From Takakia lepidozioides (Eukaryota > Plantae > Bryophyta): a stretch of DNA of 64,000 bases. The translations under genes were made by a program, and so were the position numbers. The stretch spans positions 34,162,001 to 34,226,000 of the forward strand of contig CM060734.1 of assembly GCA_030704615.1 (NCBI GenBank). Direction: 5' to 3'. Below the pieces are notes generated by a model. It searched no databases and was not told the origin of the DNA. It saw only the letters and a list, made by a program, of their open reading frames with translations. The stretch's first letter is position 1. The number at the start of each line of letters is the position of its first letter. Below, piece by piece: positions 1 to 64,000 of the stretch.

Positions 1-1
1 C

Positions 2-751
2 TCATATGGGAACCCACAGAAGACAGTCCTTTTGGCCATCAGTGGCCTTGGCAAGAAACGCAGGAGGGCTGATATTCTAATTCGCAAAGTGTATAGGGAT
101 ATTGTCGCAGCTGATGTGAGGCAGCTGGAGACTGGAGACAAGAGAGACTACTTTGTTGAACCTGTCAATAAGACTGGTGAAGTCAGGGGAGTTGAACAAG
201 ATAACTGTGATGATATGTCTAATGTCCTTCTGAACAGGCAGGTAGTAGAATTTGGTGCAAAGCAGAAGGCCGAACAGACTGACTTAGCAGAGGATGGTGA
301 AGCCCAATTGCCTGAGAGGTGCGAGGGAACAGTTTGCAATGGACTTCAGAGTAGGGAGGTTGAAGGAGGAATTTTGAAATCTAGTCTTAAGGACAGGGGT
401 AAAGGACTTGAGATCAAAGAGAGCATTGAGCATAGGGGTCCCCTGGGGAATGGGTTCTGTGAGAAGGCACGTGGGGAAGGACATGAGACAGAAATGACTG
501 GTGATACCGAGGCAATGACATTACCCTTGAAACGAAGTGCAAATGCTGGTAATGGATTTGAAGCTGACACACTGAGTGGAATCAAACGGCTCAAGTCTGG
601 AAAAAAGTGTACGTGCGGCCATGTTGAGGAACTGCGATCTGTCAGTTCAGCACTTGCAGAAGCTCGACAGCAACTAAGGTTAAGAGACTCGGAAGTGCAG
701 TCGTTACAGAAGCTGGTAGCAGCCCTTACCCGCCAGCAAGGCCTTGCTTGA
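2..751 (+). CDS. 3' terminal coding exon of an unidentified host gene (low-complexity region plus C-terminal coiled coil); truncated by the window start
   Basis: The frame is open from position 2 (SYGNPQKTVLLAISGLGKKRRRADILIRKVYRDIV...) to TGA at 749-751. It ends in a heptad-like ELRSVSSALAEARQQLRLRDSEVQSLQKLVAAL. Family not recognised. Confidence 0.55.
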   Translation, partial: SYGNPQKTVLLAISGLGKKRRRADILIRKVYRDIVAADVRQLETGDKRDYFVEPVNKTGEVRGVEQDNCDDMSNVLLNRQVVEFGAKQKAEQTDLAEDGEAQLPERCEGTVCNGLQSREVEGGILKSSLKDRGKGLEIKESIEHRGPLGNGFCEKARGEGHETEMTGDTEAMTLPLKRSANAGNGFEADTLSGIKRLKSGKKCTCGHVEELRSVSSALAEARQQLRLRDSEVQSLQKLVAALTRQQGLA

Positions 752-1312
752 TTTTATCTTGGAGTGGATCCCATTTTGCCATTCCTTCAAGTTTCTTTAT
801 CTGAGGTACAAGGATTGGTCCTCATGTGTTCAAGGCAAGGACCAGGTCTAGAGGATCAAGTGTGCTAGTCAAGCATCACAGTGTGGGGGTGAGCACTTCC
901 ATCAGAATACGATGAGATATGCATGCCAATGGAGGAAAACTTCTTCCCCAATTTAAGGGCTCTATTGTGCTCACATTTCTCCTCTTCCCCCCTTCATGAA
1001 ATGTATGCTGCCAGGATGATATCTCAGATATTCCAGTATTTTTGTGGCTCATTTTCTGACCATCTCAGTTCTACCTTCATGATGGATTCACGGTGGAGTT
1101 TCAACTACAGCTTGGCACACATGGATTCGATGTTCAATTGGACAGGCTGCAGGGGGATCCCTGTATGAAGTGCAGGTCTACCATGGAATCCTTCAGCCAA
1201 CCCCCTCATAGTCCCTTCCGATATGCTGAACAAAGCATGTGTAGACACTATACTGTGACGAGTGCAGAAAGTGGCTTTGAGTAGGAGTCATCTTTCTTTC
1301 TTTCTTGCACTT

Positions 1313-1461
1313 GGGCAGGTAGCCCAGTGGTTGGGTGTTTGTGCCTTGCCTCTGCATAACCTGGGTGATCCTGGGTTCATTCCTTCAACATGTGCCTTCA
1401 ACTGTCCATTGGCCCTAGATGGGCTGTGTGTTGAGCAGTAGGCTCTGCAAATTCACTGGAC
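1313..1461 (+). mobile_element. Putative tRNA-derived SINE
   Basis: A-box-like TAGCCCAGTGG (~1320) and B-box-like GGGTTCATTCC (~1373). The 38-bp 3' part (1424-1461) recurs with one mismatch at 9684-9721. Confidence 0.4.
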
Positions 1462-1999
1462 TGATTCTTCCAGGAAGGATGCAGACGCGGTGGTCTGAAA
1501 CTACAGCAGGTAAAACAAAAATTCTTAATCACTTTTACAAAGGGCGAAGTTCTATGTCACCAATGGATGTGATAATGATAAACTCTTTTCTTTTATTTCT
1601 GGGATGATGGCTGAAATCAAGCAATATCAAGCTCACCAGTTTACTGGGTTTGCATTTTGTGCATGTCAGGTGTTGTCTTCTTTGGTTCAACCAAAGTTGG
1701 GTGGATATTTAATGTTTTTTCATTGTTTGGGACTTTAAATTTTTGAATAACTTCTGAACAGTTAGTTTCAATCTTAAACTATTTTCCATCAGTGTGCCAC
1801 CATGACTAAGATTACATCTGCGGAATGCGCAGGTCCTATTTTTGACTTGGAACAAGGACAGGGCCAAAAAATCAAGTTAATTGGCACTATAAACACATAA
1901 ATAACATGAAGAATTTGCTCAACTAGCAAAGGTTAGGTTAGATGATAGGTTTTCGATTGATTGGTTTTATATTTACATGAAGGGTCAAAAATTGAAAAC

Positions 2000-4900
2000 T
2001 GAAGGTATGATCTTATGATTTCTTCCATATTTTAGTATCATTGTTGTAACTCTTTCAAACTAAGCAGCTTCTCAACATATAAGTTAAGCTTCAAGATATT
2101 ATATTCTTTGCTTTGTGAGTTCCAATCATCTTTCATTTTGTTGTTTTTGCCCTCTCTCTCTTCTCTTTTAAACAATGAGAGGTCTCTGCCTCAAGAAACC
2201 ATACAGTTTGTAGAGTTTTTCGTTTCTTGGTACGAACTTGCTTAAGCTCGACTTGTAAAATTTTAGCTTTTTCGTCAAACATCTTCATGTTTTTTACATA
2301 TAGTTTTGCCTGATTTGTAGAGTCTTTAACTTCCGCTTGAGAATATTTGACGGAAGACTTGTTCTTCTCTGAGAATTTCCTTGTTGTCTTTAGAGCATCC
2401 AATATCAACAATTCAGTTATGATGATTGTGCTCATTTCAATGGCAAAATATAGAAGGTAACTAGAAAACAATGCGACGAGAAAAAAGAAAAGAAAACAGC
2501 TACAATGATCGTGAGCTTAAGTTGGACAAAACTTATCAGAAAAAGTCCCAAGTTTTTAATAGAAACAAGGAAAAAAAATGTCTATGAGGAAAACGGGCCA
2601 CCGTCGATGAAATAACATTCATCTATTGGTGAAATACATCTTATTAAATAAATAAAATCAATGCCAATAATAAGATGTATAAACTCAAAAATATTTTAAT
2701 CCTTTACGAAAGCTATAAAAGTATGAAATTATTTTATACCTAGTAGTAAGTGAATGTGTTTGGCTACATCTCCTGCATTTGAGAGTTAATGTGAGAACCA
2801 AAGAATATGATTGTAGAGAGGGCATGACCATCATAGAGAAAAATGGTCATCTTACAATTATATCTTGTTGAAGCTCTTCGTTTCTTCTCTTCAATGCAGG
2901 AACCCTTGCCTTCAATAGTCTACAAACTTTGTTTTGGTTGGTTAAATGAGCATATGTTGCTTTAAGTTGTTTCGCAATTCTGTCTAACCTCATCAGTTCT
3001 GATGCAAACACATCTCTTTCCGCCTTCGCCTCCTGTATCACCAAAAATGTTTATCAATACACAAACATTTGTGACGCAAATAACGTCTGAGTCCAAAGAA
3101 AGAAGTGTCACGATTCATGTTAATAGATTGATGGAAATTGCAATGCGTAATGAATTGTTTGGACTCTATGAAGTGAATGTATGGTTTGTCATGTCATCAT
3201 GAAGGAAAGCTCAAACCCTAAAAAATAGATTTCATATTTTTTAAAATAGTATTACAATATACAGGCATAATATATATTTTAAATATTAAGATATATGTAT
3301 TATCAACCATCAAATATTACAACCTTTGTTTACTTTCTCACCCTAGTGGCGCTCACACGTCGATCCCCATTGAGCTTGTCTATTTCTAGTGATTGTGATC
3401 CAATGGTCTTCTCCAACTCTTCAATCCGTGCTGTCAATCCTATATTTATATAGAAATATAATTATCAATATATTTATGATTAGTTCGACATTTGAGTAAT
3501 GGAGAAATAATAATAATGATAATGATTGATGAAATAATAATATAAGAGTAAATTATGGTGTCTCTTGACCCCCAAGGACTACTGCCTTCCAGCATGAAGG
3601 TGGACACCTTTGTGACACCAATTGGTGGATTGAACGCACAACCACTTCGGAGATGGTATGTGCCCATTATGACTGGGCTACAACTTGGTTTGTCAATTGA
3701 TGAAGTAATAGATGAAACTCTTTACAAAGCAAGTATAACTTGTGGTGTCAATTCACCCTGAAAGGCTACTACCGCGTGTTGGTGAGATAATATGCTATAT
3801 TATAGTATAATTGAGTGAGGTTATTGCTAAGTGGAATCGGTCGAATTTTCCGCCAAAATTTGAAATGACACATACCTGATATCTTTGTGGTTAGTCGAGT
3901 TCTACCTCCTGTTCGTGGACCATCACAACCCTCCCTTTCCTCCTTTTGTTCAATTTGAATTTCTAACTCTCTGCAATTTAGATATCATGTTTGAATTTTG
4001 TTACTAACTTCGGATTTTATAAAACCTATTTCCGTGTCCACATTTCAGTTGAGGGGCAGTGAGAGTGAAAGCCTTATATTTTAATTAAAAATAATAATAT
4101 ATGCTTAATTGCAAGATATTTATAGGACATAGGCATTAATTTTAAATCCAGCTCAATAGTGGAAACGTGTATTGTATGGTTTGAGTTAAATTATGAGAAG
4201 GATAAAGAAAATATAAAAAGTAAAAAATGACAAAATAAAAAATGGATGAGGTTAGAGTGTAAACTTTTCACATATACAACAAGAATGGGGAATCATTTGC
4301 GAGATGTCTGTATTACCTATTTTCTGCTAGGACGCAATCCAAGTGATATTTGTGAAGCCTTGCATGATAGGATTGATCCGAAAAAGCCGCCTTCAATATG
4401 CAAAGATCTTCCAGCATTCTTTCCTTGTCCAAACCCTTAGCCACCTCAATTTTCCGTAATTTGACTTCAGGATCTGGTGGCCTTGTATATGGTTTTGGGC
4501 CATAGCTTCTCGCCGAATTCATTCTTGGTGTGGGAGGTATTTTGGATGATGCAAACATATGGCGAATAATAAATATACACTTATTATGGCCCTTTGAGGC
4601 AAGTCATATAATTATTAGGAGAAAAAATTACTCTAAGAGATTACATTCATTAATTTGTACAACTTGATAGAAATGCCCGTGTAGGATGGTTGCCATAATA
4701 CAAGATATGGATAATTAAAAATAATTTTATTAGGGATTAACATAGCGGGAGATGATCTCAACAAATCCCATCAATTGAGAGATTATTAGAAGTTGCAAAT
4801 ATTTAAAAATATGTGTATGAATCTTCTTTGGTTCCGAAGATGTTAGAGTACTTTTATGACATAAGGTTCAGATTACTCTCTTTCGACCGAGTACCCGACT

Positions 4901-5400
4901 GAGTACCAGAACAACGAAACTAGCTTAGATGGTTTGAATGTTGCATGTTTTATGTTGCGACGACATAGGAGTTTCATGGACTCTTTTGTAAAAAACCTCA
5001 GCTCATTGACGACCTTCCCATTAATCCAACCACATTTGTGTGGAACTGTTGACTCCTGATTACGGTGTCACTTCATGCCCAAGGGCTACTGCCTTCCGGT
5101 TGGAATGTGGACACACTTGTATGGAAGATTTGAGTTATATGATTCATGAGGTAATAAACATGGGGGGCACAAAATAGTGAACAGCAACCCTCAAAACAAT
5201 TGTGGTGTCTCTTCCCTCTTTCAGGGGGCAGACACCTTCTCATTATTTGGAACAATGCAATGTCAAGTATCCGTTTATCGGATGATACATGATACCTAAA
5301 TGGATGATATCCTGCACCAAATAGCTCTTGTGTTATTTGCATAGAAAGAAAGGAATGCAAATAAAGTTACATCTTTATTTCAAAATTAAAACCAAAAAAC
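2000..5400. other. AT-rich, degenerate, probably transposon-derived region
   Basis: Short broken ORFs only. A diverged internal duplication is present (CCCAAGGACTACTGCCTTCC.. at ~3570 vs CCCAAGGGCTACTGCCTTCC.. at ~5078). No domain recognised. Confidence 0.25.
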
Positions 5401-6023
5401 CAGTTTGTCTTGTATCTTTTTTTCTTTAAAAAAAAAAAGAACAGGGGTATGCATCTTTTGAAATCTCAGTAGAACAGTTGTAATAGCCCATTGTATCTTT
5501 TCGTTTATTTTACCAATTTCATATGCAATTATTGTTTACACTTTACACCCTTTTATTTGAGTGAATCACCAGTGACAAATGCCATGAAATTGGTAATAAT
5601 GAAACAGAGGTTTGTGTTCATCTCATTGAGAACTCGTTCCCAGATTCATATTACACAGATTTGACGTTCTCCATGCTGCTGAACCCTAAAACCCACATCC
5701 TTCACTGCTCCCTTCTTCTCCATCTGTCTGAAGTTTGAACCGTTTCCATCATTTGTATCCTATTGAGATCTGTCTGTCAGTGTCTCGTTTTGTAGCTACT
5801 GTAGTAGGTATTCCAGTTAACCCAATTGGCAAGTTTGCTTTCCCGTTATGCTGCACGACAGATTGATTGACTGCAAGCTATACCCTCCCAGTTTGTAGGA
5901 TGTGGAGAGTATTGGGTTGGGTGGGAATGCGAGTATTCGCGTATTGAATTGCATTGAAATTTGAGCTAGGGCGTACAATTGAGAGAGGTGTTTTTCTTCG
6001 CCCCTTGAGTCAGTTCTTCAGCT

Positions 6024-8787
6024 ATGGACGAGAAGCTTGTGTTTGAGGAGGAGTTGGCATCTTTGAAGGAGGGAGATCGAAGTGTCAGCCCTCGGAAGCT
6101 TCGGATCTTCGACGATAAGATGAGAAATCTCTGTTGGGCAAAAGCCGATGTGGTGCCTGGAAGGCATCCGGAGCGATGGAGGAAGGACATTGCTGGGAAT
6201 ATAGTGTGCCGGAGATTAACACGCTGCGAGGGCTGTCTTTGCTATGAGTATGATCACATCCGGCCATTTTCGAAAGGTGTCTCTCTCATGTCCTCTAGTC
6301 GTTTGTGACAATATGCCAGAGAGAGGGAGGAGAGATTTCAAACTAAAGGGCAGTCTCTGTGTTTGTGCAGGTGGAGAGACAGATGCGAAGAACTGTCAGA
6401 TATTGCAGTCGCGGGTGAACCGCCAGAAGAGCAATAAAAGTGATTTGGGCGGCCACGATCTACGGAATTATTCTTGCAACCTCCAGTTCACAGGTCTCTG
6501 TCTCTGTCTCTCTGTTCAGCCCAAACCTCTGTTCACCAACTTCAAAATCTTGAGGCTGAGCCTAAAGCCCTGATCCTGTTGGGGTCTAACTTTTGGGCTG
6601 CTCACACACAGCAGATTGATGCTTGTGTGAAAGGCTTTCTGGAGGATATCTGGAAAGCCCGAACTAATTCCTTAATCACACTACCGGAGTGAGCCCGTCA
6701 CAAAGGTAGTTTGTGGTCCCTTTCGTTCCGCCCAAACTGGGCGCGGGGGCTGTGGCCACAAGGCTACGGCAAACAACATCTGATGAATACAATCTCCCTA
6801 TTTGCTCTCTCTCTCATACCTTAGAAAGCAACACATACATGTCATGCCTTTTTATAAAATGGAGATCTGATAGTTATATGCCAAAGTGGAGTTAGGCATG
6901 TTCTCTGTTTACCAACTTTGAAAATCTCGAGGCTGAGCCAAAAGCCAAGGCCCTTTTGGGGCCTAGTTATTGGGCAAATCACACACAGCAGATTGATGCT
7001 TGTGTAAAGGGACTTCTAGAGGATATCTGGAAAACTCGGATCAATTGTCTGTTCCAAGCTAGGTCATACTGGCATCTGCCCCTGACAAAGGTAGTTTCTG
7101 TCCCTTTGTGTTCCGCTCAAACTGGGCGCGGGGTCAATGGCCATAAGGCTACGGCAAAGAACGTCTTTGAGTACATTCTCTCTAAGCCCAGGCCCTTTTG
7201 GGGTCTAGTTTTGGGCAAATCGCACACAGCAGATTGATGTTTGTGTGAAGGGATTTCTAGAGGATATCTGGAAAACTCGGATCAATTGCATGCTTCAGAC
7301 TACCAGCGTCTGCCCCTGACAAAGGGAGTTTCTGTCCCTTCGTGTTCTGCTCAAACTGGGCACGGGGTCAACGGCCATAAGGCTACAGCAAACAATGTCT
7401 TATAAGTACATTCTCTCTCTCTCAACTGAAATTTAAACTCTGGGCGGGGAGCCTACATCTGAACAAACAGATGCAGAGAGGAAAGAGAGATGGTCAAAGC
7501 TCAGTGTGCGGGCGGCCTGAAGACAATATCCATTTTCTGATACAATGTCTGGCAAATCCTCTTCGGAGAGCAAGAACATAGTCCCTGCACCTCTATTCAT
7601 TGGGTTGCTTTTGCTCTGGACGTTGCACATGCTGCATCTAACAGTTGGGTGCCTCGCAAGGCTGCTATTTTGTGTGCCTTGACAGAGAGAGAGAGAGAGA
7701 CTAATGCGAAAAGAGAGGGAGTAACAACAAGTGAGCACATTAGACTTCTTTGCCCAGACTTATGGCCGATAGACAGTCTGCCACATTTGGACAGCACCAG
7801 AGAAAGAGGGACAAGGAGAGCACTTCTGTTATTATTGCAAAGGGGGGAATTCTGGTTGTGAATGATATGAGTTTTCGGCTGCCTTGAGTTCTGAATCAGC
7901 TAGTTGATAAGAATTTCACCATAACTGCAGACCTAAGAAGGGCCACAGCACTAGGCAATACCTGGAGGAGAATGTGATGAAAGTATTTGAGAAAGAATTT
8001 TTTCAGCACATGAGACAAGGATACCTAATGAAAAAAGTGTGTTCCAGCATCTGTATCATTTCATCAGTGCATGGGTTCCCATTTCCCTACAGGGTAAGAT
8101 TACTCTGTGGATGTCAGGATCCAGCTCTGACTTGAAAGTTAGCTGATAGTTAAAAGACAAGATGTATATATGAGTGCAATGCTTTTAGCAGGACGTAGAT
8201 GCCGGAACTGAATGTCGTAGATTTTGAGGGATGTAACTATGTTTGACAATCTGAGTAAGAAATGGCCACAGCTCTCTCATGGCCAAACAATGTCTAGTTT
8301 TGTGAATTGACTGCGAATGTCATATTGAGTGGCGTGTGGAAATAACCAAGAACCCGAGGCTTTCTAAGAAATCACACTGGAAAGTGTGCCAGCATGTGCA
8401 AATATGTTTACTTGTATACAATGTACTCATAAGCTGTTTTTTATTTACTTGTGTTTACAAATATGTTTACTTGTATAGAGAGATGGAGAAAGAAGAAACT
8501 TCATGACATTGCCAGAGGGCCAATGAACCAAAGTAGAAGACTAAGAAATTCATGGCCAGGTGGTTGGAGAGAGAAAGAGAGCCGTGTTCACAGAAAGTTC
8601 TGAATTTCTACTTTTGATGGTGGCAGAGAAGGAGCTGGATGTGATAGAGATGGCTGTATATGGAAATGTGGTCCGACCAGGCCTCCAATGCAGATGCAAG
8701 AGTGTGGCAGAGACTCTTGGAACTGCCTTGTATAAGTCCAAAGGCCCTGAAATGTCCTGCGAGCTTCCCTACAAGGAGGCATCCTGA
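6024..8787 (+). CDS. Plant HNH endonuclease family protein, 3 exons (6024-6276, 6371-6493, 8627-8787; 178 aa)
   Basis: GT-AG introns join in frame (253+123+161=537 nt). The peptide CWAKADVVPGRHPERWRKDIAGNIVC...CLCYEYDHIRPFSKG|GETDAKNCQILQSRVNRQKS...|EKELDVIEMAVYGNVVRPGLQCRC matches the conserved plant HNH family (HNH motif DH..P.SKGG...N...L...N). Confidence 0.9.
6520..7420 (+). repeat. Three diverged ~240-270 bp direct repeats in HNH intron 2
   Basis: The block CACACAGCAGATTGATGCTTGTGT..GAGGATATCTGGAAA..CAAACTGGGCGCGGGG..AAGGCTACGGCAAA occurs at ~6605, ~6982 and ~7223. Confidence 0.75.
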
Positions 8788-9275
8788 CCTCGATCTCTGG
8801 TGCTGCACTCACCAAGTGAAAGGGGTTGAGAGTACAGTGCTGTTCTTCAGCTGTCCCATGCCCTCAGAGAATTTCAGGGTTGATATTTTAGATGAGAACC
8901 TTTGAACTGGCTCCATTAAGGGGTCTGCCAAGATGATCCTGTTTAGATCAACTATACCCTCTCTTGGGTCTCCTGGCTGTTTCCTTCCCACCTGGAGGGC
9001 AGCCCTCCCATAACCTCCCCTAACAAATCACAGTAAGCATTCTAGTGGGCAAGTTAAAGCCTGCCATCTGTTCAAGCATGGTGTCGATGTTTTAAAACCA
9101 TCAGATGCCAATAGAAGGCTTCAAATGAAGCTCTTCCATGTCATTCTGTACATGGTATGAGTGAGGTGTACCCTACTGCAAAAATGGGGCCATTTGCAAG
9201 AAATGGGGTCAATTGGCCTCTTGACATTCCTGTTTTTCTTTTCTTTGTTGAGAAAAGGGAGCAGGTCCTGAAACG

Positions 9276-9543
9276 CTTTGAGATACACCATTGAGAAATT
9301 AACCATTGACTAAAAAGTCTAGCCAGCGAAGGCAAGCTTATAAAAAGGACATTCCTCACTCACTCCTAAATACAGCTTGGCAGAATTACTCAAGACACAA
9401 GCTAGTTTCTTTGAGATACACCATCGAGAAATTAGCCATTGACTAAAAAGTCTAGCCAGCGTAGGCAAGCTTATAAAAAGGACATTCCTCACTCACTCCT
9501 ACATGCAGCTTGGCAGAATTACTCAAGACACAAGCTAGTTTCT
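9276..9543 (+). repeat. ~133-bp tandem duplication downstream of the HNH gene
   Basis: TTTGAGATACACCAT..GACTAAAAAGTCTAGCCAGCG..CAAGACACAAGCTAGTTTCT occurs twice head-to-tail. Confidence 0.8.
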
Positions 9544-11056
9544 TCTATGCTCCCAGCAATCTGTGCTTGTATGAGAGGATCTGCCATTCTGTCAAGGGTT
9601 TTGCCTCTTGGTCGACAAATGCATTCAATCACTGCCAGAGTAACTACTTGATTTAAACTCCATGAAGTTAGTTTCTCTCTAGCCTGTGTGTTGAGCAGTA
9701 GGCTCTGTAAATTCACTGGACGTTAAGGAAACTTTATCTTTATCTTTATCTCATCCAGATGACGTAATTACTGCTGGTTCAAACTTCATCCGGCCCAGGT
9801 TTCACCAGCCTGGAGTATGTGTTGGAAGTCCAATGTGCCCTACGACTTCAATATTAAATCTGCTAGATGGGACAGCCATCAGGATTTTCCTTAAAAGGCG
9901 AGGTTATTTCTCCTCTCATAATAACTAAGGGACCTGATTTGTGAGCCTATGGTCGCTCCTGGGCCCTGTTTGATTGAGATGTCAATCTTTATTTTTTGCT
10001 TATGAGTATTGCATCCTCAAGCTTCTTGCAGGGCCCACCATTGTGATACACTCGCAGTTGCGAATAATGTGTGAAACGTCTCTTTCCATTGCATGTCTGT
10101 GGAAGACGACCTTTTCAGGAGTTGCGACATGAATGCATACATGTCAACGGTGCCATTGTCACCATGGGAAACTAAAGCTGCAACAAAGTGTCTGAGGCAC
10201 TTAAAGTTCATGTATGTAGCAACAGTCTATGGGAAACAACTCAGGGCCCTACTACTTTGTCGTCGATCGCACAAAGATCACTCCCATACTGAATCACTCG
10301 AGAGCGTAAATTTGGTCCCAGCAGGACGCAGTCCAAGCCAGGAACCTGATTCCGGGTCCAAACTCCAACACTTGGTGTGCAGGTCTATGTTGTGGCCCCG
10401 CACCGATACACATGCATCCAACCCACACAGCACAACAACCTCAAGAAGGTCTACTCCTCACAACAAACCCCACCTGCCTGACCTCTCTTATGCATCGTTG
10501 ACATCCACTGATCTGCTGGCCAGCACTCACCCCCTCCCTCTTCTCCCTCTTGTTAGGTACAAGTGTCCCTGTGCAGGATTTTGCTATCCCCGCTCTACCT
10601 CACCAACCCACCTCTGTGTAGGATGTAGGGCCCATTGGGACTAGGATCCAAACCACCCAATAGCTCTATATAACCAATCATAATCGTTCCGAAAATAAAA
10701 ATCAGCCAGTCTATATCATCTTGTATGATGAATGAGGGTGTGTGTTTTTTTTCATGCCGCTGCAATAATCAATCCTAGGCTGCTTCAAAACAGAGAGGAA
10801 GAATAACCTCTATCAAAGCCAAGCAACTGGACACTCGCCTAACTTGTAAGGGCTTTGAGCCCAGCATCACGTGGTTGGCAGTGGGTGCTGTACGCTAGGA
10901 TATTTCCGGCCGGCAGTCTTCACGTAGAGCCACTGTAAGCTACGACTGGGACTCGCCAGTCATATCCATAACAAGTCCAGTCATTAACGATAAATTTATT
11001 CTTTTCATCCATGAGGGTTCAGTTACTACTTCACTGCAGTGTTGGGCGGTTCTTAG

Positions 11057-14000
11057 TTTTTTTTTTTTTTTTAAATAAATTAAACAAAGGGGACGGAGGC
11101 CCTTTTAATCAAATTAAACTAGGGTAGCATGTGCCGTTGGCCCAAGTGTCCAGGGTTATGTAAGCCCAAGTGCAATCTCCTATGCATTCATGTGCGTCTC
11201 TCATGTCTAGGCCCAAGTATGACCTCCAGGGTAGTCTGTGTCCAAGTAGGAATCCGATTGCAAAAACTTGTGTTGTACAAATTTTGTTATAAATGAAATG
11301 GTTTCCAAATGTTGTACTTCCTATTTTGTTTGGAATAGCGATGCATGGTATGGTTGGCTATTGTGTAGAATGCATGTTAGCTTACAAAAGTGGGAGAGGT
11401 AAATTGGATTAATCGTATGTTTGCGCAGTGCCAAAATCGGGTGACTCCCATCCAAGGGGCAATGAAACTTGCACCTTCTTTGGGAGATCACGTGCTAGTG
11501 CGCACCTGACACGTGCGTGTACTATAACTGCGCTACTGAGGGGGTTGCCTTGTAGTGCGGGCTAACGCGGAAGTTACGTGCTTCCGTTCACGTACTATAA
11601 TCGTGTAACCTCGGGACGAAATCATAGTGCGGCTTCGGCGTGTTCCCGTACCTCAGGCCAGCATTCCAAGGCGGACCCAATTGTAGTGATTGGGGTGCAC
11701 GATTGGTTCAAGGTTATCTTCCTAGTAAAAAAGGGTTCAAGGTGAACCCTTGCTCAAGGTGATGCCAAAAGCGGCATCATGAGCGGTCGTAAGCAATGTT
11801 GTTGCAGTAAAGAATCGGGGAGGATCGTTCCTTGGCCTTGAAGTGGGCCAAAAAGAGTGCACTGGGTGGAGCTTGAGAGAGGGTAGCATGTGCCGTTTGC
11901 CCAAGTGTCCAATGTCTACCTAAGTCATCCAAGTCTAATCATTTTTTTTTTCCATCTACGACCTGATTTGAACCGGAGACCTTTCCCTTGATATCTCTCT
12001 TGTCGAGGCTCTGATCATTGTGCCAGGAAAGCGCCTCGTAGGTACTCTTATGTATCTTTGGGAGAGAAGACCTCTTTCTGCCTCTTTGCATTGATCTTTT
12101 TGGCTTTTGTTCTTAACCTTCTATGGTGGACAACGATTCATTAGGGTATTTCTCTCTTGTTCCTTGTGGCCTTCTGTTGTGACACTGGAGCAATTATATG
12201 ACGAGCAGGCTACTTTAAGATATCTGGTACCAAGCAGCAAAGTGGGGAAGCTCTGGTTTTTGACCAAACAGTGTCATTTATTAGCCTGGATTCTGTTACA
12301 AGCAGGCTATTTTCCTGTTTTTTCAAATTTCCAGCGACCCAAAGTACTTGAAATTCGACATCTCCCACACCGCAGGTCCAAAAATCATGAGACCAAGCCC
12401 GTGCACCCCTCCTCATCGAGGGCTTTCCAACGGTACCAAGCACCAGGGTTGTGACGGCTTTCCAACGGTACCAAGCACTTAGGGTGGGCCCCCGCAGTTT
12501 GGGACATCTCAAATCTACAAAACAAAACAAAACAACGTCTCGCTAGGGTAGCTTGTGCCGTTGGCCCAAGTGCCCAGTGTCATCTAAGCCGAGTGCTATC
12601 TCCTATGTATCCAAGCATTTCCTATGTCGAGGCCCAAGTGCGACCTCTAGGGTAGCCTGTGTCGTTGGCCCATGTGTGAAGAATATTTGAAATCTAAGAC
12701 CAAATGTAATTTCTTATGTATCCCAGTGTGTCTCCTATGTCGAGGCCCATCTAAGCCCAAGTGCAGTCTTCTATGTATCCTTCCATGTAGAGGCCCAAGT
12801 GTCCACTGTCATCTATGCCCAAATGCAATCTCCTATGTATCTAAGTGTGTCTCCTATGTATCCAAGAGCATCTCTCATGTGCGTCTCCCATGTCGAGGCC
12901 CATCTAAGCCTAGTATGTAATCTCCTATGTATCCAAGTACGTCTTCCATGTCAAGGCCCGATTAAATTTTTTCCATGAATTTATTGAGTAATAATATATC
13001 TAATCATTATTGATATAGGGTAGCCTGTGCCTTTGGCCCAAGTGTCCAACTTGTCATCTAAGTCCAAGTGCAATCCTTATGTATCCAAGTACGTCTCCTA
13101 TATGGAGGCCCAAGTGCGACTTCTAGGGTAGCCTGTGCCTTTGGCCCAAGTGTCCAATGTTATCTAAGTCCAAGTGCATCAATATATGAAGCAAGCCATA
13201 TCTAATCATTTTTTCCCACAGAGCCTACGACCAGATTTGAACCGGAGACCTTTTCCTTGATATCTCTCCCGTTGAGGCTCCAACCATTGTCCCAGGAATG
13301 CCCACTTTGTCATTTTTGCTATTTTTTGTGAATTTCCAGCGACCAAAAGCACTTGGAATTCGACATCTCCCACGGCGCAGGTCCAAAAATTGTGAGACCA
13401 AGCCCGTGCACCCCTCCTCATCGAGGGCTTTCCAACAGTACCAAGCACCAGGGTTGGGGCCTTGCGGTTCGGGACATCTCAACGTGACAAAACAAAACAA
13501 AACAAACGTCTTGCTTCATAGATTCATAAGGAAAGATTAAAAATATGTGGAAAAAATAACCACCTGGGGCCGTAAGTACCTACTGATGGGGAACGAAGCT
13601 AAGCAAGCTAAAGAGAGAACAAGTGTGGAGGAGAACTAATGAAGTGTGTCCATTAGAAGACCTCCCTAAGACAGCTTGGAGAGATTGAAGGTAGATCCAG
13701 CACTGAAGGAGACGAAGCAGTGCGGGAGAGACATAGCACCTACTATAGTAGTCTTACTATAGTGTAATTGCACTAAGCGGAGGGAACCAAAATCTGCAGT
13801 GCATTTAGAACTGCATGCAGGTGAAATGAGGAAGAGTAGAAAATTGACATTTAGCTAAACTGGAGCTTGGCCTTGAAAGTTGCGTCTTTGGAGCGCAAGT
13901 GCCGCCAGTTGCGGTCTCCCTCTTCACCCCCAGTAGGGGTCTTGCCAATGGTCGGGGACGGAGTCCTTCCATTGAACGTTATTGGAAGTACGGGTGCAGA

Positions 14001-14545
14001 GCATATTGCTCTTGCCCTAGGTGAGATCAAAGTCCTCGAGGAGTTGGGTCCCGATGGCATCCGAAGATTTTGAAATAATTGCACACAATGCCACCCAAGC
14101 CTTTCTCCCCTCAGTCATCATATCAAAGTATATATTAAACAATGTAGTTCTGATGCTGGGGGGTCTCCCCTGGTACCTGAGCTTGCATCTGGATTTCCAG
14201 ATATTCCAAAGCGAGTGGGCTCTGATGCAAGACCAAATTGGGCAAGACAGGGAAGAGGACCTAGGTTGATTGTTCAACATGAACAAGGATGGAGATGGTG
14301 AGGAAGGTAGGGTATTCCAGTTCGAGTAGAATCAGGTGACCAACTCCCAGATTTTGCGAACATGAGGGCATTGCACCAGACAGTGCTCTATTGTCTCCAT
14401 GTTTTGAGCACAGGTGGGGCAATGTTGTGGGCCTTCCAGTGCATTTGCATTGACAGACAGAATTCTATGAGCCACCTTCCACAAAAAGGCCGATACTTTG
14501 GCTGCTCTGTTTTTTCCCATACTTCTTTCCAAAAAGTGGTCCAGT
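11057..14545 (-). mobile_element. 5'-truncated L1-type LINE (poly(A) tail, 3' UTR, zf-RVT end of ORF2), interrupted by a Helitron
   Basis: Poly(T) at 11057-11072 is followed by AAATAAA..AAAGGGG..GGCCCTTTT, and a related 3' end occurs at 30535. The minus ORF 14332-14532 (KVSAFLWKVAHRIL..CPTC..METIEHCLVQCPHVRKIW) is the zf-RVT motif. Confidence 0.7.
11119..13522 (-). mobile_element. Non-autonomous Helitron with multiple tandem 3' termini
   Basis: On the minus strand it begins TCTATG (13522) and ends CTAG (11119), inserted between A and T with no TSD. A subterminal hairpin (CTTGGGCC-AAC-GGCACAAG) lies just before CTAG. The terminus motif TAGGGTAGC.TGTGCC.TTGGCCCAAGTG recurs at ~11119, 11879, 12544, 12648, 13016 and 13123. 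Confidence 0.7.
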
Positions 14546-14557
14546 TCGTGTTGTCCC

Positions 14558-15817
14558 TAGAGCCGGGTCCGGATACTTGACAAATTAGAGAATGATATAT
14601 TCTCCGGATCCGGACATTAGAATAATCTGCATTTCTAATATCCGCCGGTTATGCATAGTAAAAGCTTTGAAAAATCTGCCGGATATAAATAAGTCCGGAT
14701 ATTCAGATTATAATATCCGGCGGTTATAGAGTAATCCGGATATATGAATAATAGAAAATAACATCTTTTAAATTTTTCATTTAATCAATTTAAATCATTA
14801 CAATTATAATAAAATATTAATATTTTATTTTTCTTATATCCGGTTGAGATCCGGTATTTTTGGTATATTTCCAGATACAATCCGGTTATTAATCCTTTTT
14901 ATATCCAGCGGATAGGATCCTATCCGGATCCTTTGTTTTATGTATCCGCCGGATATAAATAATAGCCGGATATCAAATAACTGTCGGATCCGGATACATT
15001 GGTATCCGGATTTCGCTATCCGGATCACTCTATATCCGCCCAACATTGGTTCAGTGTAGGAAAAGAGGAGCTGATGGAGGCCCTTCCATCGTTTAAGAAT
15101 GCGTGAACGATGGCGGTACTAGAAGGGCGCATCATTCCACCGTTTAAGAATGCGGTTATTTGATTTTTTTAATATCAGCCGGTTACGGATGTTTAACTTT
15201 AACTTTGTATTCACATCCTCCGGTTCCGGGGTTTTGGAGCTTTTTTGTTTCTGATATGCTGCCGGTTGGCAACAAATACAAAATTTAACCCTATGCGGTT
15301 GTGGACAAATGGAGTTTATGTCAGGATGGCCTCCGGCGGTTCAGTATCCGGTTATCGAACAAATCTAATTTTATTTTAATAACATAAAACAACCCAAACT
15401 AAAAATCTAATGTATTAAAAATACTAATGAAAAAATGTGTGCCCCTCTGAAACGTGCCCTTCTGAAACGTGATGAGTAGAAACGAAATGAAGACAGGCGA
15501 GATCATGACTATGGCCCGCCTCTTTTATGTCAAGTGAACGAATAACCAGCTATTATCCGGATTATAACCTCCGGTTTTGAATGCCGGATATATGGGTAAT
15601 AACCTGCTTCTTTTGGCCACTAGTTCCAGTTCAAATCAAATTAAAGAAACATACAAAATCACCGGTTCTCAACCGGGTCCGGTTATCCCATCTTTCATAT
15701 CCGGTGGTTCTTATCGGAGGCGGATATTTGATTTGACCTCCGGCAGATCCACATATATATATCCGGGTTGGGACCCGCCGGGGGTTTGAGGGTGAATCAA
15801 ATATCCACGCAACACTG
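14558..15817. mobile_element. Two adjacent MITE/hAT-like non-coding elements rich in ATCCGG/CCGG motifs
   Basis: Dense ATCCGG/CCGGAT motifs in both orientations flank AT-rich cores. Similar right ends: TATCCGCCCAACATTG (~15048) and TATCCACGCAACACTG (~15817). TSDs not resolved. Confidence 0.4.
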
Positions 15818-15822
15818 GGCGG

Positions 15823-16170
15823 TGTCAAGTTAAATAAGCACAGTGTGAAAACAGCTAGAATAAAACTAGTTATTTGTATTTAACACTTGGATTTAGGTCA
15901 AGTGTTAAATCAGGTGTCAAGTTTAGTTTGACACCTGGTCCGTCTTATCTTCACGAGAGCGGCAGTCGCGCGGCTCATCTTTCTCGAGTTGAGCCTGCGC
16001 GACCGAACTCCTGCATGTGTTTAGATTTGAGTGTGCTTATGTAGGGGTACAGGTTGTTGTGGGGTGGAGTCCCCATAGCTTCGGGTGCCCCTGGCTCGAC
16101 TACTATTTTCTAAGAGTGATGGTTTGGTTTTCATGTTTTGTGTCACAGTGTGTTCGTTGGATTTCTATCA
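15823..16170 (+). repeat. D1 5' terminal repeat A (348 bp)
   Basis: TGTCAAG...TTCTATCA. I count 4 substitutions versus the copy at 26721-27068 (~99% identical). Confidence 0.95.
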
Positions 16171-16184
16171 CTCGAGAAAGATGA
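16171..16184 (+). promoter_or_regulatory. Non-tRNA primer-binding site complementary to the element's own repeat A
   Basis: CTCGAGAAAGATGA directly follows repeat A and is the reverse complement of TCATCTTTCTCGAG at 15975-15988. There is no TGG tRNA-type start. D3 shows the same arrangement. Confidence 0.8.
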
Positions 16185-17034
16185 TCTCTTACCTGTGAGT
16201 GCAAGGTAGGAGTTGAGGGTTAGCACTTGCAAGATTACCTGCGTATAAGTAGTGATTAGTTTGAGAAGCATATCATTGAATGTGACCACAAGATTCAGCG
16301 TGCCCTGAAACGCCTGGAGGATGACGATGCCAGAGCCGCCATTGTTATTGCAGTCGCTGAAGCTACCAAGTCACTAGAGGCTTTGGGGTACACAAGGAGA
16401 TACTTAAAAATGCAGCATCAAATGCTAGTTGGCACCTATGCATGATCCTTGAAGCTGGATGATCGTTTCACCAGTAAGCTTACAGAGGAGCTCTTCTGGT
16501 CTTGTGTGTCATGTCTGAAGGCTTCATTGCATACCACTGATCCTCTTTCAAAGGAACAACCGCTTGACTGTCCAGGCTTTGCAGAATCAGAAGCTTGAAG
16601 TCACAACGAACGATGATGATGATGTGGAACAGTGGGTGGAAGCTTGTCTTCCAAATTTTTGGCAGCAGATGACACTGCAGCGCGGAAAAGAATGCCTTGC
16701 TCGGAAGAAGGCTCTGATCCAACTAGTTGTGTGTATCTGTGACTTGGCAGAGGACTGGGCATAAATGACATTTGGTGGGTCTCAAAAGTGGGTCCACATC
16801 TGAACGTTGTCACTTGGGGCTGCAAGTTATCGTGATTCAGGGGTGACTCTAACTGAATCACCATTGACAAGGACAGTAGTGGCAAGTGCTGTTTAGGGAA
16901 GACACCACTGTGGACAACTTGATTCATGTGATAGAAGGCTAAATACAGCAGTGGTGGGACTAGCCAACAACCGACAAGGCAATCCAGCATGCAGTACCTG
17001 GACAGTTTCTTTTTTTTTTCAAAATGGATTGCAG

Positions 17035-17600
17035 GGATATCAGCAGATGAGAAGGCAAGACTGCTACACTGTGTTGTTGTAGGTGGTGGTCCTACAGGGG
17101 TGGAACTCAGTGGTGAGCTCAGTGACTCATCAGGAGAGACGTCTACGGCTAGTTCGGCCATGTGAAAGATTTTATCCATGTCACACTTATTGAGGCAAAG
17201 GAGATTTTTTTTCATCTTTCGATGTTCGACTCCGGGAGTACGCGACCAGGCACCTGATCAAGGGTTTGGAGGGATAAGCTGGAGGGTCTTAAATGCATAA
17301 CTGTTTTCAGACTGGGGTAAAGCTGATGCAAGATGTAGTCAAGGATGTTCTGCCAGACAAATTAGTGCTTACGGATGGGACGGAGGTGCCATACGGGCTG
17401 CTGGTTTGATCAATGGGTGTTGGATCTTCTTCCTTTGTCCACTCCTTACCTGTGAAGAAGTGCCCTGGTGGAAGCTTGGCAGTTGATCCAGTTACTAATG
17501 GAAGCCCTACCGCAAACAAAGAGTGTTGCTGAGAGACAAGGAAAGTACCTGGGCAAATCTTTGAACAAGCTGGCACAAGCAGGTGGTGGTCAGGCTGGGG
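17035..17600 (+). pseudogene. Captured fragment of a type II (NDA-type internal alternative) NAD(P)H dehydrogenase gene inside D1
   Basis: Translates with frameshifts as [55 protein letters not shown]..[intron-like, ends TTTTCAG at 17310]..[46 protein letters not shown], matching plant NDA1/NDA2 motifs. Confidence 0.85.
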
Positions 17601-18487
17601 TCCTTTTGTAGATATTCTGTGGGCCTTTAATGAGCAAGTGATCCAACCATACTCTAAGCTCAGGCGTTGAGCAGCCTTACAGGTGAATCTATAGGGTCCC
17701 GTGGGAACAATTTCTGCAGCTACACAGGGTGTGTTAGTGGCCTAAGAACAGCTTAGAAATGCTTCAGTGCAAGCCCTGGAAATTGTGGGCGTCAATGCCC
17801 GTTGCAGGAAAACATGAGAGATGCGAATTAGACCAAGTTGATGGAACTTCAAGCTGGTCTTGGCTTTGGATTCCATGCAAAGACGGCCACATCACAGCAG
17901 GCCGCCTGTCCATAAGCCATGAAGGTGCTGCGCAGTGCATCTGCTCTTGAAATCGCCCCAATTCCTGGTTTGTAGTCTCTAGGTCTCGAGGAGGCAGGCC
18001 CACGCGCAGAGAAAAGCAAATCGTGATACCCCACCCAACTGAGGTCGAGTGTTGGAATTAACGAGCTCTTGGTGCCTGGAGAATCCTGGAGGGGAACGAC
18101 CTCGGGAACTCGTAGATAACCTGGGAACAGGTTGTAATGGCAAAAGCGTTTTGGTGTTAAAAAAAAAAAAAACAAAGCCTTTTTGATCTAATTTAAATGT
18201 TTAAAGAGCCTGGTTGGTCATATCTTTGTCAAATGAGCTCCGTTTGACTCAGTTTTTGAGGGGATAGCTGCAGAAAGGGGAAATCTACCTATCTAGACCT
18301 GGTTTCTGTTTTTGGGACTCTGCTAAAAATCTATGGAATTTTAGAGTGTGAGTGTGCCATGAAAGATCCACAATCCTGTCTCTAGAACTTGTGCTGGTCT
18401 ATATTAGAGACAAATCTGTGGATGTACTCCTTGTATGGCTGGGGGAAATGAGGACGTCGTTGAAGGGCAGGTCTCTTCTCTTAGCCT

Positions 18488-19183
18488 GTGCACCAAAGGG
18501 GACAAGATTTATGTTTCCCAAGAACTCAGACTGATTTGAGTGGAGAACAGTTGGACGAGTTGATTGCATACTGGGAGTCAGGCATTAGCAGTAGACAACA
18601 GACTGCTGTAGTTGGCATTGAGGGCCTCAATATCGCCTTGGACAGTCAGAACTCTGTTGGAGCCAGCAGTTCTGCAGCTGTAGGTGAAATACCAAAGTGG
18701 GTGAAAGCTAGGCTTGGAACACAGCCAAAGACAGCCCCGGGGACCAAGGTGTTCAGTCACAAGGCCGTGGTGTACTGGAGCAGAGGAGCAGGAGCTACAC
18801 AAGTTTGTGCAATTAGACAGTGTTGCAGTCGGACACACTCTGCACAAGGCAACCACGAGCGGGGGTTCATTAGCGAGGACAAGTTTGTTCTGTTTGAAGG
18901 CGATGCAGTCATTCGCAATGAAGACACCCGCAACCGTCTCAAAGCTTTCGAGTTGAGAGACTATCAGACCCTACCTTTGTTTTCTTTAGTGTTCAGTGAG
19001 CGGGAGATAGGGGAGTATTGCTTTGTCTCTACCTGGCAGAAAGAGGAGGAGGGTTGGTTAGAGCGAGCTACTGTAGCTTGGGACAAGGTTAGTGGCAGGT
19101 TTCTGGACATAGATATACCTCCTACACCTTACCATCACGCAGAGCGAGGCACTTTGAGAGAAGTCTGGAAGTTGATAGCATAG
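18488..19183 (+). CDS. Accessory ORF of unknown function upstream of D1 gag
   Basis: 231-codon open frame with protein-like composition (YQTLPLFSLVFSEREIGEYCFVSTWQKEEEGWLERATVAWD..). Start codon uncertain; absent from D3. Confidence 0.35.
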   Translation: MHQRGQDLCFPRTQTDLSGEQLDELIAYWESGISSRQQTAVVGIEGLNIALDSQNSVGASSSAAVGEIPKWVKARLGTQPKTAPGTKVFSHKAVVYWSRGAGATQVCAIRQCCSRTHSAQGNHERGFISEDKFVLFEGDAVIRNEDTRNRLKAFELRDYQTLPLFSLVFSEREIGEYCFVSTWQKEEEGWLERATVAWDKVSGRFLDIDIPPTPYHHAERGTLREVWKLIA

Positions 19184-19703
19184 ATCAGGATTAGATCTTG
19201 CTTGGGCGAACTTCTATTCTTCCCCTCCATCTCTGTACTATTTTCATTATCTTGTACTCGTAGTTGCCAAAGCCTCTCTTGGTGGAGGCCAGTCAGTCCG
19301 GGGTTTTGGGCTGGGATATTCTGCAGGATCAGCATTGCAGCTGGATTTTGGTGTGGGGGTGTTGATGTTTTGATTTCTTGTGTTTGGATCCCCCCCAACA
19401 CCTGCATGCTTGACTGTGCGCCATGTTGGTTTTGTGTGGGCGCTTGCTTTCATAGGGATTAGGCCGGATTTGATCACCGGTCAATCCTAGAGTATGCTGT
19501 CGGTGGTGAGGCTGGAGTGATGACCAGCAAGACCACCAGTGTTTCTTCTATGGTGAGGCTGGGTTGATGACCAGCCAACCATAGGAGTTCTTGCGGTGGA
19601 TGCAGGTGCAGGTGCCCTGAGCCATTGGGATATGACCCTTAAAACTGCAACAGGTGCCCACCCGTGTCACTATTAGATTAGTACTAGAGCCTTATAGTGT
19701 CAC

Positions 19704-21734
19704 GTGGAGGAGGTGCACATTGTGAGTGTCATTACGGAGTTACCCAAGGGTGGTGAGGGGAGTACGGCTACAGGCAGTAACAGTGAGAGTGGGTTCACAA
19801 GACGAGGTATTCGGTTCAGACCACCTTCACCGCCACCCTCAATTACTGTAGAGTCAGACACAGACTCGGAGGCTTCATCAACAGGTGTGCACTTTCATTC
19901 GCCATTGTTGTGGGACGACATGGAGGAGATGTATGGAGCTACCAAGGGGCCTCGTAGGTACTCTGGAGCTGTGGGCACAATCGAGTTGGATGACTTTATC
20001 CAGGAGTTCGACAGCTGGTGTGATTTGCAGCAGATGCGCAATCCACAGCTATTCACCCCATTCATGGCGTGGAAGGGACTGTTCCAGCATTTGGAAGGCC
20101 CGCCTATGGACGATTACCACGAGTTCAGGCGAGGACATGAAGCAGAGATTGAGGAGTGGAGGATGTATTGGTCACCTGACTACGTCTCCATTACTCGAGG
20201 CACGACGCGACCAGTAGCTGCATCAGTACCAATAGCTCCCACTGCCAGCACTAGTAGTGGAGCAGGTAGTGCTGGTACTTCTGCAGGTGGTACCAGTTCA
20301 AAAGGTGCTACTACTCCTCCTGCCACAACTACAACACATGTGCCTAGATTCAACCCGGTGGTGGAGTTCTTCCAGGAGTTGCGGAGGAACTACCAAGGTG
20401 TACGGACAGAGAAGCTGCGAAGTTTGCAAGACTTCCAGCGCAAACCCAGTGAGAGCCTGCGAGAGGCGTACACTCGTATGAGGCGCTTGATAAGTGTGAC
20501 CCAAGGGGTTACTGAAGCTCAGGCAATCCAGTTTTGGTATGGAATTCTGGACAAGGAGCTCAAGAGAAGGGTGCGAGATGCAACCCTGTTACAAGCAGCC
20601 CAACCCACATTAGCAGATGTGTTTCTGCTGGCTGAGCGGATTGAGCTCAACATGGTGGAGGAGCGAGTTGTTACAATTGGATTTGGCAAGGACATGCCTG
20701 TACGGGGCACAGCTGTCAGCCCACAAGCACAAGGGACTGCCCAACAGCGTGGTCAGGGGGGCAAGGTTGCCCAGCCCAAGTTCCATGGAGCTTACAGGGG
20801 GCCTCAGGTGCAGAGGCCCGTGGCATCTTTTGCAGGCCAACAACAACCAGGGGTGATATGTTGGACATGTGGAGGACCCCATGTCAAGAGAGATTGCCCA
20901 GAGAGTGGCAGAAGGCCGGCACAAGCACAGCCTGCACAGTTGCAGTGTGGGCATTGTGGCAAGTATGGGCATGGAGATGCCCAGTGTTATGACTTGCATC
21001 CTGAGTTGCGCCCAGGCCAGTTCCAAGGGAACAATGGTGGCCGGGGGCGAGGTGGACCAGCCCAGAGAGGACGAGGTGGTCGGGCACGAGGTGCAGGCCA
21101 AGGGCAAGCTCAACATGGCCAAGGACGCGGAGGTCAGGGCGTTGATCAAGGCATGGCCAACCGGCTTCAGCAGCTAGAGCAGAGGCTCGCTGCCATGGCT
21201 ATAGCTCAGGCGGTACCGGCTCCCAGGCGGGATGGTCCACCTCCTGCTCCTGAGGGAGGAGATATGGGAGGCATGGGATTTATGTGCGGAGCAGCACTAC
21301 CACTAGAGCAGGTGGAGTCTGCTGCAGCCGTGACTCGAGGAGCAGCACGAGTTCCTGAGCCACGAGGTGCAGAGGTGGAATTGGATCCACAGCGTGGGGA
21401 GGCAAGCCGTCAGGCAAGGCTTCCTCAGTCATTCACATTGGCGGAGACTGTGTCGACGCCATCCATGGCACCTAGTTCTCGCCCGACTGTTACCGAGGCG
21501 GAGGTTACTATGCCATTGGGGAGAGCTACACGTGCAGCATTGACTCCTGCTGCCAAGGCTAGTGCGGCCGGTGTGTTATTGGGGGCAGCCACCTCTGTGT
21601 GTCAGGCCCCACTGTTCTCGGCAACAATGATTGCGACGCCGGGGGTGAGACCAGCTGCAGTGTTCAGACTAGCAGCAACACTCTGTGAGAGTGGGGAGGT
21701 CACTTCATCTTCTGCGGAGTTAGTGGAAGTGTAG
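19704..21734 (+). CDS. D1 Gag (retrotransposon gag domain, two CCHC knuckles, RGG-rich region)
   Basis: Contains LQDFQRKPSESLREAYTRMRRL..QAIQFWYGIL, and knuckles CWTCGGPHVKRDC and CGHCGKYGHGDAQC. First in-frame ATG is at 19920. The 1-nt frameshift at ~21730 is not shared with D3. Confidence 0.88.
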   Translation: MEEVHIVSVITELPKGGEGSTATGSNSESGFTRRGIRFRPPSPPPSITVESDTDSEASSTGVHFHSPLLWDDMEEMYGATKGPRRYSGAVGTIELDDFIQEFDSWCDLQQMRNPQLFTPFMAWKGLFQHLEGPPMDDYHEFRRGHEAEIEEWRMYWSPDYVSITRGTTRPVAASVPIAPTASTSSGAGSAGTSAGGTSSKGATTPPATTTTHVPRFNPVVEFFQELRRNYQGVRTEKLRSLQDFQRKPSESLREAYTRMRRLISVTQGVTEAQAIQFWYGILDKELKRRVRDATLLQAAQPTLADVFLLAERIELNMVEERVVTIGFGKDMPVRGTAVSPQAQGTAQQRGQGGKVAQPKFHGAYRGPQVQRPVASFAGQQQPGVICWTCGGPHVKRDCPESGRRPAQAQPAQLQCGHCGKYGHGDAQCYDLHPELRPGQFQGNNGGRGRGGPAQRGRGGRARGAGQGQAQHGQGRGGQGVDQGMANRLQQLEQRLAAMAIAQAVPAPRRDGPPPAPEGGDMGGMGFMCGAALPLEQVESAAAVTRGAARVPEPRGAEVELDPQRGEASRQARLPQSFTLAETVSTPSMAPSSRPTVTEAEVTMPLGRATRAALTPAAKASAAGVLLGAATSVCQAPLFSATMIATPGVRPAAVFRLAATLCESGEVTSSSAELVEV

Positions 21735-22640
21735 TGGCAGAGGGATCCTCGGATTTGAGGGTCAAGACTGCCACGGCTGCGCCATGGCAAGTTGCAGCTG
21801 CCAGGTTGACGGAGCTGCCAGCTAGGCCAGCCATTGAGCGCGCCATGGTGACACCTGGAGTTGTCTTGTTAGACAACCAGGGAGGCATTTTCACTTTGAG
21901 TGGACCGGCAGGCAAGAAGTACCGGCCACTGCGGGTCTTGTTGGACTCAGGAGCTCAGCCACTGATGTTGGGCAGAGCTGCTATTGCAGGTTTGGGCCTC
22001 ATGGAGGCGGATATGGAGCCTTGTCCTTTCCAGATACAGACATCTCTGGGAGGATCAGAGCAGGCTCGCGGCATGACACGGCATCAGTTGGCTATTAGAC
22101 TGCAGCCGGATCATCCTGTAGATGGCTCAGTGATGCGAGCCAAGGCCATTGTGACAGACGCGGTCTCTTACGATGTCCTCGTTGGTGGGGCAGTGTTATA
22201 CCCCATGGGCTTCACCCTGGATTTCTGGGAGGAGTCAGCATCCTACAGGCCTGGATGGCAGTCAGGGGATGGTCGCCGTGCACAGCTCCCTGTGACATTC
22301 ATTGGGGGTATTGCAGCTGCCCAGCGGGGCAAGATGCCAACACTAGCCGCCTTCACAGCTGCCGTTAGTTGGCCTGGAGAGTTGCTGGAAGGCAATGCCC
22401 ATGCAGAGGATGTGCCACCTCCAGCAGAGCAGGATGACATGCATGGTACGGCGGAGTTGCCTGCCATGGTTGCTCACACCCCGTTGTGGGGTACGAGCAA
22501 GGATTTGCAGCAAGCTGCTGATGGACGGGTGCAACAAGCTTGGGAAGAAGCTTTTGTACCGTCAGGAGAGGAGGAGAGTGCGGTGATTGCACCAGGGCCA
22601 CCTCAGTTGTCGCCATTGGACACCACACCTCTTGTGGGCA
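21734..22640 (+). CDS. D1 aspartic protease region (frameshifted continuation of the polyprotein)
   Basis: RVLLDSGAQPLM active-site motif and a distal YDVLVGG..L motif. Confidence 0.85.
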
Positions 22641-22647
22641 GCGGCCG

Positions 22648-23903
22648 GATGAAGGCATTTGCCTTCTGGACTTGTTTGGCGGGATCAGCACCGGATTGGC
22701 TGCTGTGCTACAGGCAGATGTGCGGGTAAGGCGTTACCTGTATGTGGAGAGGGATGAGACTGCACGACGCGTCTCACTGCGCCATGTGGCTCAGTTGGTA
22801 CAGCAGTACCCTGACTTGTTGCCTGTGTCTGCAGTTCGTGGATACCAACAAGCCTTGCCAGCAGACATTTCCTTGTTGGGGGCGCAAGATTTGGAGCAGG
22901 TTGGCTCCATTGATCTGATAGTGGCAGGTTGGCCCTGCCAAGGGCATTCATCAGCCGGGCATGGCAATGGATTGCGAGACTCGAGGACGGGTCTGTTTTG
23001 GGAGATGGTGCGGATTTTGCGCTGCTTGCAGCTTCATCAAGCTGTATCTCCAGCATACATCTTGGAGAATGTACCATTGATGGGTGATTCTCGGGCCAGG
23101 GTGATGGCCAGTGTGCATCAAGTCCGGTCGTGGCTTGGGTCAGCAGTGTTGCTGGATGCAACTGCAGTGGGGTCACGGGCTCATCGTCCACGACTATGGT
23201 GGACTAACTTGATGCCACCCGCACTGCTCAAGCGTGCATTTGATGGGGTGCAGCGGCCAGCACACCTCACCGTGGATGGCATTTTGGACACAGGAAGGCA
23301 GTCTCAACGTGTGAGACACGATGACCGTTCGCCTTTGGCCGTGGTCAACAGGGTGGGTCAACCACGAGCAGCATTACCTACACTGCTCAGCTTCCCGGAT
23401 CCCATGCTTTTCGGGATGGTGGACCTGGCCTCCTGTGGGATGCTCAGTTGCAGCAGTTAGTGGAGCCTAATGCCGACGAGCGAGAGCGGGCTATGGGGTT
23501 TTCCACTGGGACCACGGTGGTGCCTTCTCTTTCTGAGGCATCACGTCGTCAGGTGTTGGGGCAAGCAATGGATCTCAATTGCTTGACCTGGATTGTCAGC
23601 TTGGCTATGGCTGAGCAACGTAGAGTGCGGAGTGCACTTCCCTTGACGGTCTCTCTGCCTACCGAGACGGTACAGGCAGCGAGTGGGGGCGAGCCGGTGA
23701 GGACCACGAGGTGTAGACATCCATGGCACATGTGGGAGGTGCTCGAGGTTCAGAGGGAGTTGGCAGCGAAGGCAGCTGTGATGGATGAGGTTGGGGATTC
23801 TTCTCGGGATGAGGAGGTTCTCAATGATGAGATGATGGGGCAGGATGAGGCCTTGTCATTGACTGAGCAGGAAGGGGGTACTGCTCAAGAGGTTGCAGCA
23901 TAG
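22648..23903 (+). CDS. D1 C5-cytosine DNA methyltransferase domain (one frameshift at ~23397)
   Basis: Motif I LDLFGGISTG; II YVERD; IV AGWPCQGHS (catalytic PC); V GLRDSRTGLF; VI ILENVP; VIII AHRPRLWWTN; IX EPNADERERAMGF; X RRQVLGQAMD. Confidence 0.93.
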
Positions 23904-24025
23904 CAACCACGGGACGCGTCCTCTACCTCTAAGCCCACTGGACTTAAGGTTGCAGTTACGGAGGACAATTGGGAGCCTGACATCCCATTGTCACCGGAGG
24001 AGAGAGACGACGTATACGGCGGTTC

Positions 24026-26374
24026 CTGAGGGCTTATAGGAATTGCTTTGCCTTCAGTTTGAAGGACTTGGGAGCACTGAAGGGTCAAGAGATCCGTATT
24101 GAGTTGGCCACTGACACGCCAATCTTTCGGAGACCCTATAGATACAGTGACATGGAGAGGTCTTTGATTCAGATGAGGACTCAAGATCTCTGGGAGGCAG
24201 GTTTGGTGGAGCTCTCTGGTGGAGAGTATGCTTCAGCCACAGTGATGCCAGCTAAGAAGGATGTCTATGGCAATTGGACGGAGAGACGTATGTGCGGTGA
24301 TTACCGGCCTGTAAATCGTCAGACCAAGTCCGATAGGTATGCCATGCCAACACCAGAGGAGATCTTTGATGCCATTGGGCATTCCAAGGTCTTTAGCACG
24401 TTGGATTTACGATCCGGATATCACCAGTTGCCGATCAAGGAGGCGGATAAGCAAAAGACGGCATTCTGGGGGATCAATGAGCACGGGAAGGATTGCCTAT
24501 ACCAGTGGCGGTTCTTACCATTTGGGCTTAAAAACGCTCCCGCTGAGTTTCAAAGAGTCATGGACAGGATTCTAGCAGGGGTGGAGTTTGCTCGGTGCTA
24601 CATAGATGACATCATCATCTTTAGTGCTACGGTGGAGGAGCATGAGAGACACCTTCAGGGGGTATTTGAGCGCTTGAGGACGCACGGATTGAAGTTACAT
24701 CCGGGCAAGTGCAAGTTTTTCCACAACCAGATTGAGTATCTGGGTCACATGATATATCCTGGAGGATTGGGGGTACAGCAGACTAAGGTAGAGTCCATTG
24801 CACAGGTTCCACGCCCCACGGATGTGAGCCGAGTTCGAGCTTTCATGGGGTTAGCAAACTATTACAGACGGTTTGTTAAGGGATTTAGTGCCATTGCAAA
24901 GGCTCTAACCAGGCTGACCAAGGTGGACCAGGAGTGGCAGTGGGAAGATGAGCAAGAACAAGCTTTTCAAGAGCTCAAGGCGAGGTTGACCTCGGCGCCC
25001 ATCTTGAGACGACCTATCAGGGGGCGTCCTTTTCAGCTGCATACAGATTGGAGCATGCTGGGGCTTGGAGCGGTGCTCACACAGGTGGATGATGAGGGAA
25101 GAGAGTTCGTAGTGGCTTATGCTAGCCGCTCGAACAATGCTGCAGAGTCTAAGTATAGCTCATATGAGGGAGAATGCTTAGCTGCAGTGTGGGCCGTGGC
25201 ACACTTCAGGTGCTATTTATACGGCAATCTCTTCACCCTTGTCACGGATCACCAACCACTCAAGTGGTTGATGGAGTCAGACAAGCTTACGGGGAAGCTT
25301 GCACGGTGGGCACTCATCCTTCAAGAGTATGACTTTCAGGTGGTGCATCGACCGGGTTTGGTCAATCGCAATGCAGATGGGTTGAGTCGCAATCCATGCA
25401 CGAGCCAGCAGGATGACACTGGAGCTCGGTGGCATGGTGAGACGGACGAGGAGATGGTGCCCGGATGGCATGCATCTGCATTTCTGTGTATCTTGGCAGC
25501 GGAAGGCCAGGTTGGACCTGCAACAGGGATGACTGTGGATCAAGTGTCTGAGGACCCTGAGGCCAGCAATGAGCAAGGTGGCGCCAAAGATATACATGAG
25601 GATTCAGCTGTGTTGGACTATCTTCGCACTGGAGACACGGCAGCCACTGTGACTGCCAAGGAGAGGGATCGGATCCTACAACGAGCCAAGAGGTTCAAGT
25701 GGGAGGGGACACACCTGCTCCGAGTGTGGGAGGATGGTCGAGTGAGGATTGTGCCTCACCCAACACAGCGGGCACGGTTAGTGCGGCATGCCCACGAGGA
25801 GTTGGGGCATTTTGGGGTGCGACGCACCCATAGCCTACTGCAGGGGCAGTATTGGTGGCGTGGTATGCACACAGAGGTGCAACAATTTGTGGCTAGGTGC
25901 ATGGTGTGTGACAGGGTGCGTGCTTCATTCAACGCCCCTACTCCACAATTGCACCCTCTTCCGATCATGGGATTGGGCTACAGGTGGAGTCTTGACTTCG
26001 CACGGCCGTTGCCACTGACCATGCGCCACAACAAGTACGTGTTGGTGATGGTGGAGCACTTCTCCAAGTGGATTGAATTGGTTCCATTGCCTGATAAGGC
26101 TAGTGAGGGAGCTGCGTATGCATTCTTGGATTGTGTGCTTAGCCGATTCGGTGCTCCAGCTGAGGTACTCACGGACCAAGGGAGAGAGTTCTTGGGGGAG
26201 TTTCAGGCTTTGTGTGACAAGGCCTTGATAGACCACCGCACCACTTCTCGGGATCATCCTGAGGCCGATGGCTTGGCAGAGAGAGTTGTTCAGACAGTAA
26301 AGAGGGGTTTGCGCAAGTATGGCTTGCAGATGGTTCCAGATGGGGATTGGTTATGTCCACAATGCATTGGATAG
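24026..26374 (+). CDS. D1 Pol: reverse transcriptase, RNase H, integrase, and the C-terminal remnant of a PHD finger
   Basis: RT motifs [34 protein letters not shown] motifs LHTDWS, EGECLA, VTDHQPL. IN motifs HEELGH..CMVC, SLDF, TDQG, AER. Ends VPDGDWLCPQC. Confidence 0.95.
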   Translation: MRAYRNCFAFSLKDLGALKGQEIRIELATDTPIFRRPYRYSDMERSLIQMRTQDLWEAGLVELSGGEYASATVMPAKKDVYGNWTERRMCGDYRPVNRQTKSDRYAMPTPEEIFDAIGHSKVFSTLDLRSGYHQLPIKEADKQKTAFWGINEHGKDCLYQWRFLPFGLKNAPAEFQRVMDRILAGVEFARCYIDDIIIFSATVEEHERHLQGVFERLRTHGLKLHPGKCKFFHNQIEYLGHMIYPGGLGVQQTKVESIAQVPRPTDVSRVRAFMGLANYYRRFVKGFSAIAKALTRLTKVDQEWQWEDEQEQAFQELKARLTSAPILRRPIRGRPFQLHTDWSMLGLGAVLTQVDDEGREFVVAYASRSNNAAESKYSSYEGECLAAVWAVAHFRCYLYGNLFTLVTDHQPLKWLMESDKLTGKLARWALILQEYDFQVVHRPGLVNRNADGLSRNPCTSQQDDTGARWHGETDEEMVPGWHASAFLCILAAEGQVGPATGMTVDQVSEDPEASNEQGGAKDIHEDSAVLDYLRTGDTAATVTAKERDRILQRAKRFKWEGTHLLRVWEDGRVRIVPHPTQRARLVRHAHEELGHFGVRRTHSLLQGQYWWRGMHTEVQQFVARCMVCDRVRASFNAPTPQLHPLPIMGLGYRWSLDFARPLPLTMRHNKYVLVMVEHFSKWIELVPLPDKASEGAAYAFLDCVLSRFGAPAEVLTDQGREFLGEFQALCDKALIDHRTTSRDHPEADGLAERVVQTVKRGLRKYGLQMVPDGDWLCPQCIG

Positions 26375-26618
26375 TGGGAGTGGATACAACCATGGGAGGC
26401 TAACAAGCAACGCAAGGCCCAGCTACAGGAGACCTTGAATACACGAAGTCCTGGCTCAAGTTCACAGATTGCAAGACGGCGACTAACGATGGGGCTACTC
26501 TTGTACCCGGCCTCTTGGTCTATAGAGTTTGAGTGCGATAGGGACAGTGATACAGGACTTAGTACGGCTATGGCTATTACGTCTTGTAGCTATCTGGAGG
26601 TAGAGGGACCTATCCACC

Positions 26619-26632
26619 AGCTAGGGGGGCGA
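26619..26632 (+). promoter_or_regulatory. D1 polypurine tract
   Basis: AGCTAGGGGGGCGA immediately precedes repeat B. The equivalent lies at 39692-39704 (minus) in D2. Confidence 0.75.
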
Positions 26633-27154
26633 TTGTGGTAAACTACTTTATTGTGCATATATGTGTGGTGTGGTTTGGACAGCGATGTAGTTGTGTAGCG
26701 ATATGTATGCGCACGACAGCTGTCAAGTTAAATAAGCACAGTGTGAAAACAGCTAGAATAAAACTAGTTATTTGTATTTAACACTTGGATTTAGGTCAAG
26801 TGTTAAATCAGGTGTCAAGTTTAGTTTGACACCTGGTCCGTCTTATCTTCACGAGAGCGGCAGTCGCGCGGCTCATCTTTCTCGAGTTGAGCCTGCGCGA
26901 CCGAGCTCCTGCATGTGTTTAGATTTGAGTGTGCTTATGTAGGGGTACATGTTGTTGTGGGGTGGAGTCCCCATAGCTTGGGGTGCCCCTGGCTCGACTA
27001 CTATTTTCTAAGAGTGATGGTTTGGTTTTCATGTTTTGTGTCACAATGTGTTCGTTGGATTTCTATCATTGTGGTAAACTACTTTATTGTGCATATATGT
27101 GTGGTGTGGTTTGGACAGCGATGTAGTTGTGTAGCGATATGTATGCGCACGACA
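26633..27154 (+). repeat. D1 3' terminal block B(86 bp)-GC-A(348 bp)-B(86 bp)
   Basis: The two B copies are identical (TTGTGGTAAAC...GCGCACGACA). The B/A junction GACAGCTGTC is a perfect palindrome; the A/B junction is TATCA|TTGTGG. Confidence 0.95.
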
Positions 27155-27876
27155 GCGGTACCCAAGTTCACTTGTTCAAAAACAGAGGAAGGCCCCCATT
27201 CATCGGCATGAAAAACCAACCTGTCCTATTTTACGCGTTCATGAACGGTAAACGGAGGAACGCCCCAGTCAGCTGCCCTTCACCGACGTAAAAAGATCAA
27301 CTTGGGCCCCCATAAGACCTCATCTTACGAATTTCGTAAGGCACTAGATGAACTACGCCTGATGTAATGTACGTCGTCTGGTCAAGATGAAAACTTCCCG
27401 TCTAAGAAGTTAAGATTTTTTTTAAAAAAAAATTTCTAGGCGATTTTTTCCAGTTATTTCAAGCTCCGCTCATGAGTTTGAGGACATCAAAATTAAGTGT
27501 AGGGTGGAATTTCCAGGAGTCTTCCAGGCTGGAATCCAGAGTGGGCGGAACACTTTGGTAGTTGGAACACTGTGATCCATGTGGATGGGTGAATTTCCAA
27601 GTGGGTTTTTGGAGTTTCCAAGAGCAATGTTGGGAAATGGATCATAGTGTTCCAACATCCACAGTGTGCGGATAGATTGCTCTTGGGAACTCCAAAAACC
27701 CACTTGGAAATTTTGTCATGCAGGAAACCCACAACATACCTCAAATGGATCACTGCCAATGAAATTGTTAGGGAATATGTGGGCAAAATCTTAATAGTTC
27801 ATAATCTCCACCCTCTAAGGTGACACATTCTAACAACAGCGAGTGATACTAGGTCTGACTTCTCCGGTTCGTTAAA

Positions 27877-29800
27877 TTGGCTGCTCCTCTTACCTTCCCA
27901 CTGCGTAAACATGTCCACTTTGTTTTGGGCATTGTTGAGCGATCTTCCTTTGAAAAACTTAAAATCGCCTTAACAACTGCGCCCGTGTTGATTTATCCAG
28001 ACTTTATTCAACCTTTCATTTTGCAGACTGATGCGAGTGACCTGGCCAATCCGGGCGTCATTCTCAGTCAAGTCGGCCAGAATGGCAAAGAACATGTTGT
28101 CACCTATGCTTCGAGAAGGTTAGACAAACATGAGAGGAATTACTTCATAACTGACAAGAAAGCTTTGGCTGTCATCTTTGGAGTCAAGTATTTCAAGCAG
28201 TATTTGCATGGTTGTCCTTTTACTATATTTGAGACTGACCATTTATCTTTGAAAGCTCTAATGGCCCGTCGTGAGTTATTGGATGTCTTGCAACATGGGC
28301 TTTGATCCTACAAGGCTATGATTTCAAGATCACATGTGAAAGGGACAAGGACAACGTGAATGTTGATGCATTGACCAGTAGGGAAATGAAGAGGGCGAAT
28401 CCATATACCACTTTGGATAATTTGCTATCACTAACCACTACAGAAGCTCCACCTGTTAGTTCTATTGGCCATACCATGTTTCAGGATTTGACCTTCTTTC
28501 ACCTTCTGGATGGTCCCCCTGCACAGGCCGATTTGCTTAGCAGTTGGGACCTATTATAGTTTGATGTTGGATGAAAAGTGTCAGGATATTTGTAAGCACT
28601 CGGAGGGTAAATCGTAGGGGTTGTTGGATGCACGACTTTGCTCATCTTCTGTCAATTTCTTCTTCGCAACATTTGGTTATGGCTTTGGACAAGGCTCAAA
28701 TCGGGGAATAGCTCTGTTATCAGGACTTGCTTACTACCTCATAGGCAGCCATTTGAAACATGGTGAGGAACCAAGAAGGGACGACAAACGGGAGCGGAAA
28801 CTTTTTTATCTTCTGCACTAACCTATTGATGTGTGGTCATGAGTAGGCTAGGCATGAATGATTCACTATACGCTGCTTTATTCCAAAAGTGCAAGATTGG
28901 TACTCACGTTAGTGAGGCGTTAGTGGCATATCCAAGCACCTTACATGAGGCAAGGGAACTATCATTTCTGCTCTCACAGTAAAATGAAGGGAAGTTGTAC
29001 AAAGTGTCGGAAGTTTCTCTGAGGTCTTCTGTTCCTGCTTTGAGATTCGACCATTGGTTGTTAAGCACAATGACGATGTAGTACAATTCTTCTTCAATGA
29101 GGTAGTACTACGCATGGGTGCCCTTTCGAAAGTCTCATAGACCAAGGTATTGAGTTCGATAATTAGCTCATGGAAGTTGTGTATTTCGATCTTAATATGA
29201 ATCACAATGTGACAGTATGGTTTTATAATCCTCAATGCAACGGTTTGACTTAGCGCTTTAACAAAACCACGTATAAGATGTTGGAGAAGAATGGTTATTT
29301 GATTGAGGAATAGGACATTGTCATCCCTAGCGCGATACCCTTACACATCTCCTCTTTATAAGTGTCAGTTGCTGACCCTGTGGATTGGGATTTGTTCTTA
29401 TATGATCTAGATAACAAATGCTGAAGGCTTATGGAAACAACTAAGAGTAACATTGTCTTAGCTCCGTCTGCTCAAGTTAAACATTATAACCGCAGGCTGG
29501 TTGTCTATTTTGATGCCTTCAAGATTGGTCAATCTGTTTGTGCAGTACGATTACAACTTGGTAAGCAAGTCTCCTTGAAGGCTAAAAGAATGATTGACGA
29601 TCCTTATCTCATTTCCAATATTCTCATAGGTAGGCAGTATTAGTTGCTTCCTCAGCATGATTCTACTGTTGTGATTTATGGTGTAGTACATGTATCATTG
29701 CTTGTTCCCTGCACTCTGTCTTTTGATCTATCATGTTTGAATGTTCAGGATAGAAGGGTTAGCTTCACTCCTCTCCGTGCAAGATAAGCCCAGGCTACTG
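27877..29800 (+). mobile_element. Degenerate Ty3/Gypsy pol fragment (RH-IN), family 'H', same family as 49760-51927 and 55457-56080
   Basis: Contains FILQTDAS..YASRRLDKHERNY..ETDHLSL. The C-terminal ETTKSNIV..VRLQLGKQVS..IDDPY parallels ETAKHNIA..VRLQLGKQVS..IDGPY at 55445-56080. Confidence 0.8.
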
Positions 29801-30534
29801 CTACTTCCCTTTCATAGTTTAGACATATCTTTGGTAGTTTCACCACCATGAAGCAATTGGGGGTTTTCCCATTGAGAGTCAAGTTTTGTCCTCCACTCAC
29901 CTTAGAGTGAGGTTTTTTCTCTTAGGTTTTTTCATCCCTCTTGTATTGGATGCCCTAGATGCTGCAAATAAGAATTTTAGGACTTTTGTTCATTTGAAAT
30001 TTGAACCAAGCTCGCAAGCTCGCTTGATTGGAGGGGCCAGCATGCATCACATATGTAGGCCAGGAGTCCCCTTTGGCTATTATTCCTCATTATGGATGGA
30101 CATAAGGTCATTGGAAAGGAATGGCGGTGAGCTGGATGAGGTTATGTTAAGGATTACAAATTTGTCTTACGTTAACAACTAGTTTATGATTAGATGGAGG
30201 TCTTGTGGCTGGCCTACGTACGGTGGACCTTTGATTGCAATCTGGGTAGCCAAGTGTTTTACACCACATGGCATCCTTGTTTAGCCCTAGGTTTTTCCGG
30301 TGATCATTTGGTGCTCAACAGTGGAAGGTGGAAGGCGGCTATGTTGGATGAATGTGACTTTAATGTTTGAATGCGGGCTTGAGTGTGTAAAGTTTGATTT
30401 CCTCACAAGCTTGTAGATTCCTCCTTATTAAGCAAGCTTGTTTTGCCAGCTATATCCCTAGAAAATTAGTTAGATGTACACCACATAGAAAGTAGAATAA
30501 GCCCATAAACGGGAACTCACAGGCCTGTCCCCTG

Positions 30535-30870
30535 TTTTTTTTTTTTTTTTAAATAAAAGGGGAGGAAGCCCTTTATATCATATTAAAAGAAGAATCATGA
30601 AAAAATAACCATGAGAGGAGGCCATGAAGGCTTACATCACATAGTGATTGGGTAACACCCAGAACCAGTCCATCTAGTGGTAAGCTCTATGAGGGCAAGG
30701 TTACATTGCCCTCATAGAGCTTAGAGAGAAAGAAAACCAGGACCTGAAGCTCATGGTTTCCAGAGCATGGAGAAGAGCCGGCCACCAGAACAAGTGGAGC
30801 TTTTCCTATTATTTGTACCAAAAAAAAAACTGCTTAAGAAAATAAATAATAAATAACCTGCCTCCCTGTA
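30535..30870 (-). mobile_element. Short 5'-truncated LINE/SINE 3' end containing a perfect hairpin
   Basis: Poly(T) at 30535-30550 followed by AAATAAAAGGGGAGGAAGCCCTTT..GAAAAAATAACC, resembling the LINE 3' end at 11057/13550. An 18-bp inverted repeat lies at 30681-30723. Confidence 0.5.
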
Positions 30871-30899
30871 ACCTGTGAGTCCAAAAATTTGAAACAAGA

Positions 30900-31670
30900 C
30901 TGAGCGCGCGCATTGACTTGAATGTTTCGTAAACAGAGACCAAAAGCAGTCGCGTAATGTGAACGCGATCAAACGGAGCTCACCTCTTAACGTCTCCCCT
31001 GACATCGCAGGGTTCGCCGCACCGTCGCACCCGCGCGTTCACACGGGCACGTGTGCCGGTGCTAAACTAACCCTAATCTTATCATCGGTTTCCGCCACTC
31101 GCATTGCGCCGCACGCGCTTTGTGGGATACTCTTGTGCCACGTCGCGCATTTATTACAGGCCCCCGCAAAAGAAGCGGCGGATGACGGCGCACCGGCCCC
31201 TCCGGTGGCGCTCAGCTCCACTGGCTGAGCAGGTGGGAGTTGCTTCGATTTGACGTGGTCGCACGGATGAATGTATGTCGTCCGCCAACTGTCACGGGCC
31301 CTGTATGTCAAACGCACGACTAGTGCTAGTCCCTTTCATGTTTGGATGGATGATAATAAGTGTGGACGATGCTCGTTGGCACGAAGCGCAAAGTCAACTT
31401 CCAAAAGGACAAAACAGGCCTTTGTAGAGGGCGACAGGATAGCGCCGGTGGCAGGGAGAGAACCGACCAAAAAGGACCGCAGGCTGGCCGGTCACAGGCT
31501 AAAGCATCCACCTATGTAGCACCGGCTGACTTTTGTAATCACCGGCTGCTGAAGGTAAGCAGCCACGGCGCAGCCTTTTATCCGCAGGGTTGATGGAATT
31601 ACCCAGTGGGGTGTGTCCACAGGGAGGATTCAAAGTCAAATGCGTGTGAACGCCGCTCTTTGACTGCTGC
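30900..31670 (+). promoter_or_regulatory. GC-rich WRKY promoter with W-boxes, CGCG boxes and ACGT boxes
   Basis: TTGAC(T) in either orientation at 30913, 31392, 31634 and 31660. CGCG motifs at ~30905, 30951, 31032 and 31115. CACGTG at ~31048. A 5'-UTR intron donor G|GTAAGT is at 32042. Confidence 0.5.
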
Positions 31671-33122
31671 TCTGCTTCGTCACTCTGCTGCAGACCTTCC
31701 TCGATTGCTTCTTCGCGCAGCGAGCAGCTCCGAGATCCATCACATGGATTTCGTTTCTGTCTTCATTCTATCTCAGACAATCCATGCTAGACACATGCGG
31801 TTCCATCTTTTGCGTCTGCAGTGACCGACAGGGATTTGCTCTTCGCTATTCATATACTTCTTCTCATCACGATACTTCCGCCGAGAATTTTGGGGATCAT
31901 CTCTGTCTGTCCTCTCTTTTTGTCTCTCTATCTCTCGCAAGTTCGACATCCATTATTTCATTGGGACATGCGATTTTCTTCGTCGGATTCTTCGCTAGAC
32001 TCATCTTACACAGGAGGAACGTGCTTTTAGGGTGGTTTCTGGTAAGTCTGCGACTACACCCCAGCGATGCATCTCTCCGAACACTCATCTCTATGATCTC
32101 CAGGGCTTTCTATTCTTTTGAAACGTTTTTCTAACTCGTTTCTGTCTAGAGATGAGGGGAAGAAAATAGGCTCAGATTAGGGTCTGGACATGCATTTCGT
32201 TGCGGGTCTTGTTGTAAGTATTTTATCACTGCACTCCTTGGCATTTCCATCAAGGTAGCTCACTGAAGCCGTGTTCTCTCTCTCTCTTTCTCTCTCTCTC
32301 AGATTGATCATACATATGTATAAATGTCATTTGGCACGTAGAGTCATTCTGCGGCGCATTGTACATAGCACACATTCACTCAGCATCTTCCAAATTAGTT
32401 TGGTTCGTTCGTCTTTCTCCTCTCTCATTCCGTCATAATAAAGGGTCTCGCATGTCCAGATCACTGAAATTAGGTTTTTTCTTAAATCCAGATGTCACTA
32501 GACATTTGATTTCAGTCGTGAAGCTTCCTTGTGTTCCCTAGATCTCATTCAAATGAACAGCCTCTACCCGCAAAGGCCAGCTTTCTGAGCGTGTTATCTG
32601 CTTTGAGCAGTGTGTCTCTCTGTGGTAGATATACTTAAGTCTGTCTATGGTAAAATCCCAAAGACCACATATTTATGGGTTCATCACCTTAGTATTTAGC
32701 TGCTTCTCTCTCTGTACTTCTCGTAGTCGTGCTGATCAGACAAGGTTCCTCCAATATCCCTTGGTAGGTTATATATAGATAGCGATCTTAGTGCAGTGAG
32801 CTTTTAGATTCGGAGCTAGTCATACGCATGCTTTCTGTTAGACGTCAGTACCCTTTTCAAACATTCTGCTGCTTGAATATAATAGTAAGTTTGAACTTGT
32901 TTGATTACTGAGGTCGGTCAATAGGTCTCAGTACAGCCGTTCAATCGTAAATCCACTGTAGGATATATGCTCGCTAAAGACGAGCTTCTCTTTGATATCT
33001 TTTCCTCTCTATCGTTTGGCGCAATTGGTACACATCCGCCGATCCTTCATCTAATTTTGTGTGGACCACCGCTGGATCCCTTGTCCCTCCACCTCAGGAG
33101 CGGCGCCCTCCCAACTGCATGG

Positions 33123-36100
33123 ATGTCGTTGCAGGGCATACACATTCCAACCTTAGCCCAGTGTCGTGGTGGGTCGACTGAGGAGGACTTCTTCAGTGGA
33201 TTTGTTATGGAGGGCCGGCCACCTCACCAGCAAGAAGACAGCGACCAGGAGAGCTATTTGGCGAGGATTCTGCGGACACTTGACCAAGAGACTGCTGTGT
33301 CTCAACCAGCACCGGTGGTTTCATTCGAGCGATCTACATCTTATACAGCGGGAGAGACCTATAGCCAGAATATACACTATCCTTCTTCCTCGTCCCAGCG
33401 GATCCCTTGGCATTTTATCGACTCATCGCCCGACACAACTTTTGTGACAAACCCGCAAGCTGGACAGCAACTCTTTGCAGGCGTTGCGCCAAACTGGCGA
33501 CCCACCCCGGCGGCTAGCCATACGATTAACTTCCAACAAGACCTACTCTCTGATGAATCGTGGTTCAATGAAGACTTCGAGCAACGGACAAGCAAGCATG
33601 TAACCGTACCATCAAGCCAGGCAATGCCAGATGTTAGCCCAAGCTATCCCAGGTTTGAGTCGCTTTATCAGGACCCACGTCAACCGTTTGGAGGACCCAG
33701 TGGGGAAGGCAGCTCTCTCAGTGAATTCAAACCCTTAGAAGTGGAGTATCGATCCAATGTGCAGGGATCCCAGTCGGCACAGGGGATTGGGCAGTCCTTA
33801 GAAACCATGGCACCTCAACTTCAGCGAAGCACGCCTGTATCGGAACCGCTTTATGCAATGTTGAGCGAAGCACAGCCTGCATGGGATCAATTATCAATGC
33901 TCCCCTCTCGGCTTCTTGAGGCCTCCCTACCATATACGTCCGCGGTAAGCTTGCCTCATCGTGCCCCATCTCCATTATCCGTAGCTGGAACTACCAACTC
34001 TGGTACACCGGTCTCCGATTCCCTGTCGTCCTCAACCAGCGAGGGACCAGATGAGTTAGACAGCAAAAATATCCAGGTACCTGGAGGAGGGTCTGCTGGT
34101 GAGGCCACGGCCATGTCTAAGAGCAGTGGGAAAAGGAAGACGCCAGAGCTGGAGGAAAGTGAAGCCGAACGGGATGCAAAACGGCAGCAACCGATGTAAG
34201 CGAATTCGTCCTTCCTATTCGTTCATGCCATGTCTCTTTTGATTGCTGTCTTGAGAGTTTGAACATTGCTGAAAAAGGGCAGAACAGAGGGTTTAGTTAG
34301 TCTTTATAGTTGCTGCCAGATGAGTCTTTATACAGCTAGAAATGCAAGGAGACATGATTTTGAATATGTATATGAAAGATGTACAGGAGCTGTATTTTCC
34401 TAGATTCGAGGGTGAGCCTTGAGGTCACTTGAATCCTTCGAGCAAGGGGCTCTTAACCGAACTATTATACATCTGCCACAAAAAACCAGGCCATTTCCAG
34501 TTTCTTCGATTTGGTCGACCACAGTATTCTCGTTATGAAGGATACAGACCGACAATGTTGCTAGGATAGGCGAGGTTGATGTCAGGCACCTGGGATATCA
34601 GCTCTCTAGTGTCTTCTCTTGAGTCCACCATTTATTTTTTCCGGAGTTCCTCCAGGGATTCATTGCGTGCTCTCTGGTTCCTTCATCCCTACATTCTTAA
34701 GAGATACGTTTTCTACTCTAACTGGACTTTCTCTGTTTCTTTAGACTGCTTCTGCGCCGTTTCCCTTGTCGAGATTAATAAAGCGACTGAAGTTCTGGTT
34801 AGGTCTGGGTACAAGACTTGTTTAATGCTGATTGTTATTTTGGAGGGCACTCATCATCTGCAGAACTAGGCAGCGTAAGAAGGCTGGGATGAAGAGGGTG
34901 CGAGAGCCCAGATATGCTATCAAAACAAGGACTGATGTCGACATCATGGATGATGGCTTCAAATGGAGGAAGTATGGCCAAAAAGCTGTGAAAAACAGCC
35001 CCCATCCAAGGTACCTGCAATGATCATTCTGGTGTGGATACATTGGTCAGAACTAAGTTATCTAGTAATATCTAGAATTGAACGAATTTGACACTCTTCT
35101 CTGTCCAAACCCTCCTTCAAAAAACGGATCTCCTTAGATATTTTCATGAAAGCCCGTACTCCATAAATGGGTTGTTTCCCTGATCAGAGAATTTGCAAGA
35201 AAAAACATCTTGCTTAATTTTTCTTGGACAAAAGAAACACTAATAATCAGGAGAGATCATGCAGCTATTAACCCGAGTACATTGTTCTACATGCATACCT
35301 TGAGTCCAGTGGAATCAGTTGATAAACGTTCTGAATACCATGGTGCTTATATAGAATCTATGGTTTTTGGACATGTTTCATCGCATAGACGGTCTCCAGC
35401 TTTCAAGATACTTTGAATTGGTTTGAACTCTTGAAACTGCTACTTGAATGCAACTCCCGGAAAATGTACGGTTTAAGAACTGGTTAAAATTTTCTAGAAA
35501 TTTGGACATCTGATTTCTGCTTGCACATATTATCATGTCTGTAAGTATTTCTGGTCTAGCAAATACATGTTGGAGACATCATGCATTGTCTGGACTTCTT
35601 AGCTGACTAAGTTAAACTTCTATACATGCAGAAATTACTATAGGTGCACCACACCCAATTGTCCGGTTAGAAAGCGCGTTGAACGTTCATTTGAAGATCC
35701 TGCTTTGGTGATTACAACATATGAAGGCACACACATACATGAAACTCCAGGGTTTCATCGTACTCCAGCGGGTGGTTACTTTGGCGGTTTTGGTAGTGGA
35801 ATGATTGCGCCAGGTCAAAGTCTCTTGGCTCCCTACGTCACCCTTGGCAGCTCAAGCCAGCACCCTTTTTTGCAAAGAGGAGTTAATATGTCAAGTTTAC
35901 TGCAAGCCCAGGGTCCACGCCCAGCCTTAGGCGGCAGTGCCTTGCAAGAACACCCCCCACAACTTGGGGCCTTGCAAGAGAGCCTCCTTAGAGCACACCA
36001 GTTACTCAGGTTGCAGGAACAGCTCGGATCTGTGAAGCAGGAACCATTTCAATTCGCAGCTCAGGATATGCTTGCTAGATCAGACCAGCTACACTTACGT

Positions 36101-36481
36101 AGACATGTGTTGGATACTTCGGAAGAACAAAGTATTGGGCAAATTGGAGATCTCGAGCTTAGAAGTGCTCCCCCCGGCTTAGCTACAGGCATAGATTTCT
36201 CTAGTCTACCTCAGCAGATCACAAACATCAGATCAGACCAACTCAACACATATAGACCTCAAAATCAGACACTAGGTGGTAGCCATTCATTCATTGGCCC
36301 TGGTGGCCAGCAAATTATTGTCAGAGGTCAGGATCTCATAGGAGGCCAACAAGGCCCCAGAGATACCACTGAAGATCAGTTACGTAGTGTTAGTCAGGAG
36401 AATGCGGCAACAACTGATCATGAAGGGCTTCTTGGGGATCTGGTCCGACCTGCCGATCCTCATACAGGCAGACCTTTATAA
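33123..36481 (+). CDS. WRKY: Group IIc-type WRKY transcription factor, 3 coding exons (33123 or 33207-34195, 34864-35010, 35632-36481)
   Basis: [40 protein letters not shown]|[36 protein letters not shown] (C-X4-C-X23-H-X-H), with the canonical phase-2 intron in the PR codon. GT-AG junctions join in frame. Start codon ambiguous. Confidence 0.93.
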
Positions 36482-39021
36482 GAAACTATTATAGATTTGC
36501 AGATTTGGCTGCAGGTATGTTTGGTTATGTACAAGCAGACTCCACTAGTTCCTCCCTTTGCCCTCACTCTGTCTCTCCTCGGTCTAGTGCCTCTCACACG
36601 GTCTCACATTTGAGTTGATTGTCTATCCGGATATAATAGCACTTCTACTGTGCAAAACAGGTAGCTAACAATTCACAAACGACGTAGAGATTGTTGACTC
36701 ACCCACTTTAAAATTAGTAGAGAAATAGAAACAGAGTGGCCGTGTACATTCAATGTAACGTAACTTCGTGTTCTTTTGGTAGCCTGCATATTTTTGGCGC
36801 CTTATTGCGTCAGATGAAATTGTCTATCCATAACTTTTGTTCTTATAATATATCAGTAGTGATGGATAGGCAGTTTCCACAATCAAATGGCCCAGGTGGT
36901 CTTGGGTTCAAAAGCACACTCGAACCTTCACCCACAATTGGCAACCGGGTCAACCGATGGGTTGAAGTGTAATTCAAATCCTTGGGAGAGGTTTGGGCAA
37001 CCGTGTTGCCCCGGTTTTGTCCAGGGGGCAGCAGGGCCAACGAGAGGTGGGGGCCCAGCCATTGAGGACATTGCTATAGACATAATCTATGCCCGAGTGA
37101 TGGAAGAGTTTGAGTGAGAAACAGCGTTGAATCTAGAAGAACGAAGAAGGGCGAATCGGGCCGATGAACCAGATGAACCCAATTCACCGTGGATGAGTAT
37201 AAGGGTTTACTAGGGATATTTTCGTTTTATGGGTTTTTGAGAACCAGAATTTCAGCCTTGACCAAAAATTGAGGGGTTTTCAAATTTTTGTGGGATATAT
37301 ATTATGTGTTCATTGGGGGGGTTCAAAGTGCTTTCGTTACAAAGACTTTCAAAAATGATGTTTGCCTCCGGCTATGGAAAATGACTAAATTTCCAAATCT
37401 CTCTGGTGAGGGAATGACTCCCATTACACCTAAGCCACTGCCAAATTGTGCCCACATCGGAGGGTAAAATGTGAAAACTTGGCCCCGGGAGTGGCCTGAA
37501 CTGGTGTCCCACTCATCAGCCTGTGACGTGTTTTGGTCCGGTAGACACTTCCGGCGTCCACTGAAGGCATGGCAAGGCACCGGTGGGTGGCCGGAGGTCT
37601 ACCGCCGGCAATGCCAATTTCATATTCTGGCAAGCACGTGGCCCGCGTAGGGCTGGCCATACATGTAGTAACAGTCAACGCTGCATGGCCCCCATCCATG
37701 CAAATGAATTTGGAGCTCTTAAATTTTGGAAATTTGTGGACGTGGAAAAATCTCTTTGAATGCATCGTGCCAATTGGAGCACCTCTGCCATGTCATCAAC
37801 TGTAATATTGCTGCAAGAACAAACTAAAAATGTTAACATCGCGAGCATAATTTTGCATGTTATGTGAAACGCATTTTGGGTTAATGTTTAGAATTCGTAG
37901 GAACCATAAATGGCACTTGATTAAGAATGTTTACATTGTGTTCTGAAGCAAATTTCCCACACAAAATCCTTTGATGATAAATTGAATAAAAACATGAAGC
38001 ATGTGAAGAACCAGATTCCTCTCTAGTCTTTATTCCCCATCAATGAATGTTATAACTCTATGGGGATGAAGGTGACTGTTACAACGGATGTGTCAATGAT
38101 GAGCCTGAAATCTTGTCTTATATTAACCGCTAGTAGTATATTAATAGCCTTGATGGTGGCCTATCTGTCATGGCATTTGGATAACAATATGAGGAGCCAA
38201 TGAGTGATAGCCATCTGGCCAGGCAGATAAAGGATGAAAAGACTATTTAATCAAGGGGGTCAGAGCCTTGGGGTGCTGGTTTTGGGAGCGTTCATCTTTG
38301 TGTACCTGTGTGGATGAAAGTGTCTTAGTATGCTGTGTGTGATTAAGTTTAGGGAATCGTCCCTTAGAATCTGCAGTCCTCTAGAGTAAGATCCCTCATC
38401 CTATGCATGCTCGCTCTACTGTAGCTATACTCCCCCTTTATGCGCCTCCACCACAGAGGAAGGGAATCTCTGGTGGGCGCCAAAATCTTGGTGGAGACGG
38501 GTCGCAAGATCTCGTCAATCATCACCTGGACATTCTCTGTTGGTACGACAGGTAGAAGTAGGCTGATGGCGTGACAATGGCGGCGCCTTCCCGTACATGT
38601 TTGTTTTTGCTTCTAGCTACTGTCGTGTTTCTTTGTGTCTTTGTGATTCACTGTGTTGTTGAGCTTCACAGCAATGGCGTCTTCATCGCGCACTCCCACT
38701 GAAGCTGAGCTCAACGCGTACAATGAGTCACCAGCGGGTAACTTTGAAGCAGTCTTTGCTGGGGTATTGTGTGACTCAGTTGATCCCAAGCTCATCGTGG
38801 AGGTGGACTATCATCCCTTTGGTGAACCATTTGAGCGGCCCGAGCTGGTTTTAGATACGCCCTCAGATCATTGGGTTCGTGAGTTCGAACTCACAGCTGC
38901 CAAGGAGGGCTTGAAGCCCACGCGTAACAAAAAAAAAGACTGTTGAGCAACGCCGCAAAGTCATTGAGGCACTGTAAGGTGCTAGAGCAGCAAAGCTCCT
39001 CCAATGCCTCTACACTACAGA

Positions 39022-41475
39022 TGTCGTGCGCATACATATCGCTACACAACTACATTGCTGTCCAAAACCACACAACATATGTGCACACCACAGTATACCA
39101 CTAGTCCACCACTAGTCCAGCCACTAGTCCAACCACTAGGCTGCCACTAGTCAGTCACTAGGCTGCCCACTATGGCAGTTACTAGTCCACCACAATGATA
39201 AAGAAGAAGAATACAAGTACAAGCTCATGCGAGCTCACAAAGCTGAAGCATAAACTCATGCATATATAAACTCATCACTCAAATACAAGTCAAGCCAAGT
39301 GCACTCCACGCCATGGGGAATCCACACTACGGCGCCATAGCTAGGCGCGGTGAGGCTCAACTCGAGACAGATGAGCCTCCCGCGCTTGCCGTGAAGATGA
39401 CCACCTCAGGGCCTAAATCTGCCTTGACCCCTGATTTGACACTTGGGCCAATCCCAAATGTCAATATGTAAAAGCTAGCTATTTCCTAGCTAGTTCACAC
39501 TAGTGGTGAAATAACTTGACAACTACCATGCGCATACATATCGCTACACAACTACATCGCTGTCCAAAAACCACACAACACATGTGCACACCACACACTA
39601 GTATACCACCAGTCCACCACTAGTCCAACCACTAGGCTGCCACTAGTCAGTCGCTAGGCTGCCTACTATGGTAGTCACTAGTCCACCATAATCGCCCCCT
39701 AGCTGGTGCTTAGGTCCCTCTAAGTCCAAATAGCCACAAGATGTGATAGTGACTGTAGCCTCACTAAGTCCTCCACCACTGTCCCTACTACAGTCAAACT
39801 CGATAGATCAAGAGGCCGGGTGCAAGAGTTGCCCCATCGTCAGTCGCCGTCTTGCAACCTGTGAACTTGAGCCTGGGATCTCGTGTATTGACTCCTATGA
39901 GCTCGGCCCCATATGTCTTGCTAGTTGCCACTAGTCATATCTACTACCACTATCCCAAGCAGTGTGGACATAACCAATTTCCATCAGGAACCCTCTCAAG
40001 AGGTGGTGTCAAGCATCCCATGTGCCCAACCTCTTGAGCATTGATCACACACCAACATGGTGGTTGCCCCTTTGGCAGACCCACAGAGCATGCACCTCAA
40101 ACCTGCAGGTACCACTGCCAAGTTTGGGTCAACTCTATCATCGACATTGAGGTGACATGGCGCACAATTACCCACATGGTCTTTCCAAATCATGTCATCC
40201 TGACCCTCCAAGATCAGGACTCCTGAGGGCAACACCTCTCAAACCCTCAGAATAACACGCCCTGCAGTGACATCCAGGGTCGTAGGAGTAGAGTGTTGCA
40301 AATAAACATAGTCACCAGGGCTAAACCTCCGAACCCCAAGACGATATCCTCCACCACGTATAGTGGCATACCTCAACATATCACGGTGTTGTGCAATGGC
40401 AAGGTTCTCAAAAGCCATGGGCATGACTTTCTTGAACAACTCTGCACGCTGATCACATGCACGTACCCATATGTCCGGATCGTCAAGGTTAAGGACTTGA
40501 GCAGTGTCTCTATGAATGGCTGTAGGCAAATCCGGCTCTCGGCCAAAGAGAAAAAAATATGGTGAGAAGGAGGCAAGTGATGCTTGTTTGCTGAACCGAT
40601 AGCCCATGGCTAACCAAGGTACCTGAAGATCCCAATCTCCTAGGTGTCATTTCTGCAAGCCATACTTGCGCAAACCTCTCTTCGCCGTCTGAACAACTCT
40701 CTCTGCCAAGCCATCGGCCTCAGGATGATCCCGAGAAGTGGTGCGGTGGTCTATCAAAGTTTTATCACATAAAGCCTGAAACTCCCCCAAGAACTCTCTC
40801 ACTTGGTCCGTGAGTACCTCAGCTAGAGCACCGAATCGGCTAAGCACACGATCCAAGAATACATATGTAGCCCCCTCACTAGCCTTGTTAGGCAATGGAA
40901 CCAACTCAATCCACTTGGAGAAGTGTTCCACCATCACCAACACATATCTGTGGTGGCGCATCGTCAGTGGCAACGGTCGTGCGAAGTCAAGACTCCATCT
41001 GTAGCTCAATCCCATGATTGGTAAAGGATGCAACTGTGGTGTAGGGGCGTTGAATGAAGCACGCACCCTATCACACACCATACACCTAGCCACGAACCGT
41101 TGCACCTCTGTGTGCATACCACGCCACCAATACTGCCCCTGCAGTAAACTGTGAGTGTGTCGCACTCCAAAATGCCCCAACTCCTAATGGGCATGCCGCA
41201 CTAATCGTGCACGCTGTGTTGGGTGAGGCACGATCCTCACCCGACCATTCTCCCACACTCGAAGCAGCTGTATCCCCTCCCACTTCAACCTCTTGGCTCA
41301 TTGCAGGATCCGATCCCTCTCCTTGGCAGTCACAGTGGCTGCCATGTCTCCCGTGCGGAGGTAGTCCAACACAGCCGAATCCTCATGTATATCTCTGGCA
41401 CCACCTGGCTCATCACTAGCCTCAGGGTCCTTAGACACTCCGTCTACAGTTATCCCTGTTGTAGGTCCAACCTGA
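39022..41475 (-). mobile_element. Element D2, 3' part (DNMT-Gypsy family): integrase, PHD finger, PPT, B-A-B terminus
   Basis: B at 39022-39195, A at 39196-39521, 2-bp spacer, B at 39524-39691, then PPT. The integrase ORF 40647-41180 is nearly identical to D1. The IN C-terminus and PHD span ~39951-40646. Confidence 0.9.
39951..40100 (-). pseudogene. PHD finger at the C-terminus of D2 integrase (1-nt frameshift)
   Basis: After removing one G: CMLCGSAKGATTMLVCDQCSRGWHMGCLTPPLERVPDGNWLCPHC, a canonical C4HC3 finger with W two residues before the last CxxC. Confidence 0.88.
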
Positions 41476-44400
41476 TGTTAACCGCTGGTTTATGACTTAG
41501 ACAAAACAAGCTATTAACACTACTGCCCATTTCCTAAGACATGCAACAGAGGTTGTCCAATGGTATGCTTTCAGAAACAATTACGAAGTAATCGTTTTAA
41601 GGATAGCTAAACTATGAACGTCGGAGGAAGCCATATCCTTGCAGACTGCTTAATCCTATTGATTAAGACCAATCTACAGTCTCTTAAGCATAAAAGATCT
41701 TAGTTGAAAGGACTGAAGCCTCTTGGTTCATACAAGCAGATGGTAGTCAAGAGAAAACAAGAACTATTCTGAGATGATACACTTTCTCACCATCTCACGT
41801 TCACTCTACACAGAGATACTTTGAATAGCATGGCTTTACTTCAGAGCTCGTCACATCATCACAGAAGTACACAGAATCACTCTGAGTCCCTCTAAATACA
41901 CATTGATCACTGATACTCATACTGCACACCCTCTAAGTTGCGTGCAGTCTTTTTATACTATGCTCGAAAGAGCCGTTACAGCCTGCGGTCGTTAATGACC
42001 GTTTGCCTAACTGCCTACGCAACCTAAAAGGTTTGCTAAAAAGTGGCGTTGTAGTGGTCGTGAGCCATAGTGGTAAACGGTCCACTACTCCCTCTATTGG
42101 TTAAAGCCGATGCTATCGTGACCGTGTGATATCGTGGTTCACGGCTCACGGATACTACACTACCCCTTACTGCTCTCGTGGTAATGTACCCTTGTCCCGC
42201 CATTGGCTAAGTACCGCGTACTTAGCCGTCTCTACCTGTGGCTCAGGTAGTGTACGTCCATCACTACCCAGTATGTCCCGTTGCGACCCTCGTTGTCTGT
42301 CCCTCGTAGCATAGCCGTTATCATTTATCCCCCCCCCTCTTTTGAAATTGTGTCCGCACAATTTCGTCAGTTCTTGTACTTGTTGTATCTCTTGGGGATG
42401 TAAGGTGGTGGCATGCTGTCTGCGAGGTAGGAAGTGCGTCCCAGGATTGTCGTGGTGGCAGCTTCTTGTTCCTGTTATCGTCACTGTTTGGTTGTTCCTC
42501 TAGTTCGTGAGTAGGCCAGCTTTCTTCATCAGGGTGTTCTGCTATCCTGTCTCCACGTACCATATCGATTTTGTTGGTCAAATTTTCGCGGTAGGTTTGC
42601 AGCTCCTCCTTGGTCCATGGTATAATGTGTTTTGTTGCCCTGCTGCCCATTAACCAGTTAACAGCTTGGACCCATGTTTCTCTGAAAGGGTGGTCTCTGT
42701 CCAATACTAATGGTGAAAAGTGGTCCTTCGCCTGGCGCCATGATTCAGCATAAAGTGGCCTATTCATATATGTTGAAGTGCCTGTGACTCTCTGGTGGCT
42801 GGAATTGGGTAATTCCCAGTGAGTATCTTTTTCAATACTCTCATAGCGCTGCCAGCTTCCCCTCATTGTCACGAACATGCGGTACAAGTAACTGCCAATA
42901 TAAAAACTTGGGCATCCCATCACAATGGTTACTGTCGGGGTAGGATTAATCTTCAATTGCCCCACTGCCCACATATAAGCTACCAGCTCATTGTATTCCA
43001 AAGGAGCTTGGCGCCAGAATTCAAGCAATTATGCCCCTGACCATGTCTCCTCCTTAGCCAGTGGTCTCATCCTATATCTCAGAGGAATAAGAGTTTGATT
43101 GAGAAGATGCAATTGACCCAATGATTTGCAGGGAGTTAAGGTTTTGAAAACCTTCTCCAGTATTTCTGGGATTTGGTGGGCTGGTACTACCATCATTTTA
43201 AAGTATTCCTCTGAATACTTTAACCACTCCCCATCCTGCTTGCATGGCATGATTTGGAAATCATCCACCGCTACTGAAGTTGATGCTACCAGGACACTTG
43301 GTAGTGTTACAGGGTTTACCTCTTGAGTAGATGGCCCTGCTGTGGCCTGTACCAGTGTTTGTTGGTTTGGTGGTGGTTGTGTTGTTGGTGGTGTTTGTGT
43401 TGGTGTTGTTGTTGTTGATTGTATTGGTGTCTCTCGTTCGTGATCTTGCTCCTCTTGATCCTCTTCGTCCATGAGTTCCTCTTGTTCTGGAATTGGTGGC
43501 AGGAACTCCTCATGAATGTCTGTCACCAATTTCGCCAACTGGCACTTCATCTGCCTCACCATTGCCCTGTTGAGTTTCTTCATCTCCAATTCACTCCCTT
43601 CATTCAACCAGGCTCTAGCTAAGGCTGCGTCTGCTGCATCCAACCCTGCTTGCAATGTCAGCTTCTCCAGCTGCTGCTTCCATTCTTGTTCATTGCCCAT
43701 GGCAATGTCTCTTTCTGTGGTGGCGATAAACAGCCTGCTCTCAGCATTCTCCCTTTGCTTCAGCAGTGCAGTGTTGTTGAGCCACTTGGTTCCCTGATCT
43801 CTGGCAGTCCTCAGCTGCCCCTTGAGTGTCTCCACCTGCTGCTTTAATGTTTGCACCTGCCCTGTGAGTGTTTCCACCCCTATCTTTGTTTTCCGAGATC
43901 TCTCTCGCTCTGCATCGAGGTCGGCTTGGACATGGCGTGTTTCGTCTCTCTGTCTTTCCCATTTTTGCTCCCACTCGTCTCTGCGTTGTGCCAATGTGTT
44001 GTATTGGCGGAGTAAGGTTGACTTTTGATCTTCTAATGCTGCAATTGTAACCTCATGGTTACATACTGTTCTTGTAGTGGCCAATTCCCTCTGGTGCTTC
44101 TCTTTGATGTGGTCTAAGATCATGTTCAGGTTTTCCGGGCTGATGTAATCCTTGGCTCTGTCCATACAAACTGTCAGTTGCCCCAATGCTTGTATTGCCT
44201 GTAGAATGACATTTTGTGGTGCTTCCTCCAACCCTGTGTTCCATGTTATTGTATCTAAAACTTGTTGTGCTAGTAGTAATTCCAAATTGGAATTTCTGTC
44301 TTGTTGCTGCTGACTCGATGCCTGTTGTACTATCTGCTGTTGCTGCTGGTCGGGTGCTTGTTGCACCATCTGCTGTTGCTGCGCCACTATGTCTCCCTCC

Positions 44401-47400
44401 TCTAATTGTGTGGCATCTGTGTGTGCTGCTTGCTGTGCTTCGGGTTGCCATGGCTAATTTCCATGGGCGTTGCTTCGTTGGTCTGTGGTCTGTTCCCTCC
44501 TTCTGGCTGTTGATTCTCCCCTTCTCTCTGTACTGGGGAATCAGCCGTAGAGTTGATGATGTCCTCTGCTGCTGCACTTGTGGTTGCTTCGTTGATCCGG
44601 GCTCTCTTTGCAAGTCCGCCCTCTTCTTCTTCCTGACATGCTGCCGTCTCACTTCCTTCTTCCTCCATTGTGTCTACCCGTTGCATGATTCCCAACGTCG
44701 TTTGTTCTTCGGCCGTTAGGTGTACAGTGTGTCGAATCATCTGGAGTAACAATGGAGTTGTCATGGTAATAGTCGCTTCCTTCTTCTTCTTTGTCAACCT
44801 GGTCAGTTCTTGAGTTAACTTCTTCAATAAGAAGCTTGCCCAATTCACGATTTGCCCATTGAAGCAAATCAACACTTGGTCGATTAGCTCCTTGGTACAT
44901 TAGCTATGGTTTTGCCTGAGGCAAAGCAATGTGCTAAGTACTGGGGCTATCTTCTTGAAGCCATGGTTTTTGCTGTGGCTGCATGTGTAACCTTGATCTG
45001 CTTGGTTGAGATTCTCAAACAAATCTGCAAGTACAAACCTTGGAGGTTTGTCAGTGTGCGGTGGTACGTCCAAACTGGGAAGGTGAAATACTTCCGCCAA
45101 GTACTTCTCTGTCAGCAGGATGTGCGTGTCGTGGACATTTGTGCTCCGAGTGCTGGTGTTGTAATTCTCCAAGAACTCCCTACATAGCTCGTCGTGCTTC
45201 AGGTTCCAGTCCAGCGTGGTGATGAAGTATCGCAGGCCAGGACTATCCAACGTCTCCTGTGTCTCTGTGTCTTGCTCAATCTTCCGCAACGCTGGGCTGA
45301 TTTTGAAATTGACTGCGCATAAGAAACTTGGTGCCTTCGCTTGGTGCCTGCCATTTCTCTTAGTCTCACAGTTGCTGTAAGGAATTGGAGCACCAATTCT
45401 TGTATCACAAGAAGTATGAAGCACACTGGAAGTTGTGTATACAGCAATTTCCAGTTTGCGGAAGAGAAGGTGAGGAGTTCGCTCCTGGGTTTAAGTAGGG
45501 GTTCCTCTCTGTAGGTTTGTCCTCTAACTTCTCTTGAGGTTCTCGTGGAGGTAATTTTGTCCTGCTGGTTGCCTAGGTTTAAAGCGTGGTTAGCTTTAAT
45601 TGTTGGGCCCAGGCATACCAAGAAGCATTTAGCCTCAGGTAACGGTTTTGAGAAAACTTCATCCCTTTTGTGCTTGATTTTCTTCCGTTGGTTTTTCTTC
45701 GTGATTTGTTTTTTAAAACTGATGGTCGTTGATGATTGTCCAGTTTCGGTCAGTTTATGTTCATCCCTCTGAGCTGTGTTCATCCACTTTGGTATGTGGT
45801 CCGTTTTTAGATGGGCGGCGTTGGCACAATACTTGCAGCTTGGTTTAATGGCTTTGCCCTTATCGTCCGCCGTCTTTTGGCAATCCGTTGGATTGCGCCG
45901 TCGTTCCGCCTCTGTGTTATGATCGAAGGGTAGTGGTATATGATTACCACTGTCGGTGGGGTGATCTGAAGTGTACATCTCGGAATTTAACACAAGCAGT
46001 GACTCGTTGGCCGTTCGTATTCGTTCACTGTTCTGTAGGGCATATGTGTTGGCCACGGTTCACCATACGGTATACGGGGTGGTAATGTTGTCCTCCAGAT
46101 AAATGGTGGTCTAGCCGTCGTGGTGCCTTGAATTCGTGTTGCCACTGTCTTAGTACATGCTGATTCACCGTGTCGTGATGAATGTAGTAGGCATTGGTGG
46201 TTTCGCGCTCCTCCTCTTCAGTTTGATCTTTCTCGTTGGCGTATAAATCATGTATAAGGGTTTTGTCATGTATTCCCTGGTAGCCTTTTAACTTGTTAAT
46301 ATTAATTCGTCCCACGAATTCTTGTTCCAAGGTTTGCAAATCAACAGTTCCATTGTCATGGACCCTTTTGATTTGAAATGGTCCCATCTATGGCATTTTC
46401 AATTTTCCGCCCAGTTTGATCTTCTTGATTTTTGGTAACCATAATACAATATCCCCGTCCTGGAAAGATTTCTCTTTCCCTTCGGATGTTCTTTTCCTTC
46501 GTTGTTCCTAGATCCGTGCCATATTATCTGCGGCATCTGCTCGAATTTCTTCCAGATGGAATAATTCATATTCCCTGACTCGTAATGATTCTTCTAAGCC
46601 CCATCGTTCATGAGTTCCGGTTTGTAGTGTGGGTATCATACATTCAATGGGTAATAGTGCCTCTGCTCCATACACCAGTTGAAATGTGTATGCTTCGTGG
46701 TCACCTTGTATGATGTCCTGAATGCCCATAGTGCTGTGTTCAATTTGGTGTCCCAATCTGTACGATTGGCATTTACTATCTTGGTTAAGATAGTGCATAA
46801 TATTTTGTTGGTAGATTCGGCCTGACCGTTTCCTTGAGGATAGTAAGCAGTACTCTTGTGATGTACAATCATGAACTCCTCCGTCAAGCATTTTATAGCA
46901 TCATTTATGAAGTGTGATCCCTGATCACTGACGAATTCCAGTGGGCAACCAAATCATGTGATGATGTTTTCATATAAGAATTTGGCTATTGATCTGGCAA
47001 TGTTGTCTCTTAGTGCCTTGGCCTCTACCCATTTGGTAGTGTAGTCAGTGGCTGTGAGGATGTATTGGTTTTGTGTGTACCTTGTTGGAGGTTTAATGGG
47101 TCCCACGAAGTCTAGCCCCCAGCGCTGAAATGGTTTTGTTGGTAGTATTGGGTGCAGAGTCCCCTTCCCCGTTCGTTCTACTAGTCCCATCCTCTGGCAG
47201 ACATCACACTGTTGACAGTGTTCATAAGTATCTCCAAATATAGTAGGCCACCAGTAGCCTGCTAGTAATATTTTCTTTGCTGTCAGGTCCGAACTGAAGT
47301 GTCCACCTGCAATTCCTTCGTGTAGTTCTTGCATTACTGTTTTGGCTTGGTCTTTGTTTACACATCTTCTCATTATGGAGTCAATTCCTCTTTCGTACAA

Positions 47401-47963
47401 AATCCCTTTGATTAATGTGTATGGCTTGCTTTTCATTGAAAGCTTCCTCCTGTCATCTTTGGTGTAACCTTCAAGAAATTTCCCTGTGTTCAGATAGTAT
47501 TTGATTGGCCATTGCCAATCATCTTGATTCTGATCCTAAATATCTTCTGATTCTTCTTTGGTGACTGTATAAGCTCAAAAACTGATATTGGCCAATTCTC
47601 GATTGTTTGTTTCTTCGTTTTCCTTGTCATCTTCTTCTTGTGGATCTGGCTCTTCTTCAATAATAAGTCCTTCATCAAGAGGTTCATCTTCATCTTCATC
47701 CGTGTCGTCCATGAGTTTGAGAGCATCTGGAAGGTCATAGTCTCCTTGAAACATTCCCAAAGCATTTATAGGATCTGTCTCTTCATCTGGTGCTTTTGGT
47801 TGAACAGCAAACAGAAATGAATCGGGAAGTTGATCCTCTACCCCCGTGGCTGGCTCTCTTGTAGTAATCCTTGATAGATGATCTGTTGTAACATGTAATC
47901 TCCCTGGTTTATGAACAACTTCAAAGTCATACTCATGAAGAAATAATAACCATCGAGCAACCC
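41476..47963 (-). mobile_element. Non-chromovirus (Athila/Phygy-like) Gypsy 3' half nested in D2: RH end, integrase, extra downstream ORFs, PPT and 3' LTR (41476-42323)
   Basis: Minus-strand LTR TGATAACG...GGTTAACA (848 bp) preceded by PPT AAAAGAGGGGGGGGG. IN motifs [34 protein letters not shown] end RVARWLLFLHEYDF. Confidence 0.85.
42321..45424 (-). pseudogene. Extra ('env-position') ORF region of the nested Gypsy, broken into 4 frames
   Basis: Consecutive minus ORFs 44900-45424 (LCREFLENY..LAEVFHLP), 44402-44875, 43029-44387 (long coiled coil) and 42321-43028 lie between IN and the PPT. Confidence 0.6.
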
Positions 47964-49525
47964 TGAGAGGGTGGAAAACTACGAGGAAGAGAAGCTAAAG
48001 CAATGCCTAACCTCAGCATGCCCTCATCCCAACACTCTTCCTCTCCTCTCTTCTCTTCCTTCCATGACCATGGGAATATCATGAAGATACTCCTCAAACC
48101 GCCCTCCACGAACTTCGAAATTTGGCCTTCAAGACCACATGCCAGTCCTCAGGCAATCCACCAGTGCCTCCACGAGTCAACACAGGCCATCCACAGGTCA
48201 ACACGGGCCACCACAGACCAGCATAGGCCCACACAGATCACTAGTCACAGCCGTCACAGCCGCACACAGGCCACAGCCCCACAGCCCATCACAGCCCCAC
48301 AGGTCATAGGTCACAGCCTGTCACAGCCCGTCACAGCCTCAAAGGCCACAGGGCACAGCCTATCACTGCCAGTCACAGTCCGTCATAGCCCATCACAGCC
48401 CCACAGGCCACAGGCCACAGGTCACAGCCCGTCACAGCCCCACAGGCCACAGGCCACAACCTATCACAGCCCTACACAGGTGATAGGGTCACAGCATCAG
48501 AGGCCACAGCCTGTCACAGCCTGTTACAGCCCATCACAGCCCCACAGGCCATAGGTCAAAGCCCGTCACAGCCGGTCACAACCCCACATGCCACCTGTCA
48601 CAGCCCATCACAGCCCCACAGGCCACAGGTCACATCTTGTCACAGCCCGTCACAGCCCCAAAGGCCACAGGACAGCCTGTCACAGCCCGCCACAGCCAGT
48701 CACAGTCTGTCACAGCCCCATAGGCCACAGGCCACAGGCTGTCACAGCCCTACACAGGTCATAGGGTCACAGCCCCATAGGCCACAGCCTGTCACAGTCC
48801 ATCATAGCCCCACGGGCCACAGGTCACAGCCTGTCACAGCCCCAAAGGCCACATGGCACAAACCATCACAGCCTGTCACAGCCCGTCACAGCCCCACAGG
48901 CCACAGGGCACAGCCTGTCATAGCCTATCACAGTCCATCATAGCCCCACATGCCACAACCCGTCACAGCCCATCCATGGCCGTTCATGGCAGTTTAGTCA
49001 TTTCTCCAAAGGGTTTAGCCACGCCAAGCTAGGGTTTGTGTCTCTTGGACTCTAGGCTTCTTTGCACCGAGCTATAGCGGCTGTGAGGAAATCAGCAAGG
49101 TATTCTTGCTCTTTATGGCTCCCACACACCACCAATAGTATCTCTAATTCCAAAGGAAGATGTTTGCAACCAAAACTAAGTGCACAAGCTTCATTTTAAC
49201 TCACAAAACAACGCCATTGATCCCTATGGCGACTAACCAAACATGGCTGATTTCCAGCCCTTGTAGGCACTCATTCACGCGCTTTTCTTGACCATAGCAC
49301 GCCCCTTCGCACCTAATCCTGCCCCTGCACCTGCTGCTTCAAGAGTTGTGCTCCCTTCAAGCTTGAAGTTGAAACCCCAACTCACATATGCCCTACAAGT
49401 GCTTTTCTTTCACCCCAAGTGGAAACCAGCCCTAGCCCTTCCATTCTAGCTCTCTAAAGCTTGAAAACAAGAGCCTCAATGGGTTGAAGGCATGCTCCAC
49501 ACATGCCCCACTCTCACCATAAGAG
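47964..49525 (-). mobile_element. 5' internal (leader) region of a DNMT-Gypsy family copy (probably D2), inverted relative to D3 58226-59555
   Basis: Reverse complement of the D3 leader (e.g. GAGAGGGTGGAAAACTACGAGGAAGAGAAGCTAAAGCAATGCC; CATGCTCCACACATGCCCCACTCTCACCATAAGAG). Confidence 0.85.
48240..48975. repeat. Degenerate (GTCACAGCC/CACAGG)n minisatellite in the DNMT-Gypsy leader
   Basis: Dozens of CACAG-core units; the complementary array is at 58770-59310. Confidence 0.85.
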
Positions 49526-49757
49526 TGTCAAGTTATTTTACCACTAGTGTGAAGTTAGCTAGAAAATAGCTAGCTTTTATATATTGACATTTGGGATTGA
49601 CCCAAGTATCAATCCAAGGGCCAATACATGTTTGGGCACCTGACGTTGTTATCTTCACGGCAGATCGCGGTGGGCTCATCTTTCTCGAGTTGAGCCTCAC
49701 CACGTCTAGCTATGGCGCCGTAGTGTGGATTCCCCATGGCGTGGGGTGCACTTGGCT
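49526..49757 (+). mobile_element. Element D4: truncated repeat A of the DNMT-Gypsy family, inserted in the D2-type leader
   Basis: Begins TGTCAAGTTATTTTACCACTAGT with no B upstream, contains GCTCATCTTTCTCGAGTTGAGCC, and is fused at CTTGGCT/CCTGGCT to an unrelated RT. Confidence 0.85.
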
Positions 49758-49759
49758 CC

Positions 49760-51927
49760 TGGCTGCAAGTTTCTGGCAAGTGCCTTTGACAGACCCAGCC
49801 AAGGAAAAACTGCCTTCACCTGCAAAATGGGATTGTTTCAGTTTGAGACCATGCCCTTTGGGCTTTGTAATGCCACTGCAACCGTCCAGCGACTGATGGA
49901 TATAGTGCTTGGTAATCTTCGATGGGAGTGTGCCCTGGTTTATGTGGATGACATTAACGTATACTCTTCTAGTTTTGAAGCTCAGATGGTGGATCTTCGA
50001 AGAGTCCTCTGCAGGTTACGAGCAGTTGGGTTAAAGGTAAAGGCAAAAAAATGTGATCTCTGTATGTCTAAATTACGCTTTCTTGGTCATTTGTTATCCG
50101 CTGCTGGTATTAGTCCTGATCCCTCTAAGATTGCCGCTGTTTGGGAGTATCCAACTCCCATAGATAAAAATTGTATTAGGGCCTTTCTTGGCCTGGCCTC
50201 CTACTATCGGCGTTTTATCATGCTAAGATTGCGCCACTAACACGTTTGTTATGTAAGGATGTCAGGTTCTTATGGAGTGATCATGAACAACGTGCCTTTC
50301 AAAAACTCAAAGTTGCTTTGACCACAGCCCTGTGCTCATTTTTCCCAACTTTGATGAGCCATTTCTTTTGCAAACTGATGCTTCAGATCTGGCTATCTCT
50401 GCTATCTTATGCCAGAAGCGAGATGGGAAGGAGCAGGTTGTAGCCTATGCTTCCAGAAGGCTAGATCATCATGAGCGTAATTATAGTATTACAGAGAAGG
50501 AAGGTCTCGCAGTTATCTTTGGGGTTAAGCATTTTAGGCAATACTTAAATGGATGCTCTTTTGTTGTAGAGACAGATCATCTACTCTGAAAGCTCTAAAA
50601 ACTCCACAAAAGCTCTCTGGCCGCTTAGCTCAATGGGCTCTCACCCTTTAGATCTTTGACTATGATATCCGTTACAAGAAGGGTAAAGAAAACACCAATG
50701 TGGACGCATTAACTTGAGGAAAAACAAAAATTCCAGAGCCTTACACTACGCTTGATGATCTTACATTTGTATCCCATGCTAATGCTGCTGTTCCGGATTG
50801 TGGCCAGGACCTTCTCTCCCTATTTGCAGATACACGGGCTTCACCACCAGATCTTATGTCCACATGGGACCTGATGTCATTTGTTGCCGGATAGATTGTA
50901 CAGGGTGCTGCATGAATTAGTTGTTACTGATGAAGACTGGCTGGTGTTTTCCCTTGTTTACTATTTCTTTTCCTGATTTGGCCTACTATTTTCTTTCACC
51001 CTATCCTTGGGACAGAGCTTGCTCTCAAGTGTCTGCCTGTATTCACATTAGGCTACATTTTTTTTCTAGGGTCTTGCTATTTTGACTGGAGCTCACCAAG
51101 GCAGACACTCCAAGTCAAGCTTGCACTAACCTGTGAGGGTCTTGTCATGTGTGATCCCCTGTACGAGACTCTTCTCCACAAGTGTAGACATCAGTCTCAC
51201 TTACCTGGCATCCTTCCCAAGCTCATGCGACAGGTAAACTATCATGCCCCATCTCATCGGGAACATGAAGGGAAGCTGTTAAAGGTACTCTTGGTTCGAG
51301 GGCAAGAACATGCTGTGGAGGTTCCCAAAAAGAGTTCGGTACTTGTTCTCTTAGAATTATTTCATGCTTCACTCTATGCTGTACATTTAGGGGTGCACAA
51401 GACTGTCAAAAGGTTGAAGAAAAGTACTATTGGAAGGGCCTACATCAGGATGTATCGACCTTCATTCATCAGTGTGTGCCCTGTCAGACTAGAACCCAGC
51501 TACCTATAACCCAAGCTCATCTTCCCCTTCAGCCAATCCCTGTCACTGAATTCTTTGCTCGGGTTGGCCTAGATTTGGTCAGACCTCTCAAAACCACGGC
51601 CAAGGGCAATAGCTACATTGCAGTAGCCACTGATTACCTGTCCAAATGGGTTGAGATCCGGCCTCTGGTTGCTAAGGATAGCGATGAAGTGGCGCAATTC
51701 TTTTTTGATGAAGTCATACTTAGGCATGCATGTCCTGCTGAGATACTTACAGACCAGGGGACCGAGTTTTGCAACCAATTGATGGAGGTCATTTGTTTCA
51801 ACATGGGGATAAAGCATTGCTTGACTGCTCCTTATAATCCTCAGTGCAATGGGCTCACTGAAAGGTTTAATAAGACAATGTGCCAGCTCTTGGAAAATAA
51901 TGGGGCTCTCACGTATGAGTGGGAAAT
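49760..51927 (+). mobile_element. Degenerate Gypsy family 'H' pol (RT-RH-IN, 5' part)
   Basis: Contains MPFGLCNATAT, VYVDD, LQTDASD, YSITEKEGLAV, VGLDL, TDQGTEF and NGLTERFN, with multiple stops and frameshifts. Confidence 0.85.
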
Positions 51928-54900
51928 TGTCGCGGCCCTTTGCCTTGAGGACAGGGGGTTGGGACACAAGAGGGGCTGCCCCTGTGGTGGGGGCAGTGGT
52001 AGCGATAGGTATGGGGGGCTGAAGTACCCTTGAGTGCCCAAGGCACTCAAGGAGGCAGAGGCGCTCACTAGGTGGAGCCCCGCACACCGGGTTGCGGTGG
52101 GGGTGGCTCCACAAGGGGTGGTGGTAGCTTAGCGGGACTTAGTGGGGGTGGCATAGGACTCACCCTGGGGCGGAGACCTCGTGGTGGGAGTCGTGGTGGG
52201 AGTCGTGGGGAGTCTTGGGACTCATCACGGTCCATAGGGGCCGTGGTGGGTGGGCCAAGACTTACCGCGACTCAGCACCGAGAGTCGAGGGTGTTCGTGG
52301 TGGTTTGCCATAAAATGACATGGTTGTTTGTGAAACCCCCGCGGACAGCTACAGAAGTATATATAGGGAGTAGTAACCCCAAGAACGGTGCAAGCCCGTT
52401 GGTGACCAAAAACTAGTGAGTAAGCGAGCGAGCCGGAAAGCGACCAAAGAGTAGGGAGCTGTTCCGGACTGCCAACTACCAAAGGGAATTCCGCTGGTCC
52501 CAAATCATTGGAAGGTTCTTTGGGGGATCAAAGGGGGACCGTTATGCCCCGGTGAGCAGCCGGAGCTCCAAATTGGCCCGGCGGCCAGGTTGGGAGTTAT
52601 GCGCGCGCATCAAGCGAGTAACTATGACTTGAGGAGGGAGCTTACCGAAGTGAGGTGCACGACACTTGGTATCAGAACTTAGAGTTCAGTACGCGATCGT
52701 CCTTGGGATTGGCCTCATCAAGGGGTCGGGCAAGCCAAAGCGAAAGCGGAACGGCCCAAAAGATGATGATCCTGGTGAGCCCGATGGGGGCGACGTGTCA
52801 CCGAGTCGGCCGTTTGAGGAAGCGATGCATGTTTCCGAAAACGAGGCCGCTCAAGAGCGGGAGGAATCTGAGGAGTCTGAGCCTGAGGAATCCCTGAGAG
52901 CTCCGACCGACCAACAGATGCCTCCCATGCCGGCAGCCTTTTGGGAAGGGTTGTTGGCGCAATTTGGTGGGACGTTGAAAGACGTGTTGAAGGCGGCTAA
53001 TGCCACTTCCACTAAGGCAAAGTTTAAGGTGAAGCCTAAGGAACCCGGCACCTTCGAGGGCGTCCGAAATCGGAAGGCACTCAACACCTGGCTCTTGGAG
53101 CTAGAGCGGTACTTCCGGGCGGCCAAGTTGAGTGACGAGGATCGGGTGGAAGTGGCTCCCACCTATTTGAGGGGCTATGCTCAACAATGGTGGCAGAAAC
53201 GCCTTCACGACCGAGGTCCAAGCCCGGAAACCTTGAACTGGAGTGGGTTCAAGGAATTGATGAAGAGGCAGTTCGTGCCCCTCAACGCGTGCTGGCTCGC
53301 CCGCGACAAGATGAGGAATTTGAAGCAAACAGATGACATTCGGGGATATGTCCAGACTTTCAATGTGCTGTTGCTCGAAGTCGGTCAAGGTAGGCAAATT
53401 TTCTTGTGAGTTGTATCAGGAAACTGGCGCATTACGTAAAGGGAATCAGTTATTGTTCGTGGATGGGATAATATCCGGAACTAATGTGTCGTTGTTGGTG
53501 GACACAGGAGCGTCGCACTCCTTCATGACACTGGCAACGGCACAAAAGCTGGGACTCCCGACAAGTGACGTGGGGGCCTCTATTGAGGTGCGTTCTGCCA
53601 AAAGAGAACATCAATTGGCGACATGTTGGCGTTTGATGTTCCTCTTCAACTAGGGAGTTGGGAGGGACGTGAAAATTTCACCATCTGCGAGATCGATGGA
53701 GTGGATCTCATTTTGGGGATGACCTTTTTGAGCAAATCCGGAGCGGTCATAGATGGCCGCAAGAGAGTAGTCACGCTGCCATGTGGGAATGATGGCGAGG
53801 CCTTACGACTGTCGGAAACGCCCAAACCCGTGGGATGGCGAATAAACCTTCTGTCAGCAAGGGAGTGGGCTGTGGAGGAGGCACACGAGCCCCAGTTTTT
53901 GCTCTACATTAGAGAAGTGAAGGGAGAAGGCGATGGGGAGCCCAAGCCCAGATTGGATCAAGGGGATTTTGGAGAAATACCAGGATGTGATGCCGGAGGA
54001 TTTACCAAGCGGCTTGCCACCGCGAAGAGGAGTTGACCACAAGATTGAGGTGATACCGGGATCGAAACCGCCTGCCAAGGCGCCCCCTACCGGTTGAGCC
54101 ACAGAGAGTTGGTCGAGCTGAAGACTCAGCTCAAAGATCTAATGTCAAAGGGGTACATCCGGCCGAGTAACCTTACGGAGCCCCGGTGCTATTCGCAGAC
54201 AAGAAGGATGGGACGCTGTGGATGTGTGTCGATTACAGGGCTTTGAATAAGGTGACTATCAAAAACCGGTACCCTTTGCCAAGGATCGACGACCTTTTTG
54301 ATCGGTTGGCAGGAGCGAAGTATTTCAGCTGGATCGATCTGCGCTCCGGCTATCATCAAATTCGAGTGGCGGAAGGAGATGAGGAGAAGACCGCGTGCAA
54401 GACAAAGTATGGTTCATATGAGTTCTTGGTGATGCCTTTTGGACTCACCAACGCTCCCGCGATCTTTAGCACGCTGATGAACAGCCTTTTCCAGGAGTGG
54501 TTGGATGACTTTGTGATCGTGTACATTGACGACATCTTGGTGTATTCGAAAACAAAGGAGAAGCACCTGGAGCACCTCAAAAGGGTGTTCCAGAAATTGC
54601 GGGAGGGGAAGCTGTATGCCAAAGCTTCAAAGTGCAAATTTGGGATCACAAAAGTGGAGTTCCTGGGGCATGTGATTACACAGGATGGGATCAGAATGGA
54701 TGACAGGAAGGTGAGGGCAATCTTGGACTGGGAGCCTCCGACTTCGGTCCCGAAGTGCGATCCTTCCTAGGACTCACCTCCTCTTACCGGAAGTATGTGA
54801 GAAATTTTGCCAAGATCGCGGGACCGCTATCAGACCTTCTGTGTAAGTCCAAAGTCTGGGCATGGAATACCTTTTGTGGCCAAGCTTTTGCTGAATTGAA

Positions 54901-55456
54901 GCAGCGGATGGCGGAAGCTCCAGTCTTGAAAATCCCGGAGTTCAATCGTCCGTTCGAGATTCATACAGATGCATCGGACTTCGCGATTGGGGGTGTACTG
55001 ATGCAAGATGGATGTCCAGTGGCTTACGAAAGTAAGAAACTGAATGAAGTGGAGCAACGGTGGCCGACGCACGAGAAAGAGATGAAGGCGGTGGTGCACT
55101 GTCTTGAGCTTTGGCGCCACTATGTTGGTTCCAACCCAGTGAAGGTGTTCACGGACAATGTCACGGTGAAGTATTTTGCCACGCAGCCCAAGTTGTCCCC
55201 AAAACAACTTAGGTGGCAAGATACTTTGGCGGTGTTCGACGTGGATATCCAGTACAAACCGGGACGGGACAACGTGGTGGCCGATGCTTTAAGTAGAAAG
55301 CAGCAGCTTATGTTGGTGTACAGGGGCGAGACGGCGCTCCAAAGGAAGATCCGGAAGGCTTGCCGGAAAGATGAGCTGGCGAAGTCCGTGATGCAGGACT
55401 TGAGGATGGGGGTTAAATCGCAGTTCCACTTGCAAAATGGATTGCTACACTACCAG
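51928..55456 (+). mobile_element. Chromovirus-type Gypsy 'C': 5' LTR (51928-52664), tRNA-iMet PBS (52667-52678), gag, PR, RT, RH; integrase missing at the breakpoint
   Basis: LTR TGTCGCGG...GCACGACA; PBS TGGTATCAGAAC. Gag WLLELERYF..LRGYAQQWW; PR LLVDTGASHSF; [18 protein letters not shown]; RH IHTDASDFAIG. GAAAT lies upstream at 51923-51927. Confidence 0.9.
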
Positions 55457-56080
55457 CAAGTGATCACAAATCAAAACAAAGCCAATCCAAAACAATTTGT
55501 CACAATGCTGAGAATCCTCAGCAGCAGGGTCCTCCGTCGCACGCCGCTTGCGAGGTGTGAGAATCACATGCCGATTTTCAACATTCAGACATATAAGGTC
55601 AAACTGCAAACGAGAGGGGACGAGTTGAGACACATGAACTGTGTCCTTGAGCGCAGCAGTGGAGGCATGTTGGGGTAACAAACGATATTGCCTGCCAGGA
55701 AGGATCTCTGCAATCAAATAGGGCCCATCAATTCGAAGCTTGGCCTTGGAAACCTGCTTGCCAAGTTGAAGACGAACACACACGGTCTGGCCGATAACAA
55801 AACTCTCAGAGTACACCACCCGTCGGTTGTAGTATTTGGCCTGGGCAACCTGAGCCACTGCAATGTTGTGCTTGGCAGTCTCCCTCAAGCTCAACCTGTG
55901 AGCAGTCAGTTGTTCCAAAAACAGATCCCAATCGGGAGGTTCCTGCACTTGTATCTGTAAGACAGGGACATGTAACGGGGTCCTAGCCTTTCTACCATAC
56001 AATAATTCAAAAAGAGAGAATCGAGTGCTAGCATGAACGGAAGTTCTATAAGCAAAGATAAGCACATGCAAGGTGATTTC
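55457..56080 (-). mobile_element. Inverted continuation of the family 'H' integrase C-terminus
   Basis: LHVLIFAYRTSVHASTRFSLFELLYGRKARTP...IDGPY on the minus strand, starting with the GAAAT TSD copy (ATTTC at 56076-56080). Confidence 0.8.
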
Positions 56081-56802
56081 TGTCGCGCACCTCACTTCGG
56101 TAAGCTCCCTCTTCAAGTCATAGGTACTCGCTTGATGCGCGCGCCTAACTCCCAACCTGGCCGCCGGGCCAACTTGGAGCTCCGGCTGCTCACCGAGGCA
56201 TAACGGTCCCCCTTTGATCCCCCAAAGAACCCTCCAATGATTTGGGACCAGCGGAATTCCCTTTGGTAGTTGGCAGTCCGGAACAGCTCCCCACTCTTTG
56301 GTCGCTTTCCGGCTCGCTCGCTTACTCACTAGTTTTTGGTCACCAACGGGCTTGCACCGTTCTCGGGGTTACTACTCCCTATATATACTTCTGTAGCTGT
56401 CCGTGGGGGTTTCACAAACAACCATGCCATTTTATGGCGAACCACCACGAACACCCTCGACTCTCGGTGATGAGTCGCGGTGAGTCTTGGCCACCCACCA
56501 CGGCCCCCTATGGACCGTGATGAGTCCCAAGACTCCCCACGACTCCCACCACGAGGTCTCCGCCCAGGGTGAGTCCTATGCCACCCCCACTAAGTCCCGC
56601 TAAGCTACCACCCCCTTGTGGAGCCACCCCCACCGCAACCCGGTGTGCGGGGCTCCACCTAGTGAGCGCCTCCGCCTCCTTGAGTGCCTTAGGCACTCAA
56701 GGGTGCTTCAGCCCCCCATACCTATCGCTACCACTGCCCCCACCACAGGGGCAGCCCCTCTTGTGTCCCGACCCCCTGCCCTCAAGGCAAAGGGCCGCGA
56801 CA
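56081..56802 (-). repeat. 3' LTR of element 'C' in inverted orientation, with its PPT at 56803-56818
   Basis: Reverse complement of 51928-52664. On the minus strand, TGTTGGTAGGGGTGTG precedes it and GAAAT follows it. Confidence 0.92.
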
Positions 56803-58769
56803 CACACCCCTACCAACAGGGAGTCGATGTCCTCATCGGCTTGTCCATTTTGTGGAAACAAACATCCAAGTTGTGGCGTCCCACATCAAGGAGTTGTTTC
56901 CGTACCATGGCGTCCCATGTGTCAGTTATTTACCACTAGTGTGAAACTAGCTAGGAAATAGCTAGCTTTACATATTGACATTTGGGATTGGCCCAAGTGT
57001 CAATCCAGGGGTCAAAGCAGATTTAGGCCCTGGAGTGGTTATCTTCACGGCAAGCGCGGGGAGGCTCATCTTTCTCGAGTTGAGCCTCACCGCGCCTAGC
57101 TATGGCGCCGTAGTGTGGATTCCCCATGGTGTGGGGTGCACTTGGCTTGACTTGTATTTGAGTGATGAGGTTATATATGCATGAGTTTATGCTTCAGCTT
57201 TGTGAGCTCGCATGAGCTTGTTTGTATTCTTCTTCTTATCACTCGAGAAAGATGAGCTCGTATCTATGAGTGCTAGATACGAGTTAGTTGTAGCACTTGT
57301 GGTTTTGCTTGAGAATGAGAGAAACCAAGTTGTTATGCAAGAGCACCGTGGAGCTCTTGGTTGTTAGAAGCGGAGGCGATGTGGGTTATTACGAGGTGGT
57401 AAACCTTGGCATTCGATCTTCAGCTTCAGAGATGAAAGCACCATACTGTAGGTAATTCCAGAGCACCTTGATGGTTTCAGATTGTGTACATGCATGAGCA
57501 AGCACGATTGGAAGAGGACCAGTCAAGAGCAGGTTATAGTGGCTTTGGTGGCAAAGCTGAGAACTGGACTTGGGAATGCGAGCTTTGTGTGAAGGATTGC
57601 AAGACCAAGCGAAAGGGCTGATTTGGCTTGGGGCAAATCAGTGCACTTTGTGGAGTATGGTGAGATTGGGTTTCAATCTCGAGCTTCAGCATTGAGAGGG
57701 CTCTTGTCATGGCAAGAGCAGGGCTGGAACAGGAGCTAAGAGGTGCGGCAAGGCCATGGAATGTGCACCTAGGGTTTCAGAGCTTGGAAGAAGAGCTCTT
57801 GCACCACAAGAGAAGTGTCTTGTGGCTGGAAATGTAAGCCTTAGGGTTTCAGGAGCTTGGCAAAGGCTGGAGTGCTTAGTCTTGTCTTAGAGAGCATCAA
57901 GGAGCCAAGGAGCCAAGATAGGGGGCTGATATCTCTTGTGTGAAGAGGTTGCATGTGTGGAGCATGTATTCAGCTCATTGAAGCTTCCATCTTCAAGCTT
58001 GGAGGGCAAGCAAGGAAGAGGGAAGGGCTGACTTCCCTTATGTGAGGGCAATGTATGTGTGGAGCATGCTATCAGCCTGGTGAAGGCTTGCACTTTTAGG
58101 TGTGGGAGTGCAAGAAAGGAAGGAAGGGGCTGGTTTCCCTGTAGGGCATGTAGAGCATGCTTTCAGCCTGCTGAAGCTTGTATTTCAGGTTTGTGGGTGC
58201 AAGAAATGAAGCAAAGGAGCTGATTCTCTTATGGTGAGAGTGGGGCATGTGTGGAGCATGCCTTCAGCCCATTGAGGCTCTTGTTTTCAAGCCTTAGAGA
58301 GCTAGAACGGAAGGTCTAGGGCTGGTTTCCACTTGGAGTGAAAGAAAAGCACTTGTAGGGCCTATGTGAGTTGGGGTTTCAACTTCAAGCTTGAAGGGAG
58401 CGCAACTCTTGAAGCAACAGGTGTAGAGGGCTGGAATAGGCTCTAAGACAGATGCTATGGCCAAGGAGAGTGCTTGAATGAATGAGTGCTCACAAGGGCT
58501 GGGAACCAGCAGGGCTTGGTTGTTTGCCATTGAGTTTAGTGGCGTGTTTGGGGAGGCTAAGTGAGAAAGAAGGCTTGGTTTGTGGCAACCACCTCATGGC
58601 TTAGGGCTACTATGGTGGTGTGTGGGAGCCGAAAGAGCAAGGATACCTTGCTGATTTCCTCACAGCCACCATAGCTCGGTGGAAAGAAGCCTAGAGTCCA
58701 AGAGACACAAACCCTAGCTTGGCGTGGCTAAACCCTTGGAGAAATGGCTAAACTGCAGAGCGGCCCCAA

Positions 58770-59310
58770 GCTGTGTGCTGTGACTGAGGCCTGTTGTGAC
58801 AAAATGAGCTGTGAGCTGTGGCCCAAGCCAAACAGGCTGTGACGGGCCCTGTGGGCCAGGCTGTGACCAGGCCTGTGATGACGGGCTGTGGGCCTGTGAT
58901 GTTGTGTGAGCTGTGACGGGCTGTGACAGGCTGTGATGGGGCTGTGAAGGCTGTGTGACAAAGGGCGCTGTGACAGGCCGGGCAGGCTGTTCTGATGGGG
59001 CTGTGACAGGCTGTGCCCCGACGGGCTGTGCTGTGACAGGCTGTGAGGCTGTGATGTACCTGTGACGGGCCTGTGCTGTGACAGGCTGTGAGGGCTGTTG
59101 GCTGTGAGGCTGTGGGCGGCTGTGTGAGAGGCTGTGACAGGCTGTGCCCCCTGTGACAGTGACAGGCTGTGGGCCTGTGAGGGCTGTGTGGGGCTGTGAG
59201 GCTGTGAGGGGCTGTGACAGGCCGTGCCCCGGGCCTGTTGTGAGGTGAGTGACAGGCTGTTGGCTGGCCGGACTGTGACGGCTGACCAGTGAGCTGTGGG
59301 CCTGTGCTGG
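58770..59310. repeat. Degenerate (GGCTGTGAC)n minisatellite in the D3 leader
   Basis: CTGTG-core units; complement of 48240-48975. Confidence 0.85.
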
Positions 59311-60009
59311 TTGTGGTGGCCCGTGTTGACCTGTGGACGGCCTGTGCTGACTCGTGGAGGCACTGGTGGACTGCCTAAGGACTGGCATGTGGGAAGGCCG
59401 AATTTTGAAGCTCGTGGAGGGCGGTTTGAGGAGTATCTTCATGATATTCCCATGGTCATGCAAGTGAGAAGAGAGGAGAGGAGAGTGTTGGGATGAGGCA
59501 TGCTGGGGTTAGGCATTGCTTTAGCTTCTCTTCCTCGTAGTTTCCACCCTCTCATTAGGCCAAGACCTTTCCGTAGGTGGAGGCAAGAGTCAGTCCGGGT
59601 TTGGGCTGGGGTGTCCTTGCAGGAGCAACACCGTGGAGTTGTTTTTGGTGTGGGGGAGTTGTCGTTCTGATTTCTTGTGTTTGGATCCCCTCCATACCTG
59701 CATGCTTGACTGTGCGCCATGCTAGTTTTGTGTGGGCGCTTGTTTTATAGGTGATTGGTCCGGATTTGATCACCGGCCAGTCCTAGAGCATGCTGTCGAT
59801 GGTGAGGCTGGGTGATGACCAGCCAGACCATCATTGTTTCTCCTGTGGTGAGGTTGGAGGTGATGACCAGCCAACCATAGGAGTGCTTGCGGTGGATGCA
59901 GGTACAGGTGTAGGCTATGTTAGGAACTTAGTATTCCAAACCATAAGCCGCAACAGGTCTCTACCCGGTTACCTTGTGGAGAGGGGGTTAGGGACATGTT
60001 CATGACCGG

Positions 60010-62880
60010 TTGAGTGTCAACACGGAGGTGCCACTAGTTGCTGGGGACAGTGCCGGTTCGAGCACTAGCGATACTAGTGGGTACACGAGACGAGGTGTGC
60101 GGTTTAGGCCACCTTCACCTCCTGTGTCTTCTACGGAAGGTTCTGATTCGGATTGTGAATCAGGAGGACTCATACCGGCGGTGCAAGTTGTTTCTTTGCC
60201 ATTGTTGTGGGACACAATGGAGGAGATGTATGGAGCTACCAAGGGGCCACGAAGGTACTCTGGGGCGGTGGGCACCATCGAGTTGGATGATTTTATCCAA
60301 GAGTTTGATAGTTGGTGTGATTTGCAGCAAATGCGCAATCCACAACTATTTACGCCTTTCATGGCATGGAAGGGCTGTTTCAGCACCTTGAGGGGCCGCC
60401 TATGGATGATTACCATGAGTTCAGGCGGGGGCATGAGGTTGAGATCGAGGAGTGGAGGATGTACTGGTCACCCGACTATGTCTCCATCACTAGGGGCACT
60501 AGAGCCACGAGGGCAGTGGCTACACCTGCCGCTGCACCGGCAGCTTCAGCAAGCAGCAGTGGGACTGGTGGTACAGTAGCTACGACGTCCACCCAAGCCA
60601 CTACCGCACCAGCACTAGCACCCGTGCCTGCCTTCAACCCTGTTGTGGAGTTCTTCGAAGAGTTGAGAGGGAACTACCAAGGGGTGAGGACAGAGAAGTT
60701 GCGGAGCTTGCAAGAGTTCCAACGGAAAGCCGACCGAGAGCTTGAGGGAGGCTTTCACTCGCATGAGGCGCTTGATAAATGTAACCCAAGGGGTTACGGA
60801 AGCTCAGGCAGTCCAATTCTGGTATGGGATATTGGACAAGGAGCTGAGGAGAAGGGTGCGGGATGCAACTCTCCTACAAGCGGCCCAACCCACCTTAGCA
60901 AATGTGTTTTTGCTGGCAGAGCGGATAGAGCTCAACATGGTGGAGGAACGAGTGGTCATGGTGGGATTTGCTAAGGAGACACCACGGGGTAGTGGTGCTC
61001 CTAGCCAACCACTACCTCAACGTGCTCAAGGCAACAAGGGGGCTCAGGTGAAGCTCAGGGAAGGGCAGAGAGGACCTCAGATGCAGGGGTCTCTCCCTTC
61101 ATTTGCTGGCCAACAACGGGCGGATGTGGTGTGCTGGACATGTGGAGGACCCCATGTCAAGAAGGATTGCCCAGAGGGAGGCAAAGGGCCGGCACATGCA
61201 CAGCCTGCACAGTTGCAGTGTGGGCATTGGCAAGCAACACGGGCATGGAGGCCCAGTGTTATGGTTTGCATCCTGAGTTGCGCCCAGGCCAGTTCCAAGG
61301 GAACAATGGTGGCCGGGGCGAGGTGGAGCAGCCCAGAGAGGACGAGGTGGCCAGCCACGAGGCAGGCCAAGGGCAAGCTCAACGTGGCCAAGGACGCGGA
61401 GGTCAGGGTGTTGACCAAGGCATGGCCAACCGGCTTCAGCAGCTAGAGCAGAGGCTCGCTGCCATGGCTACAGCTCAGGTGGTACCGGCTCTAAGGCCGG
61501 ATGGTCCACCTCCTGCTCCTGAGGGAGGAGATATGGGAGGCATGGGATTCATGTGTGGAGCAGCACTACCACTAGTGCAGGTGGAGTCTGCTGCAGCCGT
61601 GACTCGAGGAGCAGCACGAGTTCCTGAGCCACGAGGTGCAGAGGTGGAGTTGGATCCACAGCGTGGGGAGGCAAGCCGTCAGGCTAGGCTTCCTCAGTCA
61701 TTCACATTGGCGGAGACAGTGTCGACGCCATCCATGGCACCTAGTTCTCGCCCGACTGTTACCGAGGCGGAGGTACTATGCCATTGGGGAGAGCTACGGG
61801 TAGCACCACTACCTAGTGTTGCCAAGGCTACGGCAGCTAGTGTGCTGCTAGGAGCGGCCACATCTGTGTGCCAGGCTCCATTGTTCTCGGCTACCATGAT
61901 TGCGACGCCGGGGGTAAGACCAGCTGAGGTGTTCAGGCTGGCAGCTACACTCTGTGAGAGGGGAGGTTACTTCATCTTCTGCGGAGATAGTGGGAGGTGT
62001 AGTGCCGGAGGGATCCTCGGATTTGAGGGTCAAGACTGCCACGGCGGCGCCATGGCAAGCTGCAGCTGCCAGGTTGATGGAGCTGCCAGCTAGGCCAGCC
62101 ATTGAGCGCGCCATGGTGACCTGGAGTTGTCATGTTAGACAACCAGGATGGCATTTTCTGTTTGAGTGGACCGGCAGGCAAGAGGTACCGGCCACTGCGG
62201 TCTTGTTGGACTCGGGAGCTCAGCCACTGATGCTGGGCAGAGCTGCTATTGCAGGCTTGGGCCTCACGGAGGCGGATATGGAGCCTTGTCCTTTCCAGAT
62301 ACAGACGTCTCTGGGAGGATCGGAGCAGGCTCGGGGCATGACACGGCGTGAGTTGGCTATCAGACTACGGCCGGATCACCCTACAGATGGCTCAGTGATG
62401 CGAGCCAAGGCCATTGTGACAGACGCAGTCTCATACGATGTCCTGGTTGGTGGGGCAGTGTTGTACCCCATGGGCTTCACCCTGGATTTTTGGGAGGAGT
62501 CAGCTTCCTATAGGCCTGCATGGCAGTCAGGGGAGGGCCGGCGTGTGCAGCTCCCTGTGACGTTCATAGGAGGAGTTGCGGTTGCCCAGCGAGGCAAGAT
62601 GCCGACACTAGCAGCATTCACAGCGGCAGTGAGTTGGCCTAGAGAGTTGCTTGAGGGCAATGCTCATTCAGAGGATGTACCACCTCGGGAGAGCAGGATG
62701 ACATGTATGGTATGGCGGAGTTGCCTACCATGGTTGCTCAGACTCCATTGTGGGGCACGAGCAAGGATTTGCAGCGGGATGCTGATCGACGGGTGCAACA
62801 AGCCTGGGTGGAGGCTTTTGTACCGTCAGGAGAGGAGGAGAGTGTGGGATTGCACCAGGACCACCTCAATTGTCTCCATT
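60010..62880 (+). pseudogene. D3 gag-protease (several 1-nt frameshifts)
   Basis: MEEMYGATKGPRRYSG (ATG at 60217), CWTCGGPHVKKDC and VLLDSGAQPLM, spread over ORFs 60010, 60366, 60742, 61131 and 61954. Confidence 0.88.
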
Positions 62881-62910
62881 GGACACCCACCTATTGTGTG
62901 GCAGTATCCG

Positions 62911-63870
62911 GATGAAGGCATTTGTCTTCTGGACTTGTTTGGCGGGATCAGCACCGGATTGGCTGCTGTGTTACAGGCAGGTGTACGAGTTCGGCGTTAC
63001 CTGTATGTGGAGAGGGATGAGACTGCACGACGCGTTTCACTTCGCCATGTTGCTCAGTTGGTGCAGCGGTACCCTGTTGTTGTCGGTGTCTGCAATTCGT
63101 GGATATCAGCAGGCCTTGCCAGCAGACATTTCGTTGCTGGGGGCGCAGGATTTGGAGCGGGTTGGCTCCATTGATCTGGTAGTGGCAGGTTGGCCCTGCC
63201 AAGGGCATTCATCAGCCGGGCATGGCAATGGATTGCGAGACTCGAGGTCGGGTCTGTTTTGGGAGATGGTGCGGGTTTTGCGCCACTTGCAGCTTCATCA
63301 AGCTGTATCTCCAGCATACATCTTGGAGAATGTGCCACTGATGGGCGATTCTCGGGCCAGGGTGATGGCCAGTGTGCATCAAGTCCGGTCGTGGCTTGGG
63401 TCAGCAGTGTTGCTAGATGCAGCTACAGTGGGGTCACGGGCTCATCGTCCACGGCTATGGTGGACTAACTTGATGCCACCCGCACTGCTCAAGCGTGCAT
63501 TTGATGGGGGGGTGCAGCGGCCAGCACATCTCACAGTGGATAACATTCTGGACACAGGGAGGCAGTCTCAACGTGTGAGACACGATGACCGTTCGCCTTT
63601 GGCAGTGGTCAACAAGGTGGGTCAACCACGAGCAGCATTACCTACACTGCTCAGCTTCCCAGGATCGCATGCTTTCCGGGATAGTGGACCTGGCCTCCTG
63701 TGGGATGCTCAGTTGCAGCAGTTAGTGGAGCCTAATGCTGACGAGCGTGAGCGGGCAATGGGTTTTACCACTGGTACCACGGCGGTGTCGTCTCTTTCTG
63801 AGGCATCACGTCGTCAAGTGTTGGGGCAAGCAATGGATCTCAATTGCTTGACCTGGATTATCAGCTTGGC
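62911..63870 (+). CDS. D3 C5-cytosine DNA methyltransferase domain (one frameshift at ~63075)
   Basis: LDLFGGISTG, YVERD, AGWPCQGHS, ILENVP, AHRPRLWWTN, ERERAMGF and RRQVLGQAMD. Confidence 0.92.
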
Positions 63871-64000
63871 TCTGGCTGAGCAACGCAGAGTGCGGAATAC
63901 TTCCCTCAATGGTCTCTCTGCCTACCGACGGTACAGGCAGTGAGTGGGGGCGAGCATATGAGGACCACGGGGTGCATGCATCCATGGCACACGTGGGAGG

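Follow-up and report, generated by a model that had tools for sequence, protein, structure and literature searches.

A DNMT3-bearing Ty3/gypsy retrotransposon of Takakia with split repeats, a predicted self-primer and a candidate attachment site inside the LTR

Results

A Ty3/gypsy element with a DNMT3-like domain

The window, that is, the whole 64-kb stretch of Takakia lepidozioides DNA that we analyzed, contains an element (E1, 15823-27154) whose reading is broken over several frames, as well as the relatives E2, E3, and E4 (Table 1). The domain order of E1 is gag, protease, RT, RNase H, and integrase, the gag and protease matches falling below the cut-off. Its best PDB match is the Ty3 Gag-Pol, and its integrase is made of rve and H2C2 domains and is of the DDE type; no tyrosine recombinase family was found in the frames scanned. 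The methyltransferase, split over two frames, matches the Marchantia protein P0038 at 69%. The closest named relatives are liverwort proteins (Calypogeia at 77%, Riccia, and Marchantia), followed by Klebsormidium and Closterium, the Klebsormidium proteins being 43 to 46% identical to the RT-integrase frame. The complete relatives P0005, P0024, and P0080 end in a PHD finger and have no chromodomain, and E2 retains a partial PHD finger. E1 belongs to the Ty3/gypsy retrotransposons, carries a DNMT3-like domain, and is related to KnitGypsy-Dnmt3.

Table 1. Features of E1 and its relatives in the window (positions in the 64-kb stretch)
Feature	Position	Strand	Remarks
E1 left target-site duplication GCGG, 4 bp	15819-15822	+	matches 27155-27158
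E1 repeat A1	15823-16170	+	starts with TGTC (left attachment end), ends in CA; promoter-side U3, R, U5; 98.9% identical to 26721-27068
TATA-like TATCTTC	15946-15952	+	31 nt before A15977; putative role, from position; aligns near TATAAA of the L002 family
E1 motif hairpin	15965-16003	+	predicted, -25.2 kcal/mol; 5' arm 15965-15977 upstream of predicted start
E1 predicted self-primer	15977-15988	+	RNA nt 1 to about 12; complementarity covers 15975-15989
LTR segment able to pair with both PBS flanks	16111-16122	+	candidate Tf1-like pretzel; 12 pairs, shuffling P = 0.015
E1 PBS	16171-16184	+	flush with A1 end
Hairpin directly after PBS	16186-16215	+	-14.4 and -14.9 kcal/mol for folded stretches
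gag frame	19698-21734	+	PF03732, E = 0.002, below cut-off; in relatives, tblastn matches precede pol
Protease-like frame	21689-22729	+	PF13975, E = 0.016, weak
C5-cytosine methyltransferase, DNMT3-like	22522-23903	+	two frames; PF00145, E = 2e-13; best PDB matches DNMT3A
RT, RNase H, integrase core	23981-26374	+	E1 without integrase C terminus including PHD finger
Polypurine tract	26623-26632	+	directly before B1
E1 repeat B1, true U3 start	26633-26718	+	ends in GACA; identical to B2 (86/86)
Palindrome GACA-GC-TGTC	26715-26724	+	predicted internal attachment site; B1/A2 joint; halves equal the two ends of the element
E1 repeat A2	26721-27068	+	second motif/hairpin copy at 26863-26901
E1 repeat B2	27069-27154	+	flush with A2 end; GACA end is right attachment end
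E1 right target-site duplication GCGG	27155-27158	+	
E2 3' end	39022-39701	-	polypurine tract; B1 39691-39524; A2 39521-39196; B2 39195-39022; motif with one substitution
E4 truncated repeat A	49526-49757	+	motif 49678-49689; no PBS
E3 repeat A1	56920-57241	+	
E3 motif hairpin	57054-57095	+	predicted self-primer 57068-57079
E3 PBS	57242-57257	+	E3 continues beyond window edge

Several other sequences lie within or near these elements. The long leader of E1 contains a pyridine nucleotide-disulphide oxidoreductase-like fragment (16935-17165, plus strand; PF07992, E = 8e-4, below the cut-off), which is probably captured host sequence and has no match in the leader of E3. Leaders belonging to the E2/E3 subfamily and containing a 10-nt tandem array were found at 47964-49525 (minus strand) and 58226-59554 (plus strand), the minus-strand one ending at the repeat-A fragment of E4. 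A 95% inverted repeat (51928-52664 and 56081-56802) flanks the gag-RT-RNase H of another gypsy element (52654-55297), whose RT shares about 40% identity with that of E1, and a host WRKY transcription factor exon (PF03106) lies between E1 and E2 (35603-36481, plus strand). The 5' end and PBS of E2 were not found in the window, nor did the 64 kb contain a tRNA gene or any Rfam match. In the related loci L074, L077, and L078, two family members meet head-on, inverted, just past the PHD finger.

Split repeats and the route of integration

By comparing the repeats, we found that E1 and six related loci share the layout A…B-A-B. Two whole LTRs at the element ends were not found: B is absent before A at all 17 of the 5' ends that retain their own upstream flank, and none of these 17 shows the A-B-A expected from a symmetric 2-LTR circle. 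Because the polypurine tract precedes B1, the LTR produced by reverse transcription should consist of B plus A. The outer ends of the element read TGTC…GACA, and both halves meet inside the LTR as GACA-GC-TGTC, a palindrome that retains its 2-nt spacer in each of 20 B1/A2 joints, with transitions typical of methylated C. Of 10 independent sites, 6 show an exact 4-bp target-site duplication (E1, L009, L015, L053, L064/L071, and L068), two have one mismatch, and another two have two mismatches; a 5-bp duplication did not fit.

The two kinds of joint behave differently. The A2/B2 joint unites the U5 end with the first base after the polypurine tract in 10 of 16 insertions and carries indels in the other 6, versus none in the 20 B1/A2 joints (Fisher P = 0.004, or P = 0.052 without three losses of 1 to 2 nt that could be slippage); L066 (B-A, no B2) and L073 (truncated A2) are excluded from this count. 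B1 and B2 of E1 agree even in two bases rare in the family, and among decayed metagenome copies, B2 matches its own B1 best in just 3 of 8 and 1 of 3. At one joint (L009, 10838-10858), about 18 extra bases are present, and 11 of them recur 37 nt upstream in A, a pattern resembling templated end joining.

On these grounds, we lean toward integration through the palindrome inside the LTR rather than through the cDNA ends. Reverse transcription would give a normal cDNA with an LTR of B plus A, the integrase would act on the GACA-GC-TGTC palindrome within the upstream LTR, and host end joining would link the U5 end of the cDNA to the U3 start, before or after insertion, leaving A…B-A-B. The upstream LTR is the first to become double stranded during reverse transcription, which could explain the lack of A-B-A…B insertions. 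It seems unlikely that the layout was instead made as in PAT or Ngaro, or inherited from a transcript running through B2, with no internal attachment site. Either origin would account for the missing A-B-A 5' ends, and PAT, TOC, and Ngaro do carry the same A1-B1-A2-B2 split direct repeats (PMC4157794), but these are tyrosine-recombinase elements, and the element described here instead encodes a DDE integrase, with no tyrosine recombinase in the frames scanned, and has TG…CA ends, a 4-bp duplication, a polypurine tract before B1, and a PBS after A1, with the A2/B2 joint falling at exactly those boundaries.

Copies of the form A…B were considered separately, 12 independent loci ending in B only. 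We rejected them as proof of 1-LTR-circle integration: L064 (3981-13650), with B-A-B, and L071 (536-9666), with B only, have the same flanks and duplication, so the B-only form may arise later or by assembly collapse.

A motif in repeat A is complementary to the PBS

A short motif within repeat A pairs with the PBS that follows the repeat. Both pairings claimed by a sequence-only reading of this DNA proved exact, as 15975-15989 is the reverse complement of 16170-16184 in E1 (15 nt) and 57064-57080 that of 57241-57257 in E3 (17 nt). Chance is excluded as an explanation: the best PBS complement in 5,000 dinucleotide shuffles per repeat reached at most 10 nt for E1 and E3, and a match as long as the real one never occurred in these 5,000 shuffles or in 2,000 each for L004, L053, and L071. 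The 3' end of the motif was also said to land at the repeat boundary; the identity between the two A copies of E1 stops at 16170, the PBS runs from 16171 on, and the 15th pair involves the last base of the repeat (16170). All five A copies of the window hold the motif, at 15973, 26871, 49674, and 57064 on the plus strand and at 39376, with one change, on the minus strand, and the PBS follows only the two 5' copies. Where strong divergence of the rest of A had been stated, E1 and the other subfamily are about 71% identical in A over the first ~175 nt.

To the family of the window, a scan of metagenome contigs for relatives (the best 80 of 336 were used) added four more families represented by contigs showing repeat and PBS. 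Between any two of the window, L002/L043, L053, and L004 families, the predicted 12-nt primers differ at 4 to 8 of 12 positions, and each primer is the exact complement of the PBS of its own family. For L002/L043, the pair was assembled from two copies of one family because the match in cis survives in only one of six 5' copies (L044), the other five having deletions, an insertion, or decay. The fifth pair, of L029, has 16 nt of complementarity. Five families thus have five different but complementary pairs, and none of the five PBS types begins with TGG. The contigs L004, L018, and L029 read PPT-B-A-PBS and were treated as collapsed assemblies and used for motif and PBS only, although this order may represent tandem copies; the L018 contig turns back on itself where the PBS lies.

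A quick RT tree was made from 51 rows, without labelled chromovirus references, with support from SH-aLRT alone and with the root at the midpoint. In it, the five families fall on both sides of the root, and the Klebsormidium rows form their own branch among them. No relative of the element was found in viral contigs, and the motif pattern had no match in viral and prokaryote contigs.

The motif lies at the predicted transcript start

Judging from promoter spacing, the motif most likely represents the 5' end of the element's transcript. The usual distance from TATA box to start is 29 to 32 nt. The first A of the motif is located at TATAAA+32 in all nine L053-family 5' copies examined, two of which represent a single site, and the motif starts 29 to 31 nt after TATAAA in the L002 family and 29 nt after TATAAT in L004, so that three of the five families show TATAA-to-start spacing. 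L029 has no TATA at -30, and the window offers only the noncanonical TATCTTC, 31 nt (E1) and 28 nt (E3) before the motif start. In the window, the complementarity begins 2 to 4 nt before the predicted start, which leaves the start position uncertain within a few bases.

A hairpin that may mask the motif

In both E1 and E3, the motif is embedded in a predicted hairpin, which in E1 begins at 15965 and not at 15966 as first read. Most bases of the motif do lie in the loop (12 nt, 15978-15989), but the first three lie within the 5' arm. The outer stems differ between subfamilies and each pairs with itself (-23 to -31 kcal/mol). Inside the window, the covariation suggested earlier is weak: across 10 copies of two families, none of the inner 6 stem pairs is changed on both sides, and among 4 window copies only 1 of 12 consensus pairs is, with a covariation term of 0. 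We therefore rejected hairpin covariation as evidence within the window. Across the families, an upstream arm able to pair with the motif, or with the bases 3' of it, is present in four of five, the L053 family having none, and the unrelated arm sequences of L004 and L029 suggest that the arm is kept as a structure across families.

Inclusion of the arm strongly affects the predicted motif-PBS pairing, which changes from 0.72 to 0.01-0.08 in E1, from 0.99 to 0.04 in L044, from 0.82 to 0.00 in L004, and from 0.83 to 0.11 in L029 when the RNA contains the arm rather than beginning at the predicted start. For E3, the values are 0.20 from A57068, 0.72 from T57066, 0.02 from 57054, and 0.39 to 0.55 from two starts further upstream; L053-family copies give 1.0, 0.84, and 0.17 (L057) from the predicted start. 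Because the 5' arm lies upstream of that start, the hairpin would be confined to the 3' copy or to an upstream-started RNA. Rather than the switch in the priming RNA envisaged earlier, it is better viewed as a mask that may keep the 3' motif copy and any upstream-started RNA off the PBS.

Other structures were noted in the same region. The pretzel candidate of E1 has a counterpart at the equivalent place in E3 (shuffling P = 0.02), and the pairing is absent in four of four copies of two other families. The hairpins after the PBS (16186-16235 in E1 and 57255-57300 in E3) have different stems and common loop bases, and a 7-mer common to E1 and E3 just downstream complements the loop, a possible pseudoknot. 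By eye, two short palindromic stems with changed sequence are present in the U3 part of A in both subfamilies (15880-15936 and 56976-57033).

Predicted self-priming and its alternatives

Taken as signals in the sequence, these features make it very probable that the element primes reverse transcription in the manner of Tf1, from about 12 nt at the 5' end of its own RNA and without a tRNA. The motif at the RNA 5' end would fold back onto the PBS of the same RNA, and the element's RNase H would cut after about nucleotide 12, producing the primer. The right cDNA end predicted from the A2/B2 joint coincides with the first PBS base, where the primer 3' end would lie, and 10 of the 16 joints are flush. 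The tRNA-independent priming proposed from the first reading gains support from the five different motif/PBS pairs without a TGG-initial PBS. That reading had left two options, a cleaved 5' end and the transcript 3' end; we prefer the former because the motif starts 29 to 32 nt past a TATAA box in three families, and the latter is disfavored by its lack of an R region.

Variation in sequencing runs also bears on the pairing. In contigs placed at an 88% identity cut-off, run X2 reads T15981 as C in 81% of its depth, and C also occurs in X7 and X8; a C in most of the depth had first been noticed at 26879, the A2 twin of this position. The compensatory G stated beforehand for the partner A16178 was not seen at an 8% threshold in X2, the only one of four runs that covered the PBS, where its depth is about one-seventh of that at the motif. 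The test is weak, because E3-like subfamilies (83% across the PBS) fall below the cut-off and the PBS is covered by a single run. The E2 motif copy has G at the position equivalent to 15981, suggesting that a mismatch there may be tolerated.

A variant of Tf1-like priming would have the RNA start upstream of the hairpin, near 15965, with the hairpin as a true switch and with two cuts or a longer leader. We regard it as very unlikely. The complementarity does enter the 5' arm by 2 to 4 nt in the window and by 3 nt in L004 and L029, the window TATA is noncanonical, and four of five families have an arm, though of differing sequence; however, the TATAA boxes of L004 and the L002 family lie only 11 to 18 nt before the arm, too close for a start there, and the L053 family has no arm.

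It is also highly improbable that the transcript 3' end, carrying the A2 motif copy, loops back and primes at the PBS, even though both A copies hold the motif and the motif 3' end matches the first PBS base. Strong-stop transfer needs an R acceptor, and the 3' end of an LTR-element RNA is blocked by poly(A). With the start at the motif, an RNA ending there would have no R acceptor, its poly(A) tail would block the end, and in four of five families the upstream arm is expected from the folding to mask the A2 motif. Very unlikely, too, is a host tRNA, half-tRNA, or small RNA as primer, with the LTR motif as a by-product or regulatory decoy: tRNAs are used by most plant LTR lineages, Phygy and Selgy included (PMC6317226), and the compensatory G at A16178 was not seen, but no PBS type starts with TGG, and PBS and LTR motif change together across families, which a single host primer does not explain.

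Discussion

The element resembles Tf1, Tf2, and the Tf1/sushi group, to which plant Tcn1 belongs, in that its PBS directly adjoins the LTR and is the complement of 11 to 12 nt of the LTR that are predicted to form the 5' end of the RNA, and in its Ty3/gypsy domain order. It differs from them in its DNMT3-like domain, 4-bp rather than 5-bp duplication, split repeats, and putative masking hairpin upstream, and in the PHD finger at the end of its relatives. For Tf1, self-priming is established; the element described here would prime in the same way and yet falls outside the group when a chromodomain is taken as the criterion. In Tf1, the first 11 RNA bases pair with the PBS and are removed by RNase H (PMC7175516; Tf1-type self-priming is also treated in PMC4600332 and PMC5341516). 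The three-duplex pretzel structure described for Tf1 (10.1101/2022.12.06.519325) is seen weakly here, and only in the window family. Among plant lineages, 83% of Tcn1 and 89% of TAR (copia) elements are predicted to be self-primed (PMC6317226), and no priming signal was found in SM-Tcn1 (PMC2864245). Phygy and Selgy are tRNA-primed, Phygy with tRNA-Trp (PMC6317226); we rejected Phygy, which has a 4-bp NCGN duplication, as a counterpart, since it uses this tRNA and the duplications here show no NCGN rule.

Like the element described here, KnitGypsy-Dnmt3 of Klebsormidium nitens has a gypsy pol with a Dnmt3-like domain, and it combines DIRS-like A-coding-B-A-B repeats with gypsy domains; our element differs in that its relatives are bryophyte-like. 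The legend of Fig. 4c in de Mendoza et al. (2018, PMC5890265) notes that the KnitGypsy-Dnmt3 repeats are arranged as in a DIRS element, and the text of that paper and three supplementary files make no mention of its priming, attachment site, or duplication. A preprint of 2026 refers to streptophyte Gypsy-DNMT3 in passing (10.64898/2026.05.21.726589). We found no paper on priming or attachment sites in the DNMT3-gypsy clade in the literature searched, a body that stops short of subscription papers and Repbase reports.

Precedents for the proposed integration step come from other systems. In IS3 and IS911, junction intermediates are used, and a DDE enzyme acts on a palindromic CA…TG junction. 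The nearest precedent is foamy virus, whose DDE integrase acts on such a junction in double-stranded DNA, cleaving palindromic LTR-LTR junctions (PMC1180852). In both cases, the junction is formed from two ends, whereas here the palindrome is encoded in U3 and the cDNA ends would come to lie inside the integrated element.

The REXdb survey, in the part consulted, lists no self-primed non-chromovirus gypsy lineage (PMC6317226), so the priming proposed here, if true, would be a further and possibly independent origin of self-priming. On balance, we favor the broader view that a widespread streptophyte Ty3/gypsy clade, marked by DNMT3 and a PHD finger, combines self-priming outside the chromoviruses with an attachment site inside the LTR, and that its competent copies are circular permutations. 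In this clade, the element ends would be misplaced by standard LTR finders. The integration route suggested above offers a mechanism for the DIRS-like repeats of KnitGypsy-Dnmt3, which were noted earlier but left unexplained. Use of the internal palindrome by the integrase, if real, would make joined or circular cDNA productive here, which bears on whether 2-LTR junction forms integrate; it would also mean that an LTR element can integrate by a route that does not use its cDNA ends.

Follow-up and report, generated by a model that had tools for sequence, protein, structure and literature searches.

Chromodomains that guide insertion are the textbook example of chromatin reading by a retrotransposon. 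In the window (the whole 64-kb stretch of DNA that was analysed), the integrase of a decayed Gypsy copy ends in a PHD finger, and related copies encode a C5 cytosine methyltransferase (DNMT). The locus raises the question of what such a finger does for the integrase, and whether reader and methyltransferase work as one unit. Judged from sequence, the four copies of the window (D1, D2, D3 and D4) are best explained, at a probability of about 0.55, as decayed Ty3/Gypsy elements like KnitGypsy-Dnmt3, in which the PHD would tether the integrase to the N-terminus of histone H3 and the DNMT would act at another step.

The PHD finger at the end of the D2 integrase

D2 is read on the reverse strand, and the following features were assigned to it.

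40650..41474 (-), RNase H-integrase linker, H2C2 zinc domain and rve core, with three premature stops
40125..40646 (-), integrase C-terminal region: helical part, SH3-like beta domain and CAPCH linker (secondary structure from the P0035 model)
39959..40094 (-), PHD finger (C4HC3) at the pol end, PF00628 36.4 bits, one-base frameshift near 40025
B about 39692-39524, A 39521-39196, B 39195-39022 (-), 3' terminal repeats B-A-B

D2 begins at about 41474, where a 5' truncation cuts into the linker between RNase H and integrase; it contains neither DNMT nor RT. Four premature stops in total interrupt its integrase region, including one at 40239-40241 within the C-terminal region. All eight C4HC3 ligands of the finger are found at 39959-40094 (-), directly after the integrase C-terminal domain, and pol ends two residues past the PHD, with its stop at 39950-39952 (-). 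The ligands are split over two frames by a one-base shift near 40025, C1-C4 lying in one frame and the His with C5-C7 in the next. Both halves separately match adjacent parts of PF00628 (profile 1-21, E 0.022; profile 24-47, E 2.7e-5). With X placed at the breaks to give one continuous reading (P0003), the PF00628 search proposed by the initial annotation was positive at 36.4 bits (E 5.2e-9), far beyond chance and against a Pfam gathering cut-off of 24 bits. The full C4HC3 finger described there is therefore a true PHD with its eight ligands, but the string quoted for it is no single-frame translation.

Contigs of related copies with a one-base indel relative to the window at 40025 numbered 10, 24, 1 and 2 in four public runs from three samples, and the frameshift thus belongs to the D2 copy or its assembly and not to the family. 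Contig depth over the finger does not equal copy number, and PHD and integrase core were not ranked by it. A chimeric assembly was ruled out as the origin of the finger, since relatives carry it intact and in frame. Among loci L031, L034, L073 and L074, the dN/dS of the PHD was 0.05-0.10 in five of six pairs, the sixth being saturated, with 0.04-0.05 for RT as a comparison value. The PHD at the integrase C-terminus is a true domain kept under purifying selection; the finger of D2 itself is now a dead relic. A conserved Cys/His motif (CAPCH) is situated just upstream of the finger, in the integrase C-terminal linker. No copy in the 64-kb window combines an intact DNMT with an intact PHD.

Element layout, in-frame stop and position among Ty3/Gypsy elements

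The DNMT is found in D1 and D4, which like D3 are on the forward strand.

15823..27154 (+), D1, both ends present: termini TG...CA, 4-bp TSD GCGG, layout A-coding-B-A-B
15823..16170 (+), D1 repeat A at the 5' end, sharing 98.9% identity with the A at 26721-27068
19698..22288 (+), D1 gag with aspartic protease; reading frame shifted, Pfam matches weak
22645..23700 (+), D1 DNMT3-like C5 cytosine methyltransferase domain, PF00145 E 2e-13
23901..23909 (+), D1 conserved stop TAG, then CAACCA (CARYYA), candidate readthrough site
23981..26329 (+), D1 RT, RNase H, integrase H2C2 and rve core
26330..26374 (+), D1 PHD-tail remnant (VPDGDWLCPQC), in-frame fusion to the integrase core
26634..27154 (+), D1 3' repeats: B 26634-26718, GC, A 26721-27068, B 27070-27154, with a purine-rich tract before them
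49526..49757 (+), D3, repeat A fragment
56920..64000 (+), D4: repeat A (56920-57241), then gag, protease and a DNMT that is frameshifted; the window ends before RT

The coding order is gag, protease, DNMT, (stop), RT, RNase H, integrase and PHD. Motifs I, IV (PC), VI (ENV) and VIII are present in the DNMT of D1, which has a frameshift near 23397 and finds its best PDB matches in DNMT3A (E 1e-8). D1 had been said to retain the last part of the finger. The residues are indeed there at 26330-26374, but as the remnant left by an in-frame deletion that removed about 660 nt and fused integrase core and PHD tail at 3 nt of microhomology. The region from the pol stop to repeat B (26375-26630 in D1, 39700-39949 in D2) is 79% identical between the two copies; in D1 it is open for about 90 codons, and a small extra ORF is possible.

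The layout of D1 recurs in locus L024. A 4-bp TSD was found in all three copies with both ends (GCGG in D1, AAGG in L024, CACA in L016), one of the three showing the motif NCGN. By eye, the bases after repeat A are CTC instead of TGG in D1, D4 and L024, and no TGG primer-binding start was found after the 5' repeat A of D1. Repeats A and B each start with TG and end with CA (26620-27154; L024 10238-10805; L074 2311-2884), a purine tract precedes B, and the internal B-A joint CA-GC-TG is a near-palindrome like a two-LTR circle junction. These repeat ends and the B-A joint suggest a DIRS-like regeneration of ends that would feed the DDE integrase without a tRNA primer. Membership of Phygy, a non-chromovirus lineage of REXdb with a 4-bp TSD NCGN, a tRNA-Trp primer and no extra domain (PMC6317226), was rejected by structure, as no tRNA-Trp primer site follows the 5' LTR and an extra domain is present; the two are set apart on the basis of that published description.

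Named relatives of the family come from liverworts, mosses and Coleochaete. For the DNMT they include Calypogeia (72% identity), Marchantia (56-74%) and Sphagnum (42-54%), while a Pol relative was found in Coleochaete scutata. Taken together with the WRKY gene of the window, which points to a plant, these relatives suggest that the host is a land plant without seeds. Loci L073-L076 stem from bins titled cyanobacterium, Halorubrum and Mollicutes, and are probably mis-binned eukaryotic contigs. Viral contigs gave 45 pattern matches, none of which was confirmed as a relative.

An in-frame stop stands at the DNMT-RT junction in 24 of the 25 loci covering it (L001, L031, L033, L034, L073 and 19 more), L047 being the one without it. 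Its context is TAG-CARYYA in five of the 24, TAG/TAA-CAACCC in 18 and TAG-TAG-CCA in one; the 18 CAACCC junctions, seven of them with TAA, are non-independent members of one subfamily of about 90% identity. DNMT and RT are in the same frame, as also seen in the single uninterrupted ORFs of P0061 and P0107. In L031 and L073, a gag-PR-DNMT ORF and a single stop are followed by an in-frame RT-RH-IN-PHD ORF of 1047 aa, and L034 has the same junction. The offset from stop to RT varies by subfamily (246, 255 or 267 nt) with the frame kept, and Met or Val codons occur near the start of ORF2, which could also be initiated separately.

A stop followed by CARYYA is a consensus readthrough signal in which the C at +4 is the most important base (PMC5397192), the TMV stop context is read through in planta (PMC2754532), and in-frame gag-pol stops are known from other retrotransposons, e.g. 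Tca2. With its TAG-CARYYA-type context, the stop at the DNMT-RT junction is likely read through; no description of a stop after the DNMT was found in the literature searched. Leaky readthrough would yield much Gag-PR-DNMT and little Pol, so that the DNMT would be made at the level of Gag and the PHD only with Pol. The DNMT would then be packaged at Gag-like levels and could methylate new cDNA, a role that has been proposed for DIRS-encoded DNMTs (PMC5890265). The observed/expected CpG ratio is 0.45-0.55 in D1, D2 and D4 and no different in the left part of the window (0.51), which gives no sign of self-methylation in these copies.

The PHD had also been described as replacing the chromodomain usual at the integrase end. 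This is true of position only. In RT-RNase H trees, whose references are search matches labelled by Pfam, neither curated nor taken from REXdb, the family forms one clade (SH 99-100) outside the clade of eight plant chromovirus rows (support 100). Nesting inside these sampled plant chromoviruses was rejected twice in an alignment of 35 rows (AU p 0.0003 and 0.0055), and a sister position to them was not (AU p 0.37). No PF00385 chromodomain match was obtained in the 31 proteins searched. The PHD is in the chromodomain's position, and descent from a chromodomain-bearing ancestor is not implied.

Two further Gypsy proteins, P0307 and P0311, have the PHD between RNase H and integrase, P0311 with a Dam domain as well; they group beside the family in two of three trees (FastTree 94 and 97), the third giving no resolution. 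In P0069, P0246, P0273 and P0308, a domain after the PHD carries the motifs DPF/W..G.G and (T/C)SP(P/W/H/L)F and has no Pfam match; by eye we take it to resemble an amino (N6/N4) methyltransferase. P0026, P0029 and P0066-P0069 contain what is presumably a Tudor-like barrel, also with no Pfam match.

Ligand of the finger and its relation to the DNMT

The initial annotation regarded the finger as a reader of the H3 tail that steers integration into K4-unmethylated chromatin. H3-tail reading agrees with its nearest solved sequence relatives, which include KDM5B PHD1 (E 8e-11), ATXR5 (E 4e-10) and KDM5A PHD1, all binding unmodified H3. A model of the intact relative P0035 has a pLDDT of 85-92 over the finger (pTM 0.35 overall); the finger adopts the PHD fold, at 0.5-1.4 A rmsd from ATXR5, BAZ2A and DPF fingers, and superposes on the ATXR5 PHD-H3 structure at 0.9 A.

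The binding pocket was scored on 17 fingers of the window's subclade, with residue roles taken from PMC4225485, PMC5499861 and PMC3241642. Residues L, P, G and W of the H3 Ala1 pocket stand at the positions of KDM5B L325, P347, G349 and W351, the Trp being conserved in 17/17, the Pro in 16/17 and the Gly in 15/17 fingers. The Arg2-binding Asp after C3 is kept in 16 of the 17. K4me0 specificity, the second half of the claim, is not borne out in the same way, as an acid at the KDM5B D308 position was found in only two of the 17 fingers, D2 having Ala. The subclade lacks the acidic cluster before C1 (two of 17), and the second Arg2 acid (Asp after C4) is present in none. ATXR5 reads K4me0 without a D308-type acid and excludes methylated K4 by backbone carbonyls alone (PMC4225485, PMC5499861), so a K4me0 mechanism is still conceivable in the subclade. 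By analogy with ATXR5, binding of the H3 N-terminus that disfavours K4me3 is our best guess, and given the net basic charge and the lost acids, the affinity for H3 may be low.

The same losses can be read differently. The finger of the window's subclade could be no histone reader at all and instead serve a structural function in the integrase, or bind DNA or a host protein. Its net charge (+2.1 on average in the 17 fingers, against -4.0 in 42 other fingers of the family), the loss of acidic residues and the CAPCH motif just upstream would suit such a role, and some PHD fingers are known to bind non-histone proteins (PMC3241642). However, 15-17 of the 17 fingers retain the residues of the Ala1 pocket and the Asp after C3, and in the P0035 model the finger is not confidently packed against the C-terminal domain of the integrase, which at a pTM of 0.35 is weak evidence. 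We consider a non-histone finger improbable, though a serious competitor.

Reading of another histone state (K4me1/2, K9me or K14ac), with insertion elsewhere and possibly near genes, is the least probable of the alternatives. Close matches also include CHD4 PHD2 and the DPF/MOZ fingers, sensors of K9 and K14 marks, and a host gene for a WRKY transcription factor (PF03106; 32925-36481, +) is situated between D1 and D2, no more than 6 kb from either. Such a reading is opposed by the lack of an aromatic cage, Gly replacing the cage Trp two residues before the His in 17/17 fingers, and by the presence of a single finger and no tandem. Under the favoured reading, the PHD would likely stay on the integrase and tether it to the H3 N-terminus; it could thereby make integration at H3K4me3 promoters less frequent, through steric fit and not through an acidic K4 clamp.

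Insertion sites in the window had been brought forward in favour of targeting to repeats. D4 does start inside another element, in integrase-like sequence, and D3 adjoins an RT fragment; that D1 abuts an element could not be confirmed, since no protein-coding TE lies directly at either of its ends, the closest being a fragment of RNase H some 700 bp off. When the two D1 flanks were joined and searched, no repeated element split by D1 was found in the window. By an interval tally about 55% of the window is TE-derived, and TE neighbours are therefore expected by chance; with four copies in such a TE-rich window, the nested-insertion argument was dropped. A tandem-repeat-rich segment occurs twice in opposite orientation with about 75% identity (47964-49525, adjoining D3, and 58226-59554, inside the leader of D4). 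Nested Gypsy fragments within integrase fragments of another element occupy 51000-56919, and a chromovirus-like gag-PR-RT-RH lies at 53053-55459 between inverted 740-bp repeats (51928-52664 and 56081-56802).

That reader and DNMT occur in one retroelement, as initially proposed, is borne out across the family. A metagenome scan with the DNMT alone as query gave 72 loci, of which L001-L048 were analysed and L049-L072 dropped as weak (E 1e-13 or worse). In these 48 of 72 loci, the PHD was found in 10/10 of those reaching past the integrase, L021 and L022 being one insertion and eight of the ten forming one subfamily of about 90% identity. DNMT, RT, integrase and PHD were identified in one protein by Pfam in P0026, P0029, P0061 and P0093, and by a local DNMT profile in P0066, P0068, P0069, P0089, P0107 and P0112. 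Among the best 150 RT-RNase H representatives, 17 had a family-like integrase, 15 of them with the PHD. Absence of the PHD from DNMT-bearing copies had been named as evidence against the idea; it was seen only in P0202, where a DNMT and an integrase with SH3-like end occur with no PHD, and this gene model looks chimeric. Given P0202, the finger may be dispensable. P0308 is a full-length gag-PR-RT-RH-IN-PHD ORF with no C5-DNMT, whereas P0230 ends too early for a PHD to be scored. The two domains are thus separable, and both PHD-only and DNMT-only relatives exist.

The analogy with DNMT3, whose ADD reader acts with its catalytic domain, was, unlike the co-occurrence, not supported. According to it, the PHD would be an H3K4me0-specific reader coupled to the DNMT, and the element would both target and methylate K4-unmethylated chromatin. 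In its favour, the domains occur together in most whole elements, P0107 and P0112 are single-ORF relatives, and the closest PDB matches of the finger are K4me0 readers. One subclade (P0026, P0029 and P0093; SH support 99-100) has the order RT-RH-DNMT-IN-PHD, in which the DNMT lies between RNase H and integrase, nearer the PHD, and the fingers are more acidic. In D1 and P0107 the DNMT is placed between protease and RT, and the two positions imply one relocation or two captures. Against the analogy, a Pfam search found no ADD or PWWP domain on the DNMT. Some 1000 codons separate the DNMT from the PHD downstream of it, with the conserved in-frame stop, RT, RNase H and integrase in between. In the window's subclade the stop would leave most DNMT molecules without a PHD, the D308-type acid is missing in 15/17 fingers, and P0308 and P0202 each have one domain without the other. 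DNMT3-like coupling of the PHD to the DNMT is therefore unlikely, more so than a finger with no histone ligand.

Known systems and consequences

PHD-bearing Gypsy elements, DNMT3-Gypsy elements and elements combining a reader with a writer have each been published. Like D1, KnitGypsy-Dnmt3 of Klebsormidium nitens (PMC5890265) has a DNMT3-like domain in the Gypsy polyprotein region, and combines DIRS-type A-coding-B-A-B repeats with a Gypsy domain set and DDE integrase; the likeness is drawn from its published description. It corresponds to the "streptophytes (Gypsy-DNMT3)" of bioRxiv 10.64898/2026.05.21.726589. The term "PHD" occurs 0 times in the main text and text supplements of PMC5890265, though Fig. 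4c may still draw one, and its section on KnitGypsy-Dnmt3 mentions no readthrough stop. Neither an integrase-terminal PHD nor a readthrough stop in Gypsy-DNMT3 was found in the literature; figures, supplements or Repbase may show them.

PHD fingers have been called widespread in retrotransposons (PMC6673714, bioRxiv 10.1101/2021.11.30.470311). In Chlamydomonas, the Gypsy element REM1 carries one (Perez-Alegre 2005, as cited in PMC6673714 and PMC9940879). Gypsy-7a_cRei of Chlamydomonas likewise has a PHD in its polyprotein, and chromatin-guided insertion was proposed for it; its insertions in intergenic DNA exceed expectation 2.6-fold (PMC9940879). Unlike the post-integrase finger described here, its PHD lies between RH and INT, as in P0307 and P0311, and the legend lists no C5-DNMT (PMC9940879). 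A PHD-guided integrase has been proposed in print, and no test of it was found in the papers examined. EpiLTRs also unite a chromatin reader with one or more DNA methyltransferases in one LTR retrotransposon, but unlike the D1 family those of Cymbomonas and Euglena have a chromodomain, DAM and a DNMT that is sister to DNMT4, and their acquisition was called distinct from Gypsy-DNMT3 (bioRxiv 10.64898/2026.05.21.726589).

In chromoviruses a small reader is likewise placed at the integrase end, past an SH3-like domain (PMC6673714, bioRxiv 10.1101/2021.11.30.470311); the chromodomain fold differs from that of the PHD, the mark read is likely different, and the family is not nested among the sampled plant members. 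KDM5B PHD1 and the ATXR5 PHD share with the subclade finger the Ala1 pocket, the first Arg2 acid and the lack of a cage (PMC4225485, PMC5499861), whereas equivalents of D308, E321 or the second Arg2 acid are not found in the subclade finger. In DNMT3A/B the ADD reader stands beside the catalytic domain in one chain, while in the family the PHD lies past the stop and RT-RH-IN.

A wider picture can be offered tentatively, with less confidence than the identification of the copies and of the tether. The family may be an old Ty3 clade of the green lineage, apart from the chromoviruses, whose integrase ends in a PHD that senses H3K4 and serves as a tether, much as the chromodomain does in chromoviruses. 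A readthrough stop of the TMV type (TAG-CARYYA) would, in the land-plant branch, have placed a DNMT3-like enzyme in the abundant Gag product, giving particles with many DNMT molecules that could deliver pre-methylated cDNA into K4-unmethylated chromatin.

Transposon methylases were stated to be absent from land plants such as tracheophytes (PMC6338049), and the bryophyte DNMT matches narrow this statement. The naturally intact fingers and the named Marchantia members make the idea of PHD-guided integration testable. The conserved stop between DNMT and RT predicts Gag-like levels of the DNMT, which bears on the question why retrotransposons carry cytosine methyltransferases.
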